A DNA stretch of 64,000 bases. Source: Nemertoderma westbladi (taxonomy: Eukaryota; Animalia; Xenacoelomorpha). The notes beneath the pieces were generated by a model. The model saw only the letters and a list, made by a program, of their open reading frames with translations. It did no database searches and had not been told where the DNA came from. Position numbers and translations under genes: made by a program. The DNA lies in the NCBI GenBank assembly GCA_032718475.1, contig JAUCBJ010002610.1:1-64000 (forward strand), in the 5' to 3' direction. This document shows, piece after piece, positions 1-64,000 of the stretch (within the stretch, counting starts at the first letter, position 1; each line of letters opens with the position of its first letter).

Positions 1-334
1 TCTGCTATTAGGCCTATGTTACAGTATTATTATTACCGGTGCCGGTCAGCCGGTAGGCCTACTGGGCTAATTACTGAATTAGGCCTAAACTATAATCACC
101 GCAAGGGTTGCATGATATGGCATGTCTGCAGTGTATGGTACCGGTTGACCAGTATTGCAGTATTGAATGATTGCAAGATTCTCGATTCAGGGATTGAGTA
201 CAGCCTGACAGTACCGGTACACATGGTACATGCAGAATTGCAAAATTTGTTAGAAACACAGCTGATTTATCCTACAGTAATAATAATTTAACGCATTTTA
301 AATTTGGATAAATAAATTTATTATAACTGCAATA

Positions 335-563
335 ACAGTTACACTGATGCTGCACGAAGGACCCACGCAAATTCTACTTGGAAAATTTTCAAACTTTTGC
401 CAAACAACATGTATACCAAGTTTGGATAGATTTCATCAAGGATTGGCCGAGTTATTAACGTTTAAAATAAAATACTGAAAAAAAACGCGACAGAACGACA
501 GAACGACAGGTTGATTAATGGTACCACTACGCTAAGGCTCACTCACTTCGTGGCTCGCCCCAC
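335..563 (-). mobile_element. Non-autonomous Helentron/HINE-like element (short copy)
   Basis: The minus strand begins TGTGGGGCGAGCCACGAAGT...GAGCCTTAGCG, as at 61945(+) and similar to 24078(+). It is followed by a (CTGTCGTT)n microsatellite and an imperfect terminal hairpin near 347-367. Confidence 0.55.
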
Positions 564-1790
564 AACCTTTTTAGCGGGATTTTCAATTCAATCTACAGCA
601 TTGTTGTTGATGGCATTATTGGTTGAAAATATTATTATCAATGGCTGAACGCGCTCTGTTAATATCGAAGTACTTTAACTTAGGCCGACAATACTACCGA
701 CATATTGTAGCAAATTATAATATCTTTAACATATTAATTTTATTGTAACTAAGTCAGTAAATAGCTGTATTATCTACGGTCAGCGCTGTTAGATAATAGT
801 GTCAGGTGTTGTTGCTGTGTTGCTAAGCAACATTCCCATCTCACTATTAATTGTATCGAAAAGCTGTAGTCGAACAGGGGGGAGGTGAGATAGATCCTAC
901 TATTTAGAGTATTGTACAATATTGTGACTCCGCCACAATATTCGATTTAAATAAATTACGTACCCGTATTTCACTTTCAGGCTCTCGTTTCATATTTCAC
1001 TCACTCGCTTACGCTCGTTCTTAATAAAATTAATTCGAATAAGTAATGCGTAACATCCCTAATGAAACCAGTGGGTGCATTGATGGATATTCCCGGAAAA
1101 TGATTTGGTTGAACGTGTATAACACCAACAATGACAGTAAAGTTATCGGGGGCTACTTCCTCGAAGCGATAACTGAGAACAAGGGTGATCCGCGGATTGT
1201 TCGTGGGGATTTTGGAACAGAAAATGTTCGCGTTCGAGATTTTCAGAAGTTCATCCGTAGAGATCACACTGACAATATGCAACAGACCTGTTACATCGAT
1301 GGCGCAAGCACAGCTTAGGATAATTTCATTATTTAGTTTTAAAGCAGATGAAATCTGTCCATATGTTAGGCCTAAGTTAAAGTACGTCGATATTAAAAGA
1401 GTGCGTTCAGCCATTGATAATAATATTTTCAACCAATAATGCCATCAACAAATGCTGTAGATTGAATTGAAAATCCCGCTAAAAAGGTTGTACTTTTATT
1501 ACCAGTATTATTTAGCCAATCAAAGTAAAGTTAGTAAGTCGTTCGCACGACTTAGTAAGTCGTTCGCACGACTTAGTATGTCGTTCGCACGACTTAGTAA
1601 GTCGTTCGCACGACTTACTAAGTCGTTCGCACGAGTTAGTTAAGTCGTTCGCATGACTTAGTAAGTCGTTCGCACGACTTAGTAAGTCGTTCGCACGACT
1701 TAGTATGTCGTTCGCACGACTTAGTAAGTCGTTCGCACGACTTAGTAAGTCGTTCGCACGACTTACTAAGTCGTTCGCACGACTTAGCCT
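562..1790. mobile_element. Rearranged remnant of an IS3EU-like (IS3/IS481-type DDE integrase) DNA transposon
   Basis: Plus-strand fragment ~1073-1315 reads GCIDGYSRKMIWLNV...RIVRGDFGTENV...YIDGASTA (integrase core). Minus-strand MAERTLLISTYFNLGLTYGQISSALKLNNEIILS resembles the N-terminus of this transposase family. A ~125 bp inverted repeat lies at 562-686 / 1369-1491. Confidence 0.7.
1531..1787. repeat. 21-bp tandem repeat (TTAGTAAGTCGTTCGCACGAC), ~12 copies
   Basis: Directly visible; lies just upstream of the minus-strand transposase start. Confidence 0.97.
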
Positions 1791-2851
1791 CTTTGTTTTG
1801 TACAGAACGGGCACACTAGCAGTAACGTCTTGGGGCTTTGGTCTTTGTTTTGTACTCAACCCTTCACGACATTGTAGTCTCATGGGCTCATGGCTAGATA
1901 CTGGTTTGTGTAGGCCTGGTGCACAGCCAATTACTTTCCTTATTATCGGTTTTGGTATTCGCATATATTGACTACATATCATGGCAGTGGAGACTTGGCA
2001 GGCAATAAGGACGTAAATTGCGGACTCGTTTCTGTGCGGGGGGCGGTTTGTGGGAGCTGTGTCTGACGTCGTTACAATATAATGCAAGCCAATATTTTGT
2101 ATTTTATGTGCAAGTTTTTTTTACAAGCTTTTAAGAATTAAAAGCGCATAAACGCATAATAAGAGCATAAAAATTTAAAAATTGTAATAAATACTTTGAA
2201 CCACAAATAAAAAAATAAATTAAAATTTGCGCTGCACCGGGCACCCTGTCCCTTCCATTAATAGAGAATAGAGCACACGATAACATATTCAATCAAAATA
2301 AACTCTAAATTGGAATAAAAGCAAGTGGCGGAACCAAATTGGGTACCTCCCCGGTGCAGTAAATGGAATGTAAATCAATTGTGGGCAATCGTTGGCCAAG
2401 TGAGTGACAACCCGTCAGAAACGAAAGGGAAGATAAATATGGTGAATCTGAGCCGTGACCCGTTGCAGAACCACCCGTCCATTCCGATTGGAGCTGGGGG
2501 CTAACAGCGGAAACCACTCCATATGCTATTGAATTACCAATAGTGTCAGTATGACTATCCGACTAGCTATACGTCAGCCATCCCCCGGGCGGCAAGCAAC
2601 CCCAGGTGATTTGGTTAAATAAATCTGTGATTAGATCGGCCCGATCGGTCCGACAGGTTGCGTCGACAGGCATTCCCAATCCCAATGTAATGCTTATCTA
2701 GGATTTGTGTTGGGGTTACGTGCTGTAATTTAATTTACAGCTACTTTACCTAAAATTGTGCAAAAATGGTAACTAATCCACCAGTACGTTAAGTTTTCCG
2801 CCTCAAACGCAAATTTTAATTAAGAAGAATTGGCGTCCGGAAGGTCGTCCG

Positions 2852-5800
2852 GACGGGCGGACGGATGACGCAGGTGAGTTAGGTCTCGGCCGGCTTCCAG
2901 ACGGGCGAATGGGGGGCACAGGTGAGGTAGGTCTCGGCTTCCAGACGGGCGAATGGGGGGCACAGGTGAGGTAGGTCTCGGCGTCCAGACGGGCGGATGG
3001 GGGGCACAGGTGAGGTAGGTATCGGTCGGTGTTCAGACGGGCGGATGGGGGGCACAGGTGAGGTAGGTCTCGGTCGGCGTCCAGACGGGCGGATGGGGGG
3101 CACAGCTGAGGTAGGTCTCGGCGTCCAGACGGGCGGATGGGGGGCACAGAGGTGAGGTAGGTCACGGCCGGCGTCCACACGGGCGGATGGGGGGAACAGG
3201 TGAGGTAGGTCTCGGCGTCCAGACGGGCGGAAGGGGGGCACAGGTGAGGTAGGTATCGGCGTCCAGATGGGCGGATGGGGGTCACCGGTGAGGTAGGTAT
3301 CGGTCGGTGTTCAGACGGGCGGATGGGGGGCACAGGTGAGGTAGGTCTCGGTCGGCGTCCAGACGGGCGGATGGGGGGCACAGCTGAGGTAGGTCTCGGC
3401 GTCCAGACGGGCGGATGGGGGGCACAGAGGTGAGGTAGGTCACGGCCGGCGTCCACACGGGCGGATGGGGGGAACAGGTGAGGTAGGTCTCGGCGTCCAG
3501 ACGGGCGGATGGGGGGCACAGGTGAGGTAGGTCTCGGCCGGCGTCCAGACGGGCGGATGGGGGGCACAGGTGAGTTAGGTCACGGCCGGCGTCCAGACGG
3601 GCGGATGGGGGGCACAGGTGAGGTAGGTCTCGGCGTCCAGACGGGCGGATGGGGGGCACAGGTGAGTTAGGTCACGGCCGGCGTCCAGACGGGCGGATGG
3701 GGGGCACAGGTGAGGTAGGTCTCGGCGTCCAGACGGGCGGATGGGGGGCACAGAGGTGAGGTAGGTCACGGCCGGCGTCCAGACGGGCGGATGGGGGGCA
3801 CAGGTGAGGTAGGTCTCGGCGTCCAGATGGGCGGATGGGGGGCACAGGTGAGGTAGGTCTCGGCGTCCAGATGGGCGGATGGGGGGCACAGGTGAGGTAG
3901 GTCTCGGCGTCCAGACGGGCGGATGGGGGGCACAGGTGAGGTAGGTCTCGGCGTCCAGATGGGCGGATGGGGGGCACAGGTGAGGTAGGTCTCGGCGTCC
4001 AGACGGGCGGATGGGGGGCACAGAGGTGAGGTAGGTCACGGCCGGCGTCCAGACGGGCGGATGGGGGGCTCAGGTGAGGTAGGTATCGGCGTCCAGATGG
4101 GCGGATGGGGGGCACAGGTGAGGTAGGTCTCGGCGTCCAGACGGGCGGATGGGGGGCACAGCTGAGGTAGGTCTCAGCGTCCAGATGGGCGGATGGGGGG
4201 CACAGGTGAGGTAGGTCTCGGCGTCCAGATGGGCGGATGGGGGGCACAGATGAGGTAGGTCTCGGCGTCCAGACGGGCGGATGGGGGGCACAGGTGAGGT
4301 AGGTCTCGGCGTCCAGATGGGCGGATGGGGGGCACAGGTGAGGTAGGTCTCGGTCGGCGTCCAGACGGGCGGATGGGGGGCACAGGTGAGGTAGGTCTCG
4401 GCGTCCAGACGGGCGGATGGGGGGCACAGAGGTGAGGTAGGTCACGGCCGGCGTCCACACGGGCGGATGGGGGGCACAGGTGAGGTAGGTCTCGGCGTCC
4501 AGATGGGCGGATGGGGGGCACAGGTGAGGTAGGTCTCGGCGTCCAGATGGGCGGATGGGGGGCACAGGTGAGGTAGGTCGAGGCGTCCAGATGGGCGGAT
4601 GGGGGGCACAGGTGAGGTAGGTCTCGGCGTCCAGATGGGCGGATGGGGGGCACAGGTGAGGTAGGTCTCGGTCGGCGTCCAGACGGGCGGATGGGGGGCA
4701 CAGGTGAGGTAGGTCTCAGCGTCCAGATGGGCGGATGGGGGGCACAGGTGAGGTAGGTCTCGGCGTCCAGATGGGCGGATGGGGGGCACAGGTGAGGTAG
4801 GTCTCGGCGTCCAGACGGGCGGAAGGGGGGCACAGGTGAGGTAGGTATCGGCGTCCAGATGGGCGGATGGGGGTCACCGGTGAGGTAGGTATCGGTCGGT
4901 GTTCAGACGGGCGGATGGGGGGCACAGGTGAGGTAGGTCTCGGTCGGCGTCCAGACGGGCGGATGGGGGGCACAGCTGAGGTAGGTCTCGGCGTCCAGAC
5001 GGGCGGATGGGGGGCACAGAGGTGAGGTAGGTCACGGCCGGCGTCCACACGGGCGGATGGGGGGAACAGGTGAGGTAGGTCTCGGCGTCCAGACGGGCGG
5101 ATGGGGGGCACAGGTGAGGTAGGTCTCGGCCGGCGTCCAGACGGGCGGATGGGGGGCACAGGTGAGTTAGGTCACGGCCGGCGTCCAGACGGGCGGATGG
5201 GGGGCACAGGTGAGGTAGGTCTCGGCGTCCAGACGGGCGGATGGGGGGCACAGGTGAGTTAGGTCACGGCCGGCGTCCAGACGGGCGGATGGGGGGCACA
5301 GGTGAGGTAGGTCTCGGCGTCCAGACGGGCGGATGGGGGGCACAGAGGTGAGGTAGGTCACGGCCGGCGTCCAGACGGGCGGATGGGGGGCACAGGTGAG
5401 GTAGGTCTCGGCGTCCAGATGGGCGGATGGGGGGCACAGGTGAGGTAGGTCTCGGCGTCCAGATGGGCGGATGGGGGGCACAGGTGAGGTAGGTCTCGGC
5501 GTCCAGACGGGCGGATGGGGGGCACAGGTGAGGTAGGTCTCGGCGTCCAGATGGGCGGATGGGGGGCACAGGTGAGGTAGGTCTCGGCGTCCAGACGGGC
5601 GGATGGGGGGCACAGAGGTGAGGTAGGTCACGGCCGGCGTCCAGACGGGCGGATGGGGGGCTCAGGTGAGGTAGGTATCGGCGTCCAGATGGGCGGATGG
5701 GGGGCACAGGTGAGGTAGGTCTCGGCGTCCAGACGGGCGGATGGGGGGCACAGCTGAGGTAGGTCTCAGCGTCCAGATGGGCGGATGGGGGGCACAGGTG

Positions 5801-8562
5801 AGGTAGGTCTCGGCGTCCAGATGGGCGGATGGGGGGCACAGATGAGGTAGGTCTCGGCGTCCAGACGGGCGGATGGGGGGCACAGGTGAGGTAGGTCTCG
5901 GCGTCCAGATGGGCGGATGGGGGGCACAGGTGAGGTAGGTCTCGGTCGGCGTCCAGACGGGCGGATGGGGGGCACAGGTGAGGTAGGTCTCGGCGTCCAG
6001 ACGGGCGGATGGGGGGCACAGAGGTGAGGTAGGTCACGGCCGGCGTCCACACGGGCGGATGGGGGGCACAGGTGAGGTAGATCTCGGCGTCCAGATGGGC
6101 GGATGGGGGGCACAGGTGAGGTAGGTCTCGGCGTCCAGATGGGCGGATGGGGGGCACAGGTGAGGTAGGTCGAGGCGTCCAGATGGGCGGATGGGGGGCA
6201 CAGGTGAGGTAGGTCTCGGCGTCCAGATGGGCGGATGGGGGGCACAGGTGAGGTAGGTCTCGGTCGGCGTCCAGACGGGCGGATGGGGGGCACAGGTGAG
6301 GTAGGTCTCAGCGTCCAGATGGGCGGATGGGGGGCACAGGTGAGGTAGGTCTCGGCGTCCAGATGGGCGGATGGGGGGCACAGGTGAGGTAGGTCTCGGC
6401 GTCCAGACGGGCGGATGGGGGGCACAGGTGAGGTAGGTCTCGGCGTCCAGACGGGCGGATGGGGGGCACAGAGGTGAGGTAGGTCACGGCCGGCGTCCAG
6501 ACGGGCGGATGGGGGGCACAGGTGAGGTAGGTATCGGCGTCCAGATGGGCGGATGGGGGGCACAGGTGAGGTAGGTCTCGGCGTCCAGATGGGCGGATGG
6601 GGGGCACAGGTGAGGTAGGTATCGGCGTCCAGATGGGCGGATGGGGGGCACAGGTGAGGTAGGTCTCGGCGTCCAGACGGGCGGATGGGGGGCACAGGTG
6701 AGGTAGGTCTCAGCGTCCAGATGGGCGGATGGGGGGCACAGGTGAGGTAGGTATCGGCGTCCAGATGGGCGGATGGGGGGCACAGGTGAGGTAGGTCTCG
6801 GCGTCCAGACGGGCGGATGGGGGGCACAGGTGAGGTAGGTATCGGCGTCCAGATGGGCGGATGTGGGGCACAGGTGAGGTAGGTCTCGGCGTCCAGATGG
6901 GCGGATGGGGGGCACAGGTGAGGTAGGTCCCGGCGTCCAGACGGGCGGATGGGGGGCACAGGTGAGGTAGGTCTCAGCGTCCAGACGGGCGGATGGGGGG
7001 CACAGGTGAGGTAGGTATCGGCGTCCAGATGGGCGGATGGGGGGCACAGGTGAGGTAGGTCTCGGCGTCCAGACGGGCGGATGGGGGGCACAGGTGAGGT
7101 AGGTCTCAGCGTCCAGATGGGCGGATGGGGGGCACAGGTGAGGTAGGTCTCGGCGTCCAGACGGGCGGATGGGGGGCACAGGTGAGGTAGGTCTCGGCGT
7201 CCAGATGGGCGGATGGGGGCACAGGTGAGGTAGGTCTCGGCGTCCAGACGGGCGGATGGGGGGCACAGGTGAGGTAGGTCTCGGCGTCCAGACGGGCGGA
7301 TGGGGGGCACAGAGGTGAGGTAGGTCACGGCCGGCGTCCAGACGGGCGGATGGGGGGCACAGGTGAGGTAGGTCTCGGCGTCCAGATGAGCGGATGGGGG
7401 GCTCAGGTGAGGTAGGTATCGGCGTCCAGACGGGCGGATGGGGGGCACAGGTGAGGTAGGTCTCAGCGTCCAGATGGGCGGATGGGGGGCACAGGTGAGG
7501 TAGGTCTCGGCGTCCAGATGGGCGGATGGGGGGCACAGATGAGGTAGGTCTCGGCGTCCAGACGGGCGGATGGGGGGCACAGGTGAGGTAGGTCTCGGTC
7601 GGCGTCCAGACGGGCGGATGGGGGGCACAGGTGAGGTAGGTCTCGGTCGGCGTCCAGACGGGCGGATGGGGGGCACAGGTGAGGTAGGTCTCGGCGTCCA
7701 GACGGGCGGATGGGGGGCACAGAGGTGAGGTAGGTCACGGCCGGCGTCCAGACGGGCGGATGGGGGCACAGGTGAGGTAGGTCTAGGCGTCCAGATGGGC
7801 GGATGGGGGGCACAGGTGAGGTAGATCTCGGTCGTGTCCAGACGGGCGGATGGGGGGCACAGGTGAAGGTAGGTCTCAGCGTCCAGATGGGCGGATGGGG
7901 GGCACAGGTGAGGTAGGTCTCGGCGTCCAGATGGGCGGATGGGGGGCACAGGTGAGGTAGGTCTCGGCGTCCAGACGGGCGGATGGGGGGCACAGGTGAG
8001 GTAGGTCTCGGCGTCCAGATGGGCGGATGGGGGGCACAGGTGAGGTAGGTCTCGGTCGGCGTCCAGACGGGCGGATGGGGGGCACAGGTGAGGTAGGTTT
8101 CGGCGTCCAGACGGGCGGATGGGGGGCACAGAGGTGAGGTAGGTCACGGCCGGCGTCCAGACGGGCGGATGGGGGGCACAGGTGAGGTAGGTCTCGGTCG
8201 GCGTCCAGACGGGCGGATGGGGGGCACAGGTGAGGTAGGTCTCGGCGTCCAGACGGGCGGATGGGGGGCACAGAGGTGAGGTAGGTCACGGCCGGCGTCC
8301 AGACGGGCGGAAGGGGGGCACAGGTGAGGTAGGTCTCGGCGTCCAGATGGGCGGATGGGGGGCACAGGTGAGGTAGGTCTCGGCGTCCAGATGGGCGGAT
8401 GGGGGGCACAGGTGAGGTAGGTCTCGGCGTCCAGACGGGCGGATGGGGGGCACATAGGTGAGGTAGGTCTCGGCGTCCAGACGGGCGGATGGGGGGCACA
8501 GAGGTGAGGCAGGTCTCGGCGTCCAGACGGGCGGATGGGGGGCACAGAGGTGAGGTAGGTCT
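2852..8562. repeat. GC-rich minisatellite, 44-bp unit (GGCGTCCAGAYGGGCGGATGGGGGGCACAGGTGAGGTAGGTCTC) with 46/48/50-bp variants, roughly 125 copies
   Basis: Directly visible; the many ORFs called here are repeat translations. Confidence 0.98.
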
Positions 8563-8804
8563 CCTACAGATATGTATAAAACCCACGGTGGGATTGATTC
8601 ATTACTGACAGCCACAGTTTTATGAAATTTTTTTGCAAACAAATTGTACCATAAAACAAGACTGCTAAAATGTCTACGTTTCATATATTATGGAAGTTTT
8701 GGCGGATGGGGGGGGGGGGGGGGGGGGGGGTGACCTGGTATATATAGTTTTCAGTGATAGAAAGAAATTATAATTAATAAATAAATATTTATTTAGATTC
8801 TAAC

Positions 8805-8872
8805 CTGCCGTATCTCATATGCGCTGACTCTAACCCCAGAAGTTCCCCAGGTACGGCAATGCTTTTAACGCC
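8805..8872 (-). CDS. GGT: GGT coding exon 5 (GVKSIAVPGELLGLESAHMRYG)
   Basis: Acceptor TTTATTTTTAG, donor GGCAG|GTTAG; 68 nt. Not in the ORF track. Confidence 0.92.
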
Positions 8873-11800
8873 CTAAAAATAAAATTACATATAAATATAT
8901 TAGGTCAGATTACTTTACATACTTTTGTATAAAGATGAACACTTTACACGACTGAGACACTGGGAGGCTATATCCACTAATCAAAGTAGCAACTAAGAAT
9001 AAAAGAGGATAAAATAGTGGATTCCCAATTGGTGCCCGTCAAAAAAAATTTCCGTTGAGAACAAAACTAGGTACGTGGCTGCTGGGAATCGCTTGCTGAC
9101 GGCTCGCAGTCTTGACTCGTCTTACGGCCTACACACTATGTCTTACTGGACCAGCGCATTAATGTAATGAATGATTGATGAATACAGGTGGACGAACAAA
9201 GTTGATAACGACAGCACACAGAATTAGAATGGTAAGTGGTAACCAATCGGTTAATAATATGTCAATTAAAGTGAGATTATATCATTAAACCTGTAATCCC
9301 AAGTTGGTAGTTAACTATATTGACAGGCACTCAAATGAAATTATAATAAATAATAATATGTAAAAAGCTTAACTCCCTTGGGAGAAGATATTAATATGTT
9401 TGGCTCGAGGTAAATACTAGTAGTACGTAGTAGAAACTGCTTCAAATGACTCTCATAATTTTACAATCCAGAGATACGACATAAAAGAATAGAAACTAAT
9501 GAAGTAAAACTGTATAGTATCCTACGTTAGTTACAATTGATACACAAAAAACAAACTTTAAAGATCAAAATATCGCGCTATTTTGAAACAAAACTTTCCA
9601 CAACTTCGGGCAACACTGTTGATGGAAATTAGGTCACATCAACAAACATTGCTACAGTTAGGCTACGGAAGCATGGTGAAGTTTCACAATAAATTAGTTT
9701 CAGTAAACAGGAAGGGTCCCTTGATACAACCTACTTGAATTATTTTACAACAGATGAAATTGAATTAATTAGTTACTGCAGTAGCTATTTAGCATAAAAT
9801 CGAGGGGCCGTAAGAAGAGGTTGTGTTGCAAATGTTCGATAAAATGTGTGGCAGAAAGGAACGTAATATATTATTCATTTACAGACTTTATTTCCAAACT
9901 TACTTTACCCTCGTATAAATACGAGATGGTTGTGTGGATGAAATAGTAAGTCGTGTGTACGAGATAGTAAGTCGTGATAGTAAGTCGTGTACACTAGATA
10001 GTAAGTCGTGTACACTAGATAGTAAGTCGTGATAGTAAGTCGTGTACACTAGATAGTAAGTCGTGTACACTAGATAGTAAGTCGTGTACACTAGATAGTA
10101 AGTCGTGATAGTAAGTCGTGTACACTTAGATAATAAGTCGTGTACACTAGATAGTAAGTCGTGTACACTAGATAGTAAGTCGTGTACACTAGATAGTAAG
10201 TCGTGTGTACGAGATAGTAAGTCGTGTACACTAGATAGTAAGTCGTGTACAATAGATAGTAAGTCGTGATAGTAAGTCGTGTACACTAGATAGTAAGTCG
10301 TGTACACTAGATAGTAAGTCGTGTGTACGAGATAGTAAGTCGTGTACACTAGATAGTAAGTCGTGTACAATAGATAGTAAGTCGTGATAGTAAGTCGTGT
10401 ACACTAGATAATAAGTCGTGTACCCTAGATAGTAAGTCGTGATAGTAAGTCGTGTACCTTAGATAATAAGTCGTGTACCCTAGATAGTAAGTCGTGATAG
10501 TAAGTCGTGTACCTTAGATAATAAGTCGTGTACACTAGATAGTAAGTCGTGTACACTAGATAGTAAGTCGTGTGTACGAGATAGTAAGTCGTGTACACTA
10601 GATAGTAAGTCTTGTACAATAGATAGTAAGTCGTGATAGTAAGTCGTGTACACTAGATAGTAAGTCGTGAACACTAGATAGTAAGTCGTGATAGTAAGTC
10701 GTGTACACTAGATAATAAGTCGTGTACCCTAGATAGTAAGTCGTGATAGTAAGTCGTGTACACTAGATAGTAAGTCGTGATAGTAAGTCGTGTACACTAG
10801 ATAATAAGTCGGTGTACACTAGATAATAAGTCGTGTACACTAGATAGTAAGTCGTGATAGTAAGTCGTGTACACTAGATAATAAGTCGTGTACACTAGAT
10901 AGTAAGTCGTGATAGTAAGTCGTGTACACTAGATAGTAAGTCGTGTACACTAGATAGTAAGTCGTGTACAATAGATAGTAAGTCGTGATAGTAAGTCGTG
11001 TACACTAGATAGTAAGTCGTGTACACTAGATAGTAAGTCGTGTGTACGAGATAGTAAGTCGTGTACACTAGATAGTAAGTCGTGTACAATAGATAGTAAG
11101 TCGTGATAGTAAGTCGTGTACACTAGATAGTAAGTCGTGTACACTAGATAGTAAGTCGTGTGTACGAGATAGTAAGTCGTGTACACTAGATAGTAAGTCG
11201 TGTACAATAGATAGTAAGTCGTGATAGTAAGTCGTGTACACTAGATAATAAGTCGTGTACCCTAGATAGTAAGTCGTGATAGTAAGTCGTGTACCTTAGA
11301 TAATAAGTCGTGTACCCTAGATAGTAAGTCGTGATAGTAAGTCGTGTACCTTAGATAATAAGTCGTGTACACTAGATAGTAAGTCGTGTACACTAGATAG
11401 TAAGTCGTGTGTACGAGATAGTAAGTCGTGTACACTAGATAGTAAGTCTTGTACAATAGATAGTAAGTCGTGATAGTAAGTCGTGTACACTAGATAGTAA
11501 GTCGTGAACACTAGATAGTAAGTCGTGATAGTAAGTCGTGTACACTAGATAATAAGTCGTGTACCCTAGATAGTAAGTCGTGATAGTAAGTCGTGTACAC
11601 TAGATAGTAAGTCGTGATAGTAAGTCGTGTACACTAGATAATAAGTCGTGTACCCTAGATAGTAAGTCGTGATAGTAAGTCGTGTACACTAGATAGTAAG
11701 TCGTGATAGTAAGTCGTGTACACTAGATAATAAGTCGTGTACACTAGATAGTAAGTCGTGATAGTAAGTCGTGTACACTAGATAATAAGTCGTGTACCCT

Positions 11801-14800
11801 AGATAGTAAGTCGTGATAGTAAGTCGTGTACCTTAGATAATAAGTCGTGTACACTAGATAGTAAGTCGTGTACACTAGATAGTAAGTCGTGTGTACGAGA
11901 TAGTAAGTCGTGTACACTAGATAGTAAGTCTTGTACAATAGATAGTAAGTCGTGATAGTAAGTCGTGTACACTAGATAGTAAGTCGTGAACACTAGATAG
12001 TAAGTCGTGATAGTAAGTCGTGTACACTAGATAATAAGTCGTGTACCCTAGATAGTAAGTCGTGATAGTAAGTCGTGTACACTAGATAGTAAGTCGTGAA
12101 CACTAGATAGTAAGTCGTGATAGTAAGTCGTGTACACTAGATAGTAAGTCGTGATAGTAAGTCGTGTACACTAGATAGTAAGTCGTGATAGTAAGTCGTG
12201 TACACTAGATAATAAGTCGTGTACCCTAGATAGTAAGTCGTGATAGTAAGTCGTGTACACTAGATAGTAAGTCGTGATAGTAAGTCGTGTACACTAGATA
12301 ATAAGTCGTGTACACTAGATAGTAAGTCGTGATAGTAAGTCGTGTACACTAGATAATAAGTCGTGTACCCTAGATAGTAAGTCGTGATAGTAAGTCGTGT
12401 ACCTTAGATAATAAGTCGTGTACCCTAGATAGTAAGTCGTGATAGTAAGTCGTGTACATTAGATAATAAGTCGTGTACACTAGATAGTAAGTCGTGTGTA
12501 CGAGATAGTAAGTCGTGTACACTAGATAGTAAGTCGTGTACACTAGATAGTAAGTCGTGTGTACGAGATAGTAAGTCGTGTACACTAGATAGTAAGTCGT
12601 GATAGTAAGTCGTGTACACTAGATAATAAGTCGTGATAGTAAGTCGTGTACACTAGATAGTAAGTCGTGATAGTAAGTCGTGTACACTAGATAATAAGTC
12701 GTGTACACGAGATAGAAAGTCATGTTCCCTCGTGTACACAAGATAGTAAATCGTGAACACGAGGTAGTAAGTGACAAACACGGGATAGTAAGTCGTGTAC
12801 ATGAGATAGTAAGTCGCTTACACGAGATAGTAAGTCGCGTGCACGATGTAGTACAAAATATGGGATAAAATAACTCCAGCGGAAAATAATTTAACCGTTG
12901 ATGTATAGATTACAGCTAATGTCTGCCAATAAGTCAACGTTCATCGTCTCCCGTCCAATATATTCTACTTCCGATTGAATTAAAATTGAAAAACCAATTA
13001 ATCCCATCTATAATCAATCACCCATTTGGGCCGACGGAGCACGGTTTACTGCATGTCGTATAACCCCCAGCCAATACCACATTCAAAGTTAATCCAAATC
13101 AATAAAGTTCGAATAGCAGTGAAATATAATCGCGACGGCAGCTTTATGGTCCGTATAGTTTAAACTCCCAAGGTTATATACCGCCGACTTCAGTAATATT
13201 CAGTTTGTAGATTAATTTAAAATAAAATAAGTTTAGCCTGAATGTCATTGAGTAAAAATAAATTACAAATATGTGCGGTTAATATCGTTTTTAGTTAAAG
13301 TCTTAAATAAAAAATTATCATTCCGATATGCAAAAATTTCAAAATTAAAGTCCCAATTTTCAAATTGGAGAATAACAGTGTAAATTTTAAAATTACACAA
13401 AAAAAAGATGGAACTAACAGATTTGGTAAGTTGTGGATTTTCTTCGAATTCATCAGCGACGGTGCCTTGGGGTGCTACAGTTCTAAAGTCGAGTGTTTCT
13501 ATGGGGCCCTGTTTAGCGGGCGCTATGATCATGAAACCGCCTCTGTAACATAAAAATCGTAAGTAAATTAGGTTGATTTTTACTTAATAATCAATATTAA
13601 AATGTTAAAATAATAGGCCTGCAAGAACGGGTTGGCGGCTAGCCTTCACCCAGGGGTAATTAAAGCATTAAGGTATAATAATCTGCAAACCTCACAAAAC
13701 ATTACTGTTGGTGGGTCTCGAACTCACCACCTCCGGTTTACAAGCCCAGTGCGCTTTCCATTGCCTCTTAAATTAATTACTAAAAGATCACACATACCAC
13801 TCATTCACCCACCCTACCAATATTAGATATGATAATCACTAGATAAGTTACCTATAAATCGAGAACTTGTAGCATTGTTAAACCAGATATTGGCGCAAAT
13901 TGGCCACATATGAAATACAGTTTCATTTTGGTTAGAAAACACCGCCACTGTAATCTACGTATTCCCTTATTGCTTGAAATTGAATTAAATTAATTTAATT
14001 CCCAGTAATCATTGCGGTCATTTTGTGCCATTAACTCTGTGAAGCACGACAAAAGATCTGGGTTTAAATTTTGTGAAATTTACGATTATTTTCAGTCTAC
14101 ACTTTCGAGGTCAGAGTAATTATTTTCGCGCAATCATATTCAAGATGGTGACTCATTTCGGTTTCAAAAAGTGCCACAAATCGGGGCAGTAATCTTCTCT
14201 GCTATCAATTAGTACTGCCCAATATAGGTTTTATCAATTATGGCATAATTATATGGAAATCTTACATATTAACCAGTCCGCAATTATGAAGTTGGAAGTT
14301 ATGAACACAAATAACAGCCATCCAATTAACAGCTGAAAATCCTCCACAGAGCGCTGGAAACCACAACAAATAATGACGCAAGCCAAGGTGCATTACATGC
14401 TGGCATTAGTTCGTGATTGTTGCTTGTCCAAGGGAAAACGGAGGAAGGTTTAATACCCATTACCTCCAAAATCCACCCAGCAAGATCCCGAGGAAAATAC
14501 CTGGAATATGTCGCCTGTATGAGCCCAGAAAAACAGCGGGATGTGAGGCTGGTACGGCGGTATAATTAAACGTTAGGCACCTCCGCCTTGCAAACAAGCA
14601 CATCATCTAAAGGAACTCATCCTAATTAAACCGCGGTCAGGCGTAATATTATTATGTTAAGGAAACGGATAATTATGTTCTCAAGGGAATAAATGTTGCT
14701 TCATAATGGTAGGAAAACACATGGCAATATCAGAAGTGGCTTACCCACAACTAACATCTCATTACCTTACCCCCAGTGGCGATGCAAGGCGGTTTTAAAG

Positions 14801-17800
14801 TTTCGTCACTTGAACCCGCACTGAATACGTATTCCCGTAGGGCGTGGCACAAGTGCAAACGGACGAGCGGGCGGACAGAGGGGGGTGGGGGGGGGGGGGG
14901 GGGGGGGGTAGGGGGGGGGTTTGGGCTATTTGTCCATCAAAACATGGCAAAAATATGAAGCCGTCATCAGGAATGCTGATCTGGAATTCAATTCAACTAA
15001 GATTTACTGGTGTTGCATAGCTTGTACAACACAACCAATCATGGCTAATGCCGTTGGGTAAACTCCATCATTTCGCCAGAAAATCACTCACAACATAATT
15101 GAGCGAGAAAATATGGAGTTTGGAGCGAAGCAATGAGAGTCGGGGAAGTGAAAGCGGATCCTAGGGCGAAGGATTCCCGAATTAACAGGAAATTATTTGG
15201 ATTGGGCCAGGCGAAGCAAATAATATTCCAAAGAAAATTCAGGGAAAAGAGACAAAAAAAGGTGGAATTCGATTTAAATTAGTAAATTGAATAATTTATT
15301 ACGTGACTGTTTGTAAGTTCAAGTCTTATTGTTCAAAACTATCTAACACTGGCATTGCGATAATAATACCAACATGGCGATGTCAGACTGGCGTTAAGTT
15401 ACTGCGTTATTTGCGTCGTTTGGGCTAGGAGATGGATAAATTTTGATAGCGCCAAAAGCTCCAATTATCTGATTCATTGATAAATTGTTGATATATGAGC
15501 GTTAAACAACTGCCGATACCCACGCGGAAAAAACACGACGTAGAAGAAACTTTATAGGTTGATTAGTGTGACGGAGGGTTATGGTAAACATAACCTCATG
15601 CGACTCGTAACATCGTAATAAACTCCACGAAATAGCCCAATTTGACTCTCAAGCCATAGTTGCCCTTGTATGTATGGGAACTAATGAGGTACCCAGAATA
15701 ACACGTTTTGTTTGTTTACATGCGATATATGAATGCATCATTAGTTTACTAATTTGTATTAATCATTTGTTATTCGTCTAAGATGTTGGTTGCGTCAATT
15801 AATTGGTAAAAAAAATGTATAATGACGTAATATATCATTTTATGACAAAAGATACATTATTTGGTGGCCATAGCCTGTAGGTATAATCAATAGTGACCTT
15901 GGATAATGTATGGATATTGAATGATATAGGATGTATTATTCGGTAAGAGTCATTCATTAGCAGACGTGCATGATCTTGGTGGCAGAAGTAATAGTTAGTT
16001 ATAAAATTCGCTAATGTGCAATTACTTAATGTTGTGTATGATTTAGGTTGCATTATTTGGTAACGCATCATTCCGTAACCGTGTGTATGATTTAGGTTGT
16101 ATCACTTGGTAACGCATAATTCCGTAACCGTGTGTATGATTTAGGTTGCATCATTTGGTAACGCATCATTCCGTAACCGTGTGTATGATTTGGGTTGCAT
16201 TATTTGGTAACGCATCATTCCGTAACCGTGTGTATGATTTAGGTTGCATCACTTGGTAACGCATCATTCCGTAACCGAGTGTATGATTTAGGTTGTATCA
16301 TTTGGTAACGCATCATTCCGTAACCATGTGTATGATTTGGGTTGCATCATTTGGTAACGCATCATTCCGTAACCGTGTGTATGATTTAGGTTGTATCATT
16401 TGGTAACGCATCATTCCGTAACCGTGTGTATGATTTGGGTTGCATCATTTGGTAACGCATCATTCCGTAACCGTGTGTATGATTTAGGTTGCATCACTTG
16501 GTAACGCATCATTCCGTAACCGTGTGTATGATTTAGGTTGTATCATTTGGTAACGCATCATTCCGTAACCGTGTGTATGATTTAGGTTGCATCACTTGGT
16601 AACGCATCATTCCGTAACCGTGTGTATGATTTAGGTTGCATTATTTGGTAACGCATAATTCCGTAACCGTGTGTATGATTTAGGTTGTATCATTTGGTAA
16701 CGCATCATTCCGTAACCGTGTGTATGATTTGGGTTGCATCATTTGGTAACGCATCATTCCGTAACCGTGTGTATGATTTCGTTTGCATCATTTGGTAACG
16801 CATAATTCCGTAACCGTGTGTATGATTTAGGTTGCATCATTTGGTAACGCATCATTCCGTGACCGTGTGTATGATTTAGGTTGCATTATTTGGTAACGCA
16901 TCATTCCGTAACCGTGTGTATGATTTAGTTTGCATCATTTGGTAACGCATCATTCCGTAACCGTGTGTATGATTTAGGTTGCATTATTTGGTAACGCATC
17001 ATTCCGTAACCGTGTGTATGATTTGGGTTGCATTATTTGGTAACGCATCATTCCGTAACCGTGTGTATGATTTAGGTTGCATCATTTGGTAACGCCTCAT
17101 TCCGCAACCGTGTGTATGATTTAGGTTGCATCATTTGGTAACGCATCATTCCGTAACCGCGTGTATGATTTAGGTTGCATCATTTGGTAACGCATCATTC
17201 CGTAACCGTGTGTATGATTTAGGTTGCATCATTTGGTAACGCATCATTCCGTAACCGTGTGTATGATTTAGGTTGCATCATTTGGTAACGCATCATTCCG
17301 TAACCGTGTGTATGATTTAGGTTGCATTATTTGGTAACGCATCATTCCGTAACCGTGTGTATGATTTAGGTTGCATTATTTGGTAACGCATCATTCCGTG
17401 ACCGTGTGTATGATTTGGGTTGCATCATTTGGTAACGCATCATTCCGTAACCGTGTGTATGATTTGGGTTGCATCATTTGGTAACGCATCATTCCGTAAC
17501 CGCGTGTATGATTTAGGTTGCATCATTTGGTAACGCATCATTCCGTAACCGTGTGTATGATTTAGGTTGCATCATTTGGTAACGCATCATTCCGTAACCG
17601 TGTGTATGATTTAGGTTGCATCATTTGGTAACGCATCATTCCGTAACCGTGTGTATGATTTAGTTTGCATCATTTGGTAACGCATCATTCCGTAACCGTG
17701 TGTATGATTTGGGTTGCATCATTTGGTAACGCATCATTCCGTAACCGTGTGTATGATTTAGGTTGCATCATTTGGTAACGCATCATTCCGTAACCGTGTG

Positions 17801-20800
17801 TATGATTTGGGTTGCATCATTTGGTAACGCATCATTCCGTAACCGTGTGTATGATTTAGGTTGTATCATTTGGTAACGCATCATTCCGTAACCGTGTGTA
17901 TGATTTAGGTTGCATTATTTGGTAACGCATCATTCCGTAACCGTGTGTATGATTTAGGTTGCATCATTTGGTAACGCATCATTCCGTAACCGTGTGTATG
18001 ATTTGGGTTGCATCATTTGGTAACGCATCATTCCGTAACCGTGTGTATGATTTGGGTTGCATCATTTGGTAACGCATCATTCCGTAACCGTGTGTATGAT
18101 TTGGGTTGCATCATTTGGTAACGCATCATTCCGTAACCGTGTGTATGATTTAGGTTGCATCATTTGGTAACGCATCATTCCGTGACCGTGTGTATGATTT
18201 GGGTTGCATCATTTGGTAACGCATCATTCCGTGACCGTGTGTATGATTTGGGTTGCATCATTTGGTAACGCATCATTCCGTAACCGTGTGTATGATTTAG
18301 GTTGCATTATTTGGTAACGCATCATTCCGTAACCGTGTGTATGATTTAGTTTGCATCATTTGGTAACGCATCATCCCGTGACCGTGTGTATGATTTAGGT
18401 TGCATTATTTGGTAACGCATCATTCCGTGACCGTGTGTATGATTTGGGTTGCATCATTTGGTAACGCATCATTCCGTGACCGTGTGTATGATTTAGGTTG
18501 CATTATTTGGTAACGCATCATTCCGTAACCGTGTGTATGATTTAGTTTGCATCATTTGGTAACGCATCATTCCGTAACCGTGTGTATGATTTAGTTTGCA
18601 TCATTTGGTAATGCATCATATGGAAATGGATCATTATTGCTAACCGCAATAGTTGTACACACAAGAGCAGGGCAATTTAAACCTAAATGGAGCCCAATCC
18701 AAACCACGACTGAATAGCCATTAAAGAGCAGTAAACCCACATGAAAGTGAGCCGCCCGGCTGTGCATATCATACACTCAATGGCACACACACAATCTAAA
18801 ACACACACACCTCTCTATTAAAGCCAATAAATACACGGAAGACCTATGGATCCATTGATTATGACTGGATGCAATTCCAGATGCTGCAGAAACCACTATA
18901 ACTCGTAACCATAGAAACACAATGGACAATGCTACCATCTGGCAAAATTCCGATCAATTGTTTTGGGTTTTGTTATTGCAGCCGGGATCAGGAATTCATT
19001 CACCCCACAGAGAGGCCGCGCAATGAAGGAGCGAGTGAGAGCGTAAGTAGGCAACTGACTATTAAACCTCGAGATGCCAACCAATACCGTGTTAGCGAAT
19101 CGAGAAAGTTGGACTGGCAGATGCAGGAATAAGGGTGATTGATGCTGGCTAGCGGCACACAATGCTAACCACGAACTAGGGTAGGATTCCCAAGCCTGAT
19201 TCGCTTTACATAAACTAATGGAAGTTTGGGAAGCAGGCATCAATTCAACCATTAGTTCTCCATCATACCTTGACTGAGGAGAATTGTTTTTGTAAACCAT
19301 TAGTACTGGGTGTTTATTAATTATCATAGTGGATTAATGTATTCGCGTACGACGCCGCAAAAACTCTTGAAGAGGAACAGACGTCGCCTTATTCATATTC
19401 AATTACCACATGCCATTTACTACACTGTAAAGCCGATTAAAAGATAATTAAATAAGGATTATTAGTGCACACCAAACAGCATCTTTATGTTGAAATAATA
19501 ATCATATTTATGCGATGCATTTATTACAAGTAAAACCATATATCGCGCATGTTTGATAATTTTACAGCTATACATTAGGTTTATAATAACGCTTCGCTAT
19601 CTTTATCTCTATTATATATGTGTTTTACTTAACTGTATAATTCTAAAAACAAATTGAAAGTACAATTATTCATAATATTTAATGATAACGTAATTCAAAG
19701 TAAACATTTAATATTTGTTCATAAAATATGTGGACTGTGATAGACCACCATCAATTTATTTACAGCGTATTAGATAGTATACTGAATGTTATTGTAAATA
19801 CAATAATAATGTACAACTTATTAATAATTTATCTTAGTTAATAAACACTGTTTTGCTATTACGACAATAAAATTACATGATATGAAAATGCGAAGATATA
19901 TTATGTAATAGTTTTGTTCAGAACGGGAATAGTAGACAATCAATAACTAACTATGAGTCAACATTCTAGTCGTTTATCATACTACCCAACAGATGTTAAC
20001 TCGCCGCAACACAAACTCGCAAACATTAGCTACACCGCATCACCATCGGCGTCGGCAATGCGAACGGACGAACGCCCACACCTACCGGCGCCCGTGGGAC
20101 AACGCCCACAACTCTACGCAAACACCCCGCCCCCCGTGCCCCCTACGTGGCGGGGTACCGAAGACGACCGCCATCTCCTCTCAGCGCCCGTGGGCCAACG
20201 CCCACAACGCTACGCCATCACGCCGCCCCCTATGCCGGCGTGGCGAGGAAGCGACGACTACCGCACGATGCGTTCCGAAACGGTCCGCAACCGGAGCCCC
20301 TGCTCCGAGCCGGAATACAGCTGCCATCGCTGTCTGGGCCGCACTAACTTCCACAGTTACCACGCACTCAAGCACCACCTAGAGTACGAGCACAGCCCCG
20401 AGAGCGGGGGGGCCCGGTCGTTAGGGGGGATCCGTTCACTTGGGGGGACGCGCTCGGTTGGGGGCTCCCCGTCAGTAGAGGGGGCTCCCCCTCGGACACC
20501 CTGGTGGCGCGAGAACATAAACCTGCGGTACAAGACCGGAGATTCTAATCACGTTATTAGTCTGTTAGACGAAGAGGCCAAACAGCTGGAGAGGCGGTTG
20601 ACAAGAGCCAAGCAAACCGGTCTAAATAGCCGACTTCTGGAACCCAATTACAAACTGTCCAGTCCGCTGTGGCTAAATCGCACCACCCCCTTAGATAATA
20701 AATCGCAATCAGCATCGCCCACCGTCGCTAAGGACAGAAGACCCCCCAGTAAAGTGCAGACCTGGTTGGCAACCTCGGTACACAGTGGGAATAGCACCCC

Positions 20801-23800
20801 ATTGTCAAGGCAACGGGATAAACATTTGGCGTCGAGTGACGAGTTCTACGCGCTCACCTCCCAGTACCTGGACACCATCAAGCGGCTGCGAACGGAACTG
20901 AGTTCGCGAGAGCAGCAGCTGACGGCGACCAGGATGCGACTGGAGCAGGTGGCCCAGGAACGGGAGTCAGACACCTCGACGCGACGGGAGATGGCAACCA
21001 ATCACGACCTCGTAGCCACGCTGAGCCAACAGCTTACCCTGAAGGAACGGCAACTCATGGAAAAGGAGAAGCAATCGGCTCAACTCCAAGACAATCTCCT
21101 CGATCTCGCCAAGAAGGAGACCTGGGCTAAAGACCAACTCAAGGATTACATTGACCGCCTGATAGACCGAACGAAGCGAGCGGAGGACGAGGCCCAGTAC
21201 TTCCGGGAGCAATGGCAGGAGTTGCATGGCTCCTCCCCGCCAACCAGTCTAGACTACCAGTCGGACCCCGCCCCAGTCAGCCACCCATCCGGGGCGCCAT
21301 CCAGCGCCCATCCCCCGCACTACTACGCGGCCGGCGACGAGACCACACCAACGCCATCATCGAAACCCGCCAGTCTGAGTAGCTACACCCCGGACGTGGG
21401 GGAGTTCCCCTTCTCCAACCGAGTCGACAACCCCGAACTCCAAAGGGTTCGCAAGAAGGCCCTCTTCCTGGTCATGGGCTACCTCGATATCAGACACCTC
21501 CTGCATAGCGGCGCAGTCTGCCGCGAATGGCTCACACTTTCCCGCCATCCCGCCTTATGGCGTTACGTCACGTTATCACGTTCTAGAATATGCTCGCGGT
21601 TTATTAAGGGACTATCTCGATGGTGCACGCAGATCCGTTCGCTGTGTCTCCACGGGCTGCGGGGTCGGAAACAACGCGCCGGTGAGCCGCATTCCGAGTA
21701 CCTGCGGGAGCTGCAAGGGTGTCTGGAACCGGGGATAGAATCCCTCCTCCGGGCCTGTCACCAGAGTCTCACCGCAGTCGTTATAGTGGACTGCGGGAAC
21801 ATAGTTACGGACCGAGTCGTATGGTTGCTAGGCTGCCATACTCGCAACCTGGAGAAGTTAACCTACATGAGTAGCTACGAACCCCCTGGGGCTGAGGTCA
21901 TCTGGGCCCTGGGGGCCGGCTGTCCCAAGATTTGGTATATGAGAGTGAACGCCCTGTTCCCCTGCCACCAGCCATACAAATTCGATGATGAATGCCTCCG
22001 CATGGTGGCGCAATGCTGGCCACTTCTCAAGGTGCTCAGTATTGGCGGACCCGCAGTAACACTCAACGGTCTGCTGGGCGTGGTTAGCGCTTGTCAGAAA
22101 CTTCAGTTCCTGGAGCTAGACCACATCTTCGAGATGACTGAAAGTTCAGCCGAGAAGCTTTGCAATCAAGGACTATACGCGCTGGAAACCTTTGAGATAA
22201 CTTTTACAAAGATAACCCCCCAGTGCATAATGTATGTTAACAGCGCATGTCCTCATCTATCCTCCCTGTCCATTCACGTCGGCATCTCCGATTATTTCGA
22301 CAACGTCGACGACCCTAAAAACGTTGAAACTTACAATCGTCTCATCAACGATCTCCATGAACTAAATCAACAATCAGTGATGAAAAACGTACTGAGAATT
22401 AAATCTGATTATGGCTAAATGCATACCATTCGACTGCAACAGATCCACGAGATACCAAAAACAGTGTAGTATTTAGGGATATTAATTTATTATTTGTATA
22501 CACAACTTCTTGCCAGTTCGTATAAACCTGTGTTGTTTTTTCTTTCACTTTTCTACTAAACCCTAAACTAATAAAACCCTGTTAACTTAGACATAAATAA
22601 TATACCGTGTACTCTTATGTCGTAATAAATTTTAATAAAATAATTGTACGTATTACGAGTGGATCATGTCAACCAGAAACATGAAATAATGACGCTTGGT
22701 GGGGGAGAAAGGGAAGGGAAGGGAAGGAAAATAAATAAAAACGCAATGAAACAGCTACCGCAGGGCATCGCTCTATGTCACATTACATTAACAAAACATG
22801 AGCATCAGAAAGTCACTTAAATAAATTGAACATTTGAAAGGGGGATATAGTTATTGTCCTGGTTGAATGCAGATATTCCAGCTCACCAAAGTTTTCCAAA
22901 TAAACTGATGAATGAATACTGCAAACAACAGGGGGCATCATCGAATCATGTAAAGGAAGCATAAAGTAATTATGTAGAGCTTTAACAAACACAGTAAATG
23001 ATTAATGTATGTCTGTCTGAGGGTACGTCCTTTGGTTGGACGTATACCTACTTAGTTGGACTAAAAAATACTTCCAGTTTGTGGCAGAAAATCTGATACT
23101 TAAGGATAATGTGTACTGGCGTACATGTGAAGAATACCAGAATTTCACTTTTCGGTCGACTTTTTATTGGATTTTTTTTTATATGAAGATTTTTTATTTT
23201 TTTTTAAATTTATCTTTATTAAGTGTTTTATAGCGCTTATTTCTGTCTTATAACCTGTACATATACTAATTCGTTTATTGTTTTGGTTAGATTCAGCCCT
23301 TCTGTAACCTGTGCTTTTGGTGAAAACCTGGTATTCTTCACATGGGGGAGAAAAAAAGCTACTGGCTACTGACTACTGATCTAGAGCAAAAACAACTCTA
23401 ACGATTTTGATGAAATTTTGCATGAACCATGAAAATATATTTTTATGGGTACTTGTGAAATCGCGGTTTAAATTGAAACATCTCAACTTGTTTTATTTCG
23501 AAAAAAAGCCCCATTGCACGAAAATACACATCAATCACATTATTTTTTAATAACAAACTGACCGATAAGCCTGTTTACTATAATGGGTTATCTTCATGAT
23601 ACTTAATTTTTATGGATATATTATTTTAAATTATTAATATATAAAACTCAGAACAGATGCATTATATATTTTTCTATAAACGTGCGAAAATTTGGAAAGT
23701 TTTGATAAAATTATCATTACGTTTTCGTGTATCATAAACTGTTGGGCACATTATGCCCAACCCCAGGTGGAATCTCGGACAAAAGAGCCCAGGTGGAATA

Positions 23801-26800
23801 GGTTAAGGTAATTTAATATGCGTCGATTTTTACTCAAGATTTTATGAAATAACGGAATAAATGTATATTAATTATTATGGAGGCCTACTGTAGATATTGT
23901 ACAGTATGTCTTTTACAAACAGAAAAAAATTGACGGAATAATAATAATTAATTCACAAAAAATAAGTATTGCGAAACTTCTATGTGCAAAAAATATTCAC
24001 AATCTAATAAAAGTTAGTAGTTATTCAATTCTTCTCACTTATTGCCAGCTTTAAGATTGTCCTGTAGCATCCTGTGCAGCGAGCCACTCACTATATGAGC
24101 GAAACCTTAGCGTGCTGTCTGTTTTTGGGTTAAAAATGTTCCCTACCGCAGGGAACATTTTAGGGGTCTGTCGGTCGGTCTGTCAGTTTGTCTGCAAAAG
24201 TTTGAACATAACAAAAAGCTTTCACTTGACTGTCACTGCCTTACACGACTTGCTCCAAGGGCCGCTAGGCCAGTTTCTAGTTATTACGTAACTAAAGAAC
24301 CGCTTAACTACATAAACCATTATTGGATATTGAGTTCTGTTTTGGAGTACGCCGCGTAGACACTAAAGTTACAATAACTTTTTGGGATGGATTTTGCTCA
24401 AATTACGTGCAAACCTTTTCTACGTCGATGCTCTTTCACCCCATGTAATAAAAATCATTGCAATCCTATGGGTTACTTTATTCCCTAGGAATAAAGTGAA
24501 ACTTTTTCTCAGATTTTGAGGTATATTCAAGCGAAAAAAGTTACAATTTAAGAATAAAACTTTTCTTATTTCAAATTAAAATGAAATGGCGATTTGACCA
24601 AAAACTGAGAGATGATAGCGCAAAGACAAATAAGGTACGTATACGAAACTATATTTCGTTGTCCTACAGAAATTTGGCATTTGTAATGCCAAAAAATAAA
24701 GGGGGGGGGGGGGGGGGGGGGTTTGGCGAGGGGGGGTTGTTTCTATATCGAAATTTATCATTTTTGTTTAAATATTAATAAGAGTAGATTTACTAATAAT
24801 ATTAATTGTATTTATAGAGCACACTATACATGATGATCTAGGCGCTAACGCACTGTAAAAATCAATCTATTATAGATCATTACATTATAAAATGAGCTTT
24901 TAAAAATAATGCATATGAAATAAAAATGAATGTTAAAATCGAATTTGATATAATCTAATCATGGCAGTCCTCAATCAATCGAGCCTCTTTATGAGGATTC
25001 CAAATCTGAAAATCGCTTAGCAAGATCTCTTTTACTTCTCGAGATAAGGATTTCTGTCCGCTTAACTGTCGGGCTATCCGTCCAAACTAAACTAGATAAC
25101 TTATGGATTGTAGAGTTCATGACAGTAATACACCAAAATACACCATGCCCCGGGATATACCGTCGTAATTTAGTGACATGGAGAGCCCCCCCGCCCTCAC
25201 CCAAAAAAAAAAATTTCCACATATCTTAATGAGCTTGCATGAAATTACACTCCCCTCCTCCTTACTGGGTGAATCAGAACATAATTATTATTTTGCTTTC
25301 ATTCTCTAGCTAGAAAAGCGTTTGAAAAAGGTGTCCCCGTCGATATTGCACCAGTTACACCGCAGTTATTCCTCAATATTATAAATAAGGTTGTGTTGGC
25401 ACTAATGGGAAGCTGTCCCTACAAGGATTCCAAATATGTAACACAATCTGAATTTCGTAGAACAATAGCTGAGATATGGGCGAGCGAAAGTTGCATGTGT
25501 TTGCTTCCGCTGAAGGCCATTTATTTTATTTAATCTGCCCATCATATTCTAGAAAATTTAGTTCATGTATGAATATCTCAGTACTGGAATTATTATATAG
25601 GCAATGCATTGTTGCTGATGTAAAATTTGATGGTGATTCCGAATCTGAAATCAGCTTTTCGAAAGTTGTGTCGTTCTCCAGTTGTCAACTCTTGAAATTT
25701 TCACCCAAAATTTGAAAATTTTTAATTTTGGTGCAGCACCACATTTGACACCAAAATCTCAAAAGAAAATCATTTTTGAAAAATTTTAAAAAAATTTCAC
25801 TTTTGGTACCGGAACATGTTTGGTCAGGTAATCAGGATGAAATTTAAATGTAATTTTCTCGCGTTGGCAGTTTTTGGGACACTTTCTATATCTACTTTTT
25901 AACTACTCAACCGATTTTCGTTCTAGTCGCAGAATATGTAGAGGAATATTCCGCGCAAAATTTGTGTTGACATAATTTTGAAATTTTGCTTCAAAAAAAG
26001 GTTACGGCATTTTTCGTTTCAAAAATACCGAAAAATCGAAAAAGAATCCAAAATTTCGCGATTTTTTATACAAAAAATGCCATAACTTTTTTGAAACAAA
26101 ATTTCAAAATTCTGTCAACACAATTTTTGCGCGGAATATTCCTCTACATAATTCTGCAAACAGAACGAAAATCGGTTGAGTAGTTAAAAAGTAGATCGAG
26201 AAAGTGTCCCAAAAAAGCCAACGCGAGAAAAGTGACATTTAAACTTCCTCCTGATTACAACTGACCAAACATGCAACAAAAGTGAAAAGTTTTAAAAAAT
26301 TTCAAAAATTATCTTATTTTTGGTTTTGATACCTATAGGCTAATTTTCGGCGCTGATTCCGAAAATGGCAAAATATTTCGAAATGTCTGGGTGTTTATTG
26401 TCTTTTTTGGTGTTAATGTTAAATGTGGTGCTGCACCAAAATTAATAATTTCCAAATTTTGGGTGAAAATTACAAAAGTTGACATGACTCGGAAAACAAA
26501 ATAACTTATCGAAAAACTGATTTCAGATTCGGAATCACCATAAAATTTTACATCGGAAAACACATTAAAAAAATCTGATGAAAAAAAGACTCGGGGTGAA
26601 CCCCACCCCCCCCCCCCCCCCCTAAACATGCTACTCCTTTGTTATGCTTTATTTTCAGAAGTACTCAAAAAAGTTTTTTCAGAAGATGATTGGCCGATTA
26701 CGTGAAAAAAATCTAGCAGAATTTTTGTTTTGTACTTTTCAAGGAAAATACCGATATTTTCCAAAATTATTTTCAGATTTTCAGATTTTTTTCGTAAAAA

Positions 26801-28406
26801 ATTCTATAACAGATGAATAATTGCAAAACTAAAGAAAATACCTGAGGAACTATAATTTTATCATGCGCATGTGCACACTACTAGCTTTCATTTGATACCA
26901 AAAAACTTACAAATTAGTTGAAAAATAGCGTAGGAGAATTAATTGATTTAAAAATGAAAAAATACAATTCTGAGATAATCGCCCATAAATTTTAAATTTT
27001 AAATGGTTTCGAAGTCGCAATCGCATTATAACTTGTTAAAAATATTTTCTGGTAAAGCGACCATTTTTTGGTGAATATTTATTATTATTTATTTATTATA
27101 TTATTTGGCAAAAAATTTCAAACTGTAAAATATTGTCTCTTGTTGGATAAAAACCCTAAAGGTATAGGGGTTTTCGAGGTCGCTGATCACTAGGAAACTA
27201 GTCAAAAATATTTTTGTTAATGCATCCATCATTTTTGGTGCTATTCTGCTGGGACAAAAATACTGTAGCAAAAATACTGGTAGCTTTTGCCTTTGATTAG
27301 GCAATTTTGAGGCTACACGCCCCGGGCCAAATAGGGACAATTTAATATATTTATTATTCTTACAGTATAGAATTACAGATTACGGTTATTCCGGCATCTG
27401 ATTTCCTAATTTACCCGGTGTGGATGTACCTGGGGTGTAGTGTATTTGTATATATTAGGGATGTGGCGAATGTCCGCATCCGCATCCGCGGATATCCGCA
27501 TGATTTTTCGCATCCGCACCCATGGTATGCGGATGTGACATGCGGATGTTACATGCACTATTCAAGCATCCTGCCTGAAGGCCCAGCAACCACTCAATTA
27601 AATTTTCAATAATAATTACTTTTTCCCTTATGAAATTTTTTTATTTTATCTTAAAACTATCAAAGTATAAGATATCAAAATGTCAAAACTGACATCGGAA
27701 ATGAGTTCGCCGACCTGGAAAACCCCCATAGGCAAATTTTGGTGAGGTCAAATGATTTTGTTTATTTTTTGACCGACAAACAGACCGACAAACAGACAGA
27801 CAAAAAGACAGTTTCTGTAAGAGGAGCAACCTTAGAAGTTCGATTTTGTGTACCAGTGTGTGTGTAGGTGGGGGTTGGGGGGGGGGGGGGGGGGGGGGGT
27901 GTACACGTACATTGTTGTACACTATACAGTATACACTAACACTCGACGGGAACAATATAAAAAATGTTTGTTGTATTTATTGTTTAGTTATATTATGTCC
28001 CATTCTGTTCTATAACCTTAGACTCTTGTTAGTTTATTAATATAAGATTAGAATATAATATTAAAATGCTGGTATAACCTTGATGTAAAAGGGAGGCCAG
28101 GCAAAAATATATATGTTTTAATAGACATCCGCATCCGTGCGGATGTCACTTCAGACATCTGCATCCGCGGATGTTAAAAATATGACATTCGCAACATCCC
28201 TAGTATATATAATATTAATTGTAATGGTATAACCATGTCTTGCTATTTTACTGTGTTTTTATAGTCCTAAATTTCTTTAAGGGGCGCAATAAATAAATAA
28301 TTGATTGTTTCTCTAGTTTCTTTGATTTCAATCCTTTACACATATTTAGTGATTGTAGCATAGACCCTGGGGTGGCACAACAATTTGGAAATTTCTCGAA
28401 GAGATA

Positions 28407-28443
<37 letters not shown>

Positions 28444-31400
28444 ACAAGAAAACGAATTGACAAATCGTGAAAAATGTTTGGTTGATGTCTACCGCAAAGC
28501 CACCAAAGTTACAATCGGGATCAGTGGTTAGGTCGTGTTGGACTTTTTATAGATGTTAGAAGCGCATTTCGTTGATTTAGTGGGGGGCCGGTGGGGCTAG
28601 GTGAAACAAAAACTGTAAAAAAAAGTTAATATGCTTAGCATTCTAATATGTTAGCATGCCATTTTTATCTCAAATTATTGTGACAAAAAAATCGGCCCCA
28701 TTGGAACTGCAATGGTTGATTTATTTGAACAAAAGAGAGAGAGAGAGGAGTGATAGACCTGTTTACTCCCACAGAATCCAGTTCCTTCCCCGCATTGTCC
28801 CAATCCATCCAAATGCTGTCCCAGGTTACCACCACATTGTCCAGCCCCTTCTCACTCAATGTCCCAGTCCATCCCCATGCTGTCCCATGTTACTTCCACA
28901 TTGTCCAGTCCCTTCCCCGCATTGTCTCAGTCACTCCCCATGCTGTCCCCGGGTACTCCAACGGCGCTCCCACCCACTCCCATGGTGTCCCTGTCCAATC
29001 CCTTCCCCGCATTGTCCCAGTCCAGTCCCCAGGGGTCGCGAGTTGGTTCCACAGTGCCCCCACACCCAGGGATCATCATCGACTCAGTGCTGGTACGCGG
29101 ACGACGCCTCGGCGGCAGGGAGTCTGCGTGGAGTTGCACAGTGTTGGTCCGACCTGCAGCTAAAAGGTTCCCAAATCGGCTACTTCCCCGAACCGACCAA
29201 AACTTACCTGGTAATAAAGCCAGGGCTGGAGGCAGAAGCCCGGGAAAGGTTCGATGGGAGTGGCGTCCAGATAGTCTCCGGACACCGGTTCCTGGGGGGA
29301 TATATCGGCGATGCCGAGGGACGGAAGCAGTTTGTGTCGGACAAGGTTGCGGGGTGGGTGGGACATATAGACAAACTCTCGGAGGTTGCCATGGAGTACC
29401 CCCAGACTGCTCACACAGGGATGTCCAAGTGTGTGCAGGCTGAATGGGACTTTCTAATGCGGGTAGTCCCAACGGATGTTGAGGATTTCGCTCCTATCCG
29501 GACCGCGCTGCTGCGTCAGTATATCCCCTCCCTGTTCGGTATCCCATTGGGCCCCTCGGACGAGGACTTGGTCCTCCTGCCTGTTCGCCATGGTGGGATC
29601 GGGTTGCAGGACCCCCTAATGCGGTTTGGCCATGCCCGTGCTGCGTCCACCGAGGGGACTTCTCTTGTGGTTGAAGCAATCCAGTCTGGTCTGCCGCTTC
29701 ACGTGGCCGACCACACTGTGCGGCTGCGTAAAGTCCTCACCGAGTCGCGGGCCACCCAGGATACCGCGTATAAGGAGAAACTGGAGGCCGCACTAGGGGC
29801 GCTACCAGCCGAGCGTCGGCGAACCGCGGAGCGGACGACGCGGAACAAGACGCGGGGGGCTGGTTATCGGCCCAGCCGTCTGTGCTGGACAACACAGACT
29901 TGGGGCCTGACGAGTTCCGGGACAACCTCGCCCTTCGTTATGGTCTCACCCCACCCCGCCGGGTCTACCAGTTAAGTGCGAGGGGCGCGGGGGCCCATTC
30001 AGCACCTCCCACGCACTGAGCTGCAAATCCGGGGGCCTAATCATCAAACGTCATGACGAGGTTGGCCAGGTGTTTGGCGACCTCTTGGCCTCGGCTTTCG
30101 GCCAGTCAAGTGTCGAGCGTGAGGTGACCCTCTCCCAAGGACACATCGACAGACAGGGGCGGGAGATCGGGGGGGTAAGGGCAGACCTGGTTGCCCGGGG
30201 GGTCTGGACCAACCAACGAGTGGCGTCGTTTGACATTGCGATAATCAACGCTGACGCCACCTCGTACGTCCAGGCCAACCGGTCGACCGAGTCCCTCTTG
30301 GAGCAGCGGGCCCGGCTGAAACACGCCCATTACCGGACCGTCTGTGAAGACCGGAGGATGTCCTTTACCCCACTGGTCGGTACAACCGACGGCGTATGGT
30401 GCAATGAGGCAGAGATTCTCATTCGCCATCTGGCCGAGACCCTTGTCTCGAGACAAGCTGGGATGGCCGAGAGGGGCCTTGCCTGTGTGCAGGGTGGAGT
30501 TCGCCGGAGGATTCAATTCGCCCTCCTCCGATCGAATTCTCTCTGCCTCAGAGGTGGTCGACGGTCTTGGCGCGGGTCGGGCTTTGGGGATGGGGCAGGT
30601 CTGCGGGGGTTCGATCTGACTTGGCTACCCAATACTGAGTTTTATTGTCCTCGTCCTGCCAACGTGTGTATAACATTGTATGTATAGTTATACAGTAGGT
30701 TTGTTAACTGATACTAGCCATTGTGCGCTATAATTTGATCAAAATATATTATATTGATAATTCATATCGATTGATCAATACATACGAAAATAAAAATGGG
30801 ACTACCAATGTTTAAGACCATACTTTTTCAGCTTTTTACAAGCCAAGTTCTTCTGCTCAGAAGCATACTCAGTACTCACCCTCATTGAAGATGTAGACTT
30901 TTAGTTCTAGTGATGGTAAGTGACGCATTCTGGTCTCATTGGATCCCCAGAATGCATTGCGATGATGACCACAAGGCCTTGGCTTGCAATAGGTAATATA
31001 ATATAGACCGTAACTGCAGTAATGAGTTACTCTTACTTAACAGATCGATTTCTTCCTATATAGTCCAATTAAATAGACCACTGCGCTGCCGTGTTAAGGC
31101 AAAACACCCTATCTTGAGAAATGTCATTTTGAGAAAATCACGATTTAGTTTGATAGATTGTCCACGCTTAGAATATTTGATACGTAACTCAGCAATGGTC
31201 CCCAAGGTGGTAAAAAATGCGCAGAATTTTTGTGGTATATACCTAGAAGTACTTTAAACACTAGATGGCGCCAAAATAATAGGTAGGGTGTTTTGCCAAA
31301 AATATTTTTGATAGAATCCGACCTGTCATTACCCTATCTCACACATAGGGTATTATTTGATAGATAGGGTAAATATGTTATTGAACTAATAGTACTGTGG

Positions 31401-34400
31401 TGTTACACACAATTTGAGACAATTTATTTTCTTAATAACTCAGTTCCATTTAAAGCAAATTTATTCTTCAAGGCGACATATGAAAGCCAGATTATTAATT
31501 AAAACAGTTAAAACAATTAATATACAACCAGTAAATTAGACAAATGTTTCTTGACTAATGTATTTGTGAGTTAGTTATCTTTACTGCGGCTCAGCTCGTT
31601 CCAAAACTTCATTCTATTCGGAGGAATAATCGATCCTAGACGTCGTATTAATTCTTCTAGTCTGTCAGCAGGTACACCTTTAGGTTCCTTTAAGAAATTG
31701 GGAACTAGGAAGCTTGCGTTTCTCTTCATAATATCACCTGCTACTATCCAATTAGCATCACTGTTGTAGTTCACCTTATACTTCATCAAACGTAAACCTT
31801 TCTCGAATCGCAATGCTACAATTGACTTTAATAGCGGAAACGTACCCATTTCTCGACACTTGTTAAGTTTATAAGTAGAAGTTTCATTGGTCCAATCGTG
31901 AACGTCACTGTGGTTGACAATCATCACCTCTGATTTATAATTGGCGGCTTTCTTAACACACTTAGCAAAGTCTTGGAAATCGTAAACTTTCTTCATAGCC
32001 TTTATTTCTTTATTGACAAGTCTATGCAGGTTGTCTGCAGACATGGAAGAGTGGTGTGGCTCGAAATACCATAATTCGACAGCATCCTGTCCCATGAATT
32101 GAATCAATGTAAGAAGGCATGAGAAGAGTGTGTAATTTTTGTTTTGGGCTCCGCAATTGTCCAACCAAATCTTCACCAACTTCTTATCGCGCACTGAATT
32201 CAGAAAATAAAAGAATGTGGAAGCTATATCTTCGTCGTTACGACCATGTTCCCCATCGTGCCATATGGCGCAAAATACATCCTCATTAATTCGGTGCTTT
32301 CCGAGGGGAACGAAAGATTCGTGAAAAGCCACGATTCGCCGCAGGAACTGTACATCTTTAAACATCTCAAGTACAGGCAACATTATTACTTTCTGTAAAT
32401 CAGCAGAAACTATGGTCATTGATTCATCCCTTTGTATCTCAGCATCCCTCTGATAGCAATCCCTGGAGCGCTGGAGGCAACGGCACGGTCACAATGGGCT
32501 TGATGTTCAGCACAAATATCACATACAGATCCTTCAGAACTCGTGGCTGCAGTTGATGCACATGCATGTAGAGAATATGCTTCGCATTTAATACATTCTT
32601 CATGTCCCAATTGTGCGAAAGATATATTCATAGATCTGAATACTTGACAGTATTTTTGGTATTCAACAGGATGTTCGGGGTGCTTCATATTGCAATCTTC
32701 ATTAAGGGCAACTAATGTAAATTCCGAAGGTAAGTATCGTCTATTTGGTGCATGCTCATATCGATAATGAGCTATTTCAGGCTGGTATGATTCTATATGC
32801 GCTTTAATAGGGGCATCAGAAATTTTATTGGCGGGTTCGTGTCGGCCGCGGGTATCTTTATGAGGAACTACATCGCTTACAGATCCCCTCAATGCCGTCT
32901 TTATTGGTTGATTGTTACTTGCTTTATACCCCAGTGTTGTCAAAATAAATTTTTGACAAACTTGACTCCGATCACCAGCTTCACTTGTGAGAAAATATTT
33001 ACAAATCTTCTTTTTACGTTTTTGTGTAGCTGGAATAGATTGTTCTATTGAAGATAGCAGAAATTGGTTTCTTTGACTAGGTCCCATTGACCAAAAACTA
33101 TCTCTTAAATACTGACGTCGATCTTCCCCAATACTTAATTTGCAACGAAGTTGACACATCACTACATACCGATGCTTTAATTATATGTATCTCTCCTTTC
33201 CTTAACATTTGTTCTTTCTCCGTTCTCGCCCGAGGCTTTATAGGTGGTCTTTGACGTTTCTTCTTGTTCACTGGACGTATTTGATCTTCAGCAGATGCAT
33301 CAGTAGTGTCTTCGGTAGTATCCTCAGAAACATTACCTGACAGTGGAAGCCATTCCTCTTCTATATCTTCCTCAGAGCTATTGGACTGAATTTGGTTGGT
33401 GTTTGTCTCTATTTCAGGTGACATTTGGCCGTGACTCGGAACATTTAAAGATGGTCTGATTTCTATATCGAGCATCTCCACATTATCTGTATTACTGGTA
33501 TAATAAAATAAACTATTCAGTATATCTTCAGCACTTTCCAAGTTACTCTGGGTCGTTCCAAGTTCGACCGATTCACCCTGCACCGTTCCAAGTTCGACCG
33601 ATTCACCCTGCACCGTTTCAAGTTCGACCGATTCACCCTGCACCGTTCCAAGTTCGACCGATTCACCCTGCACCGTTCCAAGTTCGACTGAGTCACCCTG
33701 GGCCGTTCCAACTTCGACCGAGTCACCCTGGGCCATTCCGAGTTCGACCGAATCACCCTGGGCCATTCTAAGTTCGACCGAGTCACCCTGGGCCATTCCG
33801 AGTTCGACCGAATCACCCTGGGCCGTTCCAACTTCGACCAAATCACCCTGGGCCATCCCAAGTTCGACCGAATCACCCTGGGCCGTTCCAACTTCGACCA
33901 AATCACCCTGGGCCATCCCAAGTTCGACCGAGTCACCCTGGGCCATTCCGAGTTCGACCGAATCACCCTGGGCCATTCTAAGTTCGACCGAGTCACCCTG
34001 GGCCATTCCAAGTTCGACTGAGTCACCCTGGGCCATTCCGAGTTCGACCAAGTCACCCTGGGCCATTCCAAGTTCGACCGATTCACCCTGCACCGTTTCA
34101 AGTTCGACCGATTCACCCTGCACCGTTCCAAGTTCGACTGAGTCACCCTGGGCCGTTCCAAGTTCGACCGAATCACCCTGGGCCATTCCAAGTTCGACCG
34201 AGTCACCCTGTGCCATTCCAAGTTCGACCGAGTCAGCCTGGAGCGTTTCGACCGAGTCACCCTGGGCCATTCCGAGTTCGACCGAGTCACCCTGGGCCAT
34301 TCCGAGTTCACCCTGGGCCATTCTGAGTTCGACCGAATCACCCTGGGCCATTCCAAGTTCGACTGAGTCACCCTGGGCCATTCCAAGTTCGACCGAGTCA

Positions 34401-37400
34401 CCCTGGGCCATTCCAAGTTCGACCGAGTCAGCCTGGAGCGTTTCGACCGAGTCACCCTGGGCCATTCCGAGTTCGACCGAGTCACCCTGGGCCATCCTTT
34501 TGGGGTAGGATCTTGTAACTGGTATGTTCCTTTTTTTCCTTCTCCTGTGCCGATTTGACTCAAATCCCATAAAAACTTCCCCATCATCGTCGTCACTCTC
34601 GTTGTGCTCAAAATACATGCTGAATAAACTCCGACTTTAAAACTATAATATATTTATATATAACTATTTATACCATAACCATAAATACTATTAATTTAGT
34701 TTAAAGCTAATAATATGCTTTGATATTATGGCATTTTATTCTAGGTCTAGTTCATTGACGGTGTTTGCAAATTTGTGCTCGCTTCGCTAGCGTTATTCGT
34801 TCTATTTGACCTACTCTATTACCTACATCTATACGTTATTACGCCGAAAATTTGTGTCGGTGAAGCACAGATTTTTTGCTTAGGTCAAGTGTTGAAGAGC
34901 AATTCCAGGGCAGTATGCCATAATTTGAAATCTGGCAAAATACCCTATCTATACCAAAAGGGTGTTGTTCATTTCAAATTTCCCTCTTTATGTACTTAGT
35001 TCGAAATTACAGTCATTATGAGGCTCAATATTATAACTATTATAATGGCATTGACAGCGGCGACCTTATTCTTTCCTTAGACTCCGTTAACCCTATATTA
35101 AGATGTAAATACCCTATCTCATTTATATTGATATAGGTTATTGTAAAATGCCCAAATATTTTTAGGCAATATACCCTATCTGTTCCAGCTCGCGATAGGG
35201 TGTTTTGCCTTAACATAAAGGACAAATAGGTGTTTTATAGGGTATTTTGCCACCTGAAAACTCTATTTTGCGCTCTGAAACAGCCTTATCGTTCTATACT
35301 GTTAGATAGAGCGTAAAATTTTATGTGGATTTGTAAAATAAAAAAAAATTTATATTTTTTGAGATAGGGTGTTTTGCCTTAACACGGCAGTGCGGTTCCA
35401 ATGAGATAAAAGAAACCGCAGATACACGACACAAAGTAAAAGCTTACCTACACTACTAAGAATTAAGTACAGTTCGATAACATCGCAAAACATTATAATA
35501 TTTAATATTTTTAATTGTTAATAATAAATTTAAGAAAATAACACGCATCTCAGTCTCACAAATATTAACTTTTTTTTTACAGTTTTAGTCTTACCTACCG
35601 GCTACCCCCACTAAATCAAATCTGAATATGTTACTAACTCACCCTCCTATCCCTCTAGGAACCCAAATCAGTTAGTAACTCACTCTCGTATCCCTCTAGG
35701 TACCCAAATCAGTTAGTAACTCACCCTCATATCTCTTTAGGAACCCAAATCAGTTAATAACTCACCCTCGTATCTCTCTAGGAACCCAAATCAGTTACTA
35801 ACTCACCCTCCTATCCCTCTAGGAACCCAAATCAGTTACTAACTCACCCTCCTATCCCTCTAGGAACCCAAATAAGTTAGTTACTCACCCTCCTATCTCT
35901 CTAGGAACCCAAATCAGTTAGTTACTCACCCTCCTATCTCTCTAGGAACCCAAATCAGTTAGTAACTCACCCTGTTATCTCTCTAAACCCAAATCAGTTA
36001 CTAACTCACCCTCCTATCCCTCTAGGAACCCAAATCAGTTAGTAACTCACCCTCCTATCTCTCTAGGAACCCAAATCAGTTAGTAACTCACCCTGTTATC
36101 TCTCTAAACCCAAATCAGTTACTAACTCACCCTCCTATCCCTCTAGGAACCCAAATCAGTTAGTAACTCACCCTCCTATCCCTCTAGGAACCCAAACCAG
36201 TTAGTAACTCACCCTCCTATCTCTCTAGGAACCCAAACCAGTTAGTAACTCACCCTCCTATCTCTCTAGGAACCCAAATCAGTTAGTAACTCACCCTCCT
36301 ATCTCTCTAGGAACCCAAATCAGTTAGTAACTCACCCTCCTATCCCTCTAGGAACCCAAACCAGTTAGTAACTCACCCTCCTATCTCTCTAGGAACCCAA
36401 ATCAGTTAATAACTCACCCTCGTATCTCTCTAGGAACCCAAATCAGTTACTAACTCATCCTCCTATCCCTCTAGGAACCCAAACCAGTTAGTAACTCACC
36501 CTCCTATCTCTCTAGGAACCCAAATAAGTTAGTAACTCACCCTCCTATCTCTCTAGGAACCCAAATCAGTTAGTAACTCACCCTCCTATCCCTCTAGGAA
36601 CCCAAATCAGTTAGTAACTCACCCTCCTATCCCTCTAGGAACCCAAATCAGTTAGTAACTCACCCTCCTATCCCTCTAGGAATCCAAATCAGTTAGTAAC
36701 TCACCCTCCTATCTCTCTAGGAACCCAAATCAGTTAGTAACTCACCCTCATATCTCTCTAGGAACCCAAATCAGTTGTAGTAACTCACCCTCATATCTCT
36801 CTAGGAACCCAAATAAGTTAGTAACTCACCCTCCTATCCCTCTAAGCACCCAAATCAGTTAGTAACTCACCCTCATATCTCTCTAGGAACCCAAATCAGT
36901 TGTAGTAACTCACCCTCATATCTCTCTAGGAACCCAAATAAGTTAGTAACTCACCCTCCTATCTCTCTAGGAACCCAAATAAGTTAGTAACTCACCCTCC
37001 TATCTCTCTAGGAACCCAAATCAGTTGTAGTAACTCACCCTCATATCACTCTAGGAACCCAAATCAGTTAGTAACTCACCCTCCTATCCCTCTAGGAATC
37101 CAAATCAGTTAGTAACTCACCCTCCTATCTCTCTAGGAACCCAAATCAGTTAGTAACTCACCCTCATATCTCTCTAGGAACCCAAATCAGTTGTAGTAAC
37201 TCACCCTCATATCTCTCTAGGAACCCAAATAAGTTAGTAACTCACCCTCCTATCCCTCTAAGCACCCAAATCAGTTAGTAACTCACCCTCATATCTCTCT
37301 AGGAACCCAAATCAGTTGTAGTAACTCACCCTCATATCTCTCTAGGAACCCAAATAAGTTAGTAACTCACCCTCCTATCTCTCTAGGAACCCAAATAAGT

Positions 37401-40400
37401 TAGTAACTCACCCTCCTATCTCTCTAGGAACCCAAATCAGTTGTAGTAACTCACCCTCATATCTCTCTAGGAACCCAAATCAGTTAGTTACTCACCCTCC
37501 TATCTCTCTAGGAACCCAAATAAGTTAGTAACTCACCCTCCTATCTCTCTAGGAACCCAAATCAGTTGTAGTAACTCACCCTCATATCTCTCTAGGAACC
37601 CAAATAAGTTAGTAACTCACCCTCCTATCCCTCTAGGAACCCAAACCAGTTATAGTAACTCACCCTCCTATCTCTCTAGGAACCCAAATCAGTTAGTAAC
37701 TCACCCTATTATCTCTCTAGGAACCCAAATAAGTTAGTAACTCACCCTCCTATCTCTCTAGGAACCCAAATCAGTTGTAGTAACTCACCCTCATATCTCT
37801 CTAGGAACCCAAATCAGTTACTAACTCACCCTCCTATCCCTCTAGGAACCCAAATCAGTTACTAACTCACCCTCCTATCCCTCTAGGAACCCAAATAAGT
37901 TAGTAACTCACCCTCATATCTCTCTAGGAACCCAAATAAGTTAGTAACTCACCCTCCTATCTCTCTAGGAACCCAAATCAGTTACTAACTCACCCTCCTA
38001 TCCCTCTAGGAACCCAAATCAGTTACTAACTCACCCTCCTATCCCTCTAGGAACCCAAATCAGTTAGTAACTCACCCTCCTATCCCTCTAGGAACCCAAA
38101 TCAGTTAGTAACTCACCCTCCTATCCCTCTAAGCACCCAAATCAGTTAGTAACTCACCCTCATATCTCTCTAGGAACCCAAATCAGTTGTAGTAACTCAC
38201 CCTCATATCTCTCTAGGAACCCAAATAAGTTAGTAACTCACCCTCCTATCTCTCTAGGAACCCAAATAAGTTAGTAACTCACCCTCCTATCTCTCTAGGA
38301 ACCCAAATCAGTTGTAGTAACTCACCCTCATATCTCTCTAGGAACCCAAATAAGTTAGTAACTCACCCTCCTATCTCTCTAGGAACCCAAATCAGTTACT
38401 AACTCACCCTCCTATCCCTCTAGGAACCCAAATCAGTTAGTAACTCACCCTCATATCTCTCTAGGAACCCAAATCAGTTGTAGTAACTCACCCTCATATC
38501 TCTCTAGGAACCCAAATAAGTTAGTAACTCACCCTCCTATCTCTCTAGGAACCCAAATCAGTTACTAACTCACCCTCCTATCCCTCTAGGAACCCAAATC
38601 AGTTAGTAACTCACCCTCCTATCCCTCTAGGAACCCAAATCAGTTAGTAACTCACCCTCCTATCCCTCTAAGCACCCAAATCAGTTAGTAACTCACCCTC
38701 ATATCTCTCTAGGAACCCAAATCAGTTGTAGTAACTCACCCTCATATCTCTCTAGGAACCCAAATAAGTTAGTAACTCACCCTCCTATCTCTCTAGGAAC
38801 CCAAATAAGTTAGTAACTCACCCTCCTATCCCTCTAAGCACCCAAATCAGTTAGTAACTCACCCTCATATCTCTCTAGGAACCCAAATCAGTTGTAGTAA
38901 CTCACCCTCATATCTCTCTAGGAACCCAAATAAGTTAGTAACTCACCCTCCTATCTCTCTAGGAACCCAAATAAGTTAGTAACTCACCCTCATATCTCTC
39001 TAGGAACCCAAATCAGTTGTAGTAACTCACCCTCATATCTCTCTAGGAACCCAAATAAGTTAGTAACTCACCCTCCTATCTCTCTAGGAACCCAAATAAG
39101 TTAGTAACTCACCCTCCTATCTCTCTAGGAACCCAAATAAGTTAGTAACTCACCCTCCTATCTCTCTAGGAACCCAAATCAGTTAGTAATTCAACCTCCT
39201 ATCTCTCTAGGAACCCAAATCAGTTAGTAACTCACCCTCCTATCCCTCTAGGAACCCAAATCAGTTAGTAACTCACCCTCATATCTCTTTAGGAACCCAA
39301 ATCAGTTAGTAACTCACCTTCATATCTCTCTAGGAACCCAAATCAGTTAGTTACTCACCCTATCTCTCTAGAACCCAAATAAGTTAGTAACTCACCCTCA
39401 TATCTCTCTAGGGACCCAAATAAGTTAGTAACTCACCCTCATATCTCTCTAGGAACCCAAATCAGTTAGTTACTCACCCTCCTATCTCTCTAGGAACCCA
39501 ACTAAGTTAGTAACTCACCCTCATATCTCTCTAGGAACCCAAATAAGTTAGTAACTCGCCCTCATATCTCTCTAGTAACCCAAATAAGTTAGTAACTCAC
39601 CCTCCTATCTCTCTAGGAACCCAAATCAGTTAGTTACTCACCCTCCTATCCCTCTAGGAACCCAAATCAGTTAGTAACTCACCCTCCTATCTCTCTAGGA
39701 ACCCAACTAAGTTAGTAACTCACCCTCATATCTCTCTAGGAACCCAAATCAGTTAGTTACTCACCCTCCTATCTCTCTAGGAACCCAAATAAGTTAGTAA
39801 CTCACCCTCATATCTCTCTAGGAACCCAAATCAGTTAGTTACTCACCCTCCTATCTCTCTAGGAACCCAAATAAGTTAGTAACTCACCCTCATATCTCTC
39901 TAGGAACCCAAATCAGTTAGTTACTCACCCTCCTATCTCTCTAGGAACCCAAATAAGTTAGTAACTCACCCTCCTATCTCTCTAGGAACCCAAATCAGTT
40001 AGTAACTCACCCTCGTATCTCTCTAGGAACCCAAATCAGTTAGTTACTCACCCTCCTATCTCTCTAGGAACCCAAATAAGTTAGTAACTCACCCTCATAT
40101 CTCTCTAGGAACCCAAATCAGTTAGTTACTCACCCTCCTATCTCTCTAGGAACCCAAATAAGTTAGTAACTCACCCTCATATCTCTCTAGGAACCCAAAT
40201 CAGTTAGTAACTCACCTTCATATCTCTCTAGGAACCCAAATAAGTTAGTAACTCACCCTCATATCTCTCTAGGAACCCAAATCAGTTAGTTACTCACCCT
40301 CCTATCTCTCTAGGAACCCAAATAAGTTAGTAACTCACCCTCATATCTCTCTAGGAACCCAAATCAGTTAGTTACTCACCCTCCTATCTCTCTAGGAACC

Positions 40401-43400
40401 CAAATAAGTTAGTAACTCACCCTCCTATCTCTCTAGGAACCCAAATAAGTTAGTAACTCACCCTCATATCTCTCTAGGAACCCAAATCAGTTAGTTACTC
40501 ACCCTCCTATCTCTCTAGGAACCCAAATAAGTTAGTAACTCACCCTCATATCTCTCTAGGAACCCAAATCAGTTAGTTACTCACCCTCCTATCTCTCTAG
40601 GAACCCAAATAAGTTAGTAACTCACCCTCATAGCTCTCTAGGAACCCAAATCAGTTAGTTACTCACCCTCCTATCTCTCTAGGAACCCAAATAAGTTAGT
40701 AACTCACCCTCATATCTCTCTAGGAACCCAAATCAGTTAGTTACTCACCCTCCTATCTCTCTAGGAACCCAAATAAGTTAGTAACTCACCCTCCTATCTC
40801 TCTAGGAACCCAAATAAGTTAGTAACTCACCCTCATATCTCTCTAGGAACCCAAATCAGTTAGTTACTCACCCTCCTATCTCTCTAGGAACCCAAATAAG
40901 TTAGTAACTCACCCTCATATCTCTCTAGGAACCCAAATCAGTTAGTTACTCACCCTCCTATCTCTCTAGGAACCCAAATAAGTTAGTAACTCACCCTCAT
41001 ATCTCTCTAGGAACCCAAATCAGTTAGTTACTCACCCTCCTATCTCTCTAGGAACCCAAATAAGTTAGTAACTCACCCTCATATCTCTCTAGGAACCCAA
41101 ATCAGTTAGTTACTCACCCTCCTATCTCTCTAGGAACCCAAATAAGTTAGTAACTCACCCTCATATCTCTCTAGGAATCCAAATAAGTTAGTAACTCACC
41201 CTCATATCTCTCTAGGAACCCAAATCAGTTAGTTACTCACCCTCCTATCTCTCTAGGAACCCAAATAAGTTAGTAACTCACCCTCATATCTCTCTAGTAA
41301 CCCAAATCAGTTAGTAACTCACCCTCGTATCTCTCTAGGAACCCAAATCAGTTAGTTACTCACCCTCCTATCTCTCTAGGAACCCAAATAAGTTAGTAAC
41401 TCACCCTCATATCTCTCTAGGAACCCAAATCAGTTAGTTACTCACCCTCATATCTCTCTAGGAACCCAAATCAGTTAGTTACTCACCCTCCTATCTCTCT
41501 AGGAACCCAAATAAGTTAGTAACTCACCCTCATATCTCTCTAGGAACCCAAATCAGTTAGTTACTCACCCTCCTATCTCTCTAGGAACCCAAATAAGTTA
41601 GTAACTCACCCTCATATCTCTCTAGGAATCCAAATAAGTTAGTAACTCACCCTCATATCTCTCTAGGAACCCAAATCAGTTAGTTACTCACCCTCCTATC
41701 TCTCTAGGAACCCAAATAAGTTAGTAACTCACCCTCATATCTCTCTAGGAACCCAAATCAGTTAGTTACTCACCCTCCTATCTCTCTAGGAACCCAAATA
41801 AGTTAGTAACTCACCCTCATATCTCTCTAGGAATCCAAATAAGTTAGTAACTCACCCTCATATCTCTCTAGGAACCCAAATCAGTTAGTTACTCACCCTC
41901 CTATCTCTCTAGGAACCCAAATAAGTTAGTAACTCACCCTCATATCTCTCTAGGAATCCAAATAAGTTAGTAACTCACCCTCATATCTCTCTAGGAACCC
42001 AAATCAGTTAGTAACTCACCCTCATATCTCTCTAGGAACCCAAATAAGTTAGTAACTCACCCTCCTATCTCTCTAGGAACCCAAATAAGTTAGTAACTCA
42101 CCCTCATATCTCTCTAGGAACCCAAATAAGTTAGTAACTCACCCTCATATCTCTCTAGGAACCCAAATAAGTTAGTAACTCACCCTCGTATCTCTCTAGG
42201 AACCCAAATCAGTTAGTTACTCACCCTCCTATCTCTCTAGGAACCCAAATAAGTTAGTAACTCACCCTCATATCTCTCTAGGAACCCAAATCAGTTAGTT
42301 ACTCACCCTCCTATCTCTCTAGGAACCCAAATAAGTTAGTAACTCACCCTCCTATCTCTCTAGGAACCCAAATAAGTTAGTAACTCACCCTCATATCTCT
42401 CTAGGAACCCAAATAAGTTAGTAACTCACCCTCATATCTCTCTAGGAACCCAAATAAGTTAGTAACTCACCCTCGTATCTCTCTAGGAACCCAAATCAGT
42501 TAGTTACTCACCCTCCTATCTCTCTAGGAACCCAAATAAGTTAGTAACTCACCCTCATATCTCTCTAGGAACCCAAATCAGTTAGTTACTCACCCTCCTA
42601 TCTCTCTAGGAACCCAAATAAGTTAGTAACTCACCCTCATATCTCTCTAGGAATCCAAATAAGTTAGTAACTCACCCTCATATCTCTCTAGGAACCCAAA
42701 TCAGTTAGTTACTCACCCTCCTATCTCTCTAGGAACCCAAATAAGTTAGTAACTCACCCTCCTATCTCTCTAGGAACCCAAATCAGTTAGTAACTCACCC
42801 TCCTATCTCTCTAGGAACCCAAATAAGTTAGTAACTCACCCTCATATCTCTCTAGGAACCCAAATCAGTTAGTTACTCACCCTCCTATCTCTCTAGGAAC
42901 CCAAATAAGTTAGTAACTCACCCTCATATCTCTCTAGGAACCCAAATCAGTTAGTTACTCACCCTCCTATCTCTCTAGGAACCCAAATAAGTTAGTAACT
43001 CACCCTCCTATCCCTCTAGGAACCCAAATAAGTTAGTAACTCACCCTGTTATCTCTCTAAACCCAAATCAGTTAGTTACTCACCCTCCTATCTCTCTAGG
43101 AACCCAAATAAGTTAGTAACTCACCCTCATATCTCTCTAGTAACCCAAATCAGTTAGTTACTCACCCTCCTATCTCTCTAGGAACCCAAATCAGTTAGTA
43201 ACTCACCCTATTATCTCTCTAGGAACCCAAATCAGTTAGTAACTCACCCTATTATCTCTCTAGGAACCCATATCAGTTAGTAACTCACCCTCATATCTCT
43301 CTAGTAACCCAAATCAGTTAGTTACTCACCCTCCTATCTCTCTAGGAACCCAAATCAGTTAGTTACTCACCCTCCTATCTCTCTAGGAACCCAAATCAGT

Positions 43401-46400
43401 TAGTAACTCTCCCTCATATCTCTCTATAGGAACCCAAACCAGTTAGTAACTCATCCTCATATCTCTCTATAGGAACCCAAACCAGTTAGTAACTCACCCT
43501 CATATCTCTCTAGGAACCCAAATAAGTTAGTAACTCACCCTCCTATCTCTCTAGGAACCCAAATAAGTTAGTAACTCACCCTCCTATCCCTCTAAGCACC
43601 CAAATCAGTTAGTAACTCACCCTCATATCTCTCTAGGAACCCAAATCAGTTGTAGTAACTCACCCTCATATCTCTCTAGGAACCCAAATAAGTTAGTAAC
43701 TCACCCTCCTATCTCTCTAGGAACCCAAATAAGTTAGTAACTCACCCTCATATCTCTCTAGGAACCCAAATCAGTTGTAGTAACTCACCCTCATATCTCT
43801 CTAGGAACCCAAATAAGTTAGTAACTCACCCTCCTATCTCTCTAGGAACCCAAATAAGTTAGTAACTCACCCTCCTATCTCTCTAGGAACCCAAATAAGT
43901 TAGTAACTCACCCTCCTATCTCTCTAGGAACCCAAATCAGTTAGTAATTCAACCTCCTATCTCTCTAGGAACCCAAATCAGTTAGTAACTCACCCTCCTA
44001 TCCCTCTAGGAACCCAAATCAGTTAGTAACTCACCCTCATATCTCTTTAGGAACCCAAATCAGTTAGTAACTCACCTTCATATCTCTCTAGGAACCCAAA
44101 TCAGTTAGTTACTCACCCTATCTCTCTAGAACCCAAATAAGTTAGTAACTCACCCTCATATCTCTCTAGGGACCCAAATAAGTTAGTAACTCACCCTCAT
44201 ATCTCTCTAGGAACCCAAATCAGTTAGTTACTCACCCTCCTATCTCTCTAGGAACCCAACTAAGTTAGTAACTCACCCTCATATCTCTCTAGGAACCCAA
44301 ATAAGTTAGTAACTCGCCCTCATATCTCTCTAGTAACCCAAATAAGTTAGTAACTCACCCTCCTATCTCTCTAGGAACCCAAATCAGTTAGTTACTCACC
44401 CTCCTATCCCTCTAGGAACCCAAATCAGTTAGTAACTCACCCTCCTATCTCTCTAGGAACCCAACTAAGTTAGTAACTCACCCTCATATCTCTCTAGGAA
44501 CCCAAATCAGTTAGTTACTCACCCTCCTATCTCTCTAGGAACCCAAATAAGTTAGTAACTCACCCTCATATCTCTCTAGGAACCCAAATCAGTTAGTTAC
44601 TCACCCTCCTATCTCTCTAGGAACCCAAATAAGTTAGTAACTCACCCTCATATCTCTCTAGGAACCCAAATCAGTTAGTTACTCACCCTCCTATCTCTCT
44701 AGGAACCCAAATAAGTTAGTAACTCACCCTCCTATCTCTCTAGGAACCCAAATCAGTTAGTAACTCACCCTCGTATCTCTCTAGGAACCCAAATCAGTTA
44801 GTTACTCACCCTCCTATCTCTCTAGGAACCCAAATAAGTTAGTAACTCACCCTCATATCTCTCTAGGAACCCAAATCAGTTAGTTACTCACCCTCCTATC
44901 TCTCTAGGAACCCAAATAAGTTAGTAACTCACCCTCATATCTCTCTAGGAACCCAAATCAGTTAGTAACTCACCTTCATATCTCTCTAGGAACCCAAATA
45001 AGTTAGTAACTCACCCTCATATCTCTCTAGGAACCCAAATCAGTTAGTTACTCACCCTCCTATCTCTCTAGGAACCCAAATAAGTTAGTAACTCACCCTC
45101 ATATCTCTCTAGGAACCCAAATCAGTTAGTTACTCACCCTCCTATCTCTCTAGGAACCCAAATAAGTTAGTAACTCACCCTCCTATCTCTCTAGGAACCC
45201 AAATAAGTTAGTAACTCACCCTCATATCTCTCTAGGAACCCAAATCAGTTAGTTACTCACCCTCCTATCTCTCTAGGAACCCAAATAAGTTAGTAACTCA
45301 CCCTCATATCTCTCTAGGAACCCAAATCAGTTAGTTACTCACCCTCCTATCTCTCTAGGAACCCAAATAAGTTAGTAACTCACCCTCATAGCTCTCTAGG
45401 AACCCAAATCAGTTAGTTACTCACCCTCCTATCTCTCTAGGAACCCAAATAAGTTAGTAACTCACCCTCATATCTCTCTAGGAACCCAAATCAGTTAGTT
45501 ACTCACCCTCCTATCTCTCTAGGAACCCAAATAAGTTAGTAACTCACCCTCCTATCTCTCTAGGAACCCAAATAAGTTAGTAACTCACCCTCATATCTCT
45601 CTAGGAACCCAAATCAGTTAGTTACTCACCCTCCTATCTCTCTAGGAACCCAAATAAGTTAGTAACTCACCCTCATATCTCTCTAGGAACCCAAATCAGT
45701 TAGTTACTCACCCTCCTATCTCTCTAGGAACCCAAATAAGTTAGTAACTCACCCTCATATCTCTCTAGGAACCCAAATCAGTTAGTTACTCACCCTCCTA
45801 TCTCTCTAGGAACCCAAATAAGTTAGTAACTCACCCTCATATCTCTCTAGGAACCCAAATCAGTTAGTTACTCACCCTCCTATCTCTCTAGGAACCCAAA
45901 TAAGTTAGTAACTCACCCTCATATCTCTCTAGGAATCCAAATAAGTTAGTAACTCACCCTCATATCTCTCTAGGAACCCAAATCAGTTAGTTACTCACCC
46001 TCCTATCTCTCTAGGAACCCAAATAAGTTAGTAACTCACCCTCATATCTCTCTAGTAACCCAAATCAGTTAGTAACTCACCCTCGTATCTCTCTAGGAAC
46101 CCAAATCAGTTAGTTACTCACCCTCCTATCTCTCTAGGAACCCAAATAAGTTAGTAACTCACCCTCATATCTCTCTAGGAACCCAAATCAGTTAGTTACT
46201 CACCCTCATATCTCTCTAGGAACCCAAATCAGTTAGTTACTCACCCTCCTATCTCTCTAGGAACCCAAATAAGTTAGTAACTCACCCTCATATCTCTCTA
46301 GGAACCCAAATCAGTTAGTTACTCACCCTCCTATCTCTCTAGGAACCCAAATAAGTTAGTAACTCACCCTCATATCTCTCTAGGAATCCAAATAAGTTAG

Positions 46401-49400
46401 TAACTCACCCTCATATCTCTCTAGGAACCCAAATCAGTTAGTTACTCACCCTCCTATCTCTCTAGGAACCCAAATAAGTTAGTAACTCACCCTCATATCT
46501 CTCTAGGAACCCAAATCAGTTAGTTACTCACCCTCCTATCTCTCTAGGAACCCAAATAAGTTAGTAACTCACCCTCATATCTCTCTAGGAATCCAAATAA
46601 GTTAGTAACTCACCCTCATATCTCTCTAGGAACCCAAATCAGTTAGTTACTCACCCTCCTATCTCTCTAGGAACCCAAATAAGTTAGTAACTCACCCTCA
46701 TATCTCTCTAGGAATCCAAATAAGTTAGTAACTCACCCTCATATCTCTCTAGGAACCCAAATCAGTTAGTAACTCACCCTCATATCTCTCTAGGAACCCA
46801 AATAAGTTAGTAACTCACCCTCCTATCTCTCTAGGAACCCAAATAAGTTAGTAACTCACCCTCATATCTCTCTAGGAACCCAAATAAGTTAGTAACTCAC
46901 CCTCATATCTCTCTAGGAACCCAAATAAGTTAGTAACTCACCCTCGTATCTCTCTAGGAACCCAAATCAGTTAGTTACTCACCCTCCTATCTCTCTAGGA
47001 ACCCAAATAAGTTAGTAACTCACCCTCATATCTCTCTAGGAACCCAAATCAGTTAGTTACTCACCCTCCTATCTCTCTAGGAACCCAAATAAGTTAGTAA
47101 CTCACCCTCCTATCTCTCTAGGAACCCAAATAAGTTAGTAACTCACCCTCATATCTCTCTAGGAACCCAAATAAGTTAGTAACTCACCCTCATATCTCTC
47201 TAGGAACCCAAATAAGTTAGTAACTCACCCTCGTATCTCTCTAGGAACCCAAATCAGTTAGTTACTCACCCTCCTATCTCTCTAGGAACCCAAATAAGTT
47301 AGTAACTCACCCTCATATCTCTCTAGGAACCCAAATCAGTTAGTTACTCACCCTCCTATCTCTCTAGGAACCCAAATAAGTTAGTAACTCACCCTCATAT
47401 CTCTCTAGGAATCCAAATAAGTTAGTAACTCACCCTCATATCTCTCTAGGAACCCAAATCAGTTAGTTACTCACCCTCCTATCTCTCTAGGAACCCAAAT
47501 AAGTTAGTAACTCACCCTCCTATCTCTCTAGGAACCCAAATCAGTTAGTAACTCACCCTCCTATCTCTCTAGGAACCCAAATAAGTTAGTAACTCACCCT
47601 CATATCTCTCTAGGAACCCAAATCAGTTAGTTACTCACCCTCCTATCTCTCTAGGAACCCAAATAAGTTAGTAACTCACCCTCATATCTCTCTAGGAACC
47701 CAAATCAGTTAGTTACTCACCCTCCTATCTCTCTAGGAACCCAAATAAGTTAGTAACTCACCCTCCTATCCCTCTAGGAACCCAAATAAGTTAGTAACTC
47801 ACCCTGTTATCTCTCTAAACCCAAATCAGTTAGTTACTCACCCTCCTATCTCTCTAGGAACCCAAATAAGTTAGTAACTCACCCTCATATCTCTCTAGTA
47901 ACCCAAATCAGTTAGTTACTCACCCTCCTATCTCTCTAGGAACCCAAATCAGTTAGTAACTCACCCTATTATCTCTCTAGGAACCCAAATCAGTTAGTAA
48001 CTCACCCTATTATCTCTCTAGGAACCCATATCAGTTAGTAACTCACCCTCATATCTCTCTAGTAACCCAAATCAGTTAGTTACTCACCCTCCTATCTCTC
48101 TAGGAACCCAAATAAGTTAGTAACTCACCCTCATATCTCTCTAGTAACCCAAATCAGTTAGTTACTCACCCTCCTATCTCTCTAGGAACCCAAATCAGTT
48201 AGTAACTCTCCCTCATATCTCTCTATAGGAACCCAAATCAGTTAGTAACTCACCCTATTATCTCTCTAGGAACCCATATCAGTTAGTAACTCACCCTCAT
48301 ATCTCTCTAGTAACCCAAATCAGTTAGTAACTCACCCTCGTATCTCTCTAGGAACCCAAATCAGTTAGTAACTCACCCTATTATCTCTCTAGGAACCCAT
48401 ATCAGTTAGTAACTCACCTTCATATCTCTCTAGGAACCCAAATCAGTTAGTAACTCACCCTATTATCTCTCTAGGAACCCATATCAGTTAGTAACTCACC
48501 CTCATATCTCTCTAGTAACCCAAATCAGTTAGTTACTCACCCTCCTATCTCTCTAGGAACCCAAATAAGTTAGTAACTCACCCTCCTATCTCTCTAGGAA
48601 CCCAAATCAGTTAGTAACTCTCCCTCATATCTCTCTATAGGAACCCAAACCAGTTAGTAACTCACCCTCCTATCTCTCTAGGAACCCAAATCAGTTAGTT
48701 ACTCACCCTCCTATCTCTCTAGGAACCCAAATAAGTTAGTAACTCACCCTCATATCTCTCTAGTAACCCAAATCAGTTAGTTACTCACCCTCCTATCTCT
48801 CTAGTAACCCAAATCAGTTAGTTACTCACCCTCATATCTCTCTAGTAACCCAAATCAGTTAGTTACTCACCCTCCTATCTCTCTAGGAACCCAAATAAGT
48901 TAGTAACTCACCCTCATATCTCTCTAGTAACCCAAATCAGTTAGTTACTCACCCTCCTATCTCTCTAGGAACCCAAATCAGTTAGTAACTCTCCCTCATA
49001 TCTCTCTATAGGAACCCAAACCAGTTAGTAACTCACCCTCGTATCTCTCTAGGAACCCAAATCAGTTAGTAACTCACCCTATTATCTCTCTAGGAACCCA
49101 AATCAGTTAGTTACTCACCCTCCTATCTCTCTAGGAACCCAAATAAGTTAGTAACTCACCCTCATATCTCTCTAGTAACCCAAATCAGTTAGTTACTCAC
49201 CCTCCTATCTCTCTAGGAACCCAAATCAGTTAGTAACTCTCCCTCATATCTCTCTATAGGAACCCAAACCAGTTAGTAACTCACCCTCGTATCTCTCTAG
49301 GAACCCAACTAAGTTAGTAACTCACCCTCATATCTCTCTAGGAACCCAAATCAGTTACTAACTCACCCTCATATCTCTCTAGGAACCCAAATCAGTTAGT

Positions 49401-52400
49401 TACTCACCCTCCTATCTCTCTAGGAACCCAAATCACTTAGTAACTCACCCTCCTATCCCTCTAGGAACCCAAACCAGTTAGTAATTCAACCTCCTATCTC
49501 TCTAGGAACCCAAATCAGTTAGTTACTCACCCTGTTATCTCTCTAAACCCAAATAAGTTAGTAACTCACCCTCCTATCTCTCTAGGAATCCAAATAAGTT
49601 AGTAACTCACCCTCATATCTCTCTAGGGACCCAAATAAGTTAGTAACTCACCCTCGTATCTCTCTAGGAACCCAAATCAGTTAGTAACTCACCCTATTAT
49701 CTCTCTAGGAACCCATATCAGTTAGTAACTCACCTTCATATCTCTCTAGGAACCCAAATCAGTTAGTAACTCACCCTATTATCTCTCTAGGAACCCATAT
49801 CAGTTAGTAACTCACTTTCATATCTCTCTAGGAACCCAAATCAGTTAGTAACTCACCCTGTTATCTCTCTAAACCCAAATCAGTTAGTTACTCACCCTCC
49901 TATCTCTCTAGGAACCCAAATCAGTTAGTAACTCACCCTGTTATCTCTCTAAACCCAAATCAGTTAGTTACTCACCCTCCTATCCCTCTAGGAACCCAAA
50001 TCAGTTAGTAAATCACCCTCCTATCTCTCTAGGAATCCAAATCAGTTATAGTAATTCACCCTCCTATCCCTCTAGGAACCCAAATCAGTTAGTAACTCAC
50101 CCTATTATCTCTCTAGGAACCCATATCAGTTAGTAACTCACCTTCATATCTCTCTAGGAACCCAAATAAGTTAGTAACTCACCCTCATATCTCTCTAGTA
50201 ACCCAAATCAGTTAGTTACTCACCCTCCTATCTCTCTAGGAACCCAAATCAGTTAGTTACTCACCCTCCTATCTCTCTAGGAACCCAAATCAGTTAGTAA
50301 CTCACCCTCATATCTCTCTAGGAACCCAAATCAGTTAGTAACTCACCCTCATATCTCTCTAGGAACCCAAATCAGTTAGTAACTCACCCTCATATCTCTC
50401 TAGGAACCCAAATCAGTTAGTAACTCACCCTCATATCTCTCTAGGAACCCAAATCAGTTAGTAACTCACCCTCGTATCTCTCTAGGAACCCAAATCAGTT
50501 AGTTACTCACCCTCCTATCTCTCTAGGAACCCAAATAAGTTAGTAACTCACCCTCATATCTCTCTAGGAACCCAAATCAGTTAGTTACTCACCCTCCTAT
50601 CTCTCTAGGAACCCAAATCAGTTAGTAACTCACCCTCATATCTCTCTAGGAACCCAAATCAGTTAGTAACTCACCCTCCTATCTCTCTAGGAACCCAAAT
50701 CAGTTAGTTACTCACCCTCCTATCTCTCTAGGAACCCAAATCAGTTAGTAACTCACCCTCCTATCTCTCTAGGAACCCAAATCAGTTAGTTACTCACCCT
50801 CCTATCTCTCTAGGAACCCAAATCAGTTAGTTACTCACCCTCCTATCTCTCTAGGAACCCAAATCAGTTAGTAACTCACCCTCCTATCTCTCTAGGAACC
50901 CAAATCAGTTAGTAACTCACCCTCATATCTCTCTAGGAACCCAAATCAGTTAGTTACTCACCCTCATATCTCTCTAGGAACCCAAATCAGTTAGTAACTC
51001 ACCCTCATATCTCTCTAGGAACCCAAATCAGTTAGTAACTCACCCTCTTATCTCTCTAGGAACCCAAATCAGTTAGTAACTCACCCTCATATCTCTCTAG
51101 GAACCCAAATCAGTTAGTAACTCACCCTCATATCTCTCTAGGAACCCAAATCAGTTAGTAACTCACCCTCCTATCTCTCTAGGAACCCAAATCAGTTAGT
51201 TACTCACCCTCCTATCTCTCTAGGAACCCAAATAAGTTAGTAACTCACCCCCCTATCTCTCTAGGAACCCAAACCAGTTAGTAACTCACCCTGTTATCTC
51301 TCTAAACCCAAATCAGTTAGTTACTCACCCTCCTATCTCTCTAGGAACCCAAATCAGTTATAGTAACTCACCCTCATATCTCTCTAGGAACCCAAATAAG
51401 TTAGTAACTCACCCTCCTATCTCTCTAGGAACCCAAATCAGTTAGTAACTCACCTTCATATCTCTCTAGGAACCCAAACCAGTTAGTAACTCACCCTCCT
51501 ATCCCAGAGGAACCCAAACCAGTTAGTAACTCACCCTCCTATCCCAGAGGAACCACTGTGGATCACAGATATACAAAATGTTGCCGCCACTGCCGCGTCC
51601 ACTGCATTCCCGCCGCTCTGTAGAATTTTCGTACCGACTTGGGAACATTGAGTGGCGTCGCTCGCTACTGCACCGTGCGGGAGAACCTAGAACCATAGTG
51701 AGTGATCAGTGGACATGGACAGGATTAAATTGGATAATATAAAATAAAAAATTAATGAAAGTATAGGCCTATTCTTATAAAATAAACGGAGCGAAAATGT
51801 CGTAATTCAGTGACATGATCCCCCCCCCCCCCCCCCCCTCAAGTTTTCTACAGGTTGGGAAATAGTTGAGTTATGGGCATTCGAATGTTGCATGTAGGCC
51901 TTAGGCCTATTTGTTTCCTATGTATATGTACTAGTATTATGAATATTATGTATTTATTAGATAGAATAAATTGCCTGCACCAGATGCAAAATCATTAAGA
52001 TTTGTAGAAAAATTTGGGGTGGGGTGGGGTGGGGTGGGGGTGGGGTGGGGGTGGGGGTGGGGTGGGGTGGGGTGGGGTGGGGTGGGGTGGGGTGGGGTGG
52101 GGTGGGGTGGGGTGGGGTGGGGGGGGGGGGGGGGGGGGGGTATCACTGAATTACGACACTATATTCCAGGACATGGTGTAAACTGTTAAGTAGTGAGACA
52201 TTACTACTTGCTGACTTGGACTAGGAAATTAAAATTATATTAGAAAATATAAATATTTCATGATTTATTGATTTAAACTCAATTCTTAAACATTAAATAA
52301 CTAATCTTACCAGGATGGTTGATTATATTGGTGGATCAATGATTGATTAACATACAATTTATATTTCAAAAATAAATATATACCGGTATAGAAATAATAA

Positions 52401-55400
52401 TAAACTCACAGGTGGAACTCCTATAACATTTTCCACTATAACACCGATTGTCAAGGCAACTGCGAGAACTATAGAAGAGCCTATAATCACATAAAGTTGA
52501 GTCTTTTCGCTGCCACATTTAGAATCCCATAAACCTCGTCCTTCTGAGCTCAACGGAGTTTTCTCAGACAGATCGCTGTTGCGTGAAGCCAAGGGCAATG
52601 TGTCCGCTACAATTAAAACAGTTAAAACAAATTAGATAGTCTGTCTGACTAATCGGGTTTACCAAAATATCACAGAATCAAAATGGCATTGATAAGATGC
52701 TAAAACATATGAGATAATTGCTATAGGCCTAAGTAAAAATATTCATCAAATTGTCTGCCAGTCTGCCACTCCGACGCTCTACGTATGTTGTTAGGCTCTT
52801 AATAAATGTATACAGTCAAATGGTGTAATCATATACACCATTTCCCATAATACAACAACCATGTTTAGCAAGTCGGAGAGCACCCCCACGCCCCCCCCCC
52901 CCCCAATTTTTTCAAATTTCACTCAAATTTCAATTTCAAATTTGGAATTTTTTGGTGAAATTCAAAACAGTTTTCCGATTCTGGAGATAAAGGCGGTTCC
53001 AATGGTATCCGGATTACAGGTATAACCAAAAGACGAAAAATAAAGTCAATAGAGATGGTAAAATATTGCTTAAGAGGCGTTTTAATGGCTTGTTGTATCG
53101 AAATGCGAAATGGAACAGAAATTGAAAAATCCGGCTCTGCCCGCAGTAAGAAAAGTGGGTACGGGTAGGACTAAAAACCAAAACGGACCCAAACGGCAAC
53201 GGGGAAATACGTAGTTATATCGGATTTATTCATATCACAATGGTGTGGCGAAAAGATCTGGAAATACAATTTACCACTTAATTAATTAATTAATTAATTA
53301 AGTAAGCCCTAAAACCTTAATTGATTTCCTGCATGCCTAGATGTGCTGATACGATGGTACCGGTACAAACTACAAAGGACTTTCAGTTTCTCAGTATAAC
53401 ACCATACACCGTGTGTAGGTTCAGTTTGGGTGAGTTCCAATATTTTGATGATTAAATCGCCACAATGGAGGTTAAACTTTTTACTACTGTAGTATGCTGC
53501 CGCTATGGTCGCTATGGAGAAAACAATCGCCACAACGGAGGTTATACTGTCTGACCGGGGTTGCCGCAAGTTGAGGAAACTATTTCAGTGAAATAGGCCT
53601 ATTTTATTTCCGTTTTATTCACATTCTTCGTAAATTGTATTTCCAGCCACACCGTTTGCCGTTGTGATATTAATATGTCCAATACCGGTCGCCTGTATGG
53701 AATCCATCCAAAAAGTGCGCCGGACAGCGCGCCGACCAATATTTATGCGCTCCGCGCGCCGATGCAATTTCGAAGCAAACCCTGCGTCAACGAAAATTTT
53801 AAGCGTGCCGCACATTGCTGCCAATGTCAGTACTGCTGTACCTGTCCCTGCTGCCCTGTACAGCAGTAGCCTAACCACTGAACCATACAACAGAAAAAAG
53901 AAAGGCGATTGAAGCGAGTCGAAATTTTTAAACAGCTAATGCAATTTTTAAGGCACTTCCGTAATTGTTAAACTAACAAATCGGCGCCGGTTTTTATTTT
54001 TGGGAGCGCCACGCGCCAAAGCCGGCGCGCTTTACGATTTTCGAGCGCGCCACGCGCGCTTTTATTGCAAAGCGCGCTGGATTCCAGTCTGGACCGGTCG
54101 TATAACTCCGAATTTCCCCGTTTGGGTATCGTTTGTGTCCGTTTGGATTATAGTCCTACCGACTGACCGAGAAAAGTTGTGGAACTAATTTTAAAATCAC
54201 TCAATCAATCATCATTTCTAAATTTGAAAAATATTAGGCCGGGCCGGGAGTGCGGGAGATGGTGTATAAACTATAAAGCAGCAAGTTATCCCTTAGGAGA
54301 GTACAGAGTACACTGATACCTATTTGGAGCCGTTTCCCAGCTTGCGGATACCGGGATATGCAGTATGATATGGATAACATTCGGATAACAATCAGATAGC
54401 TGTATAGGCATAAACAAAACTAAAGTATCACATGCTTCAAAGGCTGAAATGGAACTAAACGTAATTATAATTGACAACGTGAACATCACCACAAGGCACT
54501 AGGCAGCAAGCAGGCAAGGGGGCATTAAAGTTTGAGAAACGGTGTGACAGAAGAAAAATCGAATTTGTGTCAAAATTTAGAAAGAGTGAGAAAACCAAAT
54601 TGATTCTAGTCGAAAAACGGGATGAAATGAAATACGGGATGACATTATTTTCATTATATGTCTTTATGTAGGAATGGCAGAATGGAAAGATAGATAGATA
54701 TACTGAACTGTGAGTGAAGGATGATTTAGATTGCAGGGCAATTGTATCAGCATTACACAGTTCTGCAGTTACAATCTTTAACTATCAGACTATTATTGGT
54801 ACAAACAACAATCCAGCAATCAAATCAACCACCTCCCCAAGCAGCGCCAGAGATTACTAGCAAAAATAAACTATCACCAGTCAGCTGGTCAGTCTGTGTT
54901 TGTGTTATTGATTCTCATTCTCACCTTATTTACGATTTATTACAATATATAGCTGTATTGGTTAGAACTTATAATATGCCACTCCACTACCGGTATAAGC
55001 AATAAGTATAACCTGGCCCTTAGGTAGTTAGGCCTAACATTTCAGGATCTATGGAATGACCATAGGACTTAATGACGCAGAACGATATAAGCCATATTCA
55101 TATTCAATGAGTTAGTTAAGTTGCCAAATATGGCAACAACGGCTTTATATCTGTATATAGTTGCCAAATCAGGCAATCAGAAATGTTGCCAGATTTTGCT
55201 TGGTTGCCAAATATGGCAATCACAATCATGTGCAATGTATCATTGTACAATGGCCAAATTTGGCCATTGTACCTAACCTAACTGACATTACAAATACAAA
55301 TTACGAGAATAAGAACAGAATGATGTTTATGAATACAGGAATATGAAGATTGCATGTAAAACTAGGCCTGCCAAAATTGGCAGTACTATCAATTTTGGCA

Positions 55401-55925
55401 GTAAAACTACCAATATTGTAACATGCCAAAATTGGTAATGTGCCCGACTTACAACGGAAGGCAGTAGGCAGTAGGCAGGTAGGCCTATGTTTGGTTGATT
55501 CTGTTTGTTATAACAGTGCCGCATGCCGCGGTGCCGGTATATTTTCCTGCTAAAGCTAAAGTCATGGTTGTTGGTTTCTTATTACTGTAACGGCAGACCG
55601 GCTGACCGTACTGCAGTCTGGCAGTCCAGTCAGCCAGTAGGCCCTATACAGTAATACTGTAATAGGCCTACAGGTGCAGGTATTCTGGTATTCGGCAGTT
55701 CGGTATACAGGCTGACAGGCAGTGAGGCAGGCAGGTCAGCAGGCAGGCAGGTATAGGTATATTATCAGATTATAGGAGTATACTGGTATAGGATAGGATA
55801 GGGCTGTAGCCGCTGTAGGGCGACCAGCCGACAGATCAGCAACTGCAGATAAACAAATACAGAAATACCGTACTGGAACTTCAGAACTTACCTGCACCGT
55901 CACCGGCGCCTTTATTTGAAGCCAT
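8805..55925 (-). CDS. GGT: Gamma-glutamyltransferase / glutathione hydrolase (GGT7-like), 5 coding exons found, 3' part not found in window
   Basis: Spliced translation: MASNKGAGDGA|ADTLPLASRNSDLSEKTPL...YVIIGSSIVLAVALTIGVIVENVIGVPP|VLPHGAVASDATQCSQVGTKILQSGGNAVDAAVAATFCISVIHSGSSGIGG|GGFMIIAPAKQGPIETLDFRTVAP...LTKS|GVKSIAVPGELLGLESAHMRYG. It contains the GGT motifs GAVASD, GGNAVDAA, SGIGGGGF, DFRxxAP and AVPGELxG. Phases 1/0/2/0 match across all four junctions. GGT7-like is inferred from the long cytoplasmic N-terminus before the TM helix. Confidence 0.93.
9943..12845. repeat. Minisatellite of mixed 21-bp (AGATAGTAAGTCGTGTACACT) and 13-bp (GATAGTAAGTCGT) units in GGT intron 4
   Basis: Directly visible; degenerates toward the right end (12710-12845). 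Confidence 0.98.
13419..13542 (-). CDS. GGT: GGT coding exon 4 (GGFMII...DFRTVAP...LTKS)
   Basis: Acceptor TTTTTATGTTACAG, donor TCT|GTTAGT; its first base completes the GG|A glycine codon of exon 3. Confidence 0.93.
13704..13768 (-). pseudogene. tRNA-Thr(UGU)-like sequence, probably a SINE head or tRNA pseudogene
   Basis: Minus strand reads GCAATGGAAAGCGCACTGGGCTTGTAAACCGGAGGTGGTGAGTTCGAGACCCACC, with a CTTGTAA anticodon loop and a GTTCGA B-box/T-loop. No proper acceptor stem is seen. Confidence 0.55.
16034..18618. repeat. 49-bp tandem repeat (GTGTATGATTTAGGTTGCATCATTTGGTAACGCATCATTCCGTAACCGT), ~52 copies
   Basis: Directly visible, constant unit length, only point variants. Confidence 0.98.
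19953..22418 (+). CDS. FBXO41: F-box only protein 41 homolog (N-terminal C2H2-like finger, coiled coil, F-box, LRR-like C-terminus), single coding exon, nested in GGT intron 3
   Basis: 821 aa ORF. CHRCLGRTNFHSYHALKHHLEYEH, ALFLVMGYLDIRHLLHSGAVCREW...RHPALW, GCLEPGIESLL, EVIWALGAGC, LELDH and HVGISDYF all match FBXO41 as I recall it. Candidate acceptor TTTTGTTCAG at ~19921; AATAAA at ~22570, ~22624 and ~22634. Confidence 0.93.
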   Translation: MSQHSSRLSYYPTDVNSPQHKLANISYTASPSASAMRTDERPHLPAPVGQRPQLYANTPPPVPPTWRGTEDDRHLLSAPVGQRPQRYAITPPPMPAWRGSDDYRTMRSETVRNRSPCSEPEYSCHRCLGRTNFHSYHALKHHLEYEHSPESGGARSLGGIRSLGGTRSVGGSPSVEGAPPRTPWWRENINLRYKTGDSNHVISLLDEEAKQLERRLTRAKQTGLNSRLLEPNYKLSSPLWLNRTTPLDNKSQSASPTVAKDRRPPSKVQTWLATSVHSGNSTPLSRQRDKHLASSDEFYALTSQYLDTIKRLRTELSSREQQLTATRMRLEQVAQERESDTSTRREMATNHDLVATLSQQLTLKERQLMEKEKQSAQLQDNLLDLAKKETWAKDQLKDYIDRLIDRTKRAEDEAQYFREQWQELHGSSPPTSLDYQSDPAPVSHPSGAPSSAHPPHYYAAGDETTPTPSSKPASLSSYTPDVGEFPFSNRVDNPELQRVRKKALFLVMGYLDIRHLLHSGAVCREWLTLSRHPALWRYVTLSRSRICSRFIKGLSRWCTQIRSLCLHGLRGRKQRAGEPHSEYLRELQGCLEPGIESLLRACHQSLTAVVIVDCGNIVTDRVVWLLGCHTRNLEKLTYMSSYEPPGAEVIWALGAGCPKIWYMRVNALFPCHQPYKFDDECLRMVAQCWPLLKVLSIGGPAVTLNGLLGVVSACQKLQFLELDHIFEMTESSAEKLCNQGLYALETFEITFTKITPQCIMYVNSACPHLSSLSIHVGISDYFDNVDDPKNVETYNRLINDLHELNQQSVMKNVLRIKSDYG
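23124..23344. mobile_element. Small MITE-like element
   Basis: Inverted termini CATGTGAAGAATACCAG ... CTGGTATTCTTCACATG (17 bp perfect, extending imperfectly). No clear TSD. Confidence 0.55.
24078..24283 (+). mobile_element. Non-autonomous Helentron/HINE-like element (short copy)
   Basis: GCGAGCCAC...CCTTAGCG head, hairpin AAAAATGTTCCCT-accgc-AGGGAACATTTT, (GTCT/GTCG)n microsatellite, 3' GGCC-gcta-GGCC hairpin followed by TTTCTAGTT. Confidence 0.55.
25615..26556. repeat. ~940-bp imperfect palindrome (foldback-type non-autonomous element)
   Basis: 25815-26013 is the inverted copy of 26072-26273, and 25618-25760 is the inverted copy of 26405-26554. Confidence 0.85.
27456..28202. mobile_element. 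Non-autonomous hAT element (MITE), 747 bp
   Basis: TIRs TAGGGATGTGGCGAATGTC / GACATTCGCAACATCCCTA; perfect 8-bp TSD GTATATAT (27448-27455, 28203-28210); subterminal CCGCAT/ATCCGC repeats. TAGGGATG ends and an 8-bp TSD are typical of Ac-like hAT elements. Confidence 0.9.
28780..29060. repeat. Degenerate C-rich repeat (TTCCCCGCATTGTCCCAGTCC-like units)
   Basis: The motif CCCCGCATTGTC recurs at ~28787, ~28915 and ~29005, among many TGTCCC subunits. Confidence 0.7.
29085..30700 (+). mobile_element. 5'-truncated, frameshifted CRE-clade-like non-LTR retrotransposon (RT C-terminal half + zinc knuckle + restriction-like endonuclease)
   Basis: WYADDASAAG (RT active site), GYFPEPTKTYL, RFLGGYIG, LPVRHGGIGL, then HALSCKSGGLIIKRHDE and RADLVARGVW...FDIAIINADATSY...FTPLV (RLE). 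Frame breaks near 29850-29975. The first ~140 aa of the listed 439-aa ORF are flanking read-through. Confidence 0.85.
31571..34618 (-). pseudogene. Transposase split into three overlapping ORFs (33098-34618, 32416-33162, 31571-32419)
   Basis: Motifs VCQKFILTTLG, HYRYEHAPNRRYLP, SADLQKVIMLP, WLDNCGAQNKN and HSSMSADNLH. Frame changes near 33150 and 32450. Confidence 0.8.
33543..34496 (-). repeat. 30-bp in-frame tandem repeat (QGDSVELGMA) in the transposase N-terminus, ~32 copies
   Basis: Unit AGTTCGACCGAGTCACCCTGGGCCATTCCA; the shorter variants are also multiples of 3. Confidence 0.95.
35631..51554 (-). repeat. ~16-kb satellite, 41-bp unit (minus strand GTGAGTTACTAACTGATTTGGGTTCCTAGAGAGATAGGAGG), roughly 390 copies, derived from the GGT exon3/intron3 junction
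   Basis: The array runs continuously into the last 20 nt of exon 3. The exon-proximal unit repeats GGTTCCTCTGGGATAGGAGG|GTGAGT exactly. Confidence 0.98.
51535..51686 (-). CDS. GGT: GGT coding exon 3 (VLPHGAVASD...SGIGG)
   Basis: Acceptor TTCTAG, donor GGAGG|GTGAGT; 152 nt, ends in phase 2. Not in the ORF track. Confidence 0.95.
52015..52140 (+). repeat. (GGGGT)n microsatellite plus poly-G
   Basis: Directly visible. Flanked by short inverted motifs GTCGTAATTCAGTGA (~51800) / TCACTGAATTACGAC (~52143), also seen near 25162. Confidence 0.95.
52410..52606 (-). CDS. GGT: GGT coding exon 2 (cytoplasmic tail + transmembrane anchor)
   Basis: Acceptor TTTAATTGTAG, donor CCT|GTGAGT; encodes hydrophobic helix YVIIGSSIVLAVALTIGVIV. 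Confidence 0.88.
52833..54270. mobile_element. Degenerate element with long imperfect inverted repeats in GGT intron 1
   Basis: 53160-53222 is an inverted match of 54100-54162; TACACCATTTCCC (~52834) pairs with GGGAGATGGTGTA (~54254). A GCGCGC-rich segment at 53700-54090 may be a nested element. Confidence 0.5.
55892..55925 (-). CDS. GGT: GGT coding exon 1 (MASNKGAGDGA)
   Basis: ATG at 55925 and donor CAG|GTAAGT. The 34 nt give phase 1, matching the 2 leading nt of exon 2. Assigned by phase and splice consensus only. Confidence 0.7.
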
Positions 55926-56144
55926 TGCAAATGTGTTCAGGCACCCGACAGCCCGACCGGGTATCAGCAAGTTAAGACACAATCACTGAATTATGTTGAT
56001 TTTAGTACATAGTCCTGTCAGCCTGTTGTCAGATAGTACCGGTACTGTGATACAGTACTACAGTAGTACTGTAGTAGGCCTAACGCTGTACCGTACTGCC
56101 GTATGCTATGCTGGACTGGTAGCCTATCCTATATACTGATACTA

Positions 56145-56900
56145 TTCGACTGGGCGACCGACAACAGACTGAGTTTGAACTTTGACAAGAATAAATCAAT
56201 TTTATTTGGGACACATCAATGTCTAGTCGACAACTGTGAATTGAAAGTATTTTGTAATGGGATCCACATAGAACAGCAAAAATCTATTAAATACTTGGGT
56301 TGTTATTTAGACGCTGACTTTTCTGGAGATACCATGGCATCGCATGTCATTACAAAGGGGAACAAGACACTATGAAATTTATTTACAGACATGGGGCAGA
56401 TTTAGACGGTTATACACGTCGTCTTCTATGTAACGCTCTCATACAACCCCACTTGGGTTTCGTTTCCTCCTGTTGGTATCCAAGTGCTTCTAAACGGCTA
56501 CAGCTGCAACTGCAAGCACTGCAAAGAAAATGTATTCGTTTTTGTCTAGGTCTCGGAAGTAGAACGCACATTGGCCAAGAGCATTATAATGAAATCTCAT
56601 GGCTTCCGATAGAATCTCGCATCGATCATCAGCTAACAGCCAATCATGTATCGTATAACACAGTCGCTACCTTCCTCGTATCTCTCATCATTATTGGTCC
56701 AGTTCAACTCTGTATCGGTTAATCTCTGACATGGATGTACTCGCGATGTGCCTTGCGACGAACTATAACGAAGTGAATGCTTCTCGTTTCTAGGGCCGTT
56801 GATATGGAACTCGCTACCATTGGATGTAAGAAACTCTGTCTCCCTGGAAACGTTCAAACACAAAGTCAAGAATTACTTTACTCGACAAACTGGCAATGAA
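56145..56900 (+). mobile_element. 3' fragment of a CR1/L2-group LINE (end of RT and C-terminal region), frameshifted
   Basis: DWATDNRLSLNFDKNKSILFG...IKYLGCYLD... then FIYRH...LLCNALIQPHL...WYP...LQRKCIRF...WLPIESRI, and FLGPLIWNSLPLDVR...FKHKVK near the 3' end. Confidence 0.85.
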
Positions 56901-56989
56901 GGATAACTCGATTTTGAATTAATAAATTTGCAAGTTATGGTTTCCAACTTTTAATTATTTTTTGCGTTAAATTTCAGTTGTAATTATTT

Positions 56990-57500
56990 GCACTATTTGC
57001 TGCTTTATTTTATTTATTTTTTAAATTACATACTGTCTACCATATTTTAATCCGTAATGTTTTATTACGTCATAACTATTTTTTTTATTTTCTTTTTACC
57101 TATGTTTTACATATTTCTATTTTACGACCTATTTGCTGCTTTATTTTCAAATTACGGTCTACCATACTTTATTCCTTGTGTGTGTATCTCTGTACTTAAT
57201 AACTATTGCTATATTTATTGCCTATGTTTTACATATCTCGATTTTATGACATATTTGCTGCTTTATTTTTAAATTCTTTCTGTTATATTTTTAAATTTCT
57301 AACTGAACTACGGTCTACCATATTTTATTTATTTGTTCTGTTATATTTCTATCTGCACCGGAACTTCATTTTTTATTTATTTTTTAATTACATACTATGT
57401 CTTCCATATTTTATTTCTTTGTGTCAGTCGGTACATCATAACTATTGCTATTGCTATATCTATAACTTAATTTTCTATTGTTTTCCATATTTCGTGTTGC
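56990..57500. repeat. Degenerate AT-rich repeat, 3-4 copies of ~120-150 bp
   Basis: TATTTGCTGCTTTATTTT at ~56995, ~57130 and ~57252; GTCTACCATA recurs with similar spacing. Confidence 0.6.
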
Positions 57501-58810
57501 TGTTATATATTTTTAATTACGTACAGTAGGTACTTGGTAATTGCCAAGTTATAGACTGGGATCTCTCTCGCAAATAACATTTTACCCAGCTGATGCTCCT
57601 TTCACAGAATACAACACAAACTCTTTCCCTGGATTCAATGAAATTGAATGTCTATTACAGTAAGTTCCTGGGAAATCTGGCTTCCTGAATGACTTTTTTG
57701 TTATACAGTAGTGTACATGTGCAGTTTTGCGCTTGAAAAATTGCCTTTTTAATAATTTATTGTGAACATATTATTCTATTGTTAGTTGGCTCCCAGACAC
57801 GCGTAAGAGCGCCTGGCTTGCTAGTGCTGAAACAATTGGAACATTGACTACTAGGGTCTAGGGATAAATTCCTTTTTACACAGAGTTCAAGTGTTAACTG
57901 TAGGTTTGCTTAGGAAAATAGTCTATTTGCTATTCGTGTGCAGCCAACTGTACTAGCGCCCCGACGAGTATCCCTTACAGCATGAAGTAAACGAATGCCT
58001 GCCGGCCGACCTCATGGTACTTGATATGTCTTAACGCGCTAAAAAGCGCCGCAGAAACCTGTCGATAAACATAAATGCAAATCGAACAAATACTAAACAT
58101 CATTTGATAAATTAAGAGTTTATTTCATTGGAATATTTATGTTTACAAATTGTGAAATGCTTTTAAATATGAACATCAAATGAATAAATTTCAATAGTAA
58201 ATACTATCAATAAAGCTACTCTATTACAGTATTACAATCTTTTCCATCAGAAAAATCATGGAGAATGCTCTGTAAAACGATTCATTATACAACGTTATTT
58301 TCACTCTGAACTGAATATACAGTATCTACTGTATATTGTTATTCGTATATATGTTTACTGTCACCTCACAATGAACCGTTTAATAGGCAGATAATCCTTA
58401 CATGATTTCACCCATTTTTCCATTCCTTATAGAGTTTGTAACACTTTCTACCTACCAACTGAGTATAAACTCCTTACACTAGTTCGACCCCCTCTCTCCA
58501 TTCCTTACATGATTTCAACGACCAATCAAAATATAGCACATTAACCAATCCCAGGCACCAATTCATGATGTGTTCCTACTAGTAGTGTAAGGATTGGGAA
58601 TACGCCACCGGGTGATGGCAGAGTGAGTTATGTACTTTAAAACAACTTTCTGACTTTTGCATTGGCAGCTTGGCATCGATGTCATAGAAGTCCACAGTCA
58701 AAATACCAGTACTCAAAAATATTATTAGTATTCTCCATTCCTCGCTCCTCAGCGGTTAGTACATTTTGCCCGTAGCGCTAATGCAGTGCGTTACCAAAAG
58801 TCGAGGTTGT

Positions 58811-58982
58811 CATTAATTTTTGTGATCCCTTACAATTGTTTGTGGCCCTCATTAATGTTTGTGATCCCTTATTATTGTATGTGGCCCTCATTAATGTTTG
58901 TGATCCCTTATTAATGTTTGTGTCCCTTATTAATGTTTGTGATCCCTTATAATTGTTTGTGGCCCTCATTAATGTTTGTGAT
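58811..58982. repeat. 39-bp tandem repeat (dimer of ~19-20-bp subunits), ~4.5 copies
   Basis: CATTAATGTTTGTGATCCCTTATTATTGTATGTGGCCCT. Confidence 0.9.
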
Positions 58983-60480
58983 TGTTCGCGCTTTCAGACC
59001 TTCAGCAGTTTAACCTGCCAAATTTAGATGTCTTTAGATTATAAATAGACTTTAGCATATGACGAGTATTTGATGCACTACATTAGCCGAAGCCAGTCTA
59101 TGCGCGACCATTCACCCGCTGGATATACCCGGGAGACTGGATTCGGAAGCTTTGACCTTATTGCGGTGTAGGCCTACTGTATTATTCGACTGATCGTTAA
59201 TATATAATTTCTGACAAATATTATTCACTTTCGGGAAATATCAACAGTTCCTTTTGGACGTGGCGCTCTAAATATGTAAACAGAGTTATGACTTACACTA
59301 GACACAACGGGATGGCTATGGATTCACGTATAAAGCGCATTCTTTAGGAGATGCTTTGTTATCAGTCACAATCATGCACACTACCGCACAATGCTGCACA
59401 CCGATCTGCCGACCTTCACTAATTTTAGTCACATATAAAGAGAACAACAACCGACACATGTAGTGCCTATGAAATAGCATTAGATTCACTCCAAAACCAC
59501 TTTAATGAAGTCGCAATTGCTATATGTAACCGGTCTCTTACCTTCAGTATATCAAGAAGATTGGGGGTTTTATGATTATTTATCGATATTATCCAAATAT
59601 AATAATATTCCATCAACTGATATAATTAATAACCGACAGTGAATAGCAGTAAAAATGCGGTGTTTGTAGTTGACAATATGATTTGCATTGATATGCAGTG
59701 TGTTGATTTGACATGCAGTGTGGTTTGATTTGATTTGATAACGGTTATACGTTTCTATGACCAAAGCCTACTAATGTTTTGCTAAAGTCTGAAACTTCCA
59801 CAGAAGTACAGAAGAATCCTAAGCCGGTGTTCAGGGCTTAGAAAGATACACACACACTGACTGACTTGCATGAGTTTCTGTATACAATCTCCAACACAGA
59901 GTGAAAACCGCTCTGATTGGTCGACCGAACAAAGAACGAACAAAGAACAAAGAAAAAGTTACACGTGGACACAGCTGATAGATGTCGTCATCGGAGTTCC
60001 GATGTTTAGAGTATTTGGCTTATTGCGACATAAAATCGCTAGTTATGTCCGCTAAAGTACACATACAGAAGAAATGGCTTTTTATGTCCACTAAAACACC
60101 GGTACAGTAAGGAAACGGCTTTTTATGTCCGTTAAAACAACTACAGAGTACTTTGCGGGGAAAATAACCAGCTAATTCCGCAAAAGCCTTTACACCGCTC
60201 CCAGAAAATGGGATTTAATTCTATAAAATATAAAAAATCACAGTTTCTAAAATATAAAAATACTCTAAACAGTTAGTCCTTCTTACGCGGACGGCGTTTA
60301 CGCAGTTTTTTGAGGCTTGCAAGAGTCCTTTTCTCTTTGGGGCGAGCCACTTTATTAGGAGGGCTATAACTCCTGGGTGAAGGGTGCAATACAATTGCAT
60401 CAGAAGGTTTAGGATTACGATCGGTGTATCCGCCGGTCGAGGTACCTGGTTGATCGATATCAACTTCAGTGGAGCGAGGT

Positions 60481-61944
60481 CTAACGGCCTTTAGGGCGCG
60501 TCTTAGGACAGCAGCTCCTACTGGTCCCTGACGAGTCGTCTGGACAATAGCGGTAGGTGGACCGTGAGTGGTGAGGTTTAATGGTTCTTTCCAGCTCGCG
60601 TTCTCGGGCTCGATATTCGTAGGGCCGTCGAGATACTTCCTGTAACTCAGGGTGCGAGTTAATAAATAAATCGCCATACTCAGGGTCTTGACGGATGAAA
60701 TTGATCAAATGGTATGAATTAATATCGTTAGGATTGACGTTCCTGAGATATTTTCGAACAAATTTGGTGGAAATACACTCACCAACACGCTTCATTAGTT
60801 CGTAACTCGGTGTGCGTATTTTTTGTTCAACAGATGTGAATAGATAAGGATGGAACGCGTAAACTCCCTCGTAGGCGCGTCCAGGGTAATAGCGATGGCG
60901 TGACTCACAATGCAAATCCGCGTTCGCTTCCCAAGCTCGGATGTAGCGCAGGGTAATCATCTCATCTACGCTTTCCAAATCGCGGTTAAAAGGGCAATTA
61001 AAACTGGCATGTCCTTTAAGTTGACAGTGGTGGCAGTGAGTCATAAATTGGGAGCAAACTGCAAAAATGTGCGAGTTATTGAGTCTGCAATACGCACAAT
61101 AGATCTCCATCATCGGTTGTTCGTGGAAATAGGAGCAGGGTACGTCTGAGTCCATAGGGGTGAAATGATCTCTTAATGCGCATAATCGGCAACGTTTTCG
61201 AGAAACATAGTTGGCGTGCCGATAATCGTATGCGGTGAGACATTGTGGACCTTGATACCATTCCAAGACGTAGTCGTTATCGCTGCTCCGGGGCGCTGTA
61301 GGCTGAATCTCCTCAGATTCTAAGCATATTGGTTCGTCTTCCAATTGCATCGCTGAGATAGGTGCGGCTGTCTCCGCAAGCGAACCCACTGTCTGAACTT
61401 CCACGACAGAATAACCCGTGGGTATTCGAGGTCTTTGTATAACAGATGAATGTAAGTTCTGTATACAAACGTCCTTGAAAATGGCGAATCCCGCGCTGTC
61501 TAACTTCTCTGCAGCTGAGTCTCTTAGGCTGAGTTTGGTCAGAGCGCGGTCCTTGAACTGACTATCAACGTTACGGAACGGAGTCAGAAAGCGCCTAAAA
61601 CATTCGAAGCGGATGAATTTATTGTGTTCATCTAGCTTGGCGAGTTTGGTTCCAAGTATTAAGGGATGGGCGCGTATGGTACGACTGCACACATCGGCTA
61701 GCCAACCGGCAAGTGCGGCGTTTTCAAAGATCGTGTATATAGCTAAGGAGGGACGAAGTGGAACACTCATAAAGCTATACACGGCGCCAGGTGCGGTCAA
61801 TGGTCCGTCAAAGTATAATCGAGAATAATGATCTCCGTATACTTGTTGGTAGTTGATAGGATTTCCAACTTTGAAATTCCATCCGTATTCTTGAAAGGCA
61901 AGATGTCCGATGGAGGTTCGTTGTACTTTAGTAATGCCGCTGGG
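60481..61944 (-). CDS. Uncharacterised ORF with a Cys/His zinc-finger cluster; probably the C-terminal part of the exonuclease-like ORF at 63227-64000
   Basis: About 487 open codons of non-repetitive sequence containing CRLCALRDH...C, CAYCRLNNSHIFAVC and CHHCQLKGHASFNC (CX2CX4HX4C knuckle). The listed GTG start lies inside the inserted element. Confidence 0.6.
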   Translation of the reverse strand, partial: PSGITKVQRTSIGHLAFQEYGWNFKVGNPINYQQVYGDHYSRLYFDGPLTAPGAVYSFMSVPLRPSLAIYTIFENAALAGWLADVCSRTIRAHPLILGTKLAKLDEHNKFIRFECFRRFLTPFRNVDSQFKDRALTKLSLRDSAAEKLDSAGFAIFKDVCIQNLHSSVIQRPRIPTGYSVVEVQTVGSLAETAAPISAMQLEDEPICLESEEIQPTAPRSSDNDYVLEWYQGPQCLTAYDYRHANYVSRKRCRLCALRDHFTPMDSDVPCSYFHEQPMMEIYCAYCRLNNSHIFAVCSQFMTHCHHCQLKGHASFNCPFNRDLESVDEMITLRYIRAWEANADLHCESRHRYYPGRAYEGVYAFHPYLFTSVEQKIRTPSYELMKRVGECISTKFVRKYLRNVNPNDINSYHLINFIRQDPEYGDLFINSHPELQEVSRRPYEYRARERELERTIKPHHSRSTYRYCPDDSSGTSRSCCPKTRPKGR

Positions 61945-63228
61945 TGTGGGGCGAGCCACGAAGTTGGCGGAGCCTTAGCGAATTGACACTGTTAGGGGGT
62001 GGGTCAATTTATGCAAATAGTTGTCGTCGTCGTCGTCGTCGTCGTTGTCGTCGTCGTCGTTGTCGTCGTCGTCGTTGTCGTCGTCGTTACGATTTTGACA
62101 TGCTAATAACTTTGTCGGATTTAAAGCTGCCAAGTTGAAAATTTGTAGGTATCAATATGAGCAAAAGTTGAGATTTTTGAGAGACTTTCAGACACCATCA
62201 GTGCAATGGTCTCCCGCTAGAGGGCCACATGTCTAAACATTAAATGGCCACCCATTTCTTTGCTTTTAATCCGTTTAAGCTGAAACTTGGGAAGTATGTA
62301 CTAGACCATTAGCTGTAAATTTCAAAGGAGGCTAATCTGTCTGCAGTTCTCCAGTCTGCCGCTAGAGGGCGAAATGTCCCGAATGTGAAATTATTCTTCC
62401 ATTTAGTTGTTTATGATCTGATTACGCTGAAACTTGTCATATATGTACTAGATGACATCCTGAGTCTTTGTGTGGATTGTAATCGGTCCGAAGTTTTCCA
62501 GTCTCCCGCTAGAGGGCCACATGTCTAAACATTAAATGGCCACCCATTTCTTTGCTTTTAATCCGTTTAAGCTGAAACTTGGGAAGTATGTACTAGACCA
62601 TTAGCTGTAAATTTCAAAGGAGGCTAATCTGTCTGCAGTTCTCCAGTCTGCCGCTAGAGGGCGAAATGTCCCGAATGTGAAATTATTCTTCCATTTAGTT
62701 GTTTATGATCTGATTACGCTGAAACTTGTCATATATGTACTAGAAGACATCCTAAGTCTTTGTGTGGACAGTAATCGGTCCGGAGTTTTCGAGTCTGCCG
62801 CTAGAGGGCGAAATGTAGGAAAGTGATAACCTTTGCGAATTCCTTGATCTTAATCTATTTAAGCTGAATTTTGGAATATACAGTACCGGTATGTACTAGA
62901 CCACATGCCTCGTCTTTGTGAGGAAGGTGATCGATCCGTAGTTCTTTAATATGCCGCTAGAGGGCTAAATGTATGAAAGTGAAAACCTTCCAACATTTCG
63001 TTATTTATGATCCGTCAATCGGAAACTTGGTAGATATGTAATAGACCATAGGATGTGGCTTTGTAGGGAAACTAATCCTTCCTTCTTCAGTTACCCAGTC
63101 TCCCGCTAGAGGGTTAACGTTTTCCGGGAAAATCTTCTCCTATGTTTTTATAATCCTTTCGAGTTGATACTTAGCATTAACTCATTTCACGTGCTGCGCG
63201 AAGGCCCCACTTCGTGTATTTGCATACA
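61945..63228 (+). mobile_element. Non-autonomous Helentron/HINE-like element with an internal ~146-bp tandem array
   Basis: Head TGTGGGGCGAGCCACGAAGT...CCTTAGCG shared with 563(-); AATTGAC/GTCAATT hairpin; subterminal inverted TATGCAAATA (62010) / TATTTGCATA (63217); (GTC)n microsatellite 62022-62086; seven CCGCTAGAGGG-containing units from ~62215 to ~63113. Confidence 0.7.
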
Positions 63229-64000
63229 TAGTGCGGAAGAAACCTCGGCCTTCTGCCCAGGGAGCAATCAGCTGAGTATCGACGAAAGGGTATGGAATGT
63301 TTTCCATGTTCCGAAAGTCGTTTTGGAGATCGCCATAAACAGCTGAGCCGATTTTAAGGATTCTTTCGTTAAACAACACCTCGAGCACAGGCTGGGGTAA
63401 CATCGATCCATCGATACCCATGGCCGGTTTGCGCTCGGTGTCGGTGACGTAACGCTGCGCGAGTTCGAATTGTCCATGTCGGAGTTTCTTTTGTGTCTCG
63501 GTAAGGGTCTCAAAAGAATAATCAATCACATCGGAACACGCTCGAGTAAATACGTGGGTAGAACCAGCTAGTCCTCGTATGTGTATCATTCTCGTACTTC
63601 CCAGTTCTCCAACCGGAACGCTACCTTCGTTATCGTAAGTGACAACTCCATACATCTCGATAACGTTAAGAGTCTCATTCCACTCTTTAGTGGCGTTTTC
63701 TAGAGTCATTCCCACTGGATGCCACAAGGTAGCGCATTCGCTAGCATTAGGTAGATCTCTATACTTTAAATATTGCGTATTATATGTCTCTACATCTCCA
63801 TATCTTTCCACGTCGAGATTCCAGTGTACTAATCGAGTTTTGATGAATCCATCAAGATTATACGGAGGTATTGTCTCTTTCTCTATCCTGGAAACATTAT
63901 AGGGTTTTCGAAATGAGTTTACTTTAACTAACTGATCAAGATGTTTCTGCAGTTGTTCGAGTTCGACAAGATCGAGAGGATTTATTAGTGGTAGAAACCT
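63227..64000 (-). CDS. DEDD/DnaQ-type (WRN/EXD-like) 3'-5' exonuclease-domain ORF, open to the window edge
   Basis: The frame has no stop from 64000 (RFLPLINPLDL...). Motifs: ExoI-like VVTYDNEG, ExoII-like LPQPVLEVLFNERILKIGSAVYGDL, then FVDTQL. Confidence 0.6.

What the first reader, a model, noticed from the sequence alone, without database searches (positions are those of the whole stretch)
35631..51554. A 16-kb satellite built from a gene's own splice donor, with donor + branch point + acceptor in most units
Seen: on the GGT sense strand the array is ~390 tandem copies of the exon-3 3' end plus the first ~21 intron bases. A typical unit reads GTGAGT (donor) TACTAAC (perfect branch-point consensus, or AACTAAC) TGATTTGGGTTCCTAG (AG ending ~17 nt after the branch A) AGAGATAGGAGG (12-nt exon-like stub) and then the next GTGAGT. 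The AG is derived: the real exon and the first unit have TCCTCTGGG, while most other units have TCCTAGAGRG. Using any downstream donor as an alternative 5' splice site gives an immediate stop (GGG TGA). Inference: the spliceosome must pick one donor out of hundreds of near-identical ones, so the array could act as a recursive-splicing ladder, a U1/U2/SF1 decoy, or an NMD-based regulator of GGT. It may also be neutral slippage that is simply tolerated.
Basis: partly seen in the sequence, partly recalled or inferred. Interest (0 to 1): 0.9.

Follow-up and report, generated by a model that had tools for sequence, protein, structure and literature searches.

The report
Giant splice-junction repeat in GGT intron
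The end of one exon of an animal gamma-glutamyltransferase gene, with its splice signal, is repeated about 388 times in a row inside the next intron, yet the one RNA-like data set examined shows only the first signal in use, so this is likely a very large but neutral example of a known oddity ("mirage" repeats).

Summary
Observation confirmed. A 41-bp array of 387 full units plus one partial unit starts at the exon-3 donor of a GGT-family gene; 374 GTGAGT copies; 321 of 387 units hold donor, (T/A)ACTAAC and CTAG. An RNA-like run has one contig leaving exon 3, joined to exon 4 (51535->13542), and no depth on array units, while keeping a 1.2% variant in the same exon. DNA runs of two samples hold the repeat at high depth. 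A recursive ladder fails: the AG lies 12 nt before the next donor, so each step would leave a stub. The splice signals are not better conserved than the rest of the unit (low power). 44.5% of the window is tandem repeat. It matches human F7 intron 7 and amphioxus 'mirage' minisatellites (3-25 copies in the papers read); the scan noted arrays of about 100 copies on other genomes. New here: the size, and an AG-to-donor spacing equal to the one silenced in ATM intron 20. An exact 4,627-nt internal duplication may be recent or misassembled. Low-level leak into NMD is not excluded.

The parts
52410..52606 (-).
   Evidence: AG/GT flanks and frame continuity; joined to exon 3 in an X4 contig (loose end at 51686). 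No Pfam hit.
51535..51686 (-). GGT exon 3 (152 nt); its last 20 nt (51554-51535) seeded the repeat
   Evidence: PF01019 E=4.5e-10; human GGT1 heavy chain E=5.5e-10; X4 depth 333-1092
51529..51534 (-). Authentic 5' splice site GTGAGT, phase 2; the only donor seen in use
   Evidence: X4 contig of 1256 nt, depth 562, leaves at 51535 and continues with exon 4
51495..51534 (-). Unit 1 (40 nt), the only unit that keeps the exon's TCCTCTGGG
35630..51534 (-). 41-bp tandem array: 387 full units + terminal partial unit; 373 GTGAGT pseudo-donors behind the real one; donor, branch-like heptamer, TAG, 12-nt stub
43487..48113 (.). One copy of an exact 4,627-nt internal duplication (lag 4,758)
38729..43355 (.). 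Other copy of the exact duplication (units 201-313, 113 units): recent unequal crossover or assembly error
35630..35642 (-). Terminal partial unit, continuous with unique intron; carries TAGTAAC instead of TACTAAC
13543..51534 (-). Host intron, 37,992 nt, 51% tandem repeat (41-mer, 30-mer, 49-mer arrays)
13419..13542 (-). GGT exon 4 (124 nt), the acceptor used
   Evidence: PF01019 positions 34-72, E=0.0044; X4 loose end matches 13513-13542 letter for letter
8805..8872 (-). GGT exon 5 (68 nt), predicted; the gene would continue beyond the window
   Evidence: AG/GT flanks and open frame; not checked in RNA

Best explanation
A 40-nt piece spanning the exon 3/intron border of an expressed GGT gene is tandemly repeated about 388 times in the assembly; it likely grew by slippage and unequal crossover as a neutral 'mirage' minisatellite, and the spliceosome likely ignores the copies. 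Shown: the array, its derivation from the exon end, and use of the first donor with exon 4 in one RNA-like run. Inferred: (1) the first donor wins because only it closes a normal 152-nt exon and it comes first in a 5'-to-3' scan, as shown for human F7; (2) the inner AGs stay silent because each lies 12 nt before a donor, the spacing at which U1 blocks a cryptic acceptor in ATM intron 20, and because each branch-like heptamer abuts a donor; (3) rare use of a later donor meets GGG TGA and would be removed by NMD, which makes the array cheap to carry.
For: Seed: exon and unit 1 share TCCTCTGGG, coding the conserved S-G-I-G-G of GGTs. RNA-like run X4: depth only on the exon; one contig (1256 nt, depth 562) crosses the exon-3 end into exon 4; the depth of bin 51531-51549 (483.5) is fully accounted for by that contig and two exon contigs; depth 0 on 51455-51530 where 90-95%-alike unit contigs of DNA runs do lay; variant contigs at 1.2% and 3.9% were kept in the same exon. 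No excess conservation: 11 distinct substitutions at 16 signal positions against 12.5 expected (P=0.37); GT 4 against 1.6 expected. Minisatellite dynamics: edge units closer to the exon (AGAGGG in 29 of its 37 units from unit 290 on), nested exact duplications here and in neighbouring arrays. 44.5% of the window is tandem repeat, and the other five arrays checked start 242 nt or more from any GGT exon border. No folding signal (z 0.02 and -0.25). Precedents: F7 IVS7, LMNB2, PDGF use only the first donor (PMC1557585); amphioxus mirages do not disturb splicing (PMC3087553, PMC3902484); ATM 12-bp spacing (PMC2790898).
Against: Perfect TACTAAC is rare in the non-repeat part of this window (2 in 35,504 bases, both strands; about 0.001 per 40 nt), so its presence is a real coincidence, though a single post hoc one; the loose form yTnAy has about 0.3. 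Array acceptors are not clearly weaker by pyrimidine count than the real ones (10-11 of 17 against 11 of 17, with more G and fewer T). In human 6-16 and CBS the two nearest pseudo-donors are used (PMC1557585). X4 is one run, of contigs, with no library record; its RNA nature is inferred from coverage, the animal's array allele is unknown, and NMD would hide stop-containing isoforms. The conservation test has only 32 distinct substitutions and little power. The human mechanisms are carried over to an unidentified animal.
Confidence: 0.8

Rival explanations
1. Leaky donor choice tunes GGT level: a share of transcripts uses the second or third donor, hits GGG TGA and is destroyed by NMD, and array length or variant order sets that share.
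For: Every later donor gives an immediate stop. Donor 2 is identical to donor 1 over 20 exonic and 20 intronic bases. Human 6-16 and CBS use the two nearest pseudo-donors (PMC1557585 Introduction). NMD targets would be under-seen in X4.
Against: No X4 contig enters the intron although variants at 1.2% are kept. GGG TGA follows from any phase-2 GG|GTGA donor and needs no selection. In F7 only the most upstream sites matter, so hundreds of further copies would add little.
Confidence: 0.1
2. The array is a bank of 12-nt microexons or a sink for U1, SF1 and U2: TAG|12 nt|GT would add four residues (218 of 387 units) or a TGA stop (157 of 387) inside the conserved SGIGGG motif.
For: 375 of 387 stubs are 12 nt and keep the frame. 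Branch A 17 nt before the AG; a donor-to-next-unit AG intron would be 70 nt. TACTAAC is rare in background.
Against: No stub-containing path in X4. 12-nt AG-to-donor spacing is the silent configuration in ATM; 10 more bases gave only a little intermediate (PMC2790898 section 9). Only 6 of 387 units have TGC before the AG (the link of UGC to regulated microexons is recalled). No excess conservation. TACTAAC and TAGTAAC are the two orientations of one near-palindrome, and the terminal unit has the G form. One transcribed intron is a small sink against the cell's U1 pool (recalled).
Confidence: 0.05
3. Recursive-splicing ladder that removes the 38-kb intron stepwise.
For: Long intron; acceptor-like and donor signals in each unit.
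Against: Recursive sites are tandem acceptor-donor pairs (PMC8605326). Splicing to the array TAG leaves GG|AGAG, no donor; using the next GT keeps a 12-nt stub, and 157 of 387 stubs carry a stop. 8 of 387 junctions are AG|GT, all AAG after a purine-rich stub. The array covers only the first 42% of the intron.
Confidence: 0.02
4. The array is real but its length is inflated by the assembly (compatible with the best explanation).
For: An exact 4,627-nt repeat without one mismatch inside an array whose units differ from the consensus by 1.8 letters on average.
Against: Neighbouring arrays also have exact internal repeats of 1,293 and 662 nt, as recent unequal crossover would give. X1 summed depth on units is 2,569-9,301 against 7.64 on the unique flank, single unit contigs 52-233 (not a copy number). 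Without one copy about 270 units remain.
Confidence: 0.2

Closest known systems
Human F7 intron 7 37-bp VNTR, with 6-16, CBS intron 13, LMNB2 and PDGF minisatellites (PMC1557585; abstract, Introduction and passages read)
   Same: First unit spans the exon/intron border; identical pseudo-donors follow; the most upstream donor is used.
   Different: 5-9 copies in F7 and up to 25 pseudo-sites in the others, against about 388 here. F7 takes 4 exonic bases per unit, this takes 20. A branch-like heptamer and AG in each unit are not described in the passages read.
Amphioxus 'mirage' minisatellites in Adh3, globins BflGb6/BflGb9, TnC, PGBD5 (PMC3087553 and PMC3902484, passages read; Canestro et al. 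2002 not seen)
   Same: Tandem copies of an exon-intron border in an invertebrate; 10-72 bp units in Adh3; splice signals kept; normal splicing; border units escape homogenisation.
   Different: 3-6 copies in BflGb6; here a 16-kb array with nested duplications. Length polymorphism was not measured here.
ATM intron 20 ISPE (PMC2790898; passages and section 9 read)
   Same: A U1 site 12 bp downstream of a cryptic acceptor, which stays silent; works like the proposed silencing of the inner AGs.
   Different: Single site, not a repeat; human; the block was shown by minigene there and is only inferred here.
Recursive splice sites / ratchet points (PMC8605326; Introduction read)
   Same: Long intron with acceptor-like and donor signals.
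   Different: No tandem AG|GT at the array acceptor; no conservation; no scar-free path.

Membership tests
Splice-junction ('mirage', F7-type) minisatellite | Head-to-tail repeat whose first unit spans an exon/intron border of a real gene | tested here: met
   junction used in X4
Splice-junction ('mirage', F7-type) minisatellite | Splice signal reiterated in the copies | tested here: met
   374 GTGAGT; GT intact in 375 of 387 full units
Splice-junction ('mirage', F7-type) minisatellite | Normal splicing from the most upstream donor dominates | tested here: met
   One contig path 51535->13542 at depth 562, none into the array; one run of contigs, array allele of that animal unknown
Splice-junction ('mirage', F7-type) minisatellite | Concerted evolution with border units set apart | tested here: met
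   Unit 1 unique; AGAGGG and TAGTAAC forms cluster at the distal end; nested duplications
Splice-junction ('mirage', F7-type) minisatellite | Copy number varies between alleles | not testable with these tools
   Only short contigs were available; no piece spans the array
Recursive splice site (ratchet point) | Tandem acceptor-donor AG|GT that regenerates a donor | tested here: not met
   12-nt gap in 375 of 387 units; 8 of 387 AAG|GT junctions without a pyrimidine tract
Recursive splice site (ratchet point) | Saw-tooth nascent coverage and intermediates | not testable with these tools
   X4 has no depth on unique intron sequence
Recursive splice site (ratchet point) | Strong conservation of the site | tested here: inconclusive
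   No deficit of substitutions within the array, low power; no related species available
Poison exon / AS-NMD regulator | Alternative isoform with a premature stop is made | tested here: inconclusive
   Stops predicted; no such contig in X4, but NMD would deplete it
Gamma-glutamyltransferase (PF01019) | N-terminal GGT profile match in order across exons | tested here: met
   the catalytic small subunit lies outside the window and was not tested

The most novel reading that the evidence does not exclude
A satellite born from a splice junction has become a length-variable bank of complete 12-nt microexons: in some tissue or stress state the spliceosome includes one stub, adding four residues or a stop inside the GGT SGIGGG motif, so that array length and the mix of open (218) and stop (157) units set the GGT level through NMD.
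Probability: 0.05. Interest if true: 0.8.

Novelty: new member of a known kind. Interest (0 to 1): 0.3.

Why it matters
As it stands: an extreme natural test of first-donor selection. The correct donor is used with 373 GTGAGT copies behind it, about 15 times the largest count in the papers read (25 pseudo-sites in human 6-16), and hundreds of AG-12 nt-GT units appear to stay silent. That extends the F7 scanning rule and the ATM spacing rule to another animal and a far larger scale, if confirmed in nascent RNA. It is also a warning for gene prediction and long-read assembly in repeat-rich genomes. It is not a new kind of element, and no function is shown.

Tried and rejected
No whole genome is held for this window, so no genome-wide count of junction arrays. 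A unit pattern found 0 matches in metagenome contigs. X2 and X3 have no depth on exon 3 or its unique flank, so they give no single-copy baseline. The distal array border has no read evidence and stays open. RNA folding: no structure beyond shuffles, so structural masking of the sites was dropped. Coding function of the array: longest stop-free stretch 27 codons on the gene strand, 88 on the other. The homologue search confirmed GGT but did not place the organism (12 hits). Literature: 6 search calls answered; (satellite DNA + intron + splice donor + hundreds of copies + exon) gave 0 papers and one search gave 5 unrelated by listing; this is weak evidence that no array of this size is in print, as subscription papers are missing. 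PMC10078293 and PMC12783039 (passages) held nothing on junction-spanning arrays in the passages shown. No supplements were read; those of PMC3087553 hold the mirage alignments. The Atlas gave no result for the nested F-box ORF.
Full report
Observation. Cut at the donor, it has 387 full units from 51534 and a partial unit at 35642; 65 distinct unit sequences; mean 1.8 differences from the majority unit. GTGAGT occurs 374 times, TACTAAC 254 times, AACTAAC 99 times; 321 of 387 units have donor, heptamer and CTAG together. The exon and unit 1 read TCCTCTGGG; 340 units read TCCTAG. The exon form codes the S-G-I-G-G shared with solved GGTs, so the exon is the ancestor of the unit (inference). The seed is 20 exonic plus 20 intronic bases.

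The gene. Exon 3 (51686-51535) matches PF01019 positions 2-32 and exon 4 (13542-13419) positions 34-72. Four exons join into one frame without a stop. The intron between exons 3 and 4 is 37,992 nt, 51% tandem repeat. The organism was not identified.

RNA evidence. Four runs of one organism hold the region; all four were laid on 51455-52000. X4 has no library record and is tagged 'DNA?', but its depth covers the exon (333-1092) and not the unique intron, and its two exon-end loose ends match exon 2 and exon 4 letter for letter, so I read it as spliced RNA. One contig of 1256 nt at depth 562 crosses the end of exon 3 into 13542. The depth of the bin at the exon end (483.5) is fully explained by this contig and two exon-internal contigs, so no second laid contig leaves the exon. 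X4 has depth 0 on the two array units in the stretch, where DNA-run contigs of 90-95% likeness do lay. Variant contigs at 1.2% and 3.9% survive in the same exon, which suggests a floor near 1%. Limits: one run, contigs rather than reads, another sample whose array allele is unknown, NMD targets under-seen, and 40 loose-end rows and 529 pieces not shown.

DNA evidence. In X1 a 316-nt contig at depth 7.64 runs from the upstream intron through exon 3 and 27 bases into unit 1 (short of the tool's 31-base bar for bridging); unit contigs have depths of 52-233, summed 2,569-9,301. X2 and X3 (one other sample) also hold units at high depth. The repeat is thus real and many-copy; X1 may be the source animal; no read spans the array. 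An exact 4,627-nt duplication (113 units) lies inside it: recent crossover or assembly error.

Are the splice signals meaningful? They are one ancestral string amplified. Perfect TACTAAC is rare in background (2 in 35,504 non-repeat bases, both strands), the loose metazoan form is common (about 0.3 per 40 nt); this is the main point against my reading. But the heptamer is part of a near-palindrome whose inversion gives TAGTAAC, found in 12 full units (11 of them from unit 317 on) and in the terminal unit. Unit 1 already had an AG 24 nt after the branch A; the derived change moved it to 17 nt. Of 32 distinct substitutions (unit 1 left out), 11 fall on the 16 signal positions against 12.5 expected (P=0.37), and the GT has 4 against 1.6: no sign of selection, with little power. 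Pyrimidine counts of array acceptors (mostly 10-11 of 17) are close to those of real ones (11 of 17), so weakness alone does not explain their silence. Folding is no better than shuffles.

Mechanism. Geometry does explain it. Within a unit the donor lies 12 nt before the branch A and 29 nt before the AG, too short for an intron (recalled knowledge); the next unit's AG, at 70 nt, is possible. Each AG is followed by a donor 12 nt later. In ATM intron 20 a U1 site 12 bp downstream of a cryptic acceptor keeps it silent, and larger inserts switch it on (PMC2790898, section 9). For donors, F7 minigenes show that the most upstream of identical sites is chosen (PMC1557585). Both are human results carried over by inference. 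A recursive ladder needs tandem acceptor-donor pairs (PMC8605326); here a step would leave a 12-nt stub, in frame in 375 of 387 units, open in 218 and with TGA in 157. Only 8 junctions read AG|GT. Use of any later donor gives GGG TGA, as any phase-2 GG|GTGA donor does.

Context. 44.5% of the window is tandem repeat. The same gene holds 44-, 21/55-, 49-, 30- and 21-bp arrays that start 242 nt or more from its exon borders and some have exact internal duplications of their own. The genome evidently expands short seeds readily; one seed fell on a splice junction (inference).

Known kinds. Human F7, 6-16, CBS, LMNB2 and PDGF have donor-spanning minisatellites of 5-25 copies; in 6-16 and CBS the two nearest pseudo-donors are also used (PMC1557585; found before I consulted earlier notes). 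Amphioxus 'mirages' are the invertebrate counterpart and do not disturb splicing (PMC3087553, PMC3902484; passages); that lead came from the scan's earlier notes, which also list unchecked cases of about 90-105 copies on other genomes. No note exists for this genome. A search for arrays with hundreds of copies gave 0 papers, weak evidence of absence.

Verdict. New member of a known kind, unusual in size. Neutral tolerated expansion 0.8; NMD leak 0.1; microexon bank or decoy 0.05; recursive ladder 0.02; length inflated by assembly 0.2 (not exclusive). Interest 0.3.

Noticed in passing
window 19956-22418 (+): Intronless ORF of about 820 codons nested antisense in the GGT intron: F-box-like (PF12937, E=1.4e-06), weak hit to FBXL2 repeats (E=0.0033), with an N-terminal Cys/His motif and a coiled-coil-like stretch. 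The layout resembles FBXO41 (recalled, untested). Retrocopy or nested gene.
   Followed up: partly
window 2846-8563 (+): 44-bp array with 117 donor-like GT(A/G)AG(T/G) motifs, all on the + strand; the first unit reads CAG|GTGAGT. Might be a second junction repeat of an unseen + strand exon; no exon was identified. Holds an exact 1,293-nt duplication.
   Followed up: partly
window 9932-12853 and 1531-1787 (+): Two arrays sharing the core TAGTAAGTCGT (21/13/55-bp and 21-bp); 127 and 7 GT(A/G)AGT motifs on the + strand. The first fills 64% of GGT intron 4.
   Followed up: no
window 16033-18635: 49-bp array, about 53 copies, 96% matches, inside the same intron; no donor or branch motif.
   Followed up: no
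window 31571-34636 (-): Three adjacent ORFs (512, 254, 305 codons); the first is built on a 30-bp repeat that stays open, the last hits DUF7869 (E=1.5e-05). Likely a DNA transposon.
   Followed up: partly
window 28647-30687 (+): Two overlapping ORFs with a YADD motif and a C-terminal nuclease-like stretch; looks like a broken non-LTR retroelement (motifs recalled; no Pfam hit).
   Followed up: partly
window 51853-51896: A 44-nt dispersed repeat in the intron before exon 3, with summed depth up to 44,000 in DNA runs and many different continuations.
   Followed up: no
window 60481-61974 (-): 497-codon ORF with Cys/His knuckle-like motifs and no Pfam hit; next to a 292-bp direct repeat at 62209-62816.
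   Followed up: no
window 1043-1318 (+): Integrase core fragment (PF24764, E=4e-09).
   Followed up: no

Follow-up and report, generated by a model that had tools for sequence, protein, structure and literature searches.

A dead copy of an abundant protein-coding repeat family with an RNase D-like segment and zinc knuckles, likely carried by an unclassified transposable element

The 64,000-nucleotide stretch of Nemertoderma westbladi DNA analysed here (the window) ends in one dead member of a protein-coding repeat family that is present in high copy number and is probably borne by an unclassified transposable element. A non-autonomous repeat element of 1270 bp has inserted antisense into the gene, and this copy also lacks 11 bases; it is doubly dead, through insertion and frameshift, and constitutes genome debris. 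Because neither end of the carrier is defined, the term transposable element is applied here on copy number, divergence and selection alone. The family has no detectable relatives in the databases searched. Coordinates of its features are given in Table 1.

Two long open reading frames (ORFs) were identified on the minus strand, ORF A (63182-64000, 272 aa) and ORF B (60481-61959, 492 aa). Their lengths far exceed chance, an open frame of 492 codons having a probability of about 5e-11 ((61/64)^492, our own arithmetic). ORF A is open at the window end, so that its N-terminus falls outside the window; at its other end, its frame reads 11 codons past ...FFRTMYANT into the inserted stretch and stops at 63182. 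These two ORFs and the repeat-bearing stretch between them had been noted in the original prediction, and both ORFs and the repeat were confirmed. Excision of 61944-63213 joins the two frames, and the protein then reads ...FFRTMYANT/PSGITK... across the break, with the border taken from contigs that lack the insert. The family ORF is single and intronless and exceeds 830 aa.

Insert-free copies were found in contigs from public DNA runs, comprising sets X1, X3 and X4 (three studies, one organism label) and X6 (a second organism label). Joints from 61943 to 63214 occur in X1, X3 and X6. Diverged copies in X4 and X6 are joined from 61936 to 63216 or 63218, with 9 or 11 other letters at the joint, which gives the same length as the window minus the insert; one 420-nt contig reaches 335 nt to one side of such a joint and 76 nt to the other. 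Every insert-free form preserves the reading frame. ORF A and ORF B are thus one gene split by an insertion, as had been proposed, and uninterrupted copies exist as DNA in these runs. The borders originally suggested (61945-63226) lie about 12 bp off on one side; with the corrected borders, excision still restores the frame. The borders given here are uncertain by +/-4 bases, since GTGT is present at both ends; these four bases fit either end, and microhomology and a 4-bp duplication are both possible.

Table 1. Features of the family copy and its insert in the window
Feature	Position	Strand	Evidence
Upstream part of family ORF	63214..64000	-	Open at window end; 7/9 listed copy differences synonymous
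ExoII/'DTQ' segment (ORF A residues 203-247)	63260..63394	-	NCBIfam, own profile, hhalign
Inserted non-autonomous repeat element, 1270 bp	61944..63213	+ (antisense to gene)	Contig joints, repeats, other copies
Downstream part of family ORF (ORF B frame)	60575..61943	-	8/12 listed differences (60661-61597) synonymous, plus a synonymous one at 60616
Three Cys/His knuckles	60994..61191	-	Pattern search
Site of 11 missing bases, frame shift and premature stop at 60481	60574..60575	-	Contigs carrying the bases
True C-terminal tail of family protein	60273..60574	-	15/19 listed differences synonymous in this frame
Block with ~tenfold higher summed depth than rest of ORF	60174..60449	-	Depth tables
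Region just past stop	60003..60271	-	14-bp perfect inverted repeat and tandem units

An intact gene from which the 1.3-kb stretch is spliced in frame, as a phase 2 GT-AG intron running from 63227 to 61940, would leave some of the same traces: GT at 63227-63226, a pyrimidine-rich stretch, AG at 61941-61940 and frames that join. We find this scarcely credible, however, given that the stretch is missing from other genomic copies and is itself a dispersed repeat, and that the window copy is frameshifted further on regardless.

That frameshift is a second lesion, overlooked in the original prediction. The 11 bases at 60574/60575 are present in one gapped contig and 26 clipped contigs (12 in X1, 9 in X3, 2 in X4 and 3 in X6), and the deletion is private to the window copy or its subfamily. 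Below this site, differences between copies track the other frame; over the tail, synonymous changes make up only 3/20 of those listed when read in the ORF B frame and 3/19 in the third frame. The tail ends in a basic run resembling a nuclear localization signal (NLS), KKLRKRRPRKKD, followed by a stop at 60273-60275. The protein had been thought to end in its Cys/His clusters; instead, about 170 residues follow these in the ORF B frame and about 100 more past the frameshift.

The block of raised depth covers the last ~58 codons and ~100 bp past the stop. At 60279, 60318 and 60355 within it, nearly all of the depth (98-100%) carries letters other than those of the window, and the block is likely common to a younger, more abundant derivative. 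Past the stop, the inverted repeat (60258-60271 and 60003-16) encloses three 39-41-bp tandem units (60032-60150), and X1 depth drops to ~40k at 59944-60035. This region may be the 3' UTR or an end region of the carrier element, whose 3' border is roughly bracketed by depth at about 60003-60174. The 5' part of the carrier lies upstream of 64000, beyond the window.

Across 3.8 kb, contigs at 85-99% identity numbered 16204 in X1, 5881 in X3 and 383 in X4. The second organism label (X6) contributes 54 contigs. Single coding sites are covered by 30-55 distinct X1 contigs, and contigs that leave the alignment continue into unlike sequence, indicating many dispersed, diverged copies; summed depths are not copy numbers. 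Among the differences between copies that fall in the coding frame, 31 of the 41 listed are synonymous (expected share 0.34 for transitions, P=5e-8), these being drawn from the best-supported 40 of 459 and 40 of 170 variants and not from a random sample. By this measure, purifying selection acts on the family as a whole over a single uninterrupted frame, free of introns, that ends at 60273. Given this excess of synonymous differences and the thousands of diverged contigs, the gene most likely belongs to a selected, high-copy, transposon-borne family. The suggestion that it is cargo of a large mobile element fits as to mobile origin, for which high copy number, divergence and purifying selection all speak.

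One stretch of ORF A is related, as far as sequence statistics go, to the RNase D/WRN-type DEDDy 3'-5' exonucleases, and it is the sole statistically supported part of the domain. Only two of 18950 NCBIfam models matched, both of them RNase D (TIGR01388, E=0.0032; NF008089, E=0.017), scoring 16.8 and 14.1 bits where the cut-offs stand at 299 and 516. We also built a profile from 30 PF01612 domains (proteobacterial RNase D/Pol I), which gave 14.6 bits; none of 500 shuffles reached this value, the best scoring 4.9. Residues 203-247 align to profile positions 61-105 with the conserved Asp aligned. Smith-Waterman comparison with Escherichia coli RNase D (z=4.4, matched by 1/300 shuffles) gave an alignment that continues across the break, and among the Atlas neighbours of ORF A, 22 of 30 are PF01612 clusters (best 0.92). 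For the DnaQ-like domain that profile searches had been expected to reveal, hhalign returned a match over the ExoII segment (P=4.5e-5, probability 69%), whereas PF01612 itself went unmatched in Pfam, both for the ORFs at E up to 1 and for four sub-pieces at E up to 10.

The remaining exonuclease motifs fare differently. Of the ExoI and ExoII motifs originally read upstream of the insert, ExoII with its FVDTQL stands on these statistics. The ExoI candidate, D-N-E at residues 123-125 of ORF A, fits D-x-E by eye, given an insertion of ~35 aa, but its sub-profile does no better than shuffles (111/1000 reach the real score), and a forced global alignment sets ExoI at ~165-169, with the first Asp missing and away from D-N-E. 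The likeness to a WRN/EXD-type domain is similarly confined to ExoII. An ExoIII sub-profile was reached by 229/1000 shuffles, and in the Y-x3-D candidate seen by eye at ORF B 61-65 the Tyr is kept and Ser replaces the Asp in the window copy. A single-sequence AlphaFold2 model had a mean pLDDT of 29.3 and was unusable for the fold. With no visible ExoIII Asp in the window copy and ExoI unplaced, the domain is possibly catalytically inactive. Cellular DEDDy exonucleases include RNase D, WRN exonuclease, MUT-7 and EXD1. The family protein shares with this group the helix-strand segment of ExoII and the 'DTQ' motif after it, which align with E. coli RNase D and the 30 proteobacterial domains; unlike them, it falls short of PF01612, with ExoI and ExoIII unsupported, and is fused to knuckles, multicopy and without orthologues found.

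Beyond the insert, the ORF B frame encodes a possible exonuclease-like remainder, a linker, the knuckles and a region without known domain. All three of the predicted Cys/His clusters were recovered, two as variants at ORF B 257-275 (CX2CX4HX9C) and 288-302 (CX2CX5HX4C) and one as the exact canonical pattern CX2CX4HX4C at 309-322. Pfam reported only zf-CCHC_3 here, below cut-off (E=0.34), and the Atlas neighbours of this part are CCHC clusters (0.80-0.86). CCHC zinc knuckles of nucleocapsid type occur in retroelement Gag and LINE ORF1 proteins. The tight cluster of one canonical and two near-canonical knuckles is comparable to these, and by that analogy suggests binding of single-stranded nucleic acid, although the family protein has no capsid or RRM part and carries its knuckles mid-protein, downstream of the nuclease-like domain.

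Searches for relatives of the protein yielded none among 1.84 billion representative proteins, none among metagenome contigs and none for either ORF in two scans of IMG/VR. Pfam matched nothing in ORF A and only the weak knuckle hit in ORF B, with no transposition enzyme (reverse transcriptase (RT), DDE transposase, integrase, Rep/helicase or tyrosine recombinase) in either. It also matched nothing in 51600-60480, where 66 stop-to-stop frames reach 50 aa and the longest 41 were scanned. Of the RT, integrase, Rep and capsid genes that the original prediction proposed to look for in the adjoining sequence, none was seen in the window downstream of the gene.

The insert is itself a dispersed mobile repeat. 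Twenty-three X4 contigs begin at 61945 with flanks that are unlike and T-rich, and another contig, 374 nt long and with a depth of 5286, stops at 63216. On the plus strand it consists of a left flank (61944-62019), (GTC)n (62020-62090), a spacer, tandem units of ~146 bp (62195-63113) with a higher-order pair (292 bp, 98% alike), and a right flank (63114-63213). By its module order, which we likened to a published description and not to a sequence, it resembles the Helentron-type non-autonomous elements (HINE). HINE/DINE-1 elements such as Cg_HINE of the Pacific oyster are described with a left flank, a GTC-type microsatellite, a variable spacer, a ~150-bp satellite-like array and a short right flank with a palindrome, and the insert further shares with that description a dispersed, high-copy distribution, T-rich flanks in its other copies and, possibly, the absence of a clear target duplication (PMC7492417). 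It agrees less well with the same description in other respects. Subterminal inverted repeats are not evident in the window copy, in which the first 200 bases show no terminal match to the reverse complement of the last 200; they are seen only with the variant 5' end of one X1 contig (place 61957), which mirrors ~20 bases of the 3' end. Nor is the site a TT dinucleotide, T/T being absent from all five possible cut sites, and the hairpin at the 3' end (8-bp stem, 6-nt loop, in the minimum-energy fold) is no more stable than shuffles (z=-1.0, 30/200 equal).

Exonuclease-like ORFs on mobile elements are known from bdelloid rotifers, in which LTR retrotransposons (Juno, Vesta) and the Athena/Terminon Penelope-like elements carry an RNase D-like DEDDy 'ORF3' whose catalytic motif can be altered (DEED) and which in some has a Cys-His-Cys motif; 3'-end processing or mere RNA binding has been proposed as its role (PMC5408684, PMC6431247). 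Compared by these descriptions, both cases involve an exonuclease-like ORF of the RNase D/WRN group on a multicopy mobile element, apparently as its last ORF. They differ in that ORF3 gives strong HHpred matches whereas only the ExoII segment is detectable in the window ORF; fusion to three CCHC knuckles does not figure in those accounts of ORF3; the rotifer elements are low-copy in small genomes whereas the window family is very abundant; and no RT, LTR or pol gene was seen beside the window ORF (PMC5408684, PMC6431247).

A second precedent bears on whether the ORF could be the transposase of a cut-and-paste DNA transposon, which we consider unlikely. The long intronless ORF with Cys/His motifs after a nuclease-like part and an NLS-like tail would suit a transposase, and deletion derivatives that keep one end in common could account for the abundant 3' block. 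Dada DNA transposons likewise have a large single ORF, and as described carry a DEDDy domain inside the transposases of two species, there combined with the C-terminal CCHC-type motif that all share; a DDE triad and an N-terminal CCCC finger also mark these transposases (PMC3706591). Pfam, however, finds no transposase family, and the sole significant likeness is to RNase D itself. Dada elements, moreover, have snRNA or tRNA genes as their insertion sites and are present in few copies, whereas the window family is very high-copy and no small-RNA gene lies nearby, the 64-kb window, which takes in the 3' side of the element, containing no Rfam family at gathering score and no tRNA (ARAGORN); the number and spacing of the knuckles also differ from the Dada motif printed in that account (PMC3706591). 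That the locus is one pseudogene of a host gene family that has expanded greatly, such as one of EXD1/MUT-7-like small-RNA factors, is distinctly improbable, even though ExoII resembles the RNase D/WRN/MUT-7 group and the copies are under purifying selection. Thousands of diverged contigs and a 3' block some tenfold commoner form the pattern of an interspersed repeat, and the gene is intronless. Small-RNA factors of the host are conserved across animals, yet no homologue was found among the 1.84 billion representative proteins. Possible loss of catalytic residues would have a parallel in EXD1, which has lost its own (cited in PMC5408684), but abundance and divergence of copies argue against the single lineage-specific host nuclease raised in the original prediction. 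An origin as part of an endogenous virus, also raised there, or as the cargo of a mobile element resembling a giant virus is very improbable: the nearest Atlas clusters of ORF A are phage 3'-5' exonucleases and a PHROG exonuclease family matches faintly (E=0.22), but the taxa in Atlas come from few records and say nothing of origin, the IMG/VR scans gave no relative, no capsid, polymerase or integrase was seen in the window, and known endogenous viruses reach nothing like this copy number.

For the transposable-element family that we favor, we infer that an intact protein would enter the nucleus, where its knuckles would hold single-stranded RNA or DNA of its own element and its exonuclease-like domain would trim, or merely grip, a 3' end; it would then act as an accessory or Gag-like factor in the element's replication cycle. 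A bolder reading, rather unlikely though worth stating, makes the ORF the hallmark protein of an extremely abundant and so far undescribed lineage of mobile elements, in which the one recognisable module, an RNase D/WRN-like domain that is possibly catalytically inactive, is fused to three nucleocapsid-type knuckles and a nuclear-targeting tail. Elements of this lineage would then either process or shield their 3' ends in a novel manner or encode a protein that imitates small-RNA factors of the EXD1/MUT-7 type and so weakens silencing by the host. On this reading the protein would be conserved under selection in at least two organism labels and yet missed by every protein database searched.

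Annotators should mask the locus as a repeat-derived pseudogene and not call it a host gene, and the nested insertion adds a dated case in which a Helentron-like element with a satellite array has landed inside another repeat. Exonuclease-like ORFs are so far known on mobile elements of few lineages (rotifer retroelements and some Dada), where their role is not experimentally established. Candidate uses of a 3'-5' exonuclease fold to an element include end processing, nucleic-acid chaperoning and interference with small-RNA defence, and a very abundant family in which an exonuclease-like domain is joined to nucleocapsid-type knuckles would lend itself well to studying what such a domain is used for.

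The two halves of the gene, ORF A and ORF B (see table), are parts of an intronless, multicopy ORF under selection, and the copy in the window is dead. Contigs of four public runs were placed on positions 60200-64000: X1, X3 and X4, which are DNA runs from three studies under one organism label, and X6, which carries a second organism label and whose kind was guessed (as RNA, though it may be DNA). Contigs from X1, X3 and X6 join 61943 directly to 63214, skipping 1270 bases, with 4 letters that fit either side. In more diverged copies 9 or 11 other letters link 61936 with 63216 or 63218, exactly the window's length there minus the insert, and one X4 contig of 420 nt crosses the joint with arms of 335 and 76 nt. 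Without the insert, the window's sequence reads ...FFRTMYANT/PSGITK... across the joint in one frame. Uninterrupted copies, which the original prediction had proposed to look for, are thus present as DNA in contigs of X1, X3 and X4, with further such contigs in X6; they belong to at least two subfamilies, all of them frame-keeping. The same prediction had set the borders at 61945-63226, a guess made to keep the frame; the insert is real, but the contig joints place its limits at 61944-63213 (+/-4), borders that also preserve the frame. The refuting condition set out there, element limits that fail to restore the frame, is therefore not borne out.

Coordinates of the gene halves, the repeats between them and the features on the 3' side
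Feature	Positions	Strand	Description
ORF A	63182-64000	minus	272 aa, open at window end
ORF B	60481-61959	minus	492 aa
Tandem units, ~146 bp	62195-63113		between ORF A and ORF B
(GTC)n run	62020-62090		between ORF A and ORF B
Abundant 3' block	60174-60449		~275 bp: last ~58 codons and ~100 bp past the stop; summed depth ~10x the remainder of the ORF in each of X1, X3 and X4
Inverted repeat, 14 bp, perfect	60003-60016 / 60258-60271		starts two bases past the family stop codon
Three tandem units, 39-41 bp	60032-60150		enclosed by the 14-bp inverted repeat

A GT...AG pair, from 63227 to 61940, would splice in frame; an ancestral GT-AG intron is nevertheless ruled out, since some DNA copies have no insert at this site and the 1.3-kb stretch is itself a dispersed repeat. 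The stretch is an insertion. Twenty-three X4 contigs begin at 61945 with unlike, T-rich flanks, and a contig of depth 5286 ends at 63216. Read on the plus strand, the insert comprises a left flank, a GTC-type microsatellite, a spacer, a satellite-like array and a right flank of ~100 bp ending in a hairpin; a higher-order pair of 292 bp, 98% alike, lies between the two ORFs. This order of modules is like that described for Helentron-associated non-autonomous elements (HINEs) of oyster in excerpts of PMC7492417. One X1 contig, moreover, has a variant 5' end mirroring ~20 bases of the insert's 3' end. Three observations count against a HINE: the insertion site here is not T/T, clear subterminal repeats were not found in the window copy of the insert, and its terminal hairpin scores no better than shuffles. 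On balance we consider the insert probably HINE-like.

The 3.8 kb are covered at 85-99% identity by 16204 contigs in X1, 5881 in X3 and 383 in X4, with some 30-55 distinct X1 contigs at single coding positions. Differences between copies are mostly transitions. We took the best-supported 40 of 459 differences at 60200-64000 (27 coding, 13 in the insert) and, from a second comparison, the best-supported 40 of 170 (20 coding, 6 of them already in the first set). Scored in the family's reading frames (see the next paragraph), synonymous changes account for 31 of the 41 distinct sites in this non-random sample of best-supported differences, against an expected share of 0.34 for transitions (P=5e-8). 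The case for a high-copy gene family under selection is strong but not exhaustive.

The selected frame changes near the end of ORF B. Below 60575, 15 of 19 best-supported differences are synonymous in the frame whose stop lies at 60273-60275, as against 3/20 in the frame of ORF B and 3/19 in the third. At 60574/60575, one gapped and 26 clipped contigs, drawn from all four runs, have 11 bases more than the window, a gain that shifts the ORF B frame into the conserved one. The switch of synonymous frame together with the 11-base difference therefore indicates that the family protein is longer by ~100 residues and that its C-terminus is basic (KKLRKRRPRKKD). Two lesions break the window copy, the insertion and a frameshifting deletion; the ancestral product exceeds 830 aa, with an N-terminus beyond the window. 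Contigs of other copies also diverge inside ORF A, at 63809 (9 in X1, 3 in X6) and at 63502 (5 in X1, 3 in X3), and there may be further small rearrangements at these points in the window copy or its subfamily.

Searches for relatives of the protein returned little. Pfam gave no match to ORF A or to four sub-pieces, and zf-CCHC_3 alone (E=0.34) to ORF B. There were no matches to ORF A among 1.84 billion representative proteins (phmmer), none among PDB sequences at E up to 10, and none in word-indexed protein searches with ORF B, at near and longer lengths, or with the C-terminal tail against longer proteins. A protein-pattern scan of metagenome contigs yielded 29 pattern matches and no relatives, an exact-match search of metagenome contigs with 25 bases of the abundant 3' block found nothing, viral contigs scanned for both ORFs held no relatives, and PHROGs gave faint matches alone. 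The ~270 residues C-terminal of the knuckles match nothing.

More specific comparisons point to an exonuclease. In a language-model atlas, used as a lead only, clusters of PF01612, the DEDDy 3'-5' exonuclease family, make up 22 of the 30 neighbours of ORF A (best 0.92). Among 18950 NCBIfam models, two RNase D models alone match ORF A (E=0.0032 and 0.017), residues 203-247 corresponding to model positions 60-104. A profile of 30 PF01612 domains of proteobacterial genomes, built for testing the exonuclease hypothesis alone, scores 14.6 bits on ORF A and 12.6 bits on a read-through in which X marks the break, compared with 4.9 for the best of 500 shuffles; it too matches residues 203-247, where it aligns the ExoII Asp and a 'DTQ' motif comes next. 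An hhalign comparison gave P=4.5e-5 and a probability of 69% over 51 columns, and a Smith-Waterman alignment to Escherichia coli RNase D, which crosses the break, gave z=4.4, equalled by 1 of 300 shuffles. These signals are mutually consistent, and as judged from sequence comparison an RNase D/WRN-like segment is quite likely.

The DEDD motifs read in the original prediction fared unevenly. Its ExoII segment is borne out by the profile, NCBIfam and hhalign, but the ExoI and ExoIII sub-profiles do no better than shuffles, the real scores being reached by 111 and 229 of 1000, respectively. The ExoI that we picked by eye, D-N-E at ORF A 123-125, needs an insertion of ~35 aa and is contradicted by a forced global alignment, which puts the site near residues 165-169 and lacks the first Asp. 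The by-eye ExoIII motif has its Tyr, but Ser at the Asp position, a replacement that the original prediction had pointed out. A full DEDD site is not supported, and the exonuclease-like domain may be inactive. Single-sequence structure prediction gave a pLDDT of 29. Three CCHC knuckles, one of them canonical and the other two nearly so, lie in ORF B (residues 257, 288 and 309), and the atlas neighbours of ORF B are CCHC proteins (0.80-0.86). An RNase D-like ExoII segment combined with three knuckles is supported.

Copy number, divergence, a selected intronless ORF and occurrence under a second organism label are features typical of genes that mobile elements carry. The 5' part of the carrier lies outside the window, and no reverse transcriptase (RT), transposase, integrase or Rep was detected by Pfam in the family ORF, nor in any of the 41 longest frames at 51600-60480, out of 66 with at least 50 aa. 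No poly-A or simple-repeat tail was found 3' of the family ORF, which, with the lack of an RT in the last 830+ residues, rules out a LINE ORF2. We considered whether the abundant 3' block might be an LTR: it is a coding stretch, and neither a polypurine tract nor TG..CA ends can be seen. Its high depth, nearly all of which departs from the window's sequence at three positions, suggests a younger, more abundant derivative sharing the 3' end of the family ORF. The best-supported differences between copies in this block are nonetheless mostly synonymous. The 14-bp inverted repeat does not mark the ends of a MITE, its arms differing ~30-fold in depth. Since depth is down to ~40k at 59944-60035, the 3' border can be bracketed roughly to 60003-60174. 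The carrier is unlike Dada in behaviour, because small-RNA genes are absent from the window. Summed depth in X1 is 130k-790k at 59300-59667, downstream of the element; this stretch is highly repetitive, and the copy thus sits amid other repeats.

The window overall is eukaryote-like and rich in minisatellite arrays. One of them, at 35630-51543, extends over 16 kb (41-bp unit, 387.5 copies, 93% matches) with a very strong negative GC skew of about -0.52 to -0.55. A 5.7-kb array at 2846-8563 (44-bp unit, 126 copies, G+C ~69%) is the source of many spurious long minus-strand ORFs, and arrays of related 21/34/55-bp units at 9943-12837 and 1531-1787 share a common core, TAGTAAGTCGT. The array at 16033-18619 (49-bp unit, 52.8 copies, 96% matches, no indels) has a strong negative AT skew. 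From a 39-bp tandem array at 58771-59004 (4-5 copies, ~91% alike) comes a repetitive 63-aa minus-strand ORF that is probably non-coding. An uninterrupted plus-strand ORF of 821 aa at 19953-22418, lies in an island of 60% G+C, and its residues 504-541 match the F-box-like domain PF12937 above the cut-off (E=1.4e-6). Three abutting minus-strand ORFs at 31571-34618 may be another mobile-element remnant; the first matches DUF7869 (PF25273) just under the cut-off (25.3 bits vs 26), and the last is largely a 30-bp repeat (33541-34495) whose Pfam matches look like repeat artefacts.

Element-borne DEDDy-like ORFs are already known (PMC5408684, PMC6431247, PMC3706591); the first of these papers treats ORF3 of the rotifer retroelements Juno, Vesta and Athena, a candidate parallel for the position of the family ORF. 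A word search of open-access full text, itself weak evidence of absence, found no element that joins an exonuclease domain to several zinc knuckles. Judging by its basic tail, the intact family protein would be nuclear; single-stranded RNA or DNA of the element would be bound by its knuckles, and the exonuclease-like domain would trim a 3' end. Should the domain indeed lack the acidic residues, it would only hold that end, as excerpts of PMC5408684 propose for rotifer ORF3s and EXD1-type inactive domains. The locus is genome debris of an ordinary kind; its family, an orphan, merits attention.
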